Assembly (NCBI GenBank): GCA_030704615.1
Contig: CM060732.1
Location: 78,430,001-78,494,000 of the forward strand
From: Takakia lepidozioides
Lineage: Eukaryota > Plantae > Bryophyta
Direction of reading: 5' to 3'
DNA length: 64,000 nt
Part shown: positions 1 to 64,000 of the stretch, in pieces
Position numbering within the stretch: position 1 is the stretch's first letter
Layout of the letters: every line of letters starts with the position of its first letter
The notes under the pieces: generated by a model
Told to the model about the DNA's origin: nothing
The model's input: the letters and a program-made list of their open reading frames with translations, nothing else
Database searches by the model: none
Position numbers and translations under genes: made by a program

Positions 1-1054
1 AGTCATCCAACCACTCCTGAAAAAGGCTGTTCATCAGCGTGCTAAATGTCGCTGGTGCATTGGTGAGCCCAAAAGGCATCACCAAGAACTCATATGAACC
101 ATACCTTGTCCTGCACGCGGTCTCCTCTCATCTCCTTCCACCACCCGAATTTGATGATAGCCGGAGCGCAAGTCGATCCGGCTGAAATACTTCGCTCCTG
201 CCAACCGATCGAAGAGGTCGTCGATCCTTGGCAAAGGGTACCGGTTTTTATAGTCACCTTATTCAAGCCCTGTAATCGACACACATCCGCAGCGTCCCAT
301 CCTTCTTGTCTGCGAATAGCACCGGGGCTCCGTAAGGTGACTTACTCGGCCGGATGTACCCCTTTGACATTAGATCCTTGAGCTGAGTCTTCAGCTCGAC
401 CAACTCCCTGTGGCTCAACGGTAGGGTGCCTTGGCAGGTGGTTCCGATCCCGGTATCACCTCAATCTTGTGGTCAACTCCTCTTCGCGGTGGCAAGCCGC
501 TTGGTAAATCCTCCGGCATCACATCCTGGTATTTCTCCAAAATCCCCTTGATCCAATCTGGGCTCGGCTCCCCATCGCCTTCTCCCTTCACTTCTCTAAT
601 GTAAAGCAAAAACTGGGGTTTGTGTGCCTCCTCCACCGCCCACTCCCTTGCTGACAGAAGGTTTATTCGCCCTCCCACGGATTGGGCGTTTCCGACACTC
701 GTAAGACCTCGCCACCATTCCCACATGGCAGCGTGACTACTCTCTTGCGGCCATCTATGACCGCTCCGGATTTGCTCAAAAGGTCATCCCCAAAATGAGA
801 TCTACTCCATCGATCTCGCAGATGGTAAAGTTCTCACGTCCCTCCCAACTCCCCAGTTGAAGAGGAACATCAAACGCCAACCTTGTCGCCAACTGTGGTT
901 CTCCTTTGGCAGAACGCACCTCAATAGAGGCCCCCACGTCACTTGTCGGGAGTCCCAGCTTTTGTGCCGTTGCCGGTGTCATGAAGGAGTGCGACGCTCT
1001 TGTGTCCACCAACAACGACACATTAGTTCCGGATATTATCCCATCCACGAACAA
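1..1054 (-). pseudogene. pol: Retrotransposon pol fragment: aspartic protease and RT N-terminus
   Basis: LLVDTRASHSF and DLILGMTF protease motifs. Minus-strand 1-100 reads as the RT motif [17 protein letters not shown]. Confidence 0.85.
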
Positions 1055-2198
1055 TAACTGACTCCCTTTTCATAGGCGCCAGTTTCCTGATACAATTCAC
1101 AATAAATTTGCCTACCTTGCAAGTCCTGGCGACCACCGCTTCCACCAAGCGACTGATGGTATCTTCCGACAGCTCCGTGGTCGCCCGAGTCATGTTCAAT
1201 TGCCGGGCTTCGTGCACTTCTTGGCCATGTGCCCGGGCTCCCGCAATTGAAACACACTCCATCAAAGGTCGCCTTCTGTCCGCCATAAGCCGCTCCACCC
1301 GCTTTTCCTTTCGAAGCACCGGGTGCCGCCTTGACGTGTGAAGGCCCTCCCTTCGATTTCCACGTGCCATTGTCGCCGCGTGGCCTATCCCACTTCTTTT
1401 CCGGTCGGAAGGAGTCACCTTCCCGCCGGGTCTTCTTGTGGTTCAGCTCCGTACGGCCTTGTCTCTCACCCCTAGGGACATCCGAGAAACATTCAGCCCT
1501 CTCAATTGCCTCGTTCAAAGTTTTGGGTGGCTTCTCCTCCAACTTCCGCCTGGCCCATGGGGCCAGTCCCGCCACAAAGTTGAAGACCATTTCTGGTTCT
1601 GCCATGTCCGCAACTTCGAGCAACAACACATTGAAAGCCTGGACATACCCCCGAATGTCATCTGTTTGCTTCAAATTCCTCATCTTGTCCCGGGCAAGCC
1701 AGGATGCGTTGAGGGGCACAAACTGTCTCTTCATCAATTCCTTGAACCCACTCCAGTTCAAGGTTTCCGGGCTTGGACCTCGGTCGTGAAGGCGTTTCTT
1801 CCACCATTGTTGAGCATAGCCCCTCAAATAGGTGGGAGCCACTTCCACCCGATCCTCGTCACTCAACTTGGCCGCCCGGAAGTACTGCTCTAGCTCCAGG
1901 AGCCAGGTGTTGAGTGCCTTCCAATTTTGGACGCCCTCGAAGGTGCCGGGTTCCTTAGGCTTCACCTTAAACTTTGCCTTAGTGGAAGTGGCATTAGCCG
2001 CCTTCAACACGTCTTCAACGTCCCGCCAAACTGCGCCAACAACCCTTCCCAAAAGGCTGCCGACATGGGAGGCATCTCTTGGTTTGTCGGAGCTCTCAAG
2101 GATTCCTCGGGCTCCGACTCCTCGGATTCCTCCCGCTCTTGAGCGGCCTTGTTTTCGGAAACATGCATCGTTTCCTCAAACGGCCGCCTCGGTGACAC
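1036..2198 (-). pseudogene. gag: Retrotransposon Gag with CCHC knuckle (frameshifted)
   Basis: ORFs 2004-2198 and 1036-2052; retrotrans_gag-like motifs and CFNCGSPG. Confidence 0.85.
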
Positions 2199-2313
2199 GT
2201 CGCCCCATCGGGCTCACCGGGATCATCATCTTTTGGGCCGTTCCGCTTTCGCTTCGGCTTGCCCGACCCCATGATGAGGCCAATCCCAAAGAGGATCGCG
2301 TACTGAACTCTAA

Positions 2314-2325
2314 GCTCTGATACCA
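2314..2325 (-). promoter_or_regulatory. Primer-binding site complementary to the tRNA-iMet 3' end
   Basis: Plus-strand gctctgatacca reads TGGTATCAGAGC on the minus strand. Confidence 0.92.
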
Positions 2326-2327
2326 AG

Positions 2328-2958
2328 TGTCGCGCACCTCACTTCGGTAAGCTCCCCTTCAACTCATAGTTACTCGCTTTGATGCGCGCGCCTGACTCCC
2401 AACCTGGCCGCCCGGGCCAACTTGGAGCTTCGGCTGCTCACCGGGACATAACGGTCCCCCTTTGCTTCCCACTAAACCCTCCACCTATTTGGGACTAGGA
2501 GAATTCCCTTTGGTAGATGGCAGTCCGGAACAGCTCCCCTTTTTGGTCGCTTTCCGGCTCGCTCGCTTACTAACCAGCCATGCCATTTTATGGCGAACCA
2601 CCACGAAACCCCTCGACTCCCGGTGATGAGTCGCGGTGAGTCTTGGCCCACTCACCACGGCCCCTATGGACCGTGATGAGTCCCAAGACTCCCCACGACT
2701 CCCACCACGAGGTCTCCGCCCCCATGGTGAGTCCTATGCCACCCCCACTAAGTCCCGCTAAGCTACCACCACCCCTTGTGGAGCCACCCCCACCGCAACC
2801 CGGTGTGCGGGGCTCCACCTAGTGAGCGCCTCCGCTTCCCTGAGTGCCTTGGGCACTCAAGGGTGCTTCAGCCCCCCCATACCTATCGCTGCCGCTGCAC
2901 CACAGGGGCAGCCCCTCGTGTGTTCCGACCCCTGCCCTCAAGGCAAAGGGCCGCGACA
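2328..2958 (-). repeat. 5' LTR (631 bp) of the left Gypsy element
   Basis: TG...CA termini with a 7-bp terminal inverted repeat, and the PBS lies 2 nt inside. The outer edge interrupts the MULE SWIM motif. Confidence 0.85.
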
Positions 2959-5610
2959 AGTTTCCCTTCATTGCCCATGGGCACGTGCAACAACCCCAAT
3001 CGCAATTAGGATTGTAAACAATGTATGTTGTGCCGGGGTGGTTGCTGCTGAGAACGTAGGTTGGTTCACCAGGACCCAAGGGAAGAGTAACACTCTCAGC
3101 AGAAATGTCTCGTGCCGCAAGTATAGAACTGGATATGTACTTTTCGTGTTTGTCATTTCTTATGAACCCGTGGGTCTTCAAATGGATTGCATACCAGTAG
3201 TGTGTTAGCACACGGCCAGTGAGTTCCCATATAAGCCAGTCCACTCTACGACCACTCATCTTGTCTTTCCCCATGGCAAGTCTTGCCTTCAGATTTCCAT
3301 GGTATGCCTCAATGCTTGCGTTTGTGTCTTGGCTCGCATGAGGGACATTGCGGGCTGCTATACACCACATTGCTATTTTGGGCTTCCAGTACTATTCGAT
3401 ATAGTCAAGAAATTCATGTCCTTTCGGGTATTTTGACCTCATACGACGGATTCTCCTTGCAACCCACCGAAGCGTTCTTTTCTCGTTGCGTGGTCCCCCT
3501 CTACAGTACATGAGGTCTCCCATATCCTTCAACAAGTTTACAGCGGTCACCGGATCCTTTGTTTTCTTGCATGATTGCTTCACCCATGCTTGCGGACATG
3601 CCGAAGGCAGAGGAAAATGAGTACTCCTTCAAAAACAATTTTGCACACACACATGGTACACATTAGAGTCTTGGGATCGGACTGCAATGGTGGACTGCCG
3701 GAGTGGACTGTAACAACGACCTGTATCAGCGGGCAGAGCCACTGGACTTGCCCAGTGGACAGTACAATGCCATGACGTTGATGTGCTGGAATAACCCCAT
3801 TGGACTACCCATGGGACTTCCCCATTGGACTTCCCTAGCTAGGATTGGGGCAGCGGACTGCCCCAGGGACTGCTGAGTGGACTTGGCAGGACTTGGCAGC
3901 GGACTGCCGAGCGGACTTGCCGGGACTGATGCCGGACTTGACAGCGGACTACTAGTGGATTTGCCCGGCGAACTGCCATCGGGTTTCGCCACAGGAGTCT
4001 GCCAGTGGACTGTAGCAATGGACTGCTGCAGTGGACTTCGAAAATGGACCGGTGCTGTGGACCAACAGACTTACCGAATAGCGTTGATTTCTGCTTCGGC
4101 ATCGTCCACAATGAAGGCATTGGGTCACCAGCTCGGCAAATGTGCGAGGAGTGAATCGCGCAAGGCTCTCATCCACGGAACCAGGTCTCTTGTCCGATTC
4201 CTCGCGGATAGGATATAGGCAACTGGTATACCGTTCAACCACTCGTCGAAGACCATCAACGTGTACAATGGGAACTGTTGGAATGCACAATGTAAGATGG
4301 TCAGAGCATGCAAATTCCGCTCAGTTCTGCACGAGAAGACTTCATAAGAGTGATGAGGTCTGTAGCGGTTCACAATGGGTCTGCCTCTCGGTCTTCCGCA
4401 ACGTACATAACCCTAAACATACAGAAAGGGTCAGCACACCAAATATTATGTGAATGTTGCATGGTACTATGCTATCATGCTCGTACAAGTCCATGGAATC
4501 GTTCGAATAGTACCTTGTCATGATTTGTCCCAAAGGTTGCATCACATGCAACATCGGTCATGTCCTAGTTCCAGCATTCGTCGTTTTGCCACGGAGTCTG
4601 TATGCCAATAGTGAATGTCAAATCTCCATCAAAATGCTCGAATGTTGGCTCTAATTTCTCCTCTTGATAGAAAAAAAACGGACGCATGATTCTGGTCTCT
4701 CCACATGCGCACACTCTCTGCATCATCGGCGTGCTTTTTGAAGGTTTGCCACGCACTTTCTCGGCAAGGTTGCGAACATCTTGCTCCAACAAGAAATCAT
4801 CGCGGGTCCATGCATCGCCCAAGCCGGTGTTGTTCATCATGTGCTCTTTATGCTCCATCATGATTTGGGCGACCGACAGGCCTCGGCACAAACACTCGAC
4901 GACCCAGGCTTTCAATTCCTCGCTAGTGTGTGTGTGCATAGGCGTGGCGGGTGTTCCTGAACTCTGCGGACTTCCCATGCGAGGGTTTCCCTTGCGCATC
5001 TGTATGCTCCATGTTGTTGTAGTACGTGAGGACACAGATGTCAGGGGCGAGATAGCATTGCTGGACCTTGAAACAGCATTGGGCAACCACGTTGTAAGAC
5101 TCTCCATACTCCGACTTCTTTCTCCTTGGGCCTTTATGAGGGCAAGATGTTCCAGCACCCACAAGAGGTCCTCCACGCTTCTGTTTTGGATCCTCCACTA
5201 TTGCCTGTTGGGTGCGCTTGTCATCAGGACCGTAGCAACATTGATACCTGGACAGAAAATTCTAAATCGATATCCAACAACTTGAGGAAGCATAAAATCA
5301 GAGAACTCGTGAAACAAAAAATGGCAACAGACATGCAATGAAACGTCAAAAGGACTAAGGATGGTGCACACATAATACTGGACAGAAATGTGTTGGCTCT
5401 GGGTGCTTTTCGCGAGCCGGGTTCCACTTTAGAATGGACATTCACCCAAAACTGAGTGGGGTAGTCCTCCAAACTCTCCTCTCCCAGGACGAAGTCACCA
5501 ACTCTATCCCAAGGTATGCACGCCTTTCAACATTCACTCGCACACCATAAACCCATATTGCGTCTCACTCTTCCAATGGAGATCATTCCTGTTGAAGGGT
5601 CCTGGTTTTG
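2959..5610 (-). mobile_element. Mutator/MULE transposase pseudogene (spliced, with SWIM finger), truncated by the Gypsy insertion
   Basis: Motifs FTIGIQTPWQ, FPLYTLMVFDEWLNGIPVAYI, AFIVDDAEAEINAIR, DTNASIEAYHGNLK...RRVDWLIW and SWIM CTCPWAMKGNL. Many stops and frameshifts. No TIR identified. Confidence 0.85.
3676..4065. repeat. GGACT/GTGGACT short-unit repeat array within a MULE intron
   Basis: Many ggact(g/t) units. A minus-strand donor gtaagt lies at about 4074. Confidence 0.7.
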
Positions 5611-6977
5611 CTGTTTGCAAACATTGTCGAAGAGGCCGTATAAGCGGGCTTTCCGTGATCAGTATATCATCGGGTTTTGCTTCCACGTCCATGTCCTATA
5701 CAGTACAAAGGACACGCTTCTGAACATGCAAGAAACGCGCCGCAGTACAAGACACGATCGACAACGTACCAGAAGAACAGTGCGCACGTTCGCGGCTGCT
5801 GGCAAGTGGCAGGCGGCAGGGATGCAGGTTTGAATTGCAGCCTAAAAATGGAGGGTTCGGATGGGTTATGGGAATGGACGGTGGCGATCCTGCGCCGTCA
5901 TCGGACTGGATCGCAGGGGACTGGCCAGCGACTGGCGGCAGACTGGCGGACTGGCAGACTGCTGGGCAGCGGACTCATGGGCGGGGGACTGGCCGCGCGG
6001 CGGACGGGGCGGCGGCGCGGTTGCTGCAGCCGCACCCGGCTGGGCGACGCGCGCGCGCAGGGCGGGGGGGGGGTGGGTGGGGAGTCGGGCGTCCGTGCGA
6101 AGACCCTATTATCTTAAAATGAGAGGCGTAGAAAAATGGGTAGCATAGCTGGCTCCACGGCCTCCCGCCCACTTGGAACGGGGCGATCTCCTGCAGGTGG
6201 TTGGTGGGATCTTGCTCCTATGTTGTAAATTGCCTTCATTCAATATGGCACCATGTGCCTCCCACTTGGGGCCCCTCTGGCGAATGGTGGGCCCACCAAA
6301 TCAGCTTTTGGCGTGAAGTTTGCATTTTTCAGCCCTCATTTCCCTTTGCCCTTGTCACCAAGACCCGCGCCAGGTCGAAATCTGGCAATTATTCTCCACT
6401 AAAAGAATGGGAGTCCCACCTTGAAAGGTTCGGATATGTGGATTGAAATCTCATGGCCGGTCTGCTCACCGCTCATGGAAAAACAATCCCCCATACTACC
6501 ACTGTAAATGGGCTGGTTACTCCTCAGAAGTGGCACTGACTTTCCTTGGAACTCTCCTGCAAAGGCTATAGGCCGGTTGGGGTTTGTGAAGAGCCAAGTC
6601 GGAGGAAGGTTGCACGCACACTCCCCACCGTTAAGTGTCTGTCTTTTCTGGTGGATCGGGTGAGTAGGGTAAGTTGGCCTATGACCGAGCAGGCGTCTAT
6701 GACCGAACACCCCATTAAAACTTATGTTAGTACCTATGACCATGCAGTGCTGGTCCCAAGACTCTCCATTTTTGTCACTTGGCAAACAATCATTTGATAT
6801 GGAGCAAACTACACTTACCCGACGAGTTGAATGCAAGCGTGGGAGACTTGCCGGTATGGTCGCCAAGGATGGCCGTACCGGCGGGCGCACTGTCAAATCC
6901 CCCACCCCCTTGCTCCCCTCTCACCTGCGAGCCTGTATTTGTAGATTAAAGCATTAGGAAATCTGGTTTAGTGTAAG

Positions 6978-7046
6978 AAATGGATGGTAGTGTGGTGGCT
7001 AGGTGATGTGTGTTGCAAAGACAAGGACTGTGGTTCAATTCGTGGC
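6978..7046 (+). mobile_element. tRNA-derived SINE-like head (degenerate)
   Basis: A-box-like GGTAGTGTGGTGG and B-box-like GGTTCAATTCG at tRNA spacing; no clean cloverleaf. Confidence 0.35.
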
Positions 7047-7057
7047 AATATATAGTC

Positions 7058-7211
7058 AATTGGCAATATAGTCAAGTCGACTGATAGGTTGCACATAGGA
7101 CTGGTTAATATATTTTTTCATCTCCAAAATAATCCTCAATTGGCAATATAGTCAAGTCGACTGATAGGTTGCCATAGGACTTATATATTTTTTCATCTCC
7201 AAAATAATCCT
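7058..7211. repeat. Tandem duplication of about 75-80 bp
   Basis: aattggcaatatagtcaagtcgactgataggttgc...catctccaaaataatcct occurs twice. Confidence 0.85.
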
Positions 7212-8082
7212 AAGTCCAAGATCGTCCCTACGCTCCCTTGTTCCCTCTGTCCCCTCCTTGTTCCCAGTCCCACCTGTCCCTTGTACTCGCTCCCCTGTTC
7301 TTGGTCCCCGCTCCCCTCCTCGCCTTATGGAACGCGGCTTGCTCCCCTATTCCCGGTCCTCGCTCCTCTCCTCCCCCCCCGTTCCCGAACTCGCTCCCCT
7401 ACTCACCCAGTGGAATGCGGCTCGCTCCCCTGTTCGTGGTCCCCGCTCCCCTCCCTGTCCCACTATGGGGAGCAAGGATCTTGGACCGGGAACAGGGGAG
7501 CAAAATTGGAGAATGTTGGGGAACATGGTCCTAAAGGTGGGGAGCGTGAGGAGGGAGCAGGAGGTGTGGAGCGCTCCCCATCTTCACAATGGGGGAAGAC
7601 ATTTGACAGGTAGTCTGCCGGAGCCTCCCTGAGCTCAGGCCAACGGCCCCACCCCACCTTCCCCTTGCTCAACTTTATGCAGGGATCTGCTTTCGTTAAC
7701 TGCCCTGTCTACGTCGCTCATACCACTCATCGCATACTGGGCGCTCAGCCCACACATGGATGCATCCCCGTGGGGAGGCACACGCCGTGCGAGCAGTGTT
7801 TTTCTACGGCCAAAGTTCCAACCGGTCAGGTCGTACCCCTTATAGATACTTTGCAGCTGTCCGCGGGGATTCCACAACCAACCCACCCAATTTCTGGCGA
7901 ACCACCACCACGACCCTCGACTCCTGCCCCCCGGGATATAGGGTTCAGTGCATGGGTGGGGACATTTCCGCCCACCATACCCCTCCAGATTTCTTTTAGA
8001 CAAAGACGCAAAAGTCAATTCCATGTTTCCTCTGGCCCGGGGGCCATGATTGGTTTAACATGGGTGAGCTTGACAACCAGCA

Positions 8083-8145
8083 TGTAGCCCAGTGGTAATG
8101 GGCACAACCACGTTGGATGTGGTTGTGGGTTCAAACCACGGTCTG
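8083..8145 (+). mobile_element. tRNA-derived SINE-like head
   Basis: TAGCCCAGTGG (A box) and GGTTCAAACC (B box). Confidence 0.4.
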
Positions 8146-8858
8146 GTGTGTCATGAAGGTGTCCACCTTTCAGCTGGAAGGTAGTAGCCCCTGTGGTGAA
8201 GTGAACCATAAGTTACGCTCTCTTCGGGAGGCGTCAAACTTTTTTTTGGGTGGGCTTCCTGCAATTGTCTTCCACGGATCTCATCTCTTCTTCTCTCTTT
8301 GAATGGATCTCGGTCCTCCCTCCTCATGACAAAGTTTGGTGCTATGCTTTTCAGGCCATCTTTTCAAGGAGACTCCTTGAGCCTAGACGCGATTCACCCT
8401 CCATGAATTTCAACCATTCCTGGAATATTAGAGGGATTGGAGCAGATCCCTCTACCCCTAAGCGCACTAGGATAAAAAGATGGCTGCTCTCTTTAATTTC
8501 TTCGCCTTCTATCATTTTGATCCAAGAACACACACTGAACATTAGTAAAAATACTAGTATGGGGAATCAACTCTGGCCTAAGCAGGCAGTTTGGTGGAAC
8601 CCGACTTCAGAAGGCTCTTGGGTGGGACACGGCTTGCCTCGTCAGCCTTCCTTTGCTTCCCAATCTCTCTTCTTGTGATATATGGTGCCAAGGAAGATGA
8701 CTTTTTATTCATCCCCTTAATGCTGTAGGTTCAATTGGCCCTTATCAATGTCTATGCCCCCAACTCTGGTCCGGAGCGGGCACAGATCTGGTGTCTTATT
8801 AGAGATAAGATCCTGATTGCCCTTTGGTAGACCACTGGATTTTGGCGGGTGATGTTAA

Positions 8859-9362
8859 CCCCTAAACGCCCAAGATGCCCTACAAGGGCTTTCTATCTTT
8901 CACTTTGAAAACATATTTTTGCGCGCTTGAGTTGAACTAACAAAGTAAAGATAATCAAGTCTAGTCTCTATTCCACTTTACGAGTCATCAAAATTCCAAT
9001 TATTGAATCTTTTATAGCAATTCAATGGGTCAAGAGCCAATTTGTTCTTCAGCATAGTTTTTCTATCGAATTTTTCAACTTAAGAACTTTTTTTTACTTT
9101 TAAATATACTAAAGTGTTTTTCATTGTGATTTACACCCAAGGTAAAATTTTCATAAATTTTGGATACTTATGATTTTTTGAAGATATTAAGCTTAAGAAA
9201 ATCATAATATTTCAGTTTTAATGAGACAATTCTGAAAAATTCAAGATTTATAGTAAACATATAGGTTCATCTATGAAAAATATTAAAAATAATAATTTTC
9301 TCAAATTCAAAAGCTACAGATCGAAGTTTGACTACATTGAGAATTGTCTGGTCCTTTAGGGG
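8859..9362. mobile_element. AT-rich non-autonomous TIR element, piggyBac-like ends (CCC...GGG next to TTAA)
   Basis: Left TTAA|CCCCTAAACGCCC and right GGTCCTTTAGGGG form an 11/13 inverted match. Removing the element restores the LINE frame GDVNMVE. The right-hand TTAA is absent. Confidence 0.65.
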
Positions 9363-11321
9363 TATGGTTGAGTCTCCTAATGATTGCAGACAGCTATCAC
9401 TTTCCTCTTTCTACCACCTTTTCTTGGACCAACAATTGGGCTCCGCCAGGGTTATGCATGACCAGACTCGACCATATTTATTTCTCCTCTTCTCTTGCAT
9501 CTTGGTTCTAGTATCTGCCTATGGGTCCCGTGCTGGCGGACCAGTGATCTCTCTTGGACCTAGGGCTAGAGGTCGTGGATTGAGTAGGCTTAACATCATT
9601 ATTCTCTCTGACCAGGCCAGTTTCGATGCTCTTCAAGATTGCTGGACCAATTCTTCATCTTCTTATTGCTTGCCTAGTTTGAATTTCCTCAAGAAGCTTG
9701 AGGGCTGCCGTAAGCTTGGTTTAAATCTAGCCAGGGGGGCAGCTTTGAACAATTCCAGATATGAGAGGGCTTTAATTAAATGTCTGGAAGTTTGCAAGAA
9801 ACATATGGAAAAAAATCAGCTCGGTCCTCAAACTTTGATTTCCCTGTTGGAGGCTAAATCTAGGCTGTCTGCTTAACATCTTTCTAAAGACCGCTTCATG
9901 AGGACGAAAGCGGGGATTAATTGGTCTTTAAAGGGTGAAAAAATGAACCGGTTTTCCTTAAAGCTCAACAAAGAACCTCTGGGCAGCAGATTAGTAGTTT
10001 AAGAGATTCTGCGGATATCCTCCATTCCCATCCTAAGATGCTTTCTTCCATTGCCAAAGATTACTTGTATAATCTTTTCTCCTCTGAGCCTGATTCTCTT
10101 GCCTCTTTATCTGCCCAGGAGGAGGTCTGTAGTAAGATTCCTCGTATCCTTACTCCAATGCAGGCTGAATCCCTCAATGTGGAGTTCACAAATATTGAGT
10201 TGCAAGACGCTTTGTCTAGCCTTAAACCCCTTAGGTCCCCAGGGGTGGATGGGATTCCAGTGGAATCCTACAATGCCCTTTGGATGACTCTTTCGGGAGA
10301 TTTCCTCTCTTGAATGGCCAACGACATCCTTTCTAAAAGGTTGATGCCTTCTCAGATGTCCATGGGTGTAATAGCTCTTATCTTCAAAAAGGGGGATAAG
10401 GATAACATTGCCAATTACCGCCCTATTACTCTTCTAAACACGGCATATAAAATAATCACCAAGGCCTTGGCTATTCAGCTTCAATCTTTGTTACCACTTA
10501 TGATCAGGCCGGCGCAGACGGGGTTTGTGAAGAATCGCTTGACTTTGGACAACATCCTATTGGCTAATGAGGCGTTATAATTTGCTTCGGACTAATCAGC
10601 CTCTGGCCCTGTTGATGTTAGATTTTGAAAAAGCCTTCGACGGGATTAGTTGGGGGTTTCTCCTCGCGGCTCTGGTCAAGTCTGGCATCCATGGCTCCTC
10701 TCTAAGATTCTCTTTTTTTTGGGCTCTAGTAGAGTTCTCACTAATGGTTGGCTTTCTTCTGCCTTCCCCCTGTAGCGCTCTGTGAGATAGGGATGTCCCC
10801 TCTCCCCTTTCTTGTTCCTAATTGTTGCTAATTGCCTCGGTTACCTTTTGGATTCTCAGGCAGATTTGACTGGTCTTCTATTTCTTGTTCCTGGTTCCTC
10901 TCTTCATAACCTTAAGGTCTCCATGTATGCCGATGACTCGGTGCTTTATTTTAGGAAGATTGATAAGAGGAACATTGAATTAGGGATTAGTTCCCTTAAT
11001 CTATTTTGTTTGGCTTCGGGCTTTAAAATTAACTGGGGTAAGTCGGTGGGTCTTCTCTCATTGGGTTCAGGTTAGTCTGTTCATCTCTCCCCCTGGGGTT
11101 TGGATCTTGGTCTATGTTGGCTGGCTGGCGGTGACTCCCAAACCTTGCTTGGCCACCTTATCGGCCACTTTATTTCTCTAGAGTTATGTTTTGATAAAAT
11201 CATCAGAGCCATTAGGAATCGGCTTTGTTTTTGGAGTTCAGCTCAGCTTTCCTTGGACAGTAGGGCATTAGTGCTCTGTGGTTCACAGCGTCTGTGTGGG
11301 ACCCCGATGCTGTTCTGCTAA

Positions 11322-11770
11322 GGGCGTAGACACACGGGCGGCAATCGAGATGAATTGGAGACGACCATTGGCCGAGGGGAAACCGCACACTAACACACGG
11401 GAGGAAGCACGTTCTACCAGAAGCTGATGTGTCTACTGACGTGGACGGTTTTGGAAACCGCAACACTTCCAGGCACTTCCGGTTGGAAGTGCCGCACACC
11501 TCTGAAAAGTTTTGTCGTGAAGTGAAATGCAGGGCCCACCGTCTTCCCGAACTTCTTTCACGCAGCTCTTCACTACAGAGATCTACATCGTCGATGGTTT
11601 CCACAAAATCAGGAAAATCCACAGTTGATCACCAACGGAACGTCTATCTACTTCCACTCGTGTGTTTGTTGCAACATCCACCTTGCCTATGTGTCACTTT
11701 TCATTGGAAAAGTAGGTGGAAGAAGGGGTGTCAGACGCTCTCTTCCACTGCCGCTCGTGAGAAAAGGGCC
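11322..11770. mobile_element. PIF/Harbinger-type MITE inside the LINE
   Basis: TAA duplication at 11319-21 and 11771-73. Imperfect TIR: CACGGGCGGCA versus TGCCGCTCGTG. Confidence 0.7.
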
Positions 11771-13477
11771 TAAGACGTATCAAGGCTCTCATTTGAAGTT
11801 TTTTGGGGGGGGCTATTAAGCTGGATGCCTCCTCTTCTAAGAGGGCGCTCGTCTCTTGGGATCAATTACGTCGTAAAAATAAGGAGTGGGCCTTGGGCAT
11901 TTTGGATATCGAGAGGGAATTCATGGCTTTGCTTGGGAAATGGATCCCTAGATCCTTTCTTTCTTTTCTTCTCTTTCTTTCCGTGGAAGTTTATGATATG
12001 GCATAACATTTGAACGATCCATCCTCGCCTCTTCTCATTCCTGGTCCCTGAGTCTTAGATGGTTGGTCCAAGGTGGCCGTAGCAATCGCAAGCCTTTCGG
12101 GGGGTCGGACACCTGGCAAGCCATTTGGTCGGCGTGGACTTTCCTTCAAGAGTTTCTTTATCAGACCCCTCCCTCTTCTTGGGATGAGGCTTATAGACAG
12201 CCTCTGTGTCTCCTTCAGGCAACTCAGCTCTGGCCCCGAGTTTGCTTTTGCATCGTAACTTTGTTGCCCATGGTTGGCCTATTTACCACGCAAAGCGTGA
12301 GCGTGCTCCAAGGACTCCTCCCACGGTAGCTGCCCTCTCTGGTAATTGTTTTTTATCTTGTTCTACTCCACCCTACGTAGAAAATACTACAACACTTCTT
12401 GGTTTCTTTCTCTTTCTCTCTTATCTCCAATTATTTATGCTGAAAAGCTTTAGGCCTCTCTACCTTCTTGGAGAAGGTTCGACTTCTCTGATCCCCTCTT
12501 TCTCTTACTTAACTCTTCCTTCTCGGTTTCCGTGAATAAGTGCCCAGGTTTGGAACTGCCTGCGGGCACTAAAGGCTTTGGCATATCTGGAAGGGCAGGT
12601 GCTCCTTGGTTTTTTATCAGCCTTACTCGCACAATTTGATGCAGAATGGGCTCTCCATGGAGTTTTGTGCAAATAGAGGGAGAAGACTGTGTGACTTGGT
12701 CACCCCGATTTCCAGTCGACTGGAGAATCTCCTTAGTTTCGGGTTTCCCCGGTTTTCCCAGAGGACAGAGATATCAACTGGAAACATCGCAAGAAGCGGG
12801 AGTTGAAAGTTCGCGTCCATCTCAATTTTGAAGCACCTAGGCAGAAACGTTGAAGGGTGGCGTCTCGGGGTCCATATTTGAGTATCTGTCTCTTCTTCCA
12901 TCTAGACTCTTGTGATTAGTTCTAGTTAGTCTCTTGACTGCCTCTTAATGGCTGGCTCCTATTTTCTGGATGGCCCAAAAGGAGTGTAGCTAAATGGCTT
13001 TTGGTTTTCCTTCTCTCTGGCTGCAGGTTCTCTTTGAGACAATTGCTCGATCTGTGTTCTCCCTGCATTGTTTTTTTTTTTTATTTGTTTTTTGCCTTGT
13101 CTGGGTATCAGATCATTGATGTTTCTTTTTTTCCCTTTTCTTTCCTTCTATCTTTCCTCGGAGTCTTAGGGCTTCTTAGATTGCATAAATCGGTAGTATC
13201 TTTTTGCTTTCAGCTGTTGCAGCATTCTGATTTTCAGGTTCTCCCAAATGAACCTGCCAGTTAGTTATATTCTCTTTAATTGGCTTGTAGCTCCAGTAAG
13301 CCATTGACTATGATTAGAGCTTAGCCCTAGGAGCTCGGTTCATTGGTGCTTTCCCATCGCTTGCTATGTAACGCCTTATGGCCTTCTGTCTTGGTTATTT
13401 TTTCCAAGACTCCTACTTAATATGACTTAAAGGGCCTCCTTCCCTTTTCATTTTAAAAAAAAAAAAAAAAACAACAG

Positions 13478-13877
13478 TCAGTAGCTCAGTCAGTTAAGTG
13501 CACTTAGTGCCACCCAGATGATTCGGGGTAAATCCTGCTACTTGACGGGTGTGGTATTCTCAGTGCCACCCAGATGATTCGGTGGTTAAAAATTCCTGCT
13601 ACTTTGACGGGTTTGGTATTCTCAGTTGCCACCGCAGTATGATTTCGGGTGTAAATCCTGCTACGTTGACGGGTGTGGTAATTCTCTTTCTCCCTCCTAC
13701 TCTCTGTTGGTATTTCTCTCTCTTCCACCTTCTCGGTTGTCCACTACATAACGCCATTTATAATCTCTTTTACTGTGAAAGAGGCTATTTTCTCCTCTTA
13801 TTATCAAGGGGCCTGATTTGTGAGTTCCTTTCCCAGTGTGGTTTTTTTCTTTTAAAAAAAAAACAAAAACAAAAATA
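13478..13877 (+). mobile_element. tRNA-derived SINE with triplicated B-box segment and A-rich tail
   Basis: A box TAGCTCAGTCAG is followed by three copies of about 57-62 bp (gtgccacccagatgattcgggg taaatcctgctac ttgacgggtgtggtattctc) and an A-tail at about 13854-13877. The same head occurs at 62787. Confidence 0.6.
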
Positions 13878-14467
13878 AATGCATTGAATTCATGCAAGCC
13901 ATGCCATATAGTAATTATGAATAGGCAGTAAAAATCTGGAAGATCACATAATTAGTCTATTAATAAATATCAAGGTAAGAGGATCTGAGCCCTGAATCAC
14001 CCATAGGTGGCACGCCCGGTAATATCCGATGGACTTTATGGCATGCACAAGAAGTTGAACGGATGTCATTCATTAAAAGATAGAATATTCTCTTGACAAC
14101 TGTCTCGATCCAATTGGAAGTCTGATCCAAAGTATAGGTGCCCTAAGCTGTTGCCAGCTCATCCTCATGCACAAAGCGTAAGTTCATCCAGACTACAGCC
14201 TACCTCCGTCCATCCCCACTTCATCCAGAGCACATCCCCCCTCCATTCATCCAAGTCGAATAAGCAGGTGAGGAGGAATCCCAGCTCCAAACAAACAAAA
14301 ACAAAAACGTAATAATAATGTACTAAAACTTATTATAAATTTGACCGGAGAAGCCGGTTGGCATGTGGGGGAAGCCCTAAAGGGATGCTGCGGAGCAGCC
14401 GTGTCTCTCTTTGGCTGCACCAAACGCCATAGCCATTTGCCTGCTGTTGCTGTGCCCGTGAGCGAAC

Positions 14468-15662
14468 ATGCCTCCCAAGTTGGACCCATCGCAGGTGGTG
14501 GAGGTCTACGTTCGGGTCACAGGTATGTCTTCTTGCCATAGTTTTTTGCTGGTGCTCGTTGTGTGCTTTCGGTGAGATTAGATACAGGGCAGTCAGGGGT
14601 GTAACTAGTTCCATAGCCGCCTCTTTTCGGAAACCCACTCGGTGGTGGATGTGGGATGTAGGTGGAGAGGTTGGTGCAGCATCATCACTTGCACCTAAGA
14701 TCGGCCCTTTGGGTCTGTCTCCAAAGAAGATTGGAGAGGATATTGCCAAAGAAACAGCCAAAGACTGGAAGGGTTTGCGAGTTACAGTCAAGCTCACTGT
14801 GCAGAACCGACAGGTTTGGTTGGCCTTCCAAGCAATACCCCTTCATTTCCATGATAGTTCTGTTGCATCTATGATAGGTTTACCTTTGGGTCTCTCTCTG
14901 AGAAGATTGGAGAGGATATTGCCAAAGAAACAGCCAAAGACTGGAAGGGTTTACCAGTTACAGTCAAGCTCATTGTGCAGAACCGACAGGTTTGGTTGGC
15001 CTTCTAAGCAATACCCCTTCATTTCCATGATAGTTTTGTTGCATCTATGATAGGTTTATACTTTTATCTCGGCCGCAAATGTGCTAATATCAGTGTGATC
15101 TTCGTCTATCTCTGTCTAAGAGAAAGAGTTTAGCTGCGTGTCAGAAACTGGCCAGCTGTGAAAAGGGACATGAAAGACTGGCAGAGATAGGAAAGACAGC
15201 TGGGCAGAACTGGGCATTGGTTTCTGTTCTGTCTGGTCATCGACGTATATGCAAAAACATCCATGTATGGATGGGCTGGTTAGTTTCTGAGTTTTGGTAG
15301 ATCTGGGTACCCTTCCTTTTGGCTTGGATAACATTTATGTAGGGGTGATGGACTGTAACTATGTTCTGTAGGCAAAGGTAGCAGTGGTGCCTAGTGCTGC
15401 AGCCCTGGTGATCAAGGCTCTGAAGGAGCCAGAGCGGGATCGGAAGAAGACAAAGAACATCAAGCACAATGGCAACATTTCTCTCGATGACGTGATTGAG
15501 ATTGCTAAGATTATGGCTCCAAGGTCCATGGCCAAGCAATTGGCAGGCACTGTGAAGGAGATTTTGGGGACATGTGTGTCGGTAGGTTGTACCGTCGATG
15601 GAAAGGACCCTAAAGATCTTCAAACAGAGATCGATGAAGGGGAGGTTGAGATTCCCGAGTAA
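14468..15662 (+). CDS. RPL12: 60S ribosomal protein L12 (uL11); exons 14468-14522, 14662-14813, 15372-15662; 165 aa
   Basis: [41 protein letters not shown]...[11 protein letters not shown] with GT-AG introns and an intact frame. Confidence 0.96.
14706..15058 (+). repeat. Tandem duplication (about 177 bp) of the RPL12 exon-2 3' half plus splice donor
   Basis: 14706-14882 is repeated at 14883-15058 with a few substitutions and a 1-nt deletion. Confidence 0.9.
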
Positions 15663-16409
15663 GGGGCAGTTTAGATTGATATAACATGAGTGAACCTTCA
15701 TTGCTTCAAAAATGGCGTGTTGACAGAACAAGGAATTTTGCATCATCTGGATTTGGGTGGTGGTTGACTCTTGAGTTTTGGGCCTACACATTCCCCAGGT
15801 TAGTAGGGAGCAGGATTGCAGTACCTTTATCACCAAGCTTTGTAGTACATGGATTAAAAAATATTAGTTCAGATTCTCTTTGAATCTCATACTCTTTGAA
15901 TCTCCATGCAATAAGCTACCGTGGTATATAAGTAGAGTCAGGTGAGTTCTCCCTCAAATTAAAGCTGGAAACACCATTTCATGCAACGGATGGAGTATCT
16001 TTACTCTAATAGGCGGCAGGCAAGAACTGGGGTACTGCATTCAATATGCCAAATGACGTCACTGTAATGTGTCTCGTGAGTTGGTCTTACTTCCTCGCGA
16101 TCACAAGAGAGTATCTCACCCCGAATAGAAGGTGGATGGATTGAAGCTTATATCCTGAATCTGCTTGAGGTGCACAGAAAGTGTAGACTTTAGCAGGAAA
16201 ATGTTGAGAGGAACAGCTTACAAATGAAGGGCTCTCTCGGGAAGGATAAATAATAGAACCAACCACATTTTCATGAAACACGGTAGGGTACTGAATCCAC
16301 CATTCGCGGGTAAAGGGAAATGAGGCTGAAAAATCATCACTTTTCGCTGATCTGATGGGCCCACCATTCGCTAGAGAGGCCGCCACAGGGAGGCACATGG
16401 CGCCATATT

Positions 16410-16750
16410 CTAGCGACGACCACCGAAGGTCGGAAGCTAGTTTAGCGTAGAGCAGGAATAGGGTGCCATAGTGCCACATCATCGTAGCCAGGTCGTCGTC
16501 GTCGTCAATTTCTTTGGAATCTGCCCGGACGGCCCGCGAGAAATAGGCCAATAGAAATTGCCGCGCCAACGTTTCTGGAACTGCCCGCAATGCCCGGATC
16601 TTGATCTTCTTGAACTGCACGAGCTCTGCGTTTTCCGCCATCGTTCACCTTGCAAGCACAGGCATGGATAGCTGAAGGAGCAGGGATCGAGTGTGGGTCC
16701 AGATTCATCCAAAAGGGCCGGATTTCAAGCTCCAGATTACCTATGATTCA
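16410..16750. repeat. Dispersed repeat family X (related copies at about 36145-36465, 38990-39225, 58320-58490 inverted, 63468-63610)
   Basis: Minus-strand MWHYGT(L/P)FLLYAKL is shared by three copies. Plus-strand GIECGSRF and WIDSYKKHAWVDGQLEAA modules are shared among the others. Confidence 0.75.
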
Positions 16751-17574
16751 AGAAGACATCAAATGGGGAGGAGTTTCTTGCAGGCGGAATCGGAAGCTTT
16801 CACTCGTGATTGGGTGGGAAAGAAGAAAAGTGCAGCTTAGATTACACCTTACTTCCTTGTTTCAGACCCGCACAGTGAGTCTCCATGATTGATTTTCCAT
16901 GAGCACGAAGGGTATGTCAGGTTGTGTTTGGTTGCAAAAGTCCCACATCTGCTTGAAGCTAAACCCAAGTTTCAAACCTAATCTTACATTGACTAGATTG
17001 TAATTGTTGTCTGTCTGCCATAACCTCCCTATAACTAGTGTTCACTGGAAACAATAAATGCAAACTGTGAGACTGACATTCAAAGCTGAAGGTTGCTCTT
17101 TTTCCATGTTTCAGCCTTCTTGGCCATTATTTTTGTGATCATTGTTTTATCAAACGTGGTGATAATGATGCAATTTGGATATAACCATATGTGTTATAGG
17201 AATCCATCTGTGTGTTAGTGTCCCTGAGATTTACTAGTTGATCGGGATCTGAAAGACCCTTTAGACCCTCATTTTGTAGTGAGGGAAGTGGTTAAAGTGA
17301 AGGGCTTTTATTCAGTAAAAAAACCGTTTAGACAGGTTGTCTAATTTACCTTGTCATGTTCTGAAGCTTGCATGGTTTGATTCCAGAACCATTCCTCCAA
17401 GAAGAAAAGATGACCTTTTGGTATACATCTGTGAACAGATTTGATTCCAGAGACAAAGGGTTACAGGGGTTGGACTTTGTCTCAGATGTGAAAATTGCAG
17501 TCATTTGTAGCAATTTTGGATGTTGCTTGAATGCTAGTTATGGGACTGAGGTGAGTGGGCGGGCTGGTGATCAG

Positions 17575-17674
17575 AAGCGCAAATTGTCGGACATGCTTCG
17601 ACCTCCCTGGAGCAAAGAGGACCTGGAGCTCTTCTATCAAGCATTTCGGAAATATGGCAAAGATTGGAAAAAAG
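17575..17674 (+). pseudogene. ALY: Orphan exon of an ALWAYS EARLY/LIN9-like SANT/Myb domain
   Basis: cag|[33 protein letters not shown]|gt matches the ALY N-terminal SANT motif. No downstream ALY exons were seen. Confidence 0.75.
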
Positions 17675-17934
17675 GTATCTTATGACCACAATTGACTTGT
17701 TGAGATTGTTTTCTGGTTGTACCAAAATCGTTTGTCATCTTGACTACTTTTTGCAGCAACAAATGAAGCGAGCAGCAAATTGTCTCTGTAGGTCCATCTA
17801 TATCAGGTTGACACTTGAATTTCAATGCATGTTGTTTGTGAGGCACAAGCAATTGTCCTATTTGTTGATCCATCCCGCTGTGTGATTTCACGCAGCAGAG
17901 ATTGTCTCTCAGAACAGGGGGTTGCAGTAGACAC

Positions 17935-18905
17935 TCTACGAGATTTGGTGTCGTGGAGTGCGATGATTGTAGGGTATGCACAGCAAAGGCGCGGGATGGA
18001 GGCTTTGGAGACCTATGAGCAAATGATGGGGGAAGGGGTGAAGCCCGACCACATCACGTTTGTATCCGTTTGCAATGCCTGTGCAAGCCTGGCAGCCCTA
18101 GAAAAGGGAAAAGAGGTCCATGGTGACATCGTCAAAGCTAGAATTGTACACTGCCCTAGTGGACATGTATGCCAAATGTGGGTGCATTGAGGATGCGAAG
18201 GGAGTGTTCGACAATATGGCTGAACGAAATGTGGTGTCGTGGAACGCGATGTTCGCAGGATATGCCCAGCATGGTATCATAGGGAGGTCCTGCAACTATT
18301 TGGGGGAATGTAAAAGAACCGGACAGTATCACCTTTATATGTGTTCGCTCTGCATGCAGCCACTTTGGCCTACTGAATGAAGGAAATCAAGATCATGGTG
18401 TTACTCCGACAGTAAAGCACTTTGGCTGTATGGTGGACCTTCTTGGATGTGCGGGACAACTGGATGAGGTAGTGGATCTGATTAATAAGATGCTAATCAA
18501 TCCAGACGTTGTGGTGTGGAAGGCCTTGCTTCATGCCTGCAGAATGCATGGCAATGTGGAGATGGCTGAACGTGCGGCAACATCTATCCTCAAATGGGAT
18601 GAACACTAGGATGCCGCGACTTATGTGTTGCTATCAAACATCTGCAAAGGTGAGAAGAATGATGAAGGTTAGAGGGGTTAGAAAGGAGCCAGGTCGCTGC
18701 TGCATTGAGGTTGGCAACAGGGTGCACACCTTCACTGTAGATGACATCCCAGAATTAAGGAAATCGATGTTGAGCTGAGGCTGGGCAGATGAAAGGAGGC
18801 GGGGTATGTGCCTGACACGCGCTTTGTATTGCATGATGTGGGGGAGGAGGAAAAGGAATTTTCTGTTTGCCACCATAGTGAGAAGCTGGCCATTGGTTTT
18901 GTGTC
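17935..18905 (+). pseudogene. PLS-class PPR-E-DYW pseudogene (DYW truncated after HSEKLA)
   Basis: P/L/S motifs, HFGCMVDLLG, PDVVVWKALL, PG box KEPGRCCIEV, then [10 protein letters not shown]. Contains frameshifts. Confidence 0.88.
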
Positions 18906-21721
18906 TGGAGACGAAGGTAGTGGATCTGCCAACATCCAGTCCAAGAGGTGAAGTCCTGGCAGAACGGGAAGAGGAGATTTCAAGTACCTGAATATTAGGC
19001 AAGAGGAATTGACCCTGCTAAGATGAAGTTGACTTGGAAGTTGACTTGGAAGCTGACGTGTCCAAGGCCATATTGGAAGAGTGCAGAATGTCCAAACAAC
19101 AGTTAGGCATAAAACCCTGAACTCATTTCTGGTTTGTGACATGGATGAGTGAAGGGGCAGTGCGTGTGCAAACCTGGAAGCCCTGGAAAAGGGGAAAGAG
19201 GTCCATGATGAGATCGTCAAAGCTGGAATTGTACCAGATGTCATTCTGAACACTGCCCTGGTGGACATGTATGCCAAATGTGGGTGTATTAAGGATGCAA
19301 AGGCAGTTTTCAACAATATGCAGGCTGAACAAGATGTGGTGTCGTGGAGCGCGATGCTTGCAGGGTATGCACAGCAGGGAGGCTTTGGAGACCTATGAGC
19401 AAATGATGGGGGAAGGGGTGAAGCCCAACCACATCACGTTCGTTTGCGTTTGCAATGCATGTGCAAGCCTGGGAGCCCTGGAAAAGGGCAAAGAGGTCCA
19501 TGATGACATCGTCAAAGCTGGAATTCTACCAGATGTCATTTTGAACACTGCCCTGGTGGACATGTATGCCAAATGTGGGTGCATTAAGGATGCAAAGGCA
19601 GTTTTGAAAGTTCAACAATATGCAGGCTGAACGAGATGTGGTGTCGTGGAGCGCGATGCGTGCAAGGTATGCACAGCAGGGACGTGGGGTGGAGGCTTTG
19701 GAAACCTATGAGCAAATGATGGGGGAAGGGGTGAAGCCCAACCACATCACGTTTGTGTGCGTTTGCAATGCATGCGCAAGCCTGGCAGCTCTGGAAAAGG
19801 GCAAAGAGGTCCATGGCGACATGGTCAGAGCTGCAGTTGTACCAAATGTCATTCTCAACAATACCCTCGTGGACATGTAGGAAGGGAGTGTTTGAGAGTA
19901 TGGCTGAACGAGATGTGGTGTCGTGGAGTGCGATGATTGCAGGATATGCACAGCAAGGGCGCGGGATGGAGGCTTTGGAGACCTATGAGCAAATGATGTG
20001 CGAAGGGGGTGAAGCCCAACCACATAACGTTTGTTTGCATTTGCAATGTGTGTGCAAGCCTGGCAGCCCTGGAAAAGTGCACAGAGGTCCATGGTGACAT
20101 TATCAAATCTGGAATTGTACCCGATGTCATTCTGAACACTGCGACATGTATGTCAAATGTGGGTGCATCGAGGATGCAAATGGAGTATTTGACAGTATTG
20201 CTGAACGTGATGTGGTGTCATGGAATGTGATGATTGCAAGATATGCACAGCAAGGGTGCGGGATGGAGGCTTTGGACACCTATGAGCAAATGATGTGCGA
20301 AGGGGTGAAAACCAACCACATCACATTTGTGTGCGTTTGCAATGCGTGTGCAAGCCTGGGAGCCCTGGAAAAGGGGAAAGAGATCCATGGTGACATCGTC
20401 AAAGCTGGAATTGTACCAAATGTCATCCTGAACAATCCCCTGGTGGACATGTATGCGAAATGTGGGAGCATCGAGGATGTGAAGGGAGTTAATTTCAACA
20501 CCATGGCTGAACGAGATGTGGTGTCGTGGAACGCCATGCTTGCAGGGGTATGCACAACAGGGGCGTGGGATGGAGGCCTTGGAGACCTATGAGCAAATGA
20601 TGGGGGAAGGGGTGAAGCCCGACCACATCACGTTTGTGTGCGTTTGCAATGCGTGTGCAAGCCTGGCAGCCCTGGAAAAGGGCAAAGAGGTGCATGGTTG
20701 CATCGCCAAAGCGGAACTGTACCAGGTGTGATCCTGAATATTGCCTTGGTGGACATGTATGCCAAATGTGGGAGCATTGAGGATGCAGAGGGAGTGTTCA
20801 ACAATATGGCTGTTGTCGTGGAACGTGATGCTTGCAGGATATGCACAACAAGGCGTGGGATGGAGGACTTGGACACCTATGAGCAAATGATGGGGGAAGG
20901 GGTGAAACGCGACCACGTCACGTTTGTGTGCATTTGCAGTGCGTGTGCAAGCCTGCAGCCCTGGAAAAGGGCAAAGAGGTGCATGGTTGCATCGCTAAAG
21001 CTGGAATTGTACAGATGTGATTCTGAACAATACCCTGGTGGACATGTATGCCAAATGTGGGAGCATTGAGGATGTGGAGGGAGTGTTCAACAATATGGCT
21101 GAACGAGATTTGTTGTCGTGGAACGTGATGCTTGCAGGGTATGCATAGCAGGGGCGCGGGATGGAGGCCTTGGATCATACCTATGAACAAATGATGGGGG
21201 AAGGGGTGAAATGCAACCACATCACGTTTGTGAGCGTTTGCAATGCTTGTGCAAGCCTGGCAGCCCTGGAAAAGGGCAAAGAGGTCCATGATGGGGGAAG
21301 GGGGAAGCCCGACCACATCACGTTTGTGTGCATTTGTAATGCGTGTGCAAGCCACATTCATTTGTGTTCTCAATGTTGGTGCCAGCATGGTGGCCCTGGA
21401 GAAGGGCAAAGATATCCATGCTGACATTATCAAAGCTGGAATAGGGATGATGTCCGATTAGGTCACATTTGTTTGCATCCTCAAGGCTTGTGCGAGACTG
21501 GCAGCCCTGGAAAATGGCAAAGAGGTCTATGCTGACATATGAATGTTGGAGTTGTACCAAATCTGATTTTGAACAATAGCCTTGTTGACATGTATGCGAA
21601 ATGCGGGAGCATGAAGGTTGCAAAGAGAGTATTTGACAACATGGCTGAACGGGATGTGGTGTCGTGGAATGCGATGATCACAGGATATGCCCAGCATAGG
21701 TGTGGGATGGAGGCTTTGGGG

Positions 21722-21911
21722 TGTCGTGCGCATACATATCGCTACACAACTACATCGCTGTCCAAAACCACACAACACATGTGCACACCACACACTAGTA
21801 TACCACTAGTCTACCACTAGTCCAGCCACTAGTCCAACCACTAGGCTACAACTAGTCAGTCACTAGGCTGCCACTACGCTGCCCACTATGGCAGTCACTA
21901 GTCCACACAAT
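21722..21911 (-). repeat. Repeat A, terminal copy (190 bp)
   Basis: Identical to 22240-22429; begins TGTC on the plus strand. Confidence 0.95.
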
Positions 21912-22237
21912 GATAAAGAAGAAGAATACAAGCACAAGCTCATGCGAGCTCACAAAGCTGAAGCATAAACTCATGCATATATAACCTCATCACTCAAATA
22001 CAAGTCAAGCCAAGTGCACCCCACGCCATGGGGAATCCACACTACGGCGCCATAGCTAGGCGCGGTGAGGCTCAACTCGAGAAAGATGAGCCTCCCGCGC
22101 TTGCCGTGAAGATAACCACCCCAGGGCCTAAATCTGCCTTGACCCCTGGATTGACACTTGGGCCAATCCCAAATGTCAATATGTAAAAGCTAGCTATTTC
22201 CTAGCTAGTTTCACACTAGTGGTAAAATAACTTGACA
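21911..22237 (-). repeat. Repeat B, internal copy (327 bp)
   Basis: Matches 33546-33872 except for the penultimate base (C versus T). Confidence 0.95.
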
Positions 22238-22239
22238 GC

Positions 22240-22429
22240 TGTCGTGCGCATACATATCGCTACACAACTACATCGCTGTCCAAAACCACACAACACATGT
22301 GCACACCACACACTAGTATACCACTAGTCTACCACTAGTCCAGCCACTAGTCCAACCACTAGGCTACAACTAGTCAGTCACTAGGCTGCCACTACGCTGC
22401 CCACTATGGCAGTCACTAGTCCACACAAT
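22240..22429 (-). repeat. Repeat A, internal copy (190 bp)
   Basis: Separated from B by GC (22238-39) within the palindrome GACAGCTGTC. Confidence 0.95.
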
Positions 22430-22439
22430 CGCCCCCCTA
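22429..22439 (-). promoter_or_regulatory. Polypurine tract (plus-strand primer)
   Basis: Minus-strand AGGGGGGCGA lies immediately before TTGTGTGG, the start of repeat A. Confidence 0.7.
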
Positions 22440-22687
22440 GCTGGTGCTTAGGTCCCTCTAAGTCCAGGTAGCCACAAGATGTGATAGTGACCATAGCCTC
22501 ACTAAGTCCTCCACCACTATCCCTACTACACTCAAACTCGATAGATCAAGAGGCCGGGTGCAAGAGTTGCCCCATCGTTAGTCGCCGTCTTGCAACCTGT
22601 GAACTTGAGCTTGGGATCTCATGTATTGACTCCTATGAGCTTGGCCTCCCATGTCTTGTTAGCTGCCTCCAGTCATGTCCACTGCCA

Positions 22688-24430
22688 CTATCCCAAGCAG
22701 TGTGGACACAACCAATCTCCGTCAGGAACCTTCTCAAGAGGTGGTGTCAAGCATCCCATATGCCAACCCCTTGAGCATCGATCACACACCAGCATGGTGG
22801 CTGCCCCTTTGGCAGACCCACAGAGCATGCACCTCAAACCTGCAGGTACCACTGCCAAGTTTGGGTCAACTCTGCCATCGACATTGGGAAGGTGACATGG
22901 CGCACAATTACGCACATGGTCCTTCCAAGTCATGCCATCCCGACCCTCCAAGATCAGGACCCCTGAGGGCAACACCTCTCGAACCCTCAGAATAACACGC
23001 CCTGCAGTAACATCCAGAGTCGTAGGAGCAGTCTGCTGCAAATAAACATAGTCACCAGGGCTAAACCTCCGAACCCCAGGACGATATCCTCCACCACGTA
23101 TAGTGGCATACCTCAACGTATCACGGTGCTGTGCAATGGCAAGGTTCTCAAAAGCCATGGGCATGACTTTCTTGAACAACTCTGCACGCTGATCACATGC
23201 ACGTACCCACACGTCCGGATCGTCAAGGTTAAGGACTTGAGCAGTGTCCCTACGAATGGCTGCAGGCAAATCCGGCTCTCGGCCAAAGAGAAGGAAATAT
23301 GGTGAGAAGGAGGCAAGTGATGCTTGTTTGCTGAACCTGTAGCCCATGGCTAACCAAGGAACCTGAAGATCCCAATCTCCTAGGTGTCCCTTCTGCAAGC
23401 CATACTTGCGCAAACCCCTCTTCACCGTCTGAACAACTCTCTCTGCTAAGCCATCGGCCTCAGGATGATCCCGAGAAGTGGTGCGGTGGTCTATCAAGGC
23501 TTTATCACACAAAGCCTGAAACTCCCCCAAGAACTCTCTCCCTTGGTCCGTGAGTACCTCAGCTGGAGCACCAAATCGGCTAAGCACACGATCCAAGAAT
23601 GCATACGCAGCCCCCTCACTAGCCTTGTCAGGCAATGGAACCAACTCAATCCACTTGGAGAAGTGCTCCACCATCACCAACACATATCTGTGGTGGCGCA
23701 TAGTCAGTGGCAACGGTCCTGCGAAGTCAAGACTCCACCTGTAGCCCAATCCCATGATAGGTAAAGGATGCAACTGTGGTGTAGGGGCGTTGAATGAAGC
23801 ACGCACCCTGTCACACACCATGCACCTAGCCACAAACTGTTGCACCTCTGTATGCATACCACGCCACCAATACTGCCCCTGCAGTAAACTGTGAGTGCGT
23901 CGCACTCCAAAATGCCCCAACTCCTCATGGGCATGCCGCACTAACCGTGCACGCTGTGTGGGGTGAGGCACAATCCTCACCCGACCATCCTCCCACACTC
24001 GAAGTAGGTGTATCCCCTCCCACTTGAACCTCTTGGCTCGTTGCAGGATCCGATCCCTCTCCCTGGCAGTCACAATGGCTGCCGTGTCTCCCGTGCGGAG
24101 GTAGTCCAACACAGCCGAATCCTCATGTATATCTCTGGCACCACCTAGCTCATCACTAGCCTCAGGGTCCTCAGACACTCCGTCTACAGTCATCCCTGTT
24201 GTAGGTCCAATCTGACCTCCCGATGCCAAGATACACAAAAATGCAGATGCGTGCCATCCCGGCACCATCTCCTCGTCCGTCTCACCATGCCACCGAGCTC
24301 CAGTGTCATCCTGCTGGCTCATGCATGGATTGCGACTCAATCCATCCGCATCCCGATTGACCAAACCCGGTCGATGCACAACCTGAAAGTCATACTCCTG
24401 GAGTATAAGTGCCCACCGTGCAAGCTTCCC
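22688..24430 (-). CDS. Integrase (HHCC, DDE) with C-terminal PHD finger (22697-22831)
   Basis: HEELGH...CMVC, WSLDFAGP, VLTDQGREF, GLAERVV. C4HC3 finger: CMLC...CDRC...HMGC...WLCPHC. Confidence 0.95.
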   Translation of the reverse strand, partial: GKLARWALILQEYDFQVVHRPGLVNRDADGLSRNPCMSQQDDTGARWHGETDEEMVPGWHASAFLCILASGGQIGPTTGMTVDGVSEDPEASDELGGARDIHEDSAVLDYLRTGDTAAIVTARERDRILQRAKRFKWEGIHLLRVWEDGRVRIVPHPTQRARLVRHAHEELGHFGVRRTHSLLQGQYWWRGMHTEVQQFVARCMVCDRVRASFNAPTPQLHPLPIMGLGYRWSLDFAGPLPLTMRHHRYVLVMVEHFSKWIELVPLPDKASEGAAYAFLDRVLSRFGAPAEVLTDQGREFLGEFQALCDKALIDHRTTSRDHPEADGLAERVVQTVKRGLRKYGLQKGHLGDWDLQVPWLAMGYRFSKQASLASFSPYFLLFGREPDLPAAIRRDTAQVLNLDDPDVWVRACDQRAELFKKVMPMAFENLAIAQHRDTLRYATIRGGGYRPGVRRFSPGDYVYLQQTAPTTLDVTAGRVILRVREVLPSGVLILEGRDGMTWKDHVRNCAPCHLPNVDGRVDPNLAVVPAGLRCMLCGSAKGAATMLVCDRCSRGWHMGCLTPPLEKVPDGDWLCPHCLG

Positions 24431-25821
24431 GTAAGCTTGTCTGACTCCATCAACCACTTGAGTGGCTGGTGATCCGTGACAAGGGTGAAAAGATTGCCGT
24501 ATAGATAGCACCTGAAGTGTGCCACGGCCCACACTGCAGCTAAGCACTCTCCCTCATATGAGCTGTACTTAGCCTCTGCAGCGTTGTTCGAGCGGCTAGC
24601 GTAAGCCACTACGAACTCTCTTCCCTCATCATCCACCTGTGTGAGCACCGCTCCAAGCCCCAGCATGCTCCAATCCGTATGCAGCTGAAAGGGACGCCCC
24701 CTGATAGGTCGTCTCAAGATAGGCGCCGAGGTCAACCTCGCCTTGAGCTCTTGAAAAGCTCGTTCCTGCTCATCTTCCCACTGCCACTCCTGGTCCACCT
24801 TGGTCAGCTTGGTTAGAGCCTTTGCAATGGTACTAAATCCCTTGACAAACCGTCTATAATAGTTTGCCAACCCCATGAAAGCTCGAACTCGGCTCACATC
24901 CGTGGGGCGTGGAATTTGTGCAATGGCCTCTACCTTAGTCTGCTGTACCCCCAATCCTCCAGGATATATCATGTGACCCAGATACTCAATCTGGTTGTGG
25001 AAAAACTTGCACTTCCCCGGATGCAACTTCAATCCGTGCGCTCTCAAGCGCTCCAATACCACCTGAAGGTGTCTCTCATGCTCCTCCATCGTAACACTAA
25101 AGATGATGATGTCATCTATGTAGCACCGAGCAAAGTCCACCCCTGCTAGAATCCTATCCATGACTCTCTGAAACTCTGCAGGAGCATTCTTAAGCCCAAA
25201 TGGTAAGAACCGCCACTGATATAGGCAATCCTTGCCGTGCTCATTGATCCCCCAGAATGCCGTCTTCTGCTTGTCCGCCTCCTTGATTGGCAACTGGTGA
25301 TATCCGGATCGTAAATCCAAAGTGCTAAAGGCCTTAGCATGCCCGATGGCATCAAAGATCTCCTCTGGTGTTGGCATGGCATACTTATCGGACTTGGTCT
25401 GACGATTTACAGGCCGGTAATCACCGCACATACGTCTCTCCGTCCAATTGCCATAGACATCCTTCTTGGCTGGCATCACTGTGGCTGAAGCATACTCTCC
25501 ACCAGAGAGCTCCACCAAACCTGCCTCCCAGAGATCTTGAGTCCTCATCTGAATCAAAGACCTCTCCATGTCACTGTATCTATAGGGTCTCCGAAAGATT
25601 GGCGTGTCAGTGGCCAACTCAATACGGATCTCTTGACCCTTCAGTGCTCCCAAGTCCTTCAAACTGAAGGCAAAGCAATTCCTGTAAGCCCTCAGGAACC
25701 GCCGTATACGTCGTCTCTCTCCTCCGGTGACAATGGGTCCAATGTCAGGCTCCCAATTGTCCTCCGTAACTACAACCTTAAGTCCAGTGGGCTTAGAGGT
25801 AGAGGACGCGTCCCGTGGTTG
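24431..25821 (-). CDS. Reverse transcriptase and RNase H
   Basis: [39 protein letters not shown]; RNaseH LHTDWS, YEGECLA, TDHQPL. In frame with the MTase ORF across a single TAG. Confidence 0.95.
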
Positions 25822-27144
25822 CTATGCTGCAACCTCTTGAGCAGTACTCCCTACCTGCTCAGTCAATGACAAGGCATCATCCTGCCCCATCATCTCATCC
25901 TTGAGGACCTCCTCAACTCGAGAAGAATCCCCAACCTCATCCATCACAGCCGCCTTGGCTGCCAACTCCCTCTGAACCTCGAGCACCTCCCACGTGTGCC
26001 ATGGATGCATGCACCCCGTGGTCCTCATATGCTCGCCCCCACTCACTGCCTGTACCGTCTCGGTAGGCAGAGAGACCATTGAGGGAAGTGTATTCCGCAC
26101 TCTGCGTTGCTCAGCTAGAGCCAAGCTGATAATCCAGGTCAAGCAATTGAGATCCATTGCTTGCCCCAACACTTGACGACGTGATGCCTCAGAAAGAGAC
26201 GACACCGCCGTGGTACCAGTGGTAAAACCCATTGCCCGCTCACGCTCGTCAGCATTAGGCTCCACTAACTGCTGCAACTGAGCATCCCACAGGAGGCCAG
26301 GTCCACTATCCCGGAAAGCATGCGATCCTGGGAAGCTGAGCAGTGTAGGTAATGCTGCTCGTGGTTGACCCACCTTGTTGACCACTGCCAAAGGCGAACG
26401 GTCATCGTGTCTCACACGTTGAGACTGCCTCCCTGTGTCCAGAATGTTATCCACTGTGAGATGTGCTGGCCGCTGCACCCCATCAAATGCACGCTTGAGC
26501 AGTGCGGGTGGCATCATGTTAGTCCACCATAGCCGTGGACGATGAGCCCGTGACCCCACTGTAGCTGCATCCAGCAACACTGCTGACCCAAGCCACGACC
26601 GGACTTGATGCACACTGGCCATCACCCTGGCCCGAGAATCGCCCATCAGTGGCACATTCTCCAAGATGTATGCTGGAGATACAGCTTGATGAAGCTGCAA
26701 GTGGCGCAAAACCCGCACCATCTCCCAAAACAGACCCGACCTCGAGTCTCGCAATCCATTGCCATGCCCGGCTGATGAATGCCCTTGGCAGGGCCAACCT
26801 GCCACTACCAGATCAATGGAGCCAACCCGCTCCAAATCCTGCGCCCCCAGCAACGAAATGTCTGCTGGCAAGGCCTGCTGATATCCACGAATTGCAGACA
26901 CCGACAACAACTCAGGGTACCGCTGCACCAACTGAGCAACATGGCGAAGTGAAACGCGTCGTGCAGTCTCATCCCTCTCCACATACAGGTAACGCCGAAC
27001 TCGTACACCTGCCTGTAACACAGCAGCCAATCCGGTGCTGATCCCGCCAAACAAGTCCAGAAGACAAATGCCTTCATCCGGAGACTGCCACACAATAGGT
27101 GTGGTGTCCAATGGAGACAATTGAGGTGGTCCTGGTGCAATCCC
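25822..27144 (-). CDS. C5 cytosine DNA methyltransferase domain, DNMT3-like (catalytic core about 26130-27069)
   Basis: Motif I LLDLFGGISTG, II YVERD, IV DLVVAGWPCQ (Cys codon 26790-26788), V LFWEMVRVL, VI YILENV, VIII AHRPRLWWTN, IX ERERAMGF, X RRQVLGQAM, all in linear order. Confidence 0.93.
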   Translation of the reverse strand, partial: GIAPGPPQLSPLDTTPIVWQSPDEGICLLDLFGGISTGLAAVLQAGVRVRRYLYVERDETARRVSLRHVAQLVQRYPELLSVSAIRGYQQALPADISLLGAQDLERVGSIDLVVAGWPCQGHSSAGHGNGLRDSRSGLFWEMVRVLRHLQLHQAVSPAYILENVPLMGDSRARVMASVHQVRSWLGSAVLLDAATVGSRAHRPRLWWTNMMPPALLKRAFDGVQRPAHLTVDNILDTGRQSQRVRHDDRSPLAVVNKVGQPRAALPTLLSFPGSHAFRDSGPGLLWDAQLQQLVEPNADERERAMGFTTGTTAVSSLSEASRRQVLGQAMDLNCLTWIISLALAEQRRVRNTLPSMVSLPTETVQAVSGGEHMRTTGCMHPWHTWEVLEVQRELAAKAAVMDEVGDSSRVEEVLKDEMMGQDDALSLTEQVGSTAQEVAA

Positions 27145-28656
27145 ACACTCTCCTCCTCTCCTGACGGTACAAAAGCCTCCACCCAGGCTTGTTGCACCCG
27201 TCGATCAGCATCCCGCTGCAAATCCTTGCTCGTGCCCCACAATGGAGTCTGAGCAACCATGGTAGGCAACTCCGCCATACCATACATGTCATCCTGCTCT
27301 CCCGGAGGTGGTACATCCTCTGAATGAGCATTGCCCTCAAGCAACTCTCTAGGCCAACTCACTGCCGCTGTGAATGCTGCTAGTGTCGGCATCTTGCCTC
27401 GCTGGGCAACCGCAACTCCTCCTATGAACGTCACAGGGAGCTGCACACGCCGGCCCTCCCCTGACTGCCATGCAGGCCTATAGGAAGCTGACTCCTCCCA
27501 AAAATCCAGGGTGAAGCCCATGGGGTACAACACTGCCCCACCAACCAGGACATCGTATGAGACTGCGTCTGTCACAATGGCCTTGGCTCGCATCACTGAG
27601 CCATCTGTAGGGTGATCCGGCCGTAGTCTGATAGCCAACTCATGCCGTGTCATGCCCCGAGCCTGCTCCGATCCTCCCAGAGACGTCTGTATCTGGAAAG
27701 GACAAGGCTCCATATCCGCCTCCGTGAGGCCCAAGCCTGCAATAGCAGCTCTGCCCAGCATCAGTGGCTGAGCTCCCGAGTCCAACAAGACTCGCAGTGG
27801 CCGGTACCTCTTGCCTGCCGGTCCACTCAAACAGAAAATGTCATCCTGGTTGTCTAACATGACAACTCCAGGTGTCACCATGGCGCGCTCAATGGCTGGC
27901 CTAGCTGGCAGCTCCATCAACCTGGCAGCTGCAGCTTGCCATGGCGCCGCCGTGGCAGTCTTGACCCTCAAATCCGAGGATCCCTCCGGCACTACACCTC
28001 CCACTATCTCCGCAGAAGATGAAGTAACCTCCCCACTCTCACAGAGTGTAGCTGCCAGCCTGAACACCTCAGCTGGTCTTACCCCGGCGTCGCAATCATG
28101 GTAGCCGAAGAACAATGGAGCCTGGCACACAGATGTGGCCGCTCCTAGCAGCACACTAGCTGCCGTAGCCTTGGCAACACTAGGTAGTGGTGCTACCCGT
28201 GTAGCTCTCCCCAATGGCATAGTGACCTCCGCCTCGGTAACAGTCGGGCGAGAACTAGGTGCCATGGATGGCGTCGACACTGTCTCCGCCAATGTGAATG
28301 ACTGAGGAAGCCTAGCCTGACGGCTTGCCTCCCCACGCTGTGGATCCAACTCCACCTCTGCACCTCGTGGCTCAGGAACTCGTGCTGCTCCTCGAGTCAC
28401 GGCTGCAGCAGACTCCACCTGCACTAGTGGTAGTGCTGCTCCACACATGAATCCCATGCCTCCCATATCTCCTCCCTCAGGAGCAGGAGGTGGACCATCC
28501 GGCCTTAGAGCCGGTACCACCTGAGCTGTAGCCATGGCAGCGAGCCTCTGCTCTAGCTGCTGAAGCCGGTTGGCCATGCCTTGGTCAACACCCTGACCTC
28601 CGCGTCCTTGGCCACGTTGAGCTTGCCCTTGGCCTCGTGGCTGGCCACCTCGTCCC
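27145..28656 (-). CDS. Gag-pol linker and retropepsin aspartic protease
   Basis: RVLLDSGAQPLML and YDVLVGG motifs. Confidence 0.88.
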
Positions 28657-30183
28657 TCTGGGCTGCTCCACCTCGCCCCCGGCCACCATTGTTCCCTTGG
28701 AACTGGCCTGGGCGCAACTCAGGATGCAAACCATAACACTGAGCCTCTCCATGCCCGTGTTTGCCACAATGCCCACACTGTAACTGTGCAGGCTGTGCAT
28801 GTGCCGGCCCTTTGCCTCCCTCTGGACAATCCTTCTTGACATGGGGTCCTCCACATGTCCAGCACACCACATCCGCCCGTTGTTGGCCAGCAAATGAAGG
28901 GAGAGACCCCTGCATCTGAGGTCCTCTCTGCCCTTCCCTGAGCTTCACCTGAGCCCCCTTGTTGCCTTGAGCACGTTGAGGTAGTGGTTGGCTAGGAGCA
29001 CCACTACCCCGTGGTGTCTCCTTAGCAAATCCCACCATGACCACTCGTTCCTCCACCATGTTGAGCTCTATCCGCTCTGCCAGCAAAAACACATTTGCTA
29101 AGGTGGGTTGGGCCGCTTGTAGGAGAGTTGCATCCCGCACCCTTCTCCTCAGCTCCTTGTCCAATATCCCATACCAGAATTGGACTGCCTGAGCTTCCGT
29201 AACCCCTTGGGTTACATTTATCAAGCGCCTCATGCGAGTGAAAGCCTCCCTCAAGCTCTCGGTCGGCTTCCGTTGGAACTCTTGCAAGCTCCGCAACTTC
29301 TCTGTCCTCACCCCTTGGTAGTTCCCTCTCAACTCTTCGAAGAACTCCACGACAGGGTTGAAGGCAGGCACGGGTGCTAGTGCTGGTGCGGTAGTGGCTT
29401 GGGTGGACGTCGTAGCTACTGTACCACCAGTCCCACTGCTGCCTGCTGAAGCTGCCGGTGCAGCGGCAGGTGTAGCCACTGCCCTCGTGGCTCTAGTGCC
29501 CCTAGTGATGGAGACATAGTCGGGTGACCAGTACATCCTCCACTCCTCGATCTCAACCTCATGCCCCCGCCTGAACTCATGGTAATCATCCATAGGCGGC
29601 CCCTCAAGGTGCTGAAACAGCCCTTTCCATGCCATGAACGGCGTAAATAGTTGTGGATTGCGCATTTGCTGCAAATCACACCAACTATCAAACTCTTGGA
29701 TAAAATCATCCAACTCAATGGTGCCCACCGCCCCAGAGTACCTTCGTGGCCCCTTGGTAGCTCCATACATCTCCTCCATTGTGTCCCACAACAATGGCAA
29801 AGAAACAACTTGCACCGCCGGTATGAGTCCTCCTGATTCACAATCCGAATCAGAACCTTCCGTAGAAGACACAGGAGGTGAAGGTGGCCTAAACCGCACA
29901 CCTCGTCTCGTGTACCCACTAGTATCGCTAGTGCTCGAACCGGCACTGTCCCCAGCAACTAGTGGCACCTCCGTGTTGACACTCAACCGGTCATGAACAT
30001 GTCCCTAACCCCCTCTCCACAAGGTAACCGGGTAGAGAACCTGTTGCGGCTTATGGTTTGGAATACTAAGTTCCTAACATAGCCTACACCTGTACCTGCA
30101 TCCACCGCAAGCACTCCTATGGTTGGCTGGTCACTCACCTCCAACCTCACCACAGGAGAAACAATGATGGTCTGGCTGGTCAT
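28657..30183 (-). CDS. gag: Gag with two zinc knuckles; start uncertain (ATG 30183 if a further 1-nt slip at about 30004 is corrected)
   Basis: FQRKPTESLREAFTRMRRL, CWTCGGPHVKKDC, CGHCGKHGHGEAQC and an RGG-rich tail. Confidence 0.85.
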
Positions 30184-30689
30184 CACCCCAGCCTCACCAT
30201 CGACAGCATGCTCTAGGACTGGCCGGTGATCAAATCCGGACCAATCACCTATAAAAACAAGCGCCCACACAAAACTAGCATGGCGCACAGTCAAGCATGC
30301 AGGTATGGAGGGGATCCAAACACAAGAAATCAGATCGACAACTCCCCCACACCAAAACAACTCCACGGTGTTGCTCCTGCAAGGACACCCCAGCCCAAAC
30401 CCGGACTGACTCTTGCCTCCACCTACGGAAAGGTCTTGGCCTAATGAGAGGGTGGAAACTACGAGGAAGAGAAGCTAAAGCAATGCCTAACCCCAGCATG
30501 CTCTCATCCCAACACTCTGCCTCTCCTCTCTATCCTCACTTGCATGACCATGGGAATATCATGAAGATACTCCTCAAACCGCCCTCCACGAGCTTCAAAA
30601 TTTGGCCTTCCAGACCACATGCCAGTCCTTAGGCAGTCCACCAGTGCCTCCACGAGTCAGCACAGGCCGTCCACAGGTCAACACGGCCA

Positions 30690-32105
30690 CCACAGACCAG
30701 CACAGGCCCACACAGCTCACTGGTCAGGCCGTCACAGTCCCACAGGCCACTGGGCACAGCCTGTCGCAGCCCTCACAGCCTCAACAGCCTGTCACAGCAC
30801 AAACGCCTCAAGGCTCACTTCCACGGCCTGTCACACAGCCTGACCAGCCGTCACAGCCCCACAGGCCACAGGGCACAGCCTGTCACAGCCCCCACACACA
30901 GCCCTCAACGCCCTCACAGCCTGCCACAGCCACCCACAGCCCGTCACAGCCCCACAGCCTCACAGCCTCACACCCTCACACCACACACCCGTCACAGCCC
31001 CCAGGGCACAGGGCACAACCCTGTCACAGCCCCTCACAGCCCTCACAGCCCCAAAGGCCTCAGGCACGGCCTGTCACAGCCCCTCACAGCCCGTCACAGC
31101 CCCAAAGGCCATGGGCACGGCCTGTCACAGCAGCCATCACACCACAGCCAATCCCCCTCACAGCACTGCCTTCACAGCCCCCCAAGCCATCACAGCCTTC
31201 ACAGCCCCTCACACAACCCTCAACCCACACCTCACACACACGACAGCCCTCACAGCCTCAGCACCCTGTCACACCCCTCACAGCCCGTCACAGCCCCAAA
31301 GGCCATGGGCACACAGCCTTCACAGCTCGCCACAGCCTTCACAGCCCGTCACAACACACCTCCCCAAGGCCTCAGGGCACAGCCTGTCACAGCCCCGCAC
31401 AGCCCGTCACAGCCCCAAAGGCCACTGGGCACAGCCTGTCACAGCCTGACACACACATCAGCCCGTCCCAGCCCCACATCCTCACACACAGGGCACAGCC
31501 TGTCACAGCCCATCACAGCCCATCATAGCCGGTCACAGCTCCACAGCCTGTCACAGCCCGTCACAGCCCCACAGGCCACTGGGCACAGCCTGTCACAGCC
31601 CGTCACAGCCCCACAGGGCACAGGGCACAGCCTGTCACAGCCCCTCACAGCCCGTCACAGCCCAAAGGCCTCAGGCACGGCCTGTCACAGCCCGTCACAG
31701 CCCCAAAGGCCACTGGGCACAGCCTTCACAGCCTGACACAGCTTGCCACAGCCTGTCACAGCCCGTCACAGCCCCACAGGCCACTGGGCACAGCCTGTCA
31801 CAGCCCATCACAGCCCCACAGGCCATGGGCACAACAGCCTGTCACAGCTCGCCACAGCCTGTCACAGCCCGTCACAGCCCCACAGGCCTCAGGGCACAGT
31901 CTGTCACAGCCCCGCACAGCCTGTCACAGCTCGCCACAGCCTGACACAGCCCGCACAGCCCCACAGGGCACAGGGCCAGCCTGTCACAGTCCCTCACAGC
32001 CACGCCCGTCACAGCCCCAAAGGCCTCAGGCACAGCCTGTCACAGCCCCAAAGGCCACTGGGCACAGCCTGTCACAGCCTGACACAGCCCGTCACAGCCC
32101 CACAC
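30690..32105. repeat. Minisatellite of about 1.4 kb made of CACAGCC/CCTGTCACAG units in the element's 5' leader
   Basis: Dense cacagcc, tgtcacagcc and ggccactgggcacagcc units. Confidence 0.93.
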
Positions 32106-33503
32106 ATGGCCGCTCTGGCAGTTTAGCCATTTCTCCAAGGGGTTTAGCCACGCCAAGCTAGGGTTTGTGTCTCTTGGACTCTAGGCTTCTTTCCACCGAG
32201 CTATGGTGGCTGTGAGGAAATCAGCAAGGTATCCTTGCTCTTTCGGCTCCCACACACCACCATAGTAGCCCTAAGCCATGAGGTGGTTGCCACAAACCAA
32301 GCCTTCTTTCTCACTTAGCCTCCCCAACCACGCCACTAAACTCAATGGCAAACAACCAAGCCCTGCTGGTTCCCAGCCCTTGTGAGCACTCATTCAAGCA
32401 CTCCCCTCATTGACCATAGCATCTGTCTTAGAGCCTATTCCAGCCCTCTACACCTGTTGCTTCAAGAGTTGCGCTCCCTCCAAGCTTGAAGTTGAAACCC
32501 CAACTCACATAGGCCCTACAAGTGCTGTTCTTTCACTCCAAGTGGAAACCAGCCCTAGACCTTCCGTTCTAGCTCTCTAAGGCTTGAAACAAGAGCCTCA
32601 ATGGGCTGAAGGCATGCTCCACACATGCCCCACTCTCACCATAAGAGAATCAGCTCCTTTGCTTCATTTCTCGCACCCACAAACCTGAAAGTGCAAGCCT
32701 TCATCAGGCTGATAGCATGCTCCACACATGCATTGCCCTCACATAAGGGAAGTCAGCCCTTCCACTTCCTTGCTTGCCCTCCAAGCTTGAAGATGGAAGC
32801 TTCAATGAGCTGAATACATGCTCCACACATGCAACCTCTTCACACAAGAGATATCAGCCCCCTATCTTGGCTCCTTGGCTCCTTGATGCTCTCTAAGACA
32901 AGACTAAGCACTCCACAGCCTTTGCCAAGCTCCTGAAACCCTAAGACTTACATTTCCAGCCACAAGACACTTCTCTTGTGGTGCAAGAGCTCTTCTTCCA
33001 GCTCTGAAACCCTAGGTGCACATTCCATGGCCTTGCCGCACCTCTTAGCTCCTGTTCCACCATGCTCTTGCCATGACAAGAGCCCTCTCAATGCTGAAGC
33101 TCGAGATTGAAACCCAATCTCACCACACTCCACAAAGTGCATTGATTTGCCGCAAGCCAAATCAGCCCTTTCGCTTGGTCTTGCAATCCTTCACACAATG
33201 AAAGCTCGCATTCCCAAGTCCAGTTCTCAGCTTTGCCACCAAAGCCACTATAACCTGCTCTTGACTGGTCCTCTTCCCAATCGTGCTTGCTCATGCATGT
33301 ACACAATCTGGAACCATCAAGGTGCTCTGGAATTACCTGCAGCATGGTGCTTTCATCTCTGAAGCTGAAGATCAAATGCCAAGGTCTACCACCTCGTAAC
33401 CCACATCGCCTCCGCTTCTAACAACCAAGAGCTCCACGGTGCTCCTTGCATAACAATTTGGTTTCTCTCATTCTCAAGCAAAAACCACAAGTGCTACAAC
33501 TAA

Positions 33504-33545
33504 CTCGTATCTAGCACTCATAGATACGAGCTCATCTTTCTCGAG
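33504..33545 (-). promoter_or_regulatory. Non-tRNA PBS-position sequence (16 nt complementary to 33711-33726) plus adjacent 10-bp hairpin
   Basis: GCTCATCTTTCTCGAG (33530-45) is the exact reverse complement of CTCGAGAAAGATGAGC (33711-26). Hairpin: ctcgtatcta-gcactca-tagatacgag. Confidence 0.7.
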
Positions 33546-33872
33546 TGATAAAGAAGAAGAATACAAGCACAAGCTCATGCGAGCTCACAAAGCTGAAGCA
33601 TAAACTCATGCATATATAACCTCATCACTCAAATACAAGTCAAGCCAAGTGCACCCCACGCCATGGGGAATCCACACTACGGCGCCATAGCTAGGCGCGG
33701 TGAGGCTCAACTCGAGAAAGATGAGCCTCCCGCGCTTGCCGTGAAGATAACCACCCCAGGGCCTAAATCTGCCTTGACCCCTGGATTGACACTTGGGCCA
33801 ATCCCAAATGTCAATATGTAAAAGCTAGCTATTTCCTAGCTAGTTTCACACTAGTGGTAAAATAACTTGATA
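33546..33872 (-). repeat. Repeat B, terminal copy (5' end of the element)
   Basis: Matches 21911-22237. Confidence 0.95.
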
Positions 33873-36644
33873 GGGGACCTATGAGCAAAAGATGCGGAAG
33901 CATTCAACAGAATGCCTCAACGATCTTGATCACGTGGAATATAATGTTGGCAGGATTTACCAAGCATGGGTGTGGTAGGAATGCTTTTGAGACCTATGAG
34001 CAGATTATGTGCAAAGGGGTGAAGCCCAACCACATCAGATTTGTTTGTGTTTGCAATGCATGTGCAAGCCTAGCAGCCCTGGAAAAGGGCAAAGAGGTGC
34101 ATGGTTGCATCGCCAAAGCTGGAATTGTACCAGATGTGATTATGAACAATACCCTCGTAGACATGTATGCCAAATGTGGGAGCATCGAAAATGTGGAGGG
34201 ACGAGATGTGGTTGCATTTCACGACGAGATTGTGAACGAGATTTGGTGTCATGGAACGCCATGTTTGTAGGATATGCACAACAGGGGTGCGGGATGGAGG
34301 CCTGAGGGAAGGGGTGAAGCCCGACCACATCACGTTTGTGTGCATTTGCAATGCGTGTGCAAGCCTGGCAGCCCTAGAAAAGGGCAAAGAGGTTCATGGT
34401 GACATCATCAAAGCTGGAATTGTACCAAATGTCATTCTGGACACTGCCCTGCTTCACTTGTATGCGAAATGTGACTGCAATGAGGATGCAAAGGGAGTAT
34501 TTGACAATATGGCTGAATGAAATGTGGTGTCGTGGAATGCGATGATCGCAGGATATGCCCAGCATGGTTGTCATAGGGAGGTCCAACAACTATTTGAAGG
34601 AATGTAAAAGAAAGGCTTGAAGCTGGACAGTATCACCTTTATATGTGTTCTCTCTCCCTGCAGCCACACTGACCTACTGAATGAAGGAAGATGCTACTTC
34701 GATTCCCTGAGTGAAGATCATGGTATCAATCTGACAGTAAAGCACTTTGGCTGCATGGTGGACCTTCTTGGACGTGCGGGACAACTGGATGAGGCAGTGG
34801 ACCTGATTAATAAAATGCCAATCAATCCAGATGTTGTGGTGTGGAAGGCCTTGCTTGGTGCCTGCAGAATCCATGGCAATGTGGAGATGGCTGAATGTGT
34901 GGCAACATCTATCCTCAAGTGGGATGAACATGATGCCACGACTTATGTGGTGTTATATCAAACATCCATGTTGCAGCTGGCAGATGGGATGATATTGCAA
35001 AGGTGAGAAGAATGATGAAGGTCAGAGGGGTTAAAAAGGAGCCAGATGACAAGTTGCATCCCAGAATTAAGGAAATCCATGTTGAGCTGAGAAGATTGTC
35101 TGGGCAGATGAAGGAGGCGGGGTATGTGCCTGACACACGCTTTTTATTGCATGATGTGGAGGAAAGGAATTTTCTCTTAGCCACCACAGTGAGAAGCTGG
35201 CCATTGGTTTTGGGCTGATCAACACGACTCATCAAGAATCTTCGAGTGTGTGGAGACTGCCACACCTCCACCAAATTCATCTCAAAGATTGTTGGCCAAG
35301 CAATTGTTGTATGGGACGCTAACTACTTTTCACCACTTTGAAGATGGGATTTGTTCTTGTGGTGATTACTGGTGAAAGGATGTTTTCTTGGAAAGATGCT
35401 AGTGTCTTGCTTCATTCCTTGATCTGTGTAGCTACTCAGACCATCCACCATTTCCTGATAGTGGGGTCTACCCGGCATAGGTAGGAAGTCAGCCCACAAT
35501 TGCACTTGACTGAAGGGGTGATTTTTGACTGATTCTGGTGCAGTGGATGGAAATCAGAGTGCTGTCCTAATTCTGGTGGAGCTTCTCTAAAGCTTGAAGA
35601 TGGAAGTGAATACGAATTTTAATGAGCTTGATGAGAGGGGCAGCCCTGTGCACAAGTTTGTTCAGCATCTTAAATTTGGACATGTTTGTTGTTTCTCGTG
35701 GTGTGGCTTTGGATGGAGCCCTTGATGAACTTACATGATTATTGTCAAAAGCTAGCCTTAACCCACCAAGATCCAATCCCACGGTGGATGCTTGAAAGTT
35801 CATATAGCAAATGTAAGGGTATTTGGGTATGTTGTTATTGATTGATGTGGCTTGTGAAAATTGAATGTTGAAATGCAGATCCACCATTTTTCTTCCAGAA
35901 AAAAACAAAACACGGGACCTCTGCATGTAAACACCGTGGGGATGACCCACCCTTTTTTTGTGAAAAATTGAACTTAGTTCTTAGAATTCGTCGCTAGTAG
36001 TGTGGAGCAACGCGAAGCCCTAGTTGAGTGAAGACAGTTTACAGCAGAGGAGCCCGATCCCACCGACCACGTGCAGGACATTGCCGCATTCGGAGTGTGC
36101 GGGAGGACGTGGAGCCAGCTATGTTGCCCATTTTTGTACATATATTCTAGCGACGACCTAAGGTCGGAAGCTAGTTTAGCGTAGAGCAGGAATAGGGTGC
36201 CATAGTGCCACGTCATCGTCGCCATGTCATCATAGACACGTCATCGTCGTCGTCAATTTCTTTGGAACCTGCCCAGAATGCCCTCGCGAAATAGGCCAAT
36301 AGAAATCGTCGCGCCAACGTTTTAGGAACTGCCCGCAATGCCCGGATCTTGATCTTCTTGATCTTCTTGATCTTCTTGATCTGCGTTTTCCGCCATCGTT
36401 CACCTTGCAAGCACATGCATGGATAGCTGAAGGAGCAGGGATCGAGTGTGGGTCCAGATTCATAGATCGATCCGACATTATCTTACTACAGACACAAGCA
36501 GCACACACAACATGTTATTGCCAGGTTGTGTTTCAATCTCTGCCTCCTATTAGTACCATGATTTGGTATTCTTCCTGATGTTTACAAGGTTCTTGCGAGA
36601 GTCAGCTTGGTCTTGCCAGGCCGTGTTTCAATCTCTGCCTGCTT

Positions 36645-36960
36645 AGAGATCCACGCTGACCTTGTTAAAACTGGATTAGCGCTTACTGGAGTCTGCCCTT
36701 GCTGACATGTATGCTGAATGTGGGAGCATGAACTATGCATGTCAAGTTTCAACAATATGGCAAAACGAAATATTGTCCCTCGGAGTTCAGTGATAGCAGG
36801 ATGTGCTCTGCATGGGTGCAGCAGAAAAGTTTTTGAGACCTACGAGCAAATGCAACATGAAGGGGTAAGGTCGAACAGGGTCACGTCCATTTGTGTTCTC
36901 AATGCATGTGCCAAATTTGGAGCCCTGGAAAAGGACAAGCGGGTCCCTGCTGACTTTAGG
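36645..36960 (+). pseudogene. Diverged PPR fragment
   Basis: DMYAECGS...ETYEQMQHEGVRSNRVTSICVLNACA. Confidence 0.7.
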
Positions 36961-37090
36961 AAAACTGTTGCACATTATATTAGCTTGGACACAATCAAGG
37001 CAAAAAGGTGAATGCCTGTTGGAAGCATAAGAAAGTCAGCATAGGAACTAGTGTGATAAGTCTAGGCTGTATGAGTATCCTTGCTTATAG

Positions 37091-37548
37091 CTGCATCCAT
37101 GAGGTGAAATCATGGAAGCTTCGGACGCAGTCCTTGTGGCATTTGCAAAAAGTGGACAAGTGAGTCGAAATGCTGCTTGTCCATGCGGCTCTAGAAAGAA
37201 GTACAAGAGGTGGGTTCTCGCTCTTTTCACAGCTCCTCTCATCTCTCTGCCCCATTCCAATGGGAGTGTTGTAAGGCGGAGAGAAGCAATGTTTCTGGCT
37301 GCTTTATCTCACATTCATACTTAAACAGATGGATTTTGTGGCTAGATGAGTCAAATTTCAAACTTAAAGCAAAGCAAGTAGTACTATCAAACATCATGTG
37401 GCCTGGCAATAAGCTGGTCGTGCGGCATCTATGGCTTGAACACTATCTTACAAGCAAAGTATGCTCCAAATATATTGCCTATCCTTTACTAGACCATGAC
37501 TGGTAAAAATCTGGGGAGTTCTGTTGCAGGTGTTGTAGGAAGTCATAA
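37091..37548 (+). pseudogene. Orphan last two exons of a SEC-C motif protein (37091-37209, 37530-37548)
   Basis: QVSRNAACPCGSRKKYK-R|CCRKS* is spliced across a GT-AG intron. An upstream in-frame TGA is present. Confidence 0.7.
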
Positions 37549-37721
37549 GCTTGGACTTGAAACAGGGAAGTCATGTTGCATAAGCACGCACTTATGAAGA
37601 GTTTGTGCTCTGTTGTGAGGTCAGGTGGCCTCCTGCCGTTTTATCGTTATGGTCACCTACTTTCATTCCAAAGGGACTTTGACAGATGCAACTGGGTCTT
37701 TACATCTTTACATCAGCACTT

Positions 37722-40700
37722 CCTCTGAGCAAATGATGTGCGAAGGGGTGAAGCCCAACCGCATAACGTTTGTTTGCATTGGCAATGCGTGTGCAAGCCT
37801 GGCAGCCCTGGAAAGGTGCAAAGAGGTGCATGGTGACATCGTCAAATCTGGAACTGTACCCGATGTCATTCTGAACACTGCCCTGCTGGACATGTATGTC
37901 AAATGTGGGAGCATTGAGGATGGAAAGGGAGTGTTCGACAGTATGGCTGAATGAGATGTGGTGTCGTGGAGTGCGATGATTGCAGGATATGCACAGCAAG
38001 TATGCGGGATGGAGGACTTGGAGACCTATGAGCAATTGATGTGCGAAGGGATGAAGCCCGACCAACATCACGTTTGGGAGCTCTGGAAAAGGGGAAAGAG
38101 GTCCGTGGTGACATCGCCAAAGCTGTTATTGTACCTAATGTCATCCTGAACACTGCCCTGGTGGACATGTATGCCAAATGTGGGTGCATTAAGGATACGA
38201 AGGGAGTTAATTTCAACACCATGGTTGAACGAGATGTGGTGTTGTGGAACGCGATGCTTGCAAGGGCGTGGGATGGAGGCTTTGGAGACCTATGAGCAAA
38301 TGATGGGGGAAGGGGTGAAGCCACATCACGTTTGTGTGCGTTTGCAGTTCGTGTGCAAGCCTGGCAGCCCTGGAAAAGGGCAAAGAGGTGCATGGTTGCA
38401 TCGCCAAAGCTGGAATTGTACCAGATGTGATCCTGAACAATACCCTCGTGGACATGTATGCCAAATGTGGGTGCATCAAAGATGCGGATGAAGTGTTCAA
38501 CAGTATGGCTGAACGAGATTTGGTATCATGGAATGCCATGCTTGCAGGATATGCACAGCAGGGGCGCGGGATGGAGGCCTTGGAGACCTATGAGCAAATG
38601 ATGGGTAAGGGGTGAAGCGTGACCACATCACGTTTGTGTGCATTTGCAATGCTTGTGCAAGCCTGGCAGCCCTGGAAAAGGGCAAAGGGTGCATGGTGAC
38701 ATCATCAAAGCTGAAATTGTACCAAGGTTGCAATGCGTGTGCAAACCTGGGAGCCCTGGAAAATGGTAAAGAGGTCCGTGGTGACATTGTCAAAGCTGGA
38801 ATTGCACCAGATTCATCCTGAACACTGCCCTGATGGACATATGCCAAATGTGGGTGGATCGAGGATGTGAAGGGAGTTTTCAACACTGTGGTTGAAAGAA
38901 ATGTGGTGTCGTGGAACGCTATGCACAGCAGGGTATGCACAGCAGGGGCACGGGATGGAGGCTTTGGAGACCTATTAGAGTGTGTGTACAGAAGCATCCA
39001 AGAGGGCCAGATTTCAAGCACAAGATTACCTATGATTTTGTCAGTTAGCTCGTTAGCCCGGAGCAGGGATAGAGTGTGGGTCCAGATTCATCCAAGAGGC
39101 CAGATTTCAAGCACAAGAGTACTTGTGATTCCATGTGGATCGATAGCTACAAGAAACATGCATGGGTAGATGGTCAACTGGAAGCCGCAGAAGCAGTGGC
39201 ACAATTGATAAAATCAGGCATTGCTAATCAAGGCACCTTCTTCAACACATTTCACCCAGTTTTTCCCTCACAACAAGAAAGCAGCCAAAAACAGGTAACA
39301 GGGATGAGGAGAAGCTGTGGAATGAATACTTTTCTGACCACATAACTTTTGTGTGCGTGTGCAAGCCTGGCAGCCCTGGAAAAGGGCAAAGAGGTCCATG
39401 GTTGCATCGTCAAAGCTGGAAATGTACCAAATGTAATTCTGAACAATACCCTTGTGGACATGTATGCCAAATGTGGAGGGAGTGTTCAACAATATGGCTG
39501 AATCTGCCTGTTTTGCCCTCTCATCAGACTCGGCCTTGAGATGCATATTGAATTCTGTAAGTTAGCTTGTTGGGCGTATCTGTGGTGGGTAGGAGTGACT
39601 TTGACAAGTTACTGCCGATGTGGCAGCAGGAAAGTATCCAAAAACAGATAACATAGATGAGGAGAATCTTGTTGACGTTTGTTTGCATTTGCAATGCGTG
39701 TGCAAGTCTGGTAGCCCTGGAAAGGTGCAATGAGGTCCATGGTGACATCGTCAAAGCTGATTTGTACCAGATGTCATCCTGAACACAGCCTTGCTGGACA
39801 TGTATGTCAAATGTGAGTGCATCGAGGATGCAAAGGGAGTTTTCGACAGTATGGCTGAAAGAAATGTGGTGTCGTGGAGGGCGATGATTGCAAGATATGC
39901 ACAGCAAGGGGCGGGATGGAGGCTTCGGAGACCTATGAGCAAATGATGGGGGAAGGGGTGAAGCCCGACCGCATAATGTTTGTTTGCATCTGCAATGCGT
40001 GTGCAAGCCTGGCAGCTCTGGAAAGGTGCAAAGTGGTCCATGGTGATATCGTCACATCTGGACTTGTACCCAATGTCATTCTGAACACTACCCTGCTGGA
40101 CATGTATGTCAAATGTGAACTCGTGCATCAAGGATGCAAAGGGAGTTTTCGACAGTATGGCTGAAGGAGATGTGGTGTCGTGGAGGGCGCTAATTGCAGA
40201 ATATGCACAACAAGGGGCGCGGGATGGAGGCGTTGGAGACCTATGAGCAATTGATGTGCGAGGGGGTGAAGCCCAACCGCATAACGTTTGTGTGCATTTG
40301 TAATGCGTGTGCAAGCCTGACAACTTTGGAAAGGTGCAATGAGGTCCATGCATGTGACATCGTCAAAGCTGGATTTGTACTAGATGTCATCCTTAACACT
40401 GCCTTGCTGGACATGTATGTCAAATGTGAGTGCATCGAGGATGCAAAGGGAGTGTTCGACAGTATGGCTGAATGAGATGTGGTGTTGTGGAGTGCGATGA
40501 TTGCAGGATATGCACAGCAAGGATGCGGGATGGATTGGAGACCTATGAGCAATTGATGTGCGAAGGGGTGAAGCCCAACCGCAACACATTTGTTTGTGTT
40601 TGCAATGCGTGTGCAAGCCTAGGAGCCCTGGAAAAGGGGGAAGAGGTCCATGGTGACATCGTCAAAGCTGGATTTGTACCAGATGTCATCCTGAACACTG

Positions 40701-43165
40701 CCCTGGTGGACATGTATGCCAAATGTGGGTGCATGGAGGATGCAAAAGGAGTGTTCGACAATATGGCTGAATGAGATGTGGTGTCGTGGAATGCAATGAT
40801 CGCAGGATATGCACAGCATGGTTGTCATAGGGAGGTCCTGCAACTATTTGAAGGAATGCAAAAGAACGGCTTGAAGCAGTATGTGTTCTCTCTACATGCA
40901 GCCACACTGGCCTTCTGAATGAAGGTAGACGCTACTTCGATTCCCTGAGTGAAGATCATGGTGTCACTCCGACAGTATAGCACTTTGGCTGCATGATGGA
41001 CCTTCTTGGACGTGCGGGACAACTGGATGAGGCAGTGGACCTGATTAATAAAATGCCAATCAATCGAGATGTTGTGGTGTGGAAGGCCTTGTTTAGTGCC
41101 TGCAGAATCCATGACAATGTAGAGATGGATGATCACCAAGTGTTCAACAGAATGCCTCAACGATGTTTGATCATGTGGAACATAATGTTGGCAGGATTTA
41201 CCAAGCACGGATGTGGTAGGAATGCTTTGGAGACCTATGAGCAAATGTTGCGCGAAAGGGTGAAGCCCAACCACATCATATTTGTTTGTGTTTACAATGC
41301 GTGTGCAAGCCGGGGAGCTCTGGAAAAGGGGAAAGAGGTCCATGGTGACATCGTCAAAGCTGGAATTGTACCAGATGTCATTCTGCAAACTGCTCTGGTG
41401 GACATGTATGCCAAATGTGGGTGCATTAAGGATGCGAAGGCAGTTTTCAACACTATAGCTGAACGAGATGTGGTGCCATTGGACGCGATGCTTGCAGGGT
41501 ATGCACAACAAAAACGTGGTATGGAGGCTTTGGAGACTTATGAACAAATGATGGGAGAAGGGGTGAAGCCCGACCACATCACGTTTGGGTGCGTTTGCAA
41601 TGCGTGTGCAAGCCTGGCAGCTTTGGAAAGGGGCAAAGAGGTCCATGGCCACATCTTCAGAGTTGGAATTGTATCAGATTTCATTCTGAACAATACCCTG
41701 GTGGACATGTTTGCAAAATGTAGGTGCATCTAGGATGCAATGGGAGTGTTCAACACTATGGCTGAACAAGATGTGGCGTCGTGCAAGCCTGGCAGCCCTA
41801 GAGAAGGGCAAAGAGGTGCATGGGGATATCGTCAAAGCTGGAATTGTACCAAATGTCATTCTAAACACTGCCCTGGCAGCTCTGGAAAAGGGGAAAGAGG
41901 TCCATGGCGACATCTTCAGAGCTGGAATTGTACCAGCTGTCATTCTAAACAATACCCTGGTGGACATGTTTGCAAAATGTGGGTGTATCTAGGATGCAAA
42001 GGGAGTGTTCGACACTATGGCTGAACGAGGTGTGGTGTCGTGGAGTGCGGTGCTTGCAGGGTATGCACAGCAGGGACGTGGGATGGAGGCTTTGGAGACC
42101 TATGAGCAAATGATGTGCGGCGGGGTGAAGCCCGACCACATCACGTTTGTGTGCGTTTGCAGTGCGTGTGCAAGCCTGGCAGCCCTGGAAAAGGGCGAAG
42201 AGGTGCATGGCAACATCGTCACAGCTAGAATTGTAACAGATGTGATCCTGAACTCTGCCCTGGTGGACATGTATGCCAAATGTGGGTGCATGGAGGATGC
42301 AAAGGGAGTGTTCGACAATATGGCTGAATGAGATGTGGTGTCGTGGAATGCAATGATCGCAGGATATGCACAGCATGGTTGTCATAGGGTGGTCCTGCAA
42401 CTATTTGAAGGAATGCAAAAGAACGGCTTGAAGCAGTATGTGTTCTCTCTGCATGCAGCCACACTGGCCTTCTGAATGAAGGTAGATGCTACTTCGATTC
42501 ATGATTCAAGATCATGGTATCAATTCAATCTGACAGTAGAGCACTTTGGCTGCATGGTGGACCTTCTGGACGTGCGGGATAACTGGATGAGGCAGCGGAC
42601 CTGATTATCAAAATGCCAATCAATCCAGATGTTGTGGTGTGGAAGGCCGTGCTTGGTGCCTACAGAATCCATGGCAATGTGGAGATGGCTGAATGTGTGG
42701 CAACATCTATCATCAAGTGGGATGAACAGGATGCCGTGATTTATGTGGTGCTATATCAAATATCTATGCTGCAGCTGGCAGGTGGGATGATACTGCAAAT
42801 GTGAGAAAAATGATGAAGGTCAGAGGGGTTAGAAAGGAGCCAGATGACAAGTTGCATCCCATAATTAAGTGCTGAGCTGAGAAGATGTCTGGGGAGAAGA
42901 TGGAGGCGGGGTATGTGCCTGACACACGTTTTTTACTGCATGATGTGGAGGAAAGGAATTTTCTGTTTGCCACCACAGTGAGAAGTTGGCCATTGGTTTT
43001 GGGCTGATCAACACGACTCATCAAGAATCTTCGAGTGTGTGGAGACTGCCACACCTCTACCAAATTCATCTCAAAAATTGTTGGCCGAGCAATTGTTGTA
43101 TGGGACGCTAACTACTTTCCACCACTTTGAAGATGGGATTTGTTCTTGTGGTGATTACTGGTGAA
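37722..43165 (+). pseudogene. PLS-class PPR-E-DYW array 2 (degenerate)
   Basis: More than 10 P-L-S units, two E-domain blocks and terminal RVCGDCH...GICSCGDYW*. Confidence 0.9.
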
Positions 43166-43802
43166 AGAATGTTTTCTTGGAAAGATGCTAGTGTCTTGCT
43201 TCATTCCTTGATCTGTGTAGCTACTCAGACCATCCACCATTTCTTGATAGTGGGGTCTACCCGGCATAGGTGGGAAGTCAACCCACAATTGCACTTGACT
43301 GAAGGGGTGATTTTTTACTGATTCTGGTGCTGTCCTAATTCTGGGTTTGGGTGGTGGAGCTTCTCCAAAACTTGAAGATGGAAGTGAATACAAATTTTAA
43401 TGAGCTTGATGAGAGGGGCAGCCCTGTGCACAAGTTTGTTCAGCATCTTAAATTTGGACATGTTTGTTTGTTTCTCGTGGTGTGGCTTTGGATGGAGCCC
43501 TTGATGAACTTGCATGAATATTGTCAAAAGCTAGCCTTAACCCACCAAGATCCAATCCCATGGTGGATGCTTGAAAGTTCATACAGTGAATGGAAGGGTA
43601 TTTGGGTATGTTGTTATTGATTGATGTGGCTTGTGAAAATTGAATGTTGAAATGCAGATCCACCATTTTTCTTCCAGAAAAAAACAAAACACAGGATCTC
43701 TGCATGTAACACCGTGGGGATGACCCACCCATTTTTTGTGAAAAATTGAACATAGTTCTCATAATTCGTCGCTAGTAGTGCGGAGCAACGCGAAGCCCTA
43801 GT
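42100..43802 (+). repeat. Segmental duplicate of about 34300-36023 (PPR end, DYW and 3' flank)
   Basis: Collinear through gagcaacgcgaagccctagt. Confidence 0.88.
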
Positions 43803-43873
43803 ATATATATGGGTAAGTATAGTATAGTCTGTATAGATAGACTTTGTAGTGACATGTTTGTAGCATGTGTATG

Positions 43874-43951
43874 TGTAGCTTAGTGGTAGAGATCTCTCAT
43901 CTTAGCCAATCATCTTGGTGTACAATTCCTAACACCTCAACGTTTTTTTTT
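43874..43951 (+). mobile_element. tRNA-derived SINE-like head with T-run
   Basis: TAGCTTAGTGG, GTACAATTCC, then poly-T. Confidence 0.4.
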
Positions 43952-44684
43952 ATAGCAACCTGGTTTGGATGATAAAGTTCCTAAATATGAAAAAGGTGGC
44001 CGCGGAGGAGGGCAGAAGGGTGACTGAAGAGGAGGATGATAATCAAAAGGGTGACAAAAACGGAATGAGAATGTCATTTATTCATTGTTTTTGTGATGAA
44101 AGGACACATGTCAGCAAATTTAGGACCTTAAAAAAAAAACCTAAAACACACATCTTCTTCCTTCTTTCATTTTTTTCCTCCCATAAAATACAAAACTAAA
44201 CATAGTGACATATAATCTTCATTACTGTTTACAAGCTTTGTGAGCCAAGTTACTTGGTAATTTTATTTGTATTTCCAGCCTTGCAAACATTGATACATCT
44301 TATCTATGTGCCATGTAGCATTAGGCAGGGTCTTTTTTTTTGGGCCAGGGTTCAAATATGCCACTTAGTGTAGATTGACTGAAATGCAATATAAGCCAAT
44401 TTAACTTAGGTTTTCTACTTATGAATGGTGGTTTAAATTTTTTTGGTGGTGTTTGGCATAATTTCTGCCTAGTCTCCAATGATGCCTAAACCCTCCAATT
44501 TGCTATGTCAATTCTGGGTTATTCGCCTCAACAAGTCAACTAGGTTTTAGGTTCAGTCGCCCAATACCCATTCAAAATCTCATATAATCGCCAGCCATTT
44601 CCACTACGCATTTTGTACAAGCGCCAGACATGCTCCTCTAAGGTTCTAATGGATGCCACTTGTGCTCCAATGTAAATACCTTAA

Positions 44685-45887
44685 CCCTTAAGTGTCAAAC
44701 CGACCCGTTTTGGGTCGGTTAGGTTTCCTTAACCAGCCATAACTTCCTGTGGTTAAGGCTGATTGGCCTTTTTTTTTTCTCAATCGACAGATAATCGGGT
44801 CCCCCTTCATATGGCATTGGCCAATTGGTCAATGCCTGAAGGGGTATGGGTCTGGACCATTGGAAGGGGGCACACTCAGCTTTTTGAGGCCAATTTGGCC
44901 CCCTAACCTGCCCGGTCAGGTTAGGGTGACTGAAAGATACCCCATAAAGGTTAGGGCGGCAGGCTCCCCCAAACCCCTTGATTGCCCGGCAGGGGCATGG
45001 TGCCCGGCGCAGGTCTGGGCATTCCCAGGCCTGGGCCCTAGCCTGAATCGACGGCGATGGCAGCTCCGGCCAATGCCATGCAGGGCGGGCTGGAGGGAGT
45101 GCAGCCGCGATGGCGGGAGAGGTCGGGGCTCGAGAAAAACGCCACCAGGGGTGGGCCAGACCTAGGGGTGGGGTTTGAGAGGGTTGAGGGTGGAGTGGCC
45201 CCCAGGAAAGCAGGGCGGATAAGCCAGAGGAGCTCCCAAGCCTCGTGCCCTTCTGGGCTATGGCTCCAAATATCCTAGGCCTGCAGGCTATAACATAGGT
45301 GTGCCATTTGAAGTCTTGGGCAGGGAACCTAAAGATGTGAGGGCAGTTACCGATTGGTCCCAAACTTTTTTTGGGATCTCATATGGATGTTCATGACACT
45401 TCAACCGGAGGGATTAGGAATTGAACGGCTGAATGTTTTTGTATAATTTTAGGAAGAGAGATTTTGGCCTGCCCAGAGAAATGGCATATTTTGACCCCCC
45501 AATTTGTCACTACAAAGGAGCCCACTTGAGAACATTTCAGAAAAAACTGAAATTTTATGAGAATGTGTGTTATCAGGTATGGAACAACATTCTTGAGACT
45601 CTCAAACAGAAAAAATTAAAAATGCCCAAATACGAGCAAAAAACTGCTTTTTTTGGCACCTAGTTCTTAGTGGAGATTTTTTTTTGTCCCCACTCTACAC
45701 TTCATAATCTTCAGATCTGGCAGTTGGATTTTGGTGAAACTTTTTGTGGTAGGAGGTGGGGTAGGTGGGAAGTAATTCCAACGGTCAGTTTTACAGGGAC
45801 ACAGAGATTCTTTAGATAATATTTTTTTTGTGGGCCAGGGTCATGTTTTTCCCTGAGAGGGTGAAAATGAGTTTTGACACAAAAGGG
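44685..45887. mobile_element. Non-autonomous piggyBac-like element (1203 bp)
   Basis: TTAA TSD at 44681-84 and 45888-91. TIR CCCTTAAGTGTCAAA versus TTTGACACAAAAGGG. Subterminal palindrome AACCGACCC-gtttt-GGGTCGGTT. Confidence 0.8.
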
Positions 45888-48069
45888 TTAAGAGAAACGC
45901 TGCTTCAGACTCTAGGAGATTTGAGTGCCCCATTCGGACATTCCGCGCATATCAATGGGCAATGAATGACCTTTTATGGAGTTTCCATCATTGATTGCTT
46001 ATTTCGTCTGTAGGGCTGTTGCAGGTTCCTTAGTATCGGGATACTGGAATCTTCCCGGGGCCTGGGGTTAGGTAACGAGCACGCACTCTCCGATCACACT
46101 CTCCAACACAAAGCCTCTCACAAGTGGTGATATCGAGTATGAAGATAAACAGCCTGAAGTACGCACGAGCTCTTCTGCGAGCGTTTAAGAAGGATCACTC
46201 CTGCCATAGCCGCTGCTTCCGAGCTCCCTCTGCTCCGCTTGGGCGTGGGCAACATTCCATTCAGCATTCTGCCAAGGACGTTAATCCGAGTTTCTCTGAA
46301 ACTTTACACAAGGTATTCTTCTGAGCCTGGACAGTAAATAGGTGTTCGGAGGAAATCATGACACTATACTCTTCCGATATGGATCGATATAAAACAGGGT
46401 AACGCTTTCGTGGTGTTGTTGCGGCAAGGATACTCATAAAATTCAGGAATCTGGGGTTTTAGGGAAGAAGATAATATGGAATGGCGAACACTGGTCTGTG
46501 ATAAGGCAGCTAGACATCACACTGATGAAAGTAGTGGAGACATGATCGGACCCACTGGATGTAGGTGATTCCCGATATGGCAGACGAAGTTGGGTGCCAA
46601 AATCTACAGAGATGATCATAGTGTTGACTTGGTTTTAAAGGTTTTAAAGGTGGCGGGTTCTGGCCTCTTGGAGTTTGGGGTTTAGGGGTTTAATTCTCTT
46701 TAAATACTATCGTCCCCCTACCTTTGTGGTTCACGGGAACTGCCAGCTCCCTTTCCCCCTACATTGGAACAGTAGTGACAGTATTATGCAGCCAAGTCAC
46801 CAGCAGTTTCATTGACGATTTCATGTCTTTTCAATGTTTTGTTTCTCCTCTGAAATGCAAGGAGGAAGAGTTGATGCCTGGAACTATGCCCCACTGCAGC
46901 AGCGATGGGCCGCCGCAGCTTGCCCTCTCCCCCATACGCCAGCTACGTTTGAGAAGCTTCAGAATATGGATGCCGGCAAAGTCTCCACTCTGGCTTCAAT
47001 AGAAATGAGTGGTACTCCCAGCACTCCAGGAACTTCTAGCGACGAAGCTACCGAGGCTGGTTCAGAAGAGAAGGCGGAGCCCATTCATGGGTCCAGCCCT
47101 GCTGATGACAAAGGATAGAGGAGGTGAGTCTTTTAGTTTCATGGCAAACCGTTACTAGCAGACACAAAGAGCTAGAGACGAGGAGGTGTGAGGCTAGAAG
47201 CGGGCATGACAACTACAGAGCACAGGGCAACACGGCATTTTTGGCCTTAGCGCCAAATGCAACCAATCTTTCGAACTACTCATGTCTTAGTGTCGCTGTC
47301 TTAGTCACAATTTATGTAGTAGGATGTTTTGGCCATAATTTAGGGCTAGCCGATTTCTTTCTCCTCACTTGTATCAGTACTCATTGAAAGAAGGTTGGAA
47401 TGGACTGTGCAGATGGATTTTAAGCTGCATCATCCTCTCATCCAGCCTGCTGGCATTGCACTGGTCTAGGATATGTGCCTATTACAAAGGCAGGTAGAGC
47501 AGTACATCATTTGCAGCTTGAAATTTATGCAGGGATTCGTGAGATAAAAGAGCCATGATGATGGAATTTTGCACAGACCCTAGACCCTTCTGCATGAGAT
47601 GAAAACATCCTTCAGGTAAGGCTGTGCTGGCGACGCAATAGAAACCTGAGACCCATCAGAGGGTCCCCAAAAACTAGTGCCGGTGTTATTTTTTACAAAG
47701 AGAAATTGAAAAGAGAATTTTTCAAGTGCAGAGAGAGCGAGAGAGTTTCATGGTGGCCAACTGATATGTAGAGATGGAAATGGAAGGGCATTTTGAGTCA
47801 GCCAGTGTGCTGAAGCGATTGATGATGACGGTTAGAGCACTTGTTTATTTATGTTAGGAAACAGTTTCGAATTCAGCTTTGGGAGAAATCACTTTGCAGC
47901 CTCAGTTTTCATAACTGGGTTGAGTGCCAGCTAGGATAGTGTCTATTGGACTTCTATTCAAAAGAAGCAAACTCTTGGATGGGCACAACATGTGCTGTAT
48001 TTAGCTTATATGCAGATACTCAAAAAGCCCTTGAGAGCTTTATTTCATGTTATTGAAAATTAAAACCCT

Positions 48070-48870
48070 TATAAGCCCGTAGGCTGCCTTGATAGAGAAT
48101 CCAATGAGCTATAACGCAACAATGCCCCACACACTCGGGAATGGGGACGAACCCATAAGACTGGAATGGAACGGGGGGAGCTGTGATGCCTGCAAGGGGC
48201 AATGAGAGGAACAGCCCAGGAGGGGATAAATGGAAAACTGTAAAGAAAGAGACTCATCACTATATGTGCTACAGAACCGGAAGGTCCGGTTCTTCCCATC
48301 AAACAAATATGGAATAGGACAATTGCTCTAGCAGTGGACATTATTTGTGAAAATGCACCGTAGTCTTGGTATGAACTTTTAATGTGCTTACAGTTTATCT
48401 CTGATTCGTCAAACTCTGGGCATGCCGAAGAGGAGGGCCCAACATTATTGCCATTGTGGTGGGATTTTCTCTGGCCAGATACAGGAGTTCGCCTAAATTC
48501 AGCGGCATATGAGGCCTAGATGTCCCCAGGTAGCTTGAAGAATGCGAGGAGTGAAGGCTGACGGCCTGGAGTCTTGTCAATGTTTGCACACAATTTTGCC
48601 CATGCTTTTGTAGCTGCGACAATAAGATCAAAGAATACATGTGTTAGCAGAGTAGTAGGTGAGGTGTTTGTGTTATCCAAAGTCCAGGTACAACGGGCCT
48701 TCCACAGGTGCCAGAGCATGGCACCTCTTCACTCTACAGGTTTCAAACATTGGGCAGATGCTGTCTCTTTTTTAAACCTCTTGGTTGTAATTGAGGAGAA
48801 GGAGCACTGGTTCAATGGCCAGATTAGGGGGGGGCATGGCAGTAAATCAGGCAATGTTCCAGAGATTCTA
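48070..48870 (-). mobile_element. LINE 3' fragment (C-terminal zf-RVT-adjacent region)
   Basis: LWHLWKARC motif, typical of plant L1 ORF2 C-termini; boundaries approximate. Confidence 0.5.
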
Positions 48871-48978
48871 TACAGCCAATTGTACAACAGGCACAAAGAA
48901 TTGCATCAACGAAGTTCAGATATTGTCCGACTTCTAATACTCTGTTTGCCAGTGGCCAAACAAACCCCAGAATGTATC

Positions 48979-51900
48979 TCAACGTCGCTGCTTTTTCTTG
49001 GAGCCTTTCACCACTGAAGTTCTGTTGTTTAACCTATCATTGAAGTGTGCACTGGTCCTTTTTTTTCCAGATTTCCCGCTTACAGATTTTCTGCCACTAG
49101 GGTGGCCCCTTTGAGAGAGAGAATGTGAATCTAGAGAGCACTTCTCCTCACTTTCACAACTGTGTGGCAAAACTGAGGGTCCATCGGCATCAGCAGTGTC
49201 TGTAGCCTGTGCAAATTCCATTTCACTAATAATGCCCTTCTTTAGCTTCTTCATTAGCCGATACTCTCTCTCCATCTCCTCCTCATCCTCTATCCTTTGA
49301 CTTCCTCTTCTTTGCTCCGCAGTATCTCTCCGTTCCTTCTTGCCACTGGGTGGTTGTTCCCTCCTGACAAGACTGCTTCTCTGAGATAGACCTTGCAATT
49401 TGCTGGTCAGGTTCTTTTGACGTTTTTTCTCCCTACTTTTCTTTTTCTCTGTTGAAGAGCAGGTGAGAGCACTCTCAGATTTCTCAGTGATACAACTGAT
49501 GAAAGGTTACACCTTGGCAAACAGAAGCAGATGCCTCAAAGACGCAGTTTCTTCTAAGCTGAAGCTCACCCACGTGCACATCAGAGTAGTTGGCCTACAA
49601 AACATGAACATCCAGTAACTGCTTCGGGCTAGTGTCTGTCAGCATCGCACCTACTCAGAACATGAATGCAGCATCAGACCACAATCCCTGCTCAAAAACA
49701 TGGCCACCCTTTCGACATTATAAGGATTGAAAATGACCAAAAGATACAAATGGTGTGGCTTCATCAATGAGGTAGGACCGTACTTGAAAGGTATTGAGGC
49801 CACATCCACACCCTCAGCAGGTACAAAATTTTCCACAGACAGCAAACCTCGCCGCAACTCGGGCATGGAGGGCAGCTGCAGAAGTCCATAACCCATAGCA
49901 GCTCGGCCCACCTCTAGTTGTTTCCACCTGGCCAAGGGACACAGCGACCAACTCATACAGGTGCCACCACACAGATGGTGTATTCTGTCCCACTGTATTC
50001 TGTCACACTGAGAGGAAGAGGGCATGTACATGCTAGGTTTGCTATCCAACATTCCGGGCATGAAGAAGTAGATTGAATAAGGTTCGGAGCTACAATCCTT
50101 ACACCCGTAGTCTTCACCTGGCCGCCATTACCTCTCCACTTTCCAATAAATTTGTTTCATCTATCATAGGATCATTCTGATGGGTCCCATTTCAAAATTT
50201 CACAAATGAACTAATTCACAACCTCCAATTTAACAGGTCAGGTACAGCTGTGCATCCATGCTACAACGAGGAGTCTTACTGAAAAATGAAGGTGCATTGG
50301 TGCTCCTTGTAGGCACGTACATAGGACAGAAAAGCCCTCAATCCCTTCTCCATCACATCTCTATCCTTCTGAGCAGCCGCACGTAACTGCCCCAACCTTC
50401 ACTAGATTATCATTTTGGCTCACCATCCCCTCAGAAAGAGGGGTCAAATTCCAAACCTTGTGCAAACCAAAATTCAGCCTTGCTGTCAAGTCTGGCAGAG
50501 GTTGATCACACATTGAGCTGTCAGGAATACAGAGACAGGCTCCTTGGTATACAAAGTCGTTACATGGGACAAAACTGCCTGCCTACCAAGACCTCCACTG
50601 CAAAGGGTTACAAGAGTAGAAATCACGCAGGAAAGCAAGGGGGGAATAGTTTGACACCAACCAGCGGCACAATGTCAGGAACAGAGCTAACTTTGGGGCG
50701 CTCTTCAATCGGCACTTTTCGGACATGCAGCAATTCAACATATGCATCTTCCTGCAGCACAACCACCCTGCTTGTCACCATCAACACATGGCGACAACCA
50801 GACCCCAGGTCAAGGAACTCTTGCTTTCCTCAATTCCCAAACGTATGCAGTGCTTTATATGAATCCAAGTTAGCTCCAAACAGCAGCAAAATGTACTCCA
50901 AAAGCATAGATGACGAAACATCTTGATCCTATTCCTTGACAGCACTGACTCTTCGAATCTAAAACACTGCAACTTGGTCTCTCTGACCAGTGCCTACACA
51001 TGTAATCAGCATTGGGAGCAAGAACCTATATCGACATAGCCTGCAATGTGTACATCATAGCTTATGTTCATTAGACCCTAACCTACAAATATACAATTTA
51101 CTATGGCTGACAAATACAACCATATAACTACGAGACCATCACTGACTAACAACAAAGTCAGTGGAAACGAAGGAAATTGCACACATACGTCGAACAAGCA
51201 TATGTTGCGCATCAGAGTTCGGCTTCAGAAATAGCAGGCAAGAAAGCCAAAGAAACACCTTAGGAAGAAGGAATACAAGTGCACTGCCCGACTGTCCCAT
51301 ACGGGCGGTGCGGCCCACACGATGCACAAATACGTTTGGATCCTGTGGTGGGTCATACTGTAACCCCTCCCCAACAAGCGAATCCAAGCATAAAAGCAGG
51401 ACGTCAGTTCATCTCTCCCTCTACTCAACCTTACTCCCAGCTCGAGATTGAACATTATTAAAGATGGTAGCCATGGCTGTTCACAGAACAGAGTATAAGA
51501 CTAAGTGGGAGTGAACTGGTCACAATTGTGGATCCAACCTGTACTATCCAGTCAACTCCAGGAATGTCCAGCCCCCGTGCTGCTACATCAGTACATATCA
51601 GCATGCCCGCCTCCATTCCTGCAAATGTTGCAAGTGCCTTTTCTCGTGCTGACTGCACAATGAGGCACCTACATTTCAGATTCTCACAATTCCAATATCT
51701 AAAAATATATCAGATTCTATCCACACAGACACATAACCTTAAACTCATTGATTTGTTGCCTGCAAAAGCAGTCTCGACAAACTACACTTCCAACATCCCA
51801 CTACTGTAGCTACAGAAACTCAGTCATTTAGGCTGAGCACCAGCATGCTAAGAAACAACTTAACTGTGATAGCTGCTACTAGAAGTCATACTTGCAGCTG

Positions 51901-54177
51901 CTACAAGAGTATTCCAAAATCTGCTTATTTCTGCAATATTCACCTCTATCAGTATCAATAAACAACAGACAAGAAAGTCCAAAAACAGACCTGCTTCATT
52001 TTTCCATGGAGTGCAACAGTAGATACACCAGACAGAGTGGTCAATCGAGGAAGCATAGTACCCCAGTAATCGACACACGCACAGGTCATAAAGTATCTGT
52101 CCCATCCAACACCACCAATGACTTGTGCTCGAAATATTCAAGCACATGCTCACCAATCATTTTAACAGCAATTTATTTCACACAAGCAGGACTAATCAGA
52201 CCTGGCTGTCTCCAACACTACCCATAGCCCAGTAACCTAAAAAATCTACGAGAACATGAATGTCTGAAGTCAAAACCCTGTGGAACATAGTACAATACAA
52301 CAGTGCTTTTGGTGCAACAAGGAAGTGTGTACATATTTGAGGGTGGACTTATCAATCAATAGACCTTACCTAATGCTACTCAGCACCTGTTACCGACTCT
52401 AAGCCGATTCAACATCGCAGTGCCCAATCTTACATGATGGTCTTGTTTGACAAATGCTCAGAGAGGAAATGTACAAGTTGTGATGGCTTCTCGTCTGCTT
52501 CACACTCCAAGTACTGCCAACCTCACATGACTAGTCAATACAGTGCAGCGTTTACAGCTCGTATTCACTGTCATTTTACATTGCATCTCTGTCTTTGCCC
52601 CAACTCTAGCTTCTTTAAACTCAACTGAGCACATAAAACATGAATATATTGGCAGCAGCTGACCCCTAATTTGAGGCACTACAATACAAGGCAGTTTATA
52701 CATTGTTGTCCACCCATCAAACACTTGCAGGCAAGCGTCAGGAGAGGAACCACACTGCTGCTATTCAACGAAAACACACCTGCAGAGTGAGTCCAGCTGG
52801 CGTCTTTGAAGAAACAGATGTGTTGGAAGAGGAGGTAAGCCGCTTGGCCTGGGTTTGCACCTCCACATGCACGGGGTTACGTAGCCCTGCTCGGGCCAGC
52901 TCCTCTACTGCCTCTGTCTGTGTTGCTGAGAAAAGGCCCGTACGCCGCTGCTTGGGGAGCCGTGCTATGACTGCTGTTAGCTGCCTCTGAAAACCCATAT
53001 CGAGGAGCTTGTCTGCCTCATCCAGGATCAATACCTGCAACTGTCCACTTTCAGAACACCCCAACACTCGCACCACTTCTAAGGCCTATGTTGTAAAATG
53101 AGATATTCCTGCGTCCCAATCAGACAGTCCCTGTAGGATGGGAACTCATGTACCACTAGTCTACCATGCCATTGCAGTTCTTACATGCAGTCCAACTTCA
53201 TAATACTTTATGCCATTCACTGCCAGTCACCAAGACACCAGCAGAACAGTACAGAGTAAACCCAGCATCTTTACACTGAATAGCATATTTTTCCTTATTG
53301 CAAGTGCATTGCAACACCTGCACAATTCTATACTTTTGTTGCAGCAGGCAATACATCACCACTGATGCATAGGTAAATTGTCCTAGAAGATGTAAATATT
53401 CCAAAGAATCAACATGGTCCAAGAAATCCATGAGACGCTTATTGACGCAGCCCTGCCACCCAATGTGAAAAAGGAAAAATAAGAGTCGTAGAGAAAACCT
53501 CAAGATTCCTGAAGTCCAGTAGAGCTACTCGCTCCATGATGTCATGTAAACGACCAGGAGTGCCAATCAGCAAGTTTGCCCCGCTCTCCTTTACCTTTGC
53601 TGACTCCGTAGCAACATCAGTTCCACCCACTAGAAGCATTGCTCTGATACCAGACAATGTTTCTAGAAAGGGCTCCACCACGTGGAATATCTGCGAAGCA
53701 AGCTCTCGGGTCGGGGACACGATCACAGCACCAACCTGCATCATGTCTTGAATTACGCTTTAGGGTTTAAGGAAATGCACTGACACAATTCCTAGGATTA
53801 TTTGGGGACTGTGTTGTGAACATAGTCACATCCTGACCAATGCAAGGTGAATAATTTATTATGGTCAAAAATCGCAAGTGCACAATTGATGATGAAGAGT
53901 TACGAAGAGGCACCTGATAAGGCTTCAGAGGTTCAGGGAGCCGTCGCATTATTTCAACAAGAGGCACAACAAAAGCCAGAGTCTTTCCTGATCCTGTAGC
54001 AGCGTCCACGGCCACATCTTTGAAGCTGCAAAGCAACGGGATGGTGGCAGCCTGCACAGGCGTGGCAGTTTCAAAACCAAACGAGTCCAGCACCACCACT
54101 GTCGCCTCCGACAGCGCTGGCACCAGCTCCCGGAACGGTATGGTGCCTTTCACCGCCATGTCTTTCTCCCTCGCCAT
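48979..54177 (-). CDS. DDX55: DEAD-box RNA helicase of DDX55/Spb4 (plant RH18) type, about 11 exons
   Basis: [78 protein letters not shown]. The last splice junction (about 49448) needs either a weak donor or a 1-nt correction in an A-run. Confidence 0.9.
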
Positions 54178-54446
54178 ATCCCCGCTTGCAGAATGGCTTG
54201 CTTCGTTACTTCTCCGCAACTCACATGATCCTGCCTAGATTTATATCTGAATTATGTCAACAGTTTAGTGTTTCGGAACGCAATTCTCCTCCTGTTCCCG
54301 ACACCTCAAAGAATTCACCATCGATTGGACACTCCCTCGACATGTAACTAGAATCACGGCCATACTTTGCAAAGAAACCACCTTTCTACTGATTTCCAAC
54401 AGTACAAGACGGGTGCCGTGAATGACTCAACTGAATATCCTCACAG

Positions 54447-54570
54447 AACCTAAACTAAACCTAAACCTAAACCTAAACTTTCACTTGCGCTTGGTGTACC
54501 CATAGGGTGAGAACGTCTTGCGAACAAGGTATTAACCCTACCCGTGATCTGCCCTGGACAAACCCTAAAA
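54447..54570. promoter_or_regulatory. Telo-box-rich bidirectional promoter
   Basis: AAACCTA tandem run at 54447-54478 and AAACCCTAA at about 54560, between divergent ATGs at 54177 and 54652. Confidence 0.65.
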
Positions 54571-54651
54571 CTGCTGTGCACACACTCTCTGTCTCTGTCT
54601 CTGTCTCTCTCTTTTCAACGGCCCTTCGCGTACTCCCGGCCGCCTGCAGCC

Positions 54652-56724
54652 ATGGTACGTTGCCTTCTTTGTATTCACGCTTGGTTTATGCTTCTGATCG
54701 TCGCTGTGTTGGTGTACATACCTGCGTTGCACGTTGGAAACAGCTTTGAGCGGTTGTTCCCCTCTTACTGGCTCTCTGGATGTTGTAGTGGTGTCTACGT
54801 GCGTTGTTCGATGTCCTGTATCTGTGCATGGAGGTTGAGGGAATGCTACGTGAAGTGTCGATCTGGTCTTGATGTACAAGGAAATGAACAGCCTCTCTTC
54901 TTTGTCGCTGACTACTTCAATGTTAGACGGTCTTGATGTAGTGGGAAGTTTTGGTTGAGAATTGACGGTAGTGGTGGCATGGTGCAGGTTAAGTACGCAA
55001 GGGAACCTGACAATCCCACCAAGTGTGAGTCTTGTGTACATTTTAGGGTTAGTTTTTTCCAGGCAGGTATGCTTTGTTTGTCACGGCTGCATGTCAAATA
55101 CATACTTCAACGGTCCGGAATCTAATTTCGCCTTTGTTGGTTTCTTGACAGTGCAGCATGTAAAGCCAGAGGGTCGGATGTCCGCGTCCATTTCAAGGTA
55201 TGATGCTACAAAACTGTTGTGTCAAGGTGAAACAGGGCCTCCCGATTAGTAGAGGACGTTACCGGAGTCTTTCATTACGCATTTGGGCAGGCTTTTAAGG
55301 GTCCACGTTAGTTACCCATGGTAGTGGAAACTCCTCATTGAAAGGTAGCAGGATTGGAGAGCTGTGTCCTGGTAGCATCTGTCGAGGTCCTCCAGGATAC
55401 TGTTAGGGGCCCTATAACCAGCTTGTTTCCGGGAGGTTAATGTGGCAGTGACATTCATGCACCTCAGAGGCTGAATAATATTTTTCCCTGTTGTTGCTGC
55501 AGAACACGAGAGAGACAGCGCAGGCAATTAAGAAGCTTGAGCTGTTAAAGGCCAAGCACTACCTTGAGGATGTGCTTGCTCGCAAGCAAGCCATTCCTTT
55601 CCGCCGATTTTGTGGTGGGGTTGGGCGGACAGTGCAGGCCAAGTAGCAACATTCTAATGGGCAGGGACGGTGGCCTGTGAAGTCTGCTACCTTTCTGCTT
55701 GGCTTGTTGAAGAATGCGGAGAGCAATGCTGAGGTGTTACTTCTATCCTCTTTATTCATTTCATTGTCAGACCCACTGTTTTCCTCTGGGATTGTTCATC
55801 TCAACTTTCACATATACTCCTTTCTTGCATTAGGACTATTTTGCCTCTTCTCCATACTGGTGTGGTGTGACCTGAATGGGTTGTGTGCATGTGATACTGG
55901 TTTCCGGTGGGCAGGTGAAGGGACTAGATGTAGACACCCTCATTGTTTCACACATTCAGGTCAACAAGGCACAGAAACAACGCCGGCGGACATACCGAGC
56001 CCATGGGCGAATCAATCGTGTGGTATGCTCTCCCTAGTCTTTTAATCTGGATGGGTCTTGCTTGAATTTAATGTCTGAATCAGGGACTGTTCGGATGCTT
56101 AAGTTGAAGAGTGGTCTAGGAAATTGATGGTGCAATAGGCATTTAAACTATGTTATGTCCACTCTTTCTCATAAGTTCTTTCAAGAGTGTATGGTTATAT
56201 GCAACTGTATAGACCATATATGACTTGTGTGTGTGTAATATGGGGTAACAGCTTACATGTCCTCCCCGTGCCACATTGAGCTTACTCTCTCTGAGAAGGA
56301 GGTTTCGGTAAAGAAAGAGGTGAGTTTTGACATTTCACTCTAGAGGTGTGGTTTGATATGTGGCCAGACGGGCTTCATTTATAGCAGGGTGGGGAGGGGG
56401 TTTCCTTTGAGTGTTTGTGGGAGGTATGGCAAGCTTTACTCACAAGGAATATCTGTCTATGGACTTAGCTGAAGAGCTGCTCTCTCAGCTTGTTGAGTTC
56501 ATTCAGTGTGAGTAGGGGAACTAGCAGATAGGGTGGTTGCAGATTGCCAAGAGATGAAGATAGAATTTTCTATTTGTTTCACCTAGTGTTTTCTTTTGTT
56601 ATGTATCTTAATGCTTCAGCTATTTGTTGGTGTTTCCATTTGGCAGGCTGAGGCTGAGATTGCTCCACGGAGGCCTCGGAAACAGCAAGCTCGTCTGCGA
56701 AGTGGTGCTTCATCGTCTGCTTAG
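54652..56724 (+). pseudogene. RPL17: 60S ribosomal protein L17 (uL22) with in-frame TAG at 55644-55646
   Basis: M|[26 protein letters not shown]|[10 protein letters not shown]...[18 protein letters not shown]...RAHGRINP|YMSSPCHIEL, with intact introns. Confidence 0.88.
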
Positions 56725-57272
56725 GCTTGTTGCAGTTGTATGCTGAGATAGCAGTCTATGGACACTAGTTCGAAGTTGTCTGCCGCAGGCTAACTGGTAT
56801 CATGTGTCCCCTCCACGTTCCTGGCAGCTGCTGTTCCTTCAGTGTAACTATGGATTGCCTCTTAATCTATGGCACTTAATTCTTTCTGGTGTCAGCAAGT
56901 TGTATCTTGAGATATGTGCTGGGATGTGTGCTGTTATTCAGGATGAATTCTTAAGCCCGTGCTTGCTTTCTGTCACATCTCATGCACAGTGTGAATGAAC
57001 TTTCAAGGAAAAGGAAAGGATGACAAGGAACAATAATTGCCACTATGGCAGTGTATATGGTTTGACTTTCAGAAAAAGTCGTTGTACAAGGTTTGACTTC
57101 TGTAGATCATTTTCACTAGGATGCACATGGGAAGCGACTGTCCCCTTTCTGAGGCAAAGGTTGGCTGTGTTCTGGAATGGTGCCAGTGGTGAATCAGAAA
57201 CTTACCCACATTGCCTAATTCATGGGATCTCTACAGATTTGCTTTGGCCATTACACCCCTGGCTATGTCGTT

Positions 57273-57421
57273 GTTATCACAGTTAGGCTGAGTCAGTGCT
57301 GACAAAGGGTATTCATTTAGATGGTTGAGTACAGCTCTTATGAGTTTTTTCTTATCACAGTTAGGCTGAGGCAGTTCTGACAAAGGGTATTCTTGTAGAT
57401 GGTTGAGTACAGCTCTTATGA
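57273..57421. repeat. Tandem duplication of about 78 bp
   Basis: ttatcacagttaggctgag...ggttgagtacagctcttatga occurs twice. Confidence 0.85.
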
Positions 57422-57491
57422 TTTTCTATGTGGCTTGAACTTGGTAGGTCATTTCCATTATTCTACAGGGTTTTACAGGAAAAGTCAAGTC

Positions 57492-57550
57492 CGATGATGA
57501 TTTCTGGCCAATAAGGAATCAATGATGAGTCTTAATCAATTTTTTTGAGG
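57492..57550 (+). ncRNA. Possible degenerate box C/D snoRNA
   Basis: Two ATGATGA boxes. GTCTTAATC is complementary to the 25S rRNA segment GATTAAGAC (recalled, not aligned). The D box is imperfect (TTGA). Confidence 0.3.
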
Positions 57551-59939
57551 TCATCCTTTTCCCAATGAGGTGCCAGCTGGGGTGATGTATGCTAGGACTG
57601 GCTTTGGCCTTTTCCCCCAGCTTTGTCAGCTATCAGGTTGCTTTTTTAGCAAAGATTAGTAACTCTTACCTATTTTGTGATGAGGCTGGACTTCGAAGAT
57701 CACTCTTCACTCTTCCTGAGCCTTTCTCTTCAGGAATTTGTAAACTGTAATTTGGGGTGATTGATAGTTGTTCTCCAGACCTTTCCAACCAGTTGACCAT
57801 GATGCCTGTTTTCTGCATCGCAAGTCCGTTTGGTTCCAACTCGATGTGGTCTTTGAGATGATGTTGTATGGGGGTTTAGTGTACCAAAAGGGCGGAAGAG
57901 GACTCCAGGGCTTGCACTGCATTGGATGCGTCTCTCTCTAACTCCTTTCTTTTCAAGAGGGCAGGCATGTGGTTTAGAGGAAAACTCCCGGTCCTTCAGA
58001 CCCATCCGATTTCCTTGCTGAGTGTCAACTGGAGGCCTCCGCTGTTGGAGGTGTACAATTGTGATTTCCTCCTTGGCGTCCAAACCACCACCAGGACGAA
58101 GCCACCGGAGAGAGCGCCGTCAGAAAAAGAAGAACCGCCCCCAACATGTACAGCACCCATGTTCCAAAGAGCTGCAAAATTCTTACGAATAGAAGGAGCC
58201 ATGGTGATTCTCTGGGAAGAAACAATACATGAGCGACACAACACAAGAGGGTACACTGAAGACAGACATTGCACAAGACACGACCTTTCCTCGCCCTCTT
58301 TTGAAATAGGCGGACATGGTCGAGGTGCCTGATTTTATGGACTGTGCTGCTGCTGCTGCTGCTTCCAGTTGACCATCTGCCCACGCAGGTTTCTTGTAGC
58401 TATTAATCCACAGTGCCTCACCCCTCACTGGCCTTACCTTTGTGCTTGACATCTAGCCTCCTCGAATGCATCTGGACTCACACTCCATACCAGCCTCTTT
58501 CTTTCAGCTATTCCTACCTTGACATCAAAAATGTGTAGACTCCTTGCCCCTAGCAACTGACTTTGACAACCTAATATCTATTTAGCAGACACCCCTATCT
58601 TCAATCTCCGCATCATCCAAGCCTTCACGATTACCTAATGACTAGTTTGAAGAAACCTTCATGACTGTCGAATATACCAGATTTTGACCATGCGCAGTCT
58701 ATCTTATATTACACTTTATCAGTAGAATCAACCGCAGAGGAACACCTGCTGTCCCAAGATATTATCCTCTAGCCCACAATCCTCCAGAAGGTGTGTTTGA
58801 GCTTAGACAACAAACTGCTGTAAGGGAAGACTGAATATTTGCAGACATAACCCACCAAGACCTGCGAACATGGTCGCACCCCTCGTGAACTCTTCGCAAA
58901 TTGCCTTCAATTCTTCTAGTGTTGCCGCCATCCAAGAGACAAACATCTGGGGCTCGCCTCCAAGACGCAAGAATCTCCAACCCACAAAGCACGCTGTGAT
59001 AAATTGGACGCCTCAAAGGCCATGGACAATGAGGAGGACAAAGAACCCCCCAAACTCTGCGCCCACTGTACTTGAACCCCCACCGCAGGTCACTTACTGA
59101 AATTTCCGGGCCAGTTGTGGATACGCACACTCCAGACTTCGTTTTGATACTCTCACTTTCTTGATCTTGGAACCGGTTTAGGTTTATTTTGATGTAATTT
59201 TCTTGTGGCCTTTGTGGTGATCTGCTTGCTATGGTCAGTATTCTCCAGCAGATGCAGGATGAGCTCGATATGCAGAAGTCGTGAAGCGAGATTTGCAAGC
59301 TCTCTAGTAGAGCATGTGAAGGTGGTGAAAGTTACTTTTGTCATGATTGTGGTTGCAGGATTTTATCGTGCAAATGTTGCAGAGCAGATTTATAAGTTGT
59401 ATTATGTATGCCTTGGTATGTTGAAGCACTGCCATTTATATAGCATACAGAACCCCCTAAGATTACACAGTCAAGTGGATTCGTGAATCTACGTTAGATG
59501 TATGTCAGCGCCCAGGCTTCATGGATCTATGCACCTTCCCACGAACTAATAACCTTAAACACCAACAAACACACTGCTGTCTGTGACCTCCGTGCAGAAC
59601 AAGAGATGGAGTGTCCGACCCGCCTGTGTAACCAGCTTCCATTCTAACATCTTCCTTCCGATTTCACGCACACAGTTTGAGGGTTTCTGTGTACAAACTA
59701 CAATCCACAAAAATAGAACTTTAACTTACAAAGCACGGCTGGAAACAGTAAAAGGGAAGTGAATGGTTAGCAAAGAAGGTTCAAGTGCCAGAATAGCAAA
59801 AGCATGAGCGAGGCTTTTGATAGCAAGCGGGACTCATGGGTTTTCTCAGAGTCGACTTTCTATCCCTTCTTCTCTTTCCCCCAAGCTCCGTGTTAGGATC
59901 ACAAGAACACAATTGGAGAGGTTTTGTCGCCTCCACAAT

Positions 59940-61110
59940 ATGGAGGAGATTTGGAGCAGGCTCCCATTCGAGTTAGTGATGGTAGTGTTGGCCTTTTTGC
60001 CATATCGAAGTCTTGTCCGCTTTCAGTCGGTTTGCAAGTTGTGGAATTCTCTCCCATCCACTGCTAGTTTCCAACAACTCTGTCAGCACCTCCCTCTTCA
60101 CCAAGACTCCTATCTCTTGTGTTTTGGCATATGCCCACATGTTTGCATGTTGTATACCCCTACAACTCGACGCTGGCACAAAATCGGCCTCAAACTCCCG
60201 AAAGATAATTTAGTATACAGAGTTGGTGCTGCAGATGGAGGCTTATTTCTTTGCACAACGGACGAGGGCGAGGCTGACTCACCATGGATTGTGTTCAATC
60301 CTCTCTTGAACAGTTCCAGCCGCCTGCCCTGCCTCTCGCCAACTCAACACATTTCCAGTCTGTGAACAGGGTGCACTTGATTGCGGATAGACGCAACAAG
60401 ACCTACAAGATCATTGTGATGTCACTTTATTGTCCTTACGATGTTTACAACACTTTGATACATTGTCACACATATATGACTCCATATCCGAGTGTTGGAC
60501 CGAGACCGGAAAGATGTCGGCACGTCAAGGGTGGTGGTGGTTGTGTGCAGGAAGTGTGATATGCGGCCTACTCTCTTTGCTCTGGTTTATGGACCAGGTG
60601 ACGGCGCCACTTTGATGGCTTATGACATTGGTGTCGATATGTGGACTCAAGTTGCTATAGACATGCCTATATTTGGTGGAGATGGTGTCTCTAGTCCGAG
60701 GCTTGTAGAGAGCGAGGGGCTCCTGTTTCTAGTTTGGGGTCGTGGTCGAGATCCATTCGTAGCAGCAATATGGGAGTTCAAAGATTCTACAAAGATTGCA
60801 GAGTGGGTGGAGATTGCAAGAAAGGAGTCTGCACCAAGGGCCCCATTGACCACTATTTTCAGGTGGTGAGCCATGACAATGTTATATTCATTTGGGCTGC
60901 CATACCCCATCGAGAAAGAGGGGTGCTAGATCGTGAGCTGGGAGCCTATGCTCCTGTGAGCCTGTGCTTACGTGAGCGGTACTGCCCCAGGATTTTGCAA
61001 AAAGGTATTGTACGCAATTCCGCGGATGGCACTCGCGGATACGATGTCCCTGTAGGCATGCCTGTGACAAGGTTATATGAAGAGCACAGTTGCCAAGGAT
61101 CCAACCGATA
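59940..61110 (+). pseudogene. F-box (kelch/FBA-like) gene, frameshifted
   Basis: MEEIWSRLPFELVMVVLAFLPYRSLVRFQSVCKLWNSL, then AADGGLF...VFNPL, YDSISECW and YDIGVDMW in different frames. Confidence 0.82.
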
Positions 61111-61154
61111 TTGATAGTGGGCACGGGGAAGGTGGTATAGTGGATGAGTAATTA

Positions 61155-61526
61155 GGGCCGCTTTACACTAGGGCCCAAGCCCAAGAAATCTTGGGCCCAA
61201 TTTCTACCACTCTTGGGCTGGTCTTGGCCAACTTCAACGGTCATGATCAAACAGTCATGATCGCACAAAAATAATCTATTTTAATACCAAACTTCTTGGG
61301 CCCAAGAGTTGAGAGTTGGGTCTCCATTCCAGGAGGGTTCCTTTTCCTTGGTCCGGCCCAAGAAGTTGGTGCCAAAACTTGTGCCACGTAGGCAAATCAC
61401 CCACTTCCATTTTCTTGGGCTCGGGCCATAGTGTAAAGCCGTTGGGCCCAATTTTCAGGCCTCCGCCAATGGGAATGCTCCATTCTCACTTGGTCGTGGG
61501 CTTGGGCCCTAGTGTAAAGTGGCCCC
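61155..61526. mobile_element. Tourist/Harbinger MITE
   Basis: TTA TSD at 61152-54 and 61527-29. 28-bp TIR GGGCC(G/A)CTTTACACTAGGGCCCAAGCCC. Confidence 0.88.
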
Positions 61527-62300
61527 TTAGGGTTTCTTTAGGGTTTCTTTAGGGTTTTTGGGGTTTTTTTTCCCGGCAGATGCCACTGAATTCTTTTTTT
61601 GTTTATTAGGGTTTTTAGTGTTTTTAGTGTTTTCTTATGGGGGTTTTATTTTCCCTGCAGATGCCACTGAAAGTAGGATTTCTTTTAGGGTTTTTAGGGT
61701 TTACGTAGGGTTTTTTTTAGTGTGCGGTGCCCACTAAAAGTGGTGTGTGGTGCCGCACACCTCTTTTCAAGATTTGTTTTTTTAGGGTTTTTTTTTAGTG
61801 TGCGGTGCCACTGAAAGAGGTGTGCGGTGCCGCACATCCATTTTCAGGGGTTTTTGTTTTTCATTTTTTGGGGTTTTTTTAAGGGTTTTAAGGGTTTTTT
61901 TAGTGGTTCCTTTTTAGTCTGCGGTGCCACTAAAAGAGGTGTGCGGTGCTGCACACCCCTTTTCAGGGGTTTTTTTTTTCATTTTTTGGGGTTTTTTTAA
62001 AGGTTTTTTTAGGGTTTTTAAAGGGTTTTTTAGGGGGTTTTTTTAGTGTGCGGTGCCACTAAAAGCGGTGTGCATCACCGCACACCTCTTTCAGGGTTTT
62101 CTTTTTCTTTTTTGGGGTTTTGTTTTAGGTTTTTAGGTTTTTTAGAGGTTTTTATTGTTTTTTCCCGGCAGATGTCACTGAAAGTACCGCACGCCACTTT
62201 CAGGGGTTTGTTTTAGGGTCTTTTGGGGGTTTTTTTGGCCTGCAGATGCCACTAAAAGTGATGTGTTGTGCCGCCCACCACTTTTAAGGGAAATTGTTTT
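61527..62300. repeat. Array of palindromic units of about 50 bp separated by telomere-like T/G-rich spacers
   Basis: About 8 GCCACT(G/A)AAAG units, several followed by AGGTGTGCGG-tg-CCGCACACCT hairpins. Spacers are TTTAGGG-like. Confidence 0.8.
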
Positions 62301-62786
62301 TGTTTTTTTTTTGGCAATTGCCGCTCAAAATGGTGTAGTCTTGTTTGAAATATGCAGCATAGGTCAGCACTTGACAGTCCTACCTATTCATTGAAGCCAT
62401 GTGCTTTTCTTTCATAAGGGGGTCTAATGTCATCATAGTTTACATGCCTATTCCCACGGTTTTAGGTCCAGCGGAAACAGATGCTCTTTCTTCGACCGCC
62501 AGTCCTATAGCATTTGCTGACGTGGCCTTCGCTCGCGCTGACGTGGCCTGAGCGTGGGCTCACGCCACGTCGGCCCAGCGTGAGCGTGCGCTCACCGGTC
62601 ACGCCGTAGCGTCGCTCATCCAGAAGTTGTGATGTATGACATGAAGCAACACACATGGACATCTGACTTACAAACTGGGACCAAGGAATGCGTGAGTGTT
62701 CAGGGTTTTGATAGCGGTCTTAGTTTAGGTGCAAAAGTGTAGACAAGCTTTCTATTTTTTCAAATAATTAGACAGGGACCAACAAT

Positions 62787-62850
62787 TAGTAGCTCAATTG
62801 GTTAGCGCAGTGCCCCCAGATGATTCTGGGATTAAATCCTGCTACCTTGT
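62787..62850 (+). mobile_element. tRNA-derived SINE head, same family as 13478
   Basis: agtagctcaattggttag...cccagatgattctgggattaaatcctgctac. Confidence 0.55.
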
Positions 62851-64000
62851 TTAGGACTCCTCCTCCTCTCTCTCTCTCATTTGGGTTTTTTGTTTGTTTA
62901 GGGTGTGGTGCGCGGTTTTCTTGCTATAGCCTCAGTGACCTATGAGGCACATTATTTTTCTTACCATGTTTGGGAATTGAAATTGATGGGTGGATCTTGA
63001 ATTATATCTTAATTCTTGTGTCATCATGTACCTATATATTGTGAAGGAGCCATGTATATGTATGGGACATCCTGAAAGAATATGTCCTAAAGTAAAATTT
63101 ACCATTCGGATTTTTTCCAGCCAAATATGATTCTATTTCTAATTATTCTCAATTCTTTAAATTAATTAGGACCCGAACCCATGACTCAAAGTGCCACATA
63201 TTCATACTCAGGTTTTCATCACAAAAATGGATCTGATATTGGTATCAAGTACAAAACCTTCAACCACATACTAGGCTGGTAGGGTATCGCCCATAGTATT
63301 TAGTAAAAACAATACTAGGCCAATATGGATACCGTTTTTGCCTATGATATTCGTCAGGACCCTGCCGGACTAATTAATTATTATTTTTAAAAATGTCCAA
63401 CAGGTTTTTTGGAATTTTTGCAGTTCCGGCAATGATCATGATAAATAATAATAATAAATCATTCATTTTAGCGACGACTGAAGGTGGGAGACTAGTTTAG
63501 CGTAGAGCAGGAATGGGGTGCCATAGTGCCACATCATCATCACCATGTCATCGCCGGCACGTTTCGTAGCCACGTCATTATCGTCAAATTTGTTGGAACT
63601 TGCCCGAAATGCCCGAATAACCGGGAGATGCCCTGTTGTAGCGCGGGGAAGGGATGATGATGTCCCCGTGTGCTTGAGCGCATAGGGGTTGCAAACACCG
63701 ATCATAGACGGAGACATTTGCAGATTATAAGTACACCGCATGAGCTCTCACAGCTGGAATTTGCACGATGGTGGGACAACCGCAATCGCAAAGTGTGGCT
63801 TTTTCTTAATGTATGACGTGAAGAAGTTTGTCCATCCTGCAAATGTGGCCTCTTGGCTCCTGTTAGTACCATGATTTGTTATTCTTCTGGATGTTTACAA
63901 AGTCCTTGGGAGAGTCAGCTTGGTCTTAGTAGGCCGTCTTTCAATCTCTGTCTGCTCAGCTGCACCATGGTGGTTATCACAAATCAATATATGTCATGCA

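Follow-up and report, generated by a model that had tools for sequence, protein, structure and literature searches.

A split-repeat Ty3/Gypsy element in Takakia lepidozioides and its relatives that probably integrate through an internal palindrome

The analyzed window (the whole 64-kb stretch of Takakia lepidozioides DNA) contains a retroelement on its minus strand that interrupts a PPR repeat; at five paralogous sites in the same window the 20-base sequence is uninterrupted. Self-comparison of the window resolved the element, in sense orientation, into the order B(327)-internal-polypurine tract (PPT)-A(190)-GC-B-A, and reading of the sequence placed a GGGG target-site duplication on its 5' (33873..33876) and 3' (21718..21721) sides. 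The 5' B repeat (33546..33872, minus strand, as are all repeats, frames and priming sites given below) is predicted to hold the promoter-proximal U3, R and U5, and is followed by a long 5' non-coding region in which repeat analysis detected tandem-repeat arrays (30646..32833). At the other end of the internal region lie the polypurine tract (22432..22440), whose G run is conserved in relatives, the inner A repeat (22240..22429), which is the predicted distal U3 and ends in CGACA, the 3' B repeat (21911..22237) and the terminal A repeat (21722..21911), whose closing CGACA is the right att end. The repeat pairs are 99.7-100% alike, with 190/190 identical positions for A (21722-21911 versus 22240-22429) and 327/328 for B (21911-22238 versus 33546-33873), and no further copy of either repeat occurs elsewhere in the window. 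The sole B/B mismatch, at 33871, turns the 5' TG into TA; the left att end hence reads TATCA, one transition away from the TGTCA with which relatives begin. The repeat order, the 4-bp duplication and the polypurine tract before the inner A are as the original prediction had them, and the B|A boundary that it drew between 21911 and 21910 is present, not as a clean split but as a 1-nt microhomology, base 21911 belonging to both repeats. Three DNA read runs covered all 30 bins of 21300-34300 deeply, the bins being coarser than the junctions, and yielded many variant contigs, which identifies a multi-copy family; one RNA run placed 0 reads on this span, a count that carries no weight for or against transcription.

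The coding order is gag-protease-C5 DNA methylase-reverse transcriptase-RNase H-integrase-PHD. The gag frame (28553..30004) encodes Cys/His knuckles and has a weak Retrotrans_gag match (E 0.0023, below cut-off). An aspartic-protease-like motif, LLDSGA, is found in the frame at 26805..28718, where Pfam returned no protease match, PF13650 being matched on two relatives. The C5 cytosine DNA methyltransferase domain (25822..27204; PF00145, E 5.7e-13, and alignment) displays DLFGG, GWPCQG and ENV motifs, which we take to resemble those of Dnmt3. Profile search assigned reverse transcriptase and RNase H to 24337..25821, their best solved relatives being 4ol8 and the Ty3 Gag-Pol 7q5b (E about 1e-68), and an integrase with HHCC and D,D,E motifs (PF17921, PF00665) followed by a PHD finger (PF00628, E 2.3e-10) to 22688..24553. 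The same search found no chromodomain after the integrase, where the PHD finger stands instead. The original prediction of an HHCC-DDE integrase without a visible recombinase is borne out by these motifs and by the lack of a tyrosine recombinase match in 40 of the 44 frames of at least 80 aa, the four unscanned frames lying mostly in flanking PPR DNA. It had made no mention of the C5 DNA methylase and PHD finger in pol; as judged from methylase protein matches, liverworts and peat moss share the methylase-bearing Gypsy elements known from Klebsormidium. The pol order (with the protease taken from its motif alone) and the Ty3-like reverse transcriptase are those of Ty3/Gypsy elements, and so are TG..CA ends with a 4-6 bp duplication, here TA(TG)..CA and GGGG. 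A whole LTR at each end, bounded by polypurine tract or primer site, was seen in 0/9 elements with both ends.

Just after the 5' B, where a primer-binding site had been anticipated, there is a predicted one (33530..33546), not for a tRNA but formed by 17 nt that can pair with a site inside B (33710..33726), which would serve as both transcript start and self-primer. Complementarity of 17 nt was reached by none of 200 random internal 36-mers. Among 12 5'-type B copies, seven present a complementary run of 11-17 nt, the sequence of which differs among four families, and the remaining five only 6-9 nt. The pattern is consistent with Tf1-like self-priming.

A search for relatives returned 87 loci, 40 of them without an A or B match (short contigs or distant families), and 43 loci with an informative 3' end entered a census of 3' ends. 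The 3' end reads A-2 bp-B-A in 24/43 loci (19 distinct) and A alone in 15/43 (13 distinct). The 19 distinct A-2 bp-B-A loci, at 47-75% integrase identity, include four with both ends, and a sister form, B-internal-A, which had been expected as a derivative, was found with both ends at four loci. Elements with both ends begin with TGTCA (TATCA in the window) and finish with ACA. The 4-bp duplications at these permuted ends are perfect in 5/9 cases and match at three of four bases in 3/9; a 5-bp duplication was ruled out, since it misfits all five perfect cases. Within each element A/A and B/B percent identities agree (92/94, 90/88, 88/89 and 91/92). Deviating loci comprise L028, without a target duplication, L066, in which A-B is followed by unrelated DNA, and L069, which has the palindrome described below without a second A tail in 10 kb. 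The ordinary pair of A-GC-B LTRs, raised with the original prediction as the opposing case, was seen in 0/9 elements with both ends. Because the layout recurs in 19 distinct related loci and permuted ends carry 4-bp duplications, as was asked of independent insertions, and ordinary pairs do not appear, the split layout is not a one-off. It spans the lineage, from green algae to mosses and liverworts; the viral contigs searched gave no useful match.

A palindrome, GACA-GC-TGTC, is conserved at the A|B junction of relatives; motif search and junction alignment located it at 22234..22243 in the window, where it is the predicted integrase cut site. It consists of two abutted att ends with a common 2-bp spacer, GC (22238-22239). 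The exact palindrome has 16 matches in 871,878 bases, every one downstream of an integrase and including 8 distinct loci at only 44-49% identity, against 0.85 expected from shuffles. The A|B spacer is 2 bp long in 21/21 junctions listed (two rows being read with a one-base offset), and 20 of these spacers read GC or a dinucleotide derived from it by transition. The predicted ends of the DNA copy, on the other hand, have no conserved TG: after the polypurine tract, A starts with ATAC, CTTG or TTGT in relatives, which does not support the proposal that the LTR is a TG...CA unit composed of A-GC-B. Since the repeats are cut at a fixed internal palindrome, the substrate that the integrase inserts is likely a DNA copy with joined ends, probably a circle, which has been opened there.

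The terminal A behaves as freshly copied, in keeping with its proposed identity as a reverse-transcribed piece of U3. In an 11-locus subfamily, its distance to its own inner A is 0.087, against 0.126 under random pairing; 0 of 10,000 permutations were as close, also with transversions alone, and no signal separates inner from terminal copies as classes (155/300). Private transversions and indels are common to a terminal A and its own inner A. Terminal A is hence recopied from the inner A of its own element, and its inheritance as a separate template was rejected by permutation for this subfamily. A 4-locus subfamily points in the same direction by its distances (0.073 within versus 0.095 between). 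Most B|A junctions are precise to about 4 nt, more sequence being lost in L002, L025 and L037. One subfamily shows a length variation of about 0-4 nt at this junction, and the L014 subfamily is nearly constant there (3/4 loci and L078), with A where the copy of the polypurine tract has G; this near-constancy could reflect inheritance rather than new joining.

Layout, termini, duplications, palindrome, terminal A recopying and complementarity are observed, and on them a model can be built in which transcript ends, priming, circle and cutting are inferred. Transcription would start inside the 5' B and end in the 3' B, and the RNA's own 5' end would prime reverse transcription in the manner of Tf1. 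Ordinary strand transfers and priming at the polypurine tract would then produce A-GC-B-internal-A-GC-B, the two free ends of which, having no conserved att signal, would be joined slightly imprecisely into B|A. The integrase would nick the left palindrome after CA on both strands, leaving at each end a recessed CA and GC as a 2-nt overhang, and insertion with a 4-bp duplication would give B-internal-A-GC-B-A. The B-internal-A form may stem from a one-repeat circle, from cutting at both palindromes or from later A-by-A recombination. All told, the window copy is a recent, frame-broken member of a Ty3/Gypsy lineage of green plants. Insertions of this lineage have the two halves of an internal palindrome as their termini, and the integrase probably cuts that palindrome in an end-joined and likely circular copy. 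The suggestion that circularized cDNA integrates through an internal att site is thus upheld as to the permuted ends; the circle itself is inferred, and other end-joining would give the same insertion. A plain 2-LTR circle has two equal palindromes, so the mirror form B-A-GC-B-internal-A would be expected, and its count of 0/9 (all five two-B elements are of one form) is evidence against the model, which offers no explanation for it.

That bias might be easier to understand if no free circle were involved: the left palindrome of a linear copy is cut, both att ends are inserted, and the B and A ends left loose are connected as insertion proceeds or afterwards. In a variant, reverse transcriptase creates the B|A junction by jumping from one end to the other. 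Such cutting yields the same insertion product and could account for the exclusive use of the left palindrome, the microhomology in the window and the near-constant junction of the L014 subfamily. It would, however, leave a chromosome break in need of repair, and the junctions are mostly clean outside the three loci with larger loss. The present data do not separate it from the circle model, and we regard it, variant included, as the less probable reading, at perhaps a minor share of the likelihood.

A replication cycle like that of DIRS or PAT elements, in which terminal A and the B|A junction are templated by a full-length transcript, so that the split layout passes from copy to copy while a DDE integrase replaces the recombinase, would agree with the repeat order, equal to the A-coding-B-A-B of DIRS-type elements in a figure legend of 2018 (PMC5890265), and with the near-constant junction in one subfamily. 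The private changes that each terminal A has in common with its own inner A, without forming a class, argue against it, as do the variable junction of the other subfamily and the conserved polypurine tract and primer-like site, which mark ordinary LTR-type priming; we consider it improbable. Least credible is an ordinary LTR element that was rearranged once, inserted in tandem or misassembled. No single read-derived piece among those listed for the three DNA runs spans the whole of 21300-34300, which leaves this reading some room at the window locus; for the lineage it is refuted by the 19 distinct loci in other genomes. Klebsormidium and a curated repeat library of Chlamydomonas show the layout too, and the window copy is flanked by a clean 4-bp duplication of PPR-repeat sequence, the paralogous sites of which are uninterrupted.

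Split direct repeats are typical of tyrosine-recombinase retroelements of the PAT/Ngaro/TOC1 type. These and SymbioDIRS-Dnmt3, which likewise carries a methyltransferase, have them in the order of the window element, which differs from tyrosine-recombinase elements in its DDE integrase, TG..CA ends, 4-bp duplications and polypurine tract, and in having no recombinase. In Tf1 self-priming, the RNA's own 5' end serves as primer. The candidate self-priming site of the window element, known from complementarity only, recalls the primer site of Tf1/sushi and Tcn1 chromoviruses, which is complementary to their own LTR and needs no tRNA match (PMC6317226); the element differs from them in its PHD finger instead of a chromodomain, split repeats and methyltransferase in pol. 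Troyka, which had been raised as a precedent, also has unusual ends for an LTR-retrotransposon group. It is described as having CG..CG ends, 3-bp duplications, ordinary LTR pairs and a distribution restricted to animals (Kojima 2025, PMC12440569), with no split repeats found in the available text.

The precedent is instead KnitGypsy-Dnmt3 of Klebsormidium nitens (de Mendoza et al. 2018, PMC5890265), whose Gypsy pol includes a C5 methyltransferase and whose repeats are arranged DIRS-like around Gypsy domains according to one line of the legend of Fig. 4c. The window element combines the same two traits in a land plant. For KnitGypsy-Dnmt3, the available text of that publication is silent on termini, duplication, palindrome, priming, PHD and mechanism, and the accessible part of a preprint naming streptophyte Gypsy-DNMT3 (10.64898/2026.05.21.726589, 2026) has no passage on split repeats. 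K. nitens integrases, in proteins not matched to the named element, are 55-57% identical to that of the window, and in a quick integrase tree (L019 left out as too short) one K. nitens protein joins these subfamilies (support 90, not starred); no K. nitens name appears among the methylase matches listed. In Chlamydomonas reinhardtii, for which Craig et al. (PMC9940879) describe Gypsy-14a/14b_cRei and Gypsy-7a_cRei, the library entry of Gypsy-14a_cRei starts with TGTCG, runs B...PPT-A-gc-B...A with a final A and, read by eye, codes for integrase and PHD. Of 11 palindrome matches in the available supplement text, nine have a PPT-like run at a distance of about 40-60 nt. Gypsy-7a_cRei, with 86 new laboratory insertions, has an internal part ending in a purine run-accgaca-gc, an LTR entry ending in gaccgaca and, per its legend, a left LTR without the final 8 bp, and thus reads as an 8-bp miniature of the split layout, a likeness of layout. 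A is 8-60 nt long in the Chlamydomonas elements versus 190 in the window, and Gypsy-7a_cRei has CCGACA-GC-TGTGG, not a full palindrome, with a TGG-type primer site, versus GACA-GC-TGTC and a self-priming site. The main text of PMC9940879 contains no discussion of the split layout that we could find, nor was the mechanism found in the literature, of which Repbase reports, theses, supplements and subscription papers may hold more.

The DDE integrases of foamy virus and HIV-1 cut the 2-LTR circle junction, and circles can feed integration (PMC1180852, PMC4372172); the foamy-virus enzyme cleaves both strands of the junction palindrome just after CA, so that 5' overhangs of 2 nt remain (PMC1180852). 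That palindrome arises when cDNA ends are joined, and its use is a side route back to a normal provirus, whereas in the window lineage it is genome-encoded inside the repeat and used by every both-end insertion seen. Ordinary retroviruses and LTR elements integrate via the copy's own ends, this lineage likely via an inner site. Annotation tools that look for TG..CA repeat pairs would probably set the ends of B-internal-A-GC-B-A in the wrong place and overlook B-internal-A, a form without repeats that accounts for 13/32 distinct 3' ends when the two main forms are pooled. Retrovirology has long asked whether LTR circles lead to integration or to a dead end (PMC4372172), and the lineage described here seems as a whole to be made for integration from a joined copy, both att ends sharing one dinucleotide. 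With some reserve, we lean towards an ancient green-plant Gypsy lineage, from chlorophytes to bryophytes, in which att moved to a genome-encoded palindrome and an obligate end-joined circle is opened by a DDE integrase. If this reading is true, it would be a natural LTR element with circles as the integration precursor, and if Gypsy-7a_cRei uses the same route, it would be testable in ordinary Chlamydomonas strains.

The retroelement occupies 21722-33872 of the minus strand, within a long array of decayed PPR repeats (17900-21721 and 33873-42900, with Pfam PPR matches at 40981-41733) that constitutes the insertion target; five paralogous target sites in the window are uninterrupted. Self-comparison of the window identified two copies of repeat A (21722-21911 and 22240-22429; 190/190 identical) and two of repeat B (21911-22238 and 33546-33873; 327/328 identical), with GC separating the inner A from the 3' B and GGGG present at both flanks. 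The sense order is B-internal-PPT-A-GC-B-A, and the original prediction was thus correct in describing split LTRs flanked by a 4-bp TSD. Base 21911 is common to both repeats, so that the B|A junction, where the ends of the DNA copy are predicted to have been joined, carries a 1-nt microhomology. Other features of the window include the Ty3-capsid gag of a second, different retrotransposon (1036-2175, minus strand), for which no integrase match was detected elsewhere in the window; an N-terminal fragment of ribosomal protein L11 (PF03946; 14433-15058) with a 177-bp tandem duplication (14706-15058), probably a pseudogene; and short inverted repeats (32-34 nt) among T/G-rich simple repeats at 61155-62250, perhaps a small DNA-transposon remnant.

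Related loci were fetched with an integrase alignment: from metagenomes the best 80 of at least 464 confirmed, and from genome bins 9; 87 were analyzed, and two at about 25% identity served as outgroup only. The contigs of L082-L088 fall in bins labelled bacteria or archaea, which are probably contaminated by eukaryotic contigs. A copy of A or B was present in 47 of the 87 loci and absent in 40, whose contigs are too short or whose families are too distant. Four of the 47 were uninformative on the 3' end. Among the remaining 43, the element ends in A-2 bp-B-A in 24 loci (19 distinct) and at the first A in 15 (13 distinct); the other four show a deletion into B followed by A (L078), A-B followed by unrelated DNA (L066), or B running into the primer-like site, as a collapsed assembly would give (L082, whose contig ends are identical over 127 bp, and L004). 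Both termini are present in eight loci, four with the form seen in the window (L014, L025, L060, L081) and four with a B-internal-A form (L007, L011, L019, L028). Across these eight and the window element, 4-bp duplications are perfect in five and match at three of four bases in three, with none in L028, and neither an ordinary LTR pair nor A-GC ahead of the 5' B occurs in any of the nine. The layout therefore recurs in independent insertions, excluding a one-off rearrangement of an ordinary LTR element. In L059 (11551) and L067 (4846), roughly 1 kb of inserted sequence, beginning TGAC, interrupts the inner A.

The ends of the insertions correspond to the two halves of the inner A-GC-B junction: TGTCA at the start and ACA, usually within CGACA or TGACA, at the finish. 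Every one of the 21 junctions listed has a 2-bp spacer, which in 20 of them is either GC or derived from GC by transition. Searching 871,878 bases for the exact 10-mer GACAGCTGTC gave 16 matches, all downstream of the integrase, against 0.85 in shuffles. Eight distinct carriers of this palindrome show only 44-49% integrase identity; in some of them the methylase has another place in pol or is undetected. The bases after the PPT, where the DNA copy is expected to start, read ATAC, CTTG or TTGT in relatives, and the TG seen there in the window element is not conserved. The conserved integrase signal is hence internal, and the predicted cDNA start lacks one. In L069 a PPT-like run lies about 13 nt before the palindrome (1460 to 1480 nt past the integrase end), delimiting a very short A that resembles Gypsy-7a_cRei; no second copy of A was found within 10 kb. 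Integrase normally uses as strand-transfer substrate a recessed CA end with a 2-nt 5' overhang, and nicks after CA on both strands of CA-GC-TG would yield two such ends in the window element. Foamy-virus integrase cuts its circle junction after CA on each strand and leaves 2-nt 5' overhangs (PMC1180852), and 2-LTR circles of HIV-1 can feed integration (PMC4372172).

Whether the terminal A is remade or inherited was assessed in one subfamily of 11 distinct loci. Terminal copies differ from their own inner A by 0.087, versus 0.126 for random pairing (0/10,000 permutations), and by 0.0135 versus 0.0258 for transversions only (0/10,000); private indels and transversions are common to both copies, and no signal separates inner from terminal copies as classes (155/300). 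A/A and B/B identities are concordant within every both-end element. Overall, the terminal A behaves like a U3 segment that belongs to a regenerated left LTR and has been shifted to the right end. Between loci of this subfamily the B|A junction differs by about 0-4 nt, but in the L014 subfamily it hardly changes, and this near-constancy speaks against fresh joining.

The most likely route, which we favor with some confidence, would start with self-primed reverse transcription producing A-GC-B-internal-A-GC-B, the free ends of which would be joined to each other; integrase would then cut the left palindrome and insert the element with a 4-bp duplication. Possible sources of the B-internal-A form are a circle with a single repeat, cutting at both palindromes, and recombination of one A copy with the other. 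A symmetrical circle should yield the mirror product equally often, yet none of the nine both-end elements shows it; the left palindrome may be the first to become stably double-stranded during strand displacement and so capture the integrase. It is distinctly less probable that a linear copy is cut internally and its ends joined later, or that reverse transcriptase jumps from end to end. Within the prediction of a 2-LTR circle integrated by a DDE integrase through an internal att site, the layout and the 4-bp duplications at permuted ends held in related loci; the circle itself is inferred.

DIRS-like inheritance, in which the split layout would be passed on through the transcript, fits poorly and appears improbable. 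Scanning 40 of the 44 frames of 80 aa or more gave no tyrosine recombinase, bearing out the earlier remark that none was visible. An artefact fits poorly too and is the least credible source of the layout. Three DNA runs cover the window element deeply with many variant contigs, indicating a multi-copy family, but no piece listed from them spans the locus.

The self-priming step of the favored route is predicted from the bases directly after the 5' B, which are complementary to a site inside B over 17 nt in the window and L014, 15 nt in L025 and 11 nt in L081, lengths reached by 0/200 random internal 36-mers; the 9 nt of L060 are reached by 8/200. Across 12 B copies with post-B bases, seven have at least 11 nt of complementarity and five have 6-9, and four families pair through different sequences. 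Several relatives carry a TATA-like box about 25-30 nt above the complementary site; in the window such a box is not clear-cut. The complementarity predicts self-priming of the Tf1 type, with the transcript starting at the complementary site in B. Self-primed groups of elements exist in plants (PMC6317226). A 10-bp-stem hairpin directly follows the predicted primer site (33497-33525, minus strand).

Five overlapping or abutting frames encode gag (a weak match), a protease-like motif, a C5 DNA methylase (E 5.7e-13), RT plus RNase H, whose RT has 4ol8 and Ty3 Gag-Pol as best solved relatives, and an HHCC-DDE integrase with a PHD finger; the window copy is disrupted by frame changes and one stop between coding frames. 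Integrase identity reaches 82-85% for relatives in Calypogeia, Riccia, Marchantia and Sphagnum, 55-57% in Klebsormidium and 47% in Haematococcus, which makes a bryophyte-like plant the probable host. In a quick integrase tree, midpoint-rooted and built without reference chromoviruses, the window groups with liverwort and peat-moss sequences (support 97), and palindrome-bearing loci are spread across the whole ingroup. In the group of the window element the methylase sits after the protease and before RT; in distant relatives (L033, L041, L055, L057, L065, L068-L070, L072-L077, L088) it follows RNase H and precedes integrase, and in four surveyed loci (L063, L084, L086, L087) it was undetected, implying that it moved or was gained more than once.

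By proteins and ends the element is Ty3/Gypsy, although it fails the two-whole-LTR feature of that group. Identity with DIRS or Troyka is rejected, and Troyka, proposed as a split-repeat precedent, was discarded as such on the portion consulted of PMC12440569. The precedent is KnitGypsy-Dnmt3, for which a figure legend gives DIRS repeat order with Gypsy domains (PMC5890265); the split layout is thus already in print as one line in the parts consulted. In the Chlamydomonas repeat library (PMC9940879 supplement, consulted in part), Gypsy-14a_cRei has the anatomy of the window element (B at the start, PPT-A-gc-B, A at the end), and 9 of 11 palindrome matches lie near a PPT-like run. Gypsy-7a_cRei made 86 new insertions in a single laboratory strain; its internal part finishes in a purine run, accgaca and gc, its LTR entry in gaccgaca, and the legend describes a left LTR without the final 8 bp (PMC9940879). 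Read by eye, this possible relative resembles a miniature of the window layout, though with a different primer site. The literature searched, to which supplements and other sources may add, yielded no paper describing Gypsy elements with permuted LTRs or an internal att site, and it makes no mention of the internal palindrome, the recopying of the terminal A, the sister form, the self-priming or the range. The predicted start site places the promoter within B, so an element without a 5' A could still be transcribed, and by analogy the window element would work as a Gypsy element whose integrase cuts a junction in the manner of foamy viruses.

Follow-up and report, generated by a model that had tools for sequence, protein, structure and literature searches.

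The locus raised the question of how a retrotransposon in a land plant comes to carry its own cytosine methyltransferase, how that enzyme is made, and on which DNA it acts. The stretch of DNA analysed (64 kb, hereafter the window) contains an element that proved to be a real, widespread land-plant branch of a retrotransposon kind already known. The explanation preferred here, with a probability of roughly 0.6, is that it is a recent, frame-broken Gypsy-Dnmt3 copy whose methyltransferase would be made at the level of Gag, packaged, and used within the particle to methylate the element's own new cDNA. The element and its coding regions are listed below.

21722..33872, minus strand: whole Ty3/Gypsy element, 12,151 bp, in a broken PLS-type PPR gene; outer ends TATC (TA for TG) and GACA
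33873..33876: target-site duplication, 5' side, 4 bp, GGGG on the plus strand
21718..21721: target-site duplication, 3' side, 4 bp
30646..32106, minus strand: degenerate tandem-repeat tract with units of 10-42 bp, in the long 5' leader
28706..29779, minus strand: Gag with CCHC knuckles (open frame 28553-30004; weak match to PF03732; 58% identity to residues 1-357 of Marchantia Mp4g09160)
27141..28577, minus strand: spacer and aspartic protease (LLDSGA near 27780; second frame in this copy; weak Pfam match, E 0.03)
25825..27141, minus strand: DNMT3-like C5 cytosine methyltransferase and C-terminal tail (core about 26110-27090; from Pfam, profile, predicted fold and motifs)
25816..25824, minus strand: conserved stop in the readthrough context TAG CAA CCA; the TAG (25822-25824) parts the methyltransferase from the reverse transcriptase (RT)
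24430..25821, minus strand: RT and RNase H (YIDD at 25122), in frame with the methyltransferase
22688..24430, minus strand: end of RNase H, DDE integrase (HHCC, D-D-35-E) and C-terminal PHD finger (Pfam and sequence)

The domain set and order of a Ty3/Gypsy element (Gag, protease, RT, RNase H, integrase) were present, and the best solved relative of the RT was the Ty3 RT (E 2.5e-69). The methyltransferase lies between protease and RT, as an earlier note on this DNA had stated, with the LLDSGA protease before it and RT, RNase H, integrase and PHD finger after it. No chromodomain was found on the integrase in the Pfam scan; it carries a PHD finger. The coding region consists of five long minus-strand frames in series, carrying Gag (28553-30004), protease (26805-28718), methyltransferase (25822-27204), RT-RNase H (24337-25821) and integrase-PHD (22688-24553).

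The frame of the interrupted PLS-type PPR gene reads on across the empty insertion site from one flank to the other. PPR arrays of the PLS/E type lie on both sides of the element and match streptophyte clusters, so the host is a land plant, as had been supposed. The PLS-type units of ~300 bp form long arrays (17900-21700, 33900-35100 and 36700-42900) that contain numerous frame breaks and three or more E-domain ends and look like a pseudogene cluster of RNA-editing factors in rapid turnover. A second, unrelated Ty3/Gypsy element on the minus strand (1-3400) is cut by the window start and retains a Gag frame (1036-2175; PF03732, PF19259) and RT remnants (20-418). Elsewhere in the window were seen a fragment of a ribosomal protein L11/L12 N-terminal domain inside a 176-bp tandem duplication (14433-15058), a frame with an F-box domain (59808-60365), and degenerate T/G-rich repeats with TTAGGG-like units and a short AACCTA run (61500-62250 and 54447-54478), which are telomere-like or the end of a repeat element. 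No tRNA genes were found within the 64-kb window.

The paired repeats of the element differed at 1 of about 517 positions (A1/A2 and B1/B2 together), so its insertion is recent. Set against unbroken relatives, the coding region of this copy is interrupted by frame breaks at three places: from Gag to protease (~28580-28710), from protease to methyltransferase (~27141), and within RNase H (~24427). Contigs from three runs show one-base length differences at each of these breaks or close by; of the 12 length differences listed, 9 are bases that the window sequence lacks, so the breaks may reflect either assembly errors or the decay of a copy mobilised in trans. Reads of the three runs covered the whole element. 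An independent contig of 2,325 nt spanned 25760-27200 with 8 substitutions and 1 gap, 23 further differences lying outside the listing; the gap sits at the protease/methyltransferase break, and none of the differences listed falls at the stop. Summed contig depth over the element was about 5,000-39,000 in run X1 and 240-1,650 in run X5, with 12-44 for unique flank contigs, which shows that the host holds many copies but does not give a copy number. Two raw-read RNA runs gave 0 reads over the element, a result that carries no weight on expression, and run X12, which is RNA only by guess, yielded 13 contigs.

The methyltransferase frame (25822-27204, minus strand) matched PF00145 with E 5.7e-13 and 49.4 bits (cut-off 22). 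Its motifs I-X run in linear order, from LFGGISTG (27054), VERD (26982), GWPCQ (26799) and ENV (26661) to AHRPRLWWTN (26547), ERERAMGF (26247) and RRQVLGQAM (26181). In the family profile comparison the best match was human DNMT3A (E 3e-22), followed by DRM (3e-13 to 3e-11) and by HaeIII, DNMT2 and HhaI (about 1e-6). An AlphaFold model of the domain (pLDDT 77.6, pTM 0.84) retrieved DNMT3A/3B chains in all 40 rows shown of a structure search, with a best E of 1.2e-16. Among solved structures the nearest to the domain are thus DNMT3A/3B, and DRM, DNMT2 and bacterial enzymes rank behind them. The profile and fold rankings reject these other enzymes as nearest solved relative, and membership in DRM is rejected by the linear motif order, which lacks the DRM permutation, and by the weaker DRM matches. 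The description of the domain as a complete, DNMT3-style C5 methyltransferase with intact motifs, unlike permuted DRM, was borne out. The residues of the PC, ENV, HR-R and IX/X motifs occupy invariant or near-invariant columns in both alignments.

Domain searches returned 275 relatives of near-equal length and 58 longer ones, and 265 representatives at E < 1e-30. The named relatives listed come from Marchantia polymorpha, M. paleacea, Calypogeia, Riccia, three Sphagnum species, Closterium, Klebsormidium nitens and Scenedesmus, and no vascular plant is among them. The nearest named domains are those of liverworts and mosses (Calypogeia, 76%), so a bryophyte host is likely. A Marchantia cluster has 18 members on the autosomes and the V chromosome, several of them Gag-PR-DNMT proteins of 1,278-1,281 residues; the domain therefore extends well beyond this copy. 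Prokaryote genomes contained one whole element, locus L090, in a cyanobacterial metagenome-assembled genome (MAG); this locus and protein P0021, both from assemblies labelled cyanobacteria, are likely eukaryotic contamination of MAGs. The viral collection gave 30 distant phage methyltransferases and no integrase locus, and no relative with split repeats that lacks the methyltransferase was found. Two decayed copies (L041, L059) carry inverted partial duplications of protease and methyltransferase. Proteins P0172, P0202 and P0203 represent a DIRS-like element with a related C5 methyltransferase inside the RT region together with a Dam adenine methyltransferase (PF05869), a dual-methyltransferase retroelement.

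Two layouts were seen in the family, PR-DNMT-RT and RT-RH-DNMT-INT-PHD, and both the RT tree and the DNMT tree separate them by a branch. The second, sister group comprises L048, P0218, P0350 and about 45 further proteins, with Scenedesmus as the sole named source; L048 keeps the GACA-NN-TGTC junction, and no description of the group was found in the literature. The K. nitens protein KFL_009030040 has the order PR-DNMT-RT-RH-INT and is 41-52% identical to the window element over DNMT-RT-INT; its domains suggest that it is a copy of KnitGypsy-Dnmt3. All 23 PR-DNMT-RT rows, including K. nitens, six from Closterium and the window, fell on one side of a branch with SH-aLRT 97 in the RT tree (40 rows) and 95 in the DNMT tree (39 rows). 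Both are quick trees from which near-duplicates and 29 of the 45 RH-DNMT-INT rows were left out, and the DNMT tree further omits rows without RT, the long branches of fish and DIRS-like sequences, and one half-filled row. In another quick DNMT tree, which kept a fish DNMT3 as a long outgroup, the basal position of the K. nitens row was not settled. The window element thus almost certainly belongs to the KnitGypsy-Dnmt3 lineage of Klebsormidium and is not a separate land-plant capture.

Path lengths of DNMT and RT were correlated (Spearman 0.76 over 62 rows, in which kin share history), which shows long co-inheritance, not co-adaptation. In the unsaturated pair L016/L028, dN/dS was 0.13 for DNMT, 0.16 for RT and 0.22 for protease. 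It was 0.07-0.20 for DNMT in the six saturated between-lineage pairs with a value, and 0.5-1.0 in decayed moss-type copies, as for RT and protease; in every comparison DNMT resembled RT. By these ratios the domain is under purifying selection between lineages and evolves near neutrally among the decayed moss-type copies.

The position of the enzyme relative to pol differs from what had been described. A domain inside pol holds for Klebsormidium and Closterium, but here the methyltransferase closes the Gag-PR frame, with the conserved stop before RT. A stop (TAG or TAA) followed by CAR stood at the same place in 35 of the 43 rows that hold DNMT and downstream RT; these rows are 42 of 59 metagenome loci and the window, 4 of them uninspected. 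Since many of the loci belong to a single family or repeat one locus across samples, the independent units number about five lineages. Strict CARYYA followed the stop in 7 of the 43 rows, against a background of 8 in 5,008 stop triplets in the window. Three rows (L052, L058, L023) are one C-to-T change from a stop with CAR, and in L027 the stop is gone. The intact loci L028 and L090 have nothing but the stop between the Gag-PR-DNMT frame and an RT-RH-INT-PHD frame of 1,047 codons. Proteins from Marchantia and elsewhere terminate 59-145 residues past the methyltransferase domain. A private mutation of this copy is rejected by the conservation of the stop across the family.

The stop is absent from the Klebsormidium and Closterium proteins and from several basal rows, so it looks like a derived trait of the clade to which every named land-plant row belongs (SH-aLRT 100 in RT, 98 in DNMT), with a rooting that rests on the RH-DNMT-INT group. 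Readthrough of a stop is also known from SIRE1 pol-env. CAR YYA after UAG is the readthrough signal of TMV, and viral contexts reach 9-32% in plants, according to the part of PMC2754532 consulted. In this copy the first Met after the stop is codon 85, within RT. The stop is very probably read through by a minority of ribosomes to give Pol, although the moss-type family has CAACCC, without strict CARYYA, and an ATG two codons past the stop, so that re-initiation is possible there. Because the domain ends the Gag-PR frame at a stop that is probably read through, the methyltransferase is likely made at the level of Gag and packaged; the effect of the stop would be to raise the enzyme from Pol to Gag stoichiometry.

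The terminal regions bear on how the element is copied and inserted.

33547..33872, minus strand: repeat A1 (5' end; predicted to hold the rest of U3, R and U5), 1 mismatch to A2 in 328 aligned bases
21912..22237, minus strand: repeat A2, pair of A1
22240..22429, minus strand: repeat B1 (ends CGACA), 190/190 identical to B2
21722..21911, minus strand: repeat B2 (3' end of the element), pair of B1
22234..22243, minus strand: internal junction GACA-GC-TGTC (B1/A2), a stored copy of the joined outer ends
22430..22439, minus strand: polypurine tract (PPT) directly before B1; same place in L006, L010, L014, L017, L018, L021, L040 and L046
33710..33726, minus strand: predicted self-primer (predicted RNA 5' end), fully complementary over 17 nt to the bases that directly follow A1
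33530..33546, minus strand: predicted primer-binding site of the self-priming type, pairing with 33710..33726; arrangement shared, in other letters, by L028, L090 and moss-type loci

The order is A1, internal region, PPT, B1, two bases, A2 and B2 (A...B-A-B). The assignment to LTR-type retrotransposons was right in the Gypsy domains and DDE integrase but not in the repeats, which are split and form no full LTR pair. A canonical LTR retrotransposon, with a full LTR at each end, was rejected since A stands at the 5' end and B-A-B at the 3' end. A tyrosine-recombinase (YR) retrotransposon of the DIRS, PAT or Ngaro type was rejected on the rve integrase with D-D-35-E, the 4-bp duplication and a Pfam scan without a recombinase domain, and B2 as a chance tandem duplication on the conservation of the layout.

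No tRNA-type primer site follows A1. The self-priming complement measured 17 nt in the window, where shuffled sequence reaches at most 9 nt, 16 nt in L028 and 13 nt in L090; among 11 moss-type 5' ends it was 10-12 nt at the matching place in 4, absent in 6 and misplaced in 1, and in L048 it was at chance level. These complements argue strongly for Tf1-type self-priming of reverse transcription, which we consider highly probable.

GACA-NN-TGTC was found at the junction in nine sequences (the window, L006, L014, L017, L028, L040, L046, L090 and, in the other layout, L048). Judged from sequence, the element ends correspond to a normal LTR pair that is circularly permuted about a CA-NN-TG junction. 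All 10 moss-type 5' ends scored for their start begin at the TGTC of A, next to unrelated flanks, and none follows B. At the 3' side, four moss-type loci have B-junction-A-B, two or three stop at B alone, and the others are cut off or deleted. One locus (L018) has an A...B form with a 4-bp duplication, which could have come from B1-B2 recombination or from cutting of both junctions. The A2/B2 joint was exact or of equal length in 5 of 5 complete 3' ends, and it corresponds to the U5 end joined to the plus-strand start. The mirror permutation (A-B-junction-A at the 5' end) occurred in 0 of 11 5' ends. A staggered cut after each CA leaves two-base 5' overhangs, which are the processed retroviral ends of established integrase chemistry. 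The foamy-virus integrase cleaves an LTR-LTR palindrome, as reported in the portion of PMC1180852 consulted. Cutting of the joined-end junction at CA-NN-TG by the integrase is accordingly a fairly probable route for this element; an unbiased cut of a 2-LTR circle predicts both permutations, and the junction-cut model leaves the 0 of 11 mirror ends unexplained.

In the preferred reading, Gag-PR-DNMT is followed by the conserved stop and, in the same frame, by RT-RH-INT-PHD, and minority readthrough would yield Pol. From the complement in A and the PPT before B, Tf1-type self-priming and otherwise ordinary LTR reverse transcription would produce a cDNA with B-junction-A at both ends. The integrated form is A...B-junction-A-B with TG/CA ends and a 4-bp duplication; it would arise if the cDNA ends were joined, in a 2-LTR circle or an equivalent repaired break, and a staggered integrase cut at CA-NN-TG yielded both processed ends at once. 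Before it inserts, the cDNA would be marked by the methyltransferase, and the new copy would thus be methylated on arrival, as self-restraint or as camouflage. That the substrate is the element's own cDNA we favour by a small measure, because both layouts fuse the domain to particle proteins and its catalytic residues are conserved. De Mendoza et al. (2018) proposed action on own cDNA for DIRS elements, in the text of PMC5890265. The CpG ratio was 0.46-0.63 in the element and 0.46-0.60 in the flanks, and this equal depletion gives no compositional sign of extra methylation.

A much bolder extension, which we regard as improbable, would make this a green-plant-wide Gypsy lineage in which the joined-end junction is the obligatory integrase substrate, its copy is stored inside the element, and the methyltransferase is kept to mark the junction. 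The B end is always CGACA and the A end, on its own strand, TGACA; CpG methylation, with 5mC mimicking T, would license or block the cut at one of two identical junctions and so explain the single permutation.

Other accounts were weighed against methylation of the cDNA in the particle. An active enzyme might instead act on host chromatin at or near the insertion, or on host loci in trans, through free Gag-PR-DNMT or the PHD finger of the integrase. Synthesis at the level of Gag would far exceed the enzyme need of one cDNA, and both the PHD finger and the high copy load in the host agree with such a target. Yet the domain is fused to Gag here and to RT/integrase in the sister clade, all particle proteins, no chromatin-reader domain shares its frame, and the Klebsormidium methylome is described as ordinary in the text of PMC5890265; we therefore consider this target rather unlikely. 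A non-catalytic or RNA-directed job (junction binding, packaging or RNA methylation) seems less likely still. The Klebsormidium domain did not methylate yeast DNA, an assay that the authors call inconclusive in the same text (PMC5890265), and of the 120 near relatives listed, 10 are gene models that are short or broken and have no Pfam call over the motif region, which is not diagnostic. The near-invariance of the catalytic and motif residues and a fold of DNMT3, not DNMT2, speak against such a job.

The ends of the element might also be rebuilt by a splint, with internal B1-A2 templating the circle junction and no ordinary two-LTR cDNA; this is the model for the tyrosine-recombinase elements PAT, Ngaro and TOC1. 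The shared A...B-A-B layout is in its favour, as is an A2/B2 joint that is tidier in all five ends than end-joining usually is. The PPT and the co-varying self-priming site, however, lie exactly where an ordinary B-junction-A LTR needs them, and the DDE integrase, the 4-bp duplication and the missing recombinase domain also oppose it, so we hold splinting to be unlikely though worth keeping in view. The three frame breaks could raise the suspicion that a single copy captured the domain by accident, or that the assembly is chimeric or contaminated, but this can practically be dismissed. Against it stand the 275 and 58 relatives, with liverworts and mosses among those named, the 18-member Marchantia cluster, the reads of three runs over the whole element, the independent contig across the domain, and a target duplication inside a plant PPR gene.

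The role of retrotransposon-borne DNMTs has been a question since 2018 because the hosts so far have been difficult experimentally. Long Gag-PR-DNMT gene models are present in many copies in Marchantia polymorpha (for example Mp4g09160, Mp5g06330 and MpVg00370), a model with methylation mutants, so the role can now be tested directly. With members in Scenedesmus, Klebsormidium, Closterium, liverworts and mosses, the lineage seems much older and broader than a capture confined to Klebsormidium. If the junction-cut reading is true, the permuted ends would represent a natural DDE-integrase retroelement that uses a joined-end junction for insertion. Such elements would be missed or wrongly annotated by LTR finders built to expect a full LTR at both ends, and counts of bryophyte "DNA methyltransferase genes" must allow for retrotransposon copies.

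KnitGypsy-Dnmt3 was described by de Mendoza et al. (2018) from Klebsormidium nitens, and from Klebsormidium only in the text of PMC5890265, where a legend gives it DIRS-like repeats with Gypsy domains. Self-priming, the junction and members outside Klebsormidium are not described in that text, and Marchantia is absent from it and from the three supplements searched; the main supplementary PDF, which may bear on the repeats, lay outside this scope. In the parts consulted, PMC12344493 and bioRxiv 10.64898/2026.05.21.726589 cite the 2018 elements as "streptophytes" without land-plant detail, and PMC5784723, PMC10952607, PMC11982613 and PMC6453930 list host methyltransferases and leave such elements unmentioned. 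The open full-text literature gave no description of land-plant or chlorophyte members, with subscription Marchantia and Sphagnum genome papers and Repbase reports outside its scope, nor of a split-repeat DDE Gypsy element apart from the 2018 legend. We did not find the readthrough stop, the self-priming or the junction-cut reading of the split repeats in print.

Compared with known systems, the domain shares fold and motif order with host moss DNMT3 (Yaari et al. 2019) and animal DNMT3A/B, but it is about 20-22% identical to DNMT3A, lacks PWWP and ADD, is intronless and is fused to Gag-PR. As in TMV, UAG is followed by CAR YYA, whereas the stop of the element would separate Gag-PR-DNMT from RT and leave protease and methyltransferase on the abundant product. 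Tf1/Sushi-type elements and the Gypsy element Tcn1 have a primer-binding site complementary to their own terminal repeat (Neumann et al. 2019, PMC6317226; Guo et al. 2015, PMC4600332; in the parts consulted); the window element shares the putative self-priming site, seen here as a sequence complement, and the lack of a tRNA site, but differs in its PHD finger in place of a chromodomain, its split repeats and its methyltransferase. PAT, Ngaro, TOC1 and SymbioDIRS-Dnmt3 likewise have A...B-A-B with an internal junction, and several of them carry a methyltransferase domain, but the window element has a protease, a DDE integrase, a PPT, TG/CA ends and a 4-bp duplication, and no recombinase. With KnitGypsy-Dnmt3, as far as the text of the 2018 paper describes it, it has in common the Gypsy domains, an unpermuted DNMT3-like domain between protease and RT, split repeats, purifying selection and one RT clade; the algal protein is one open frame, whereas the land-plant clade has the conserved stop and the host of the window element is an embryophyte.
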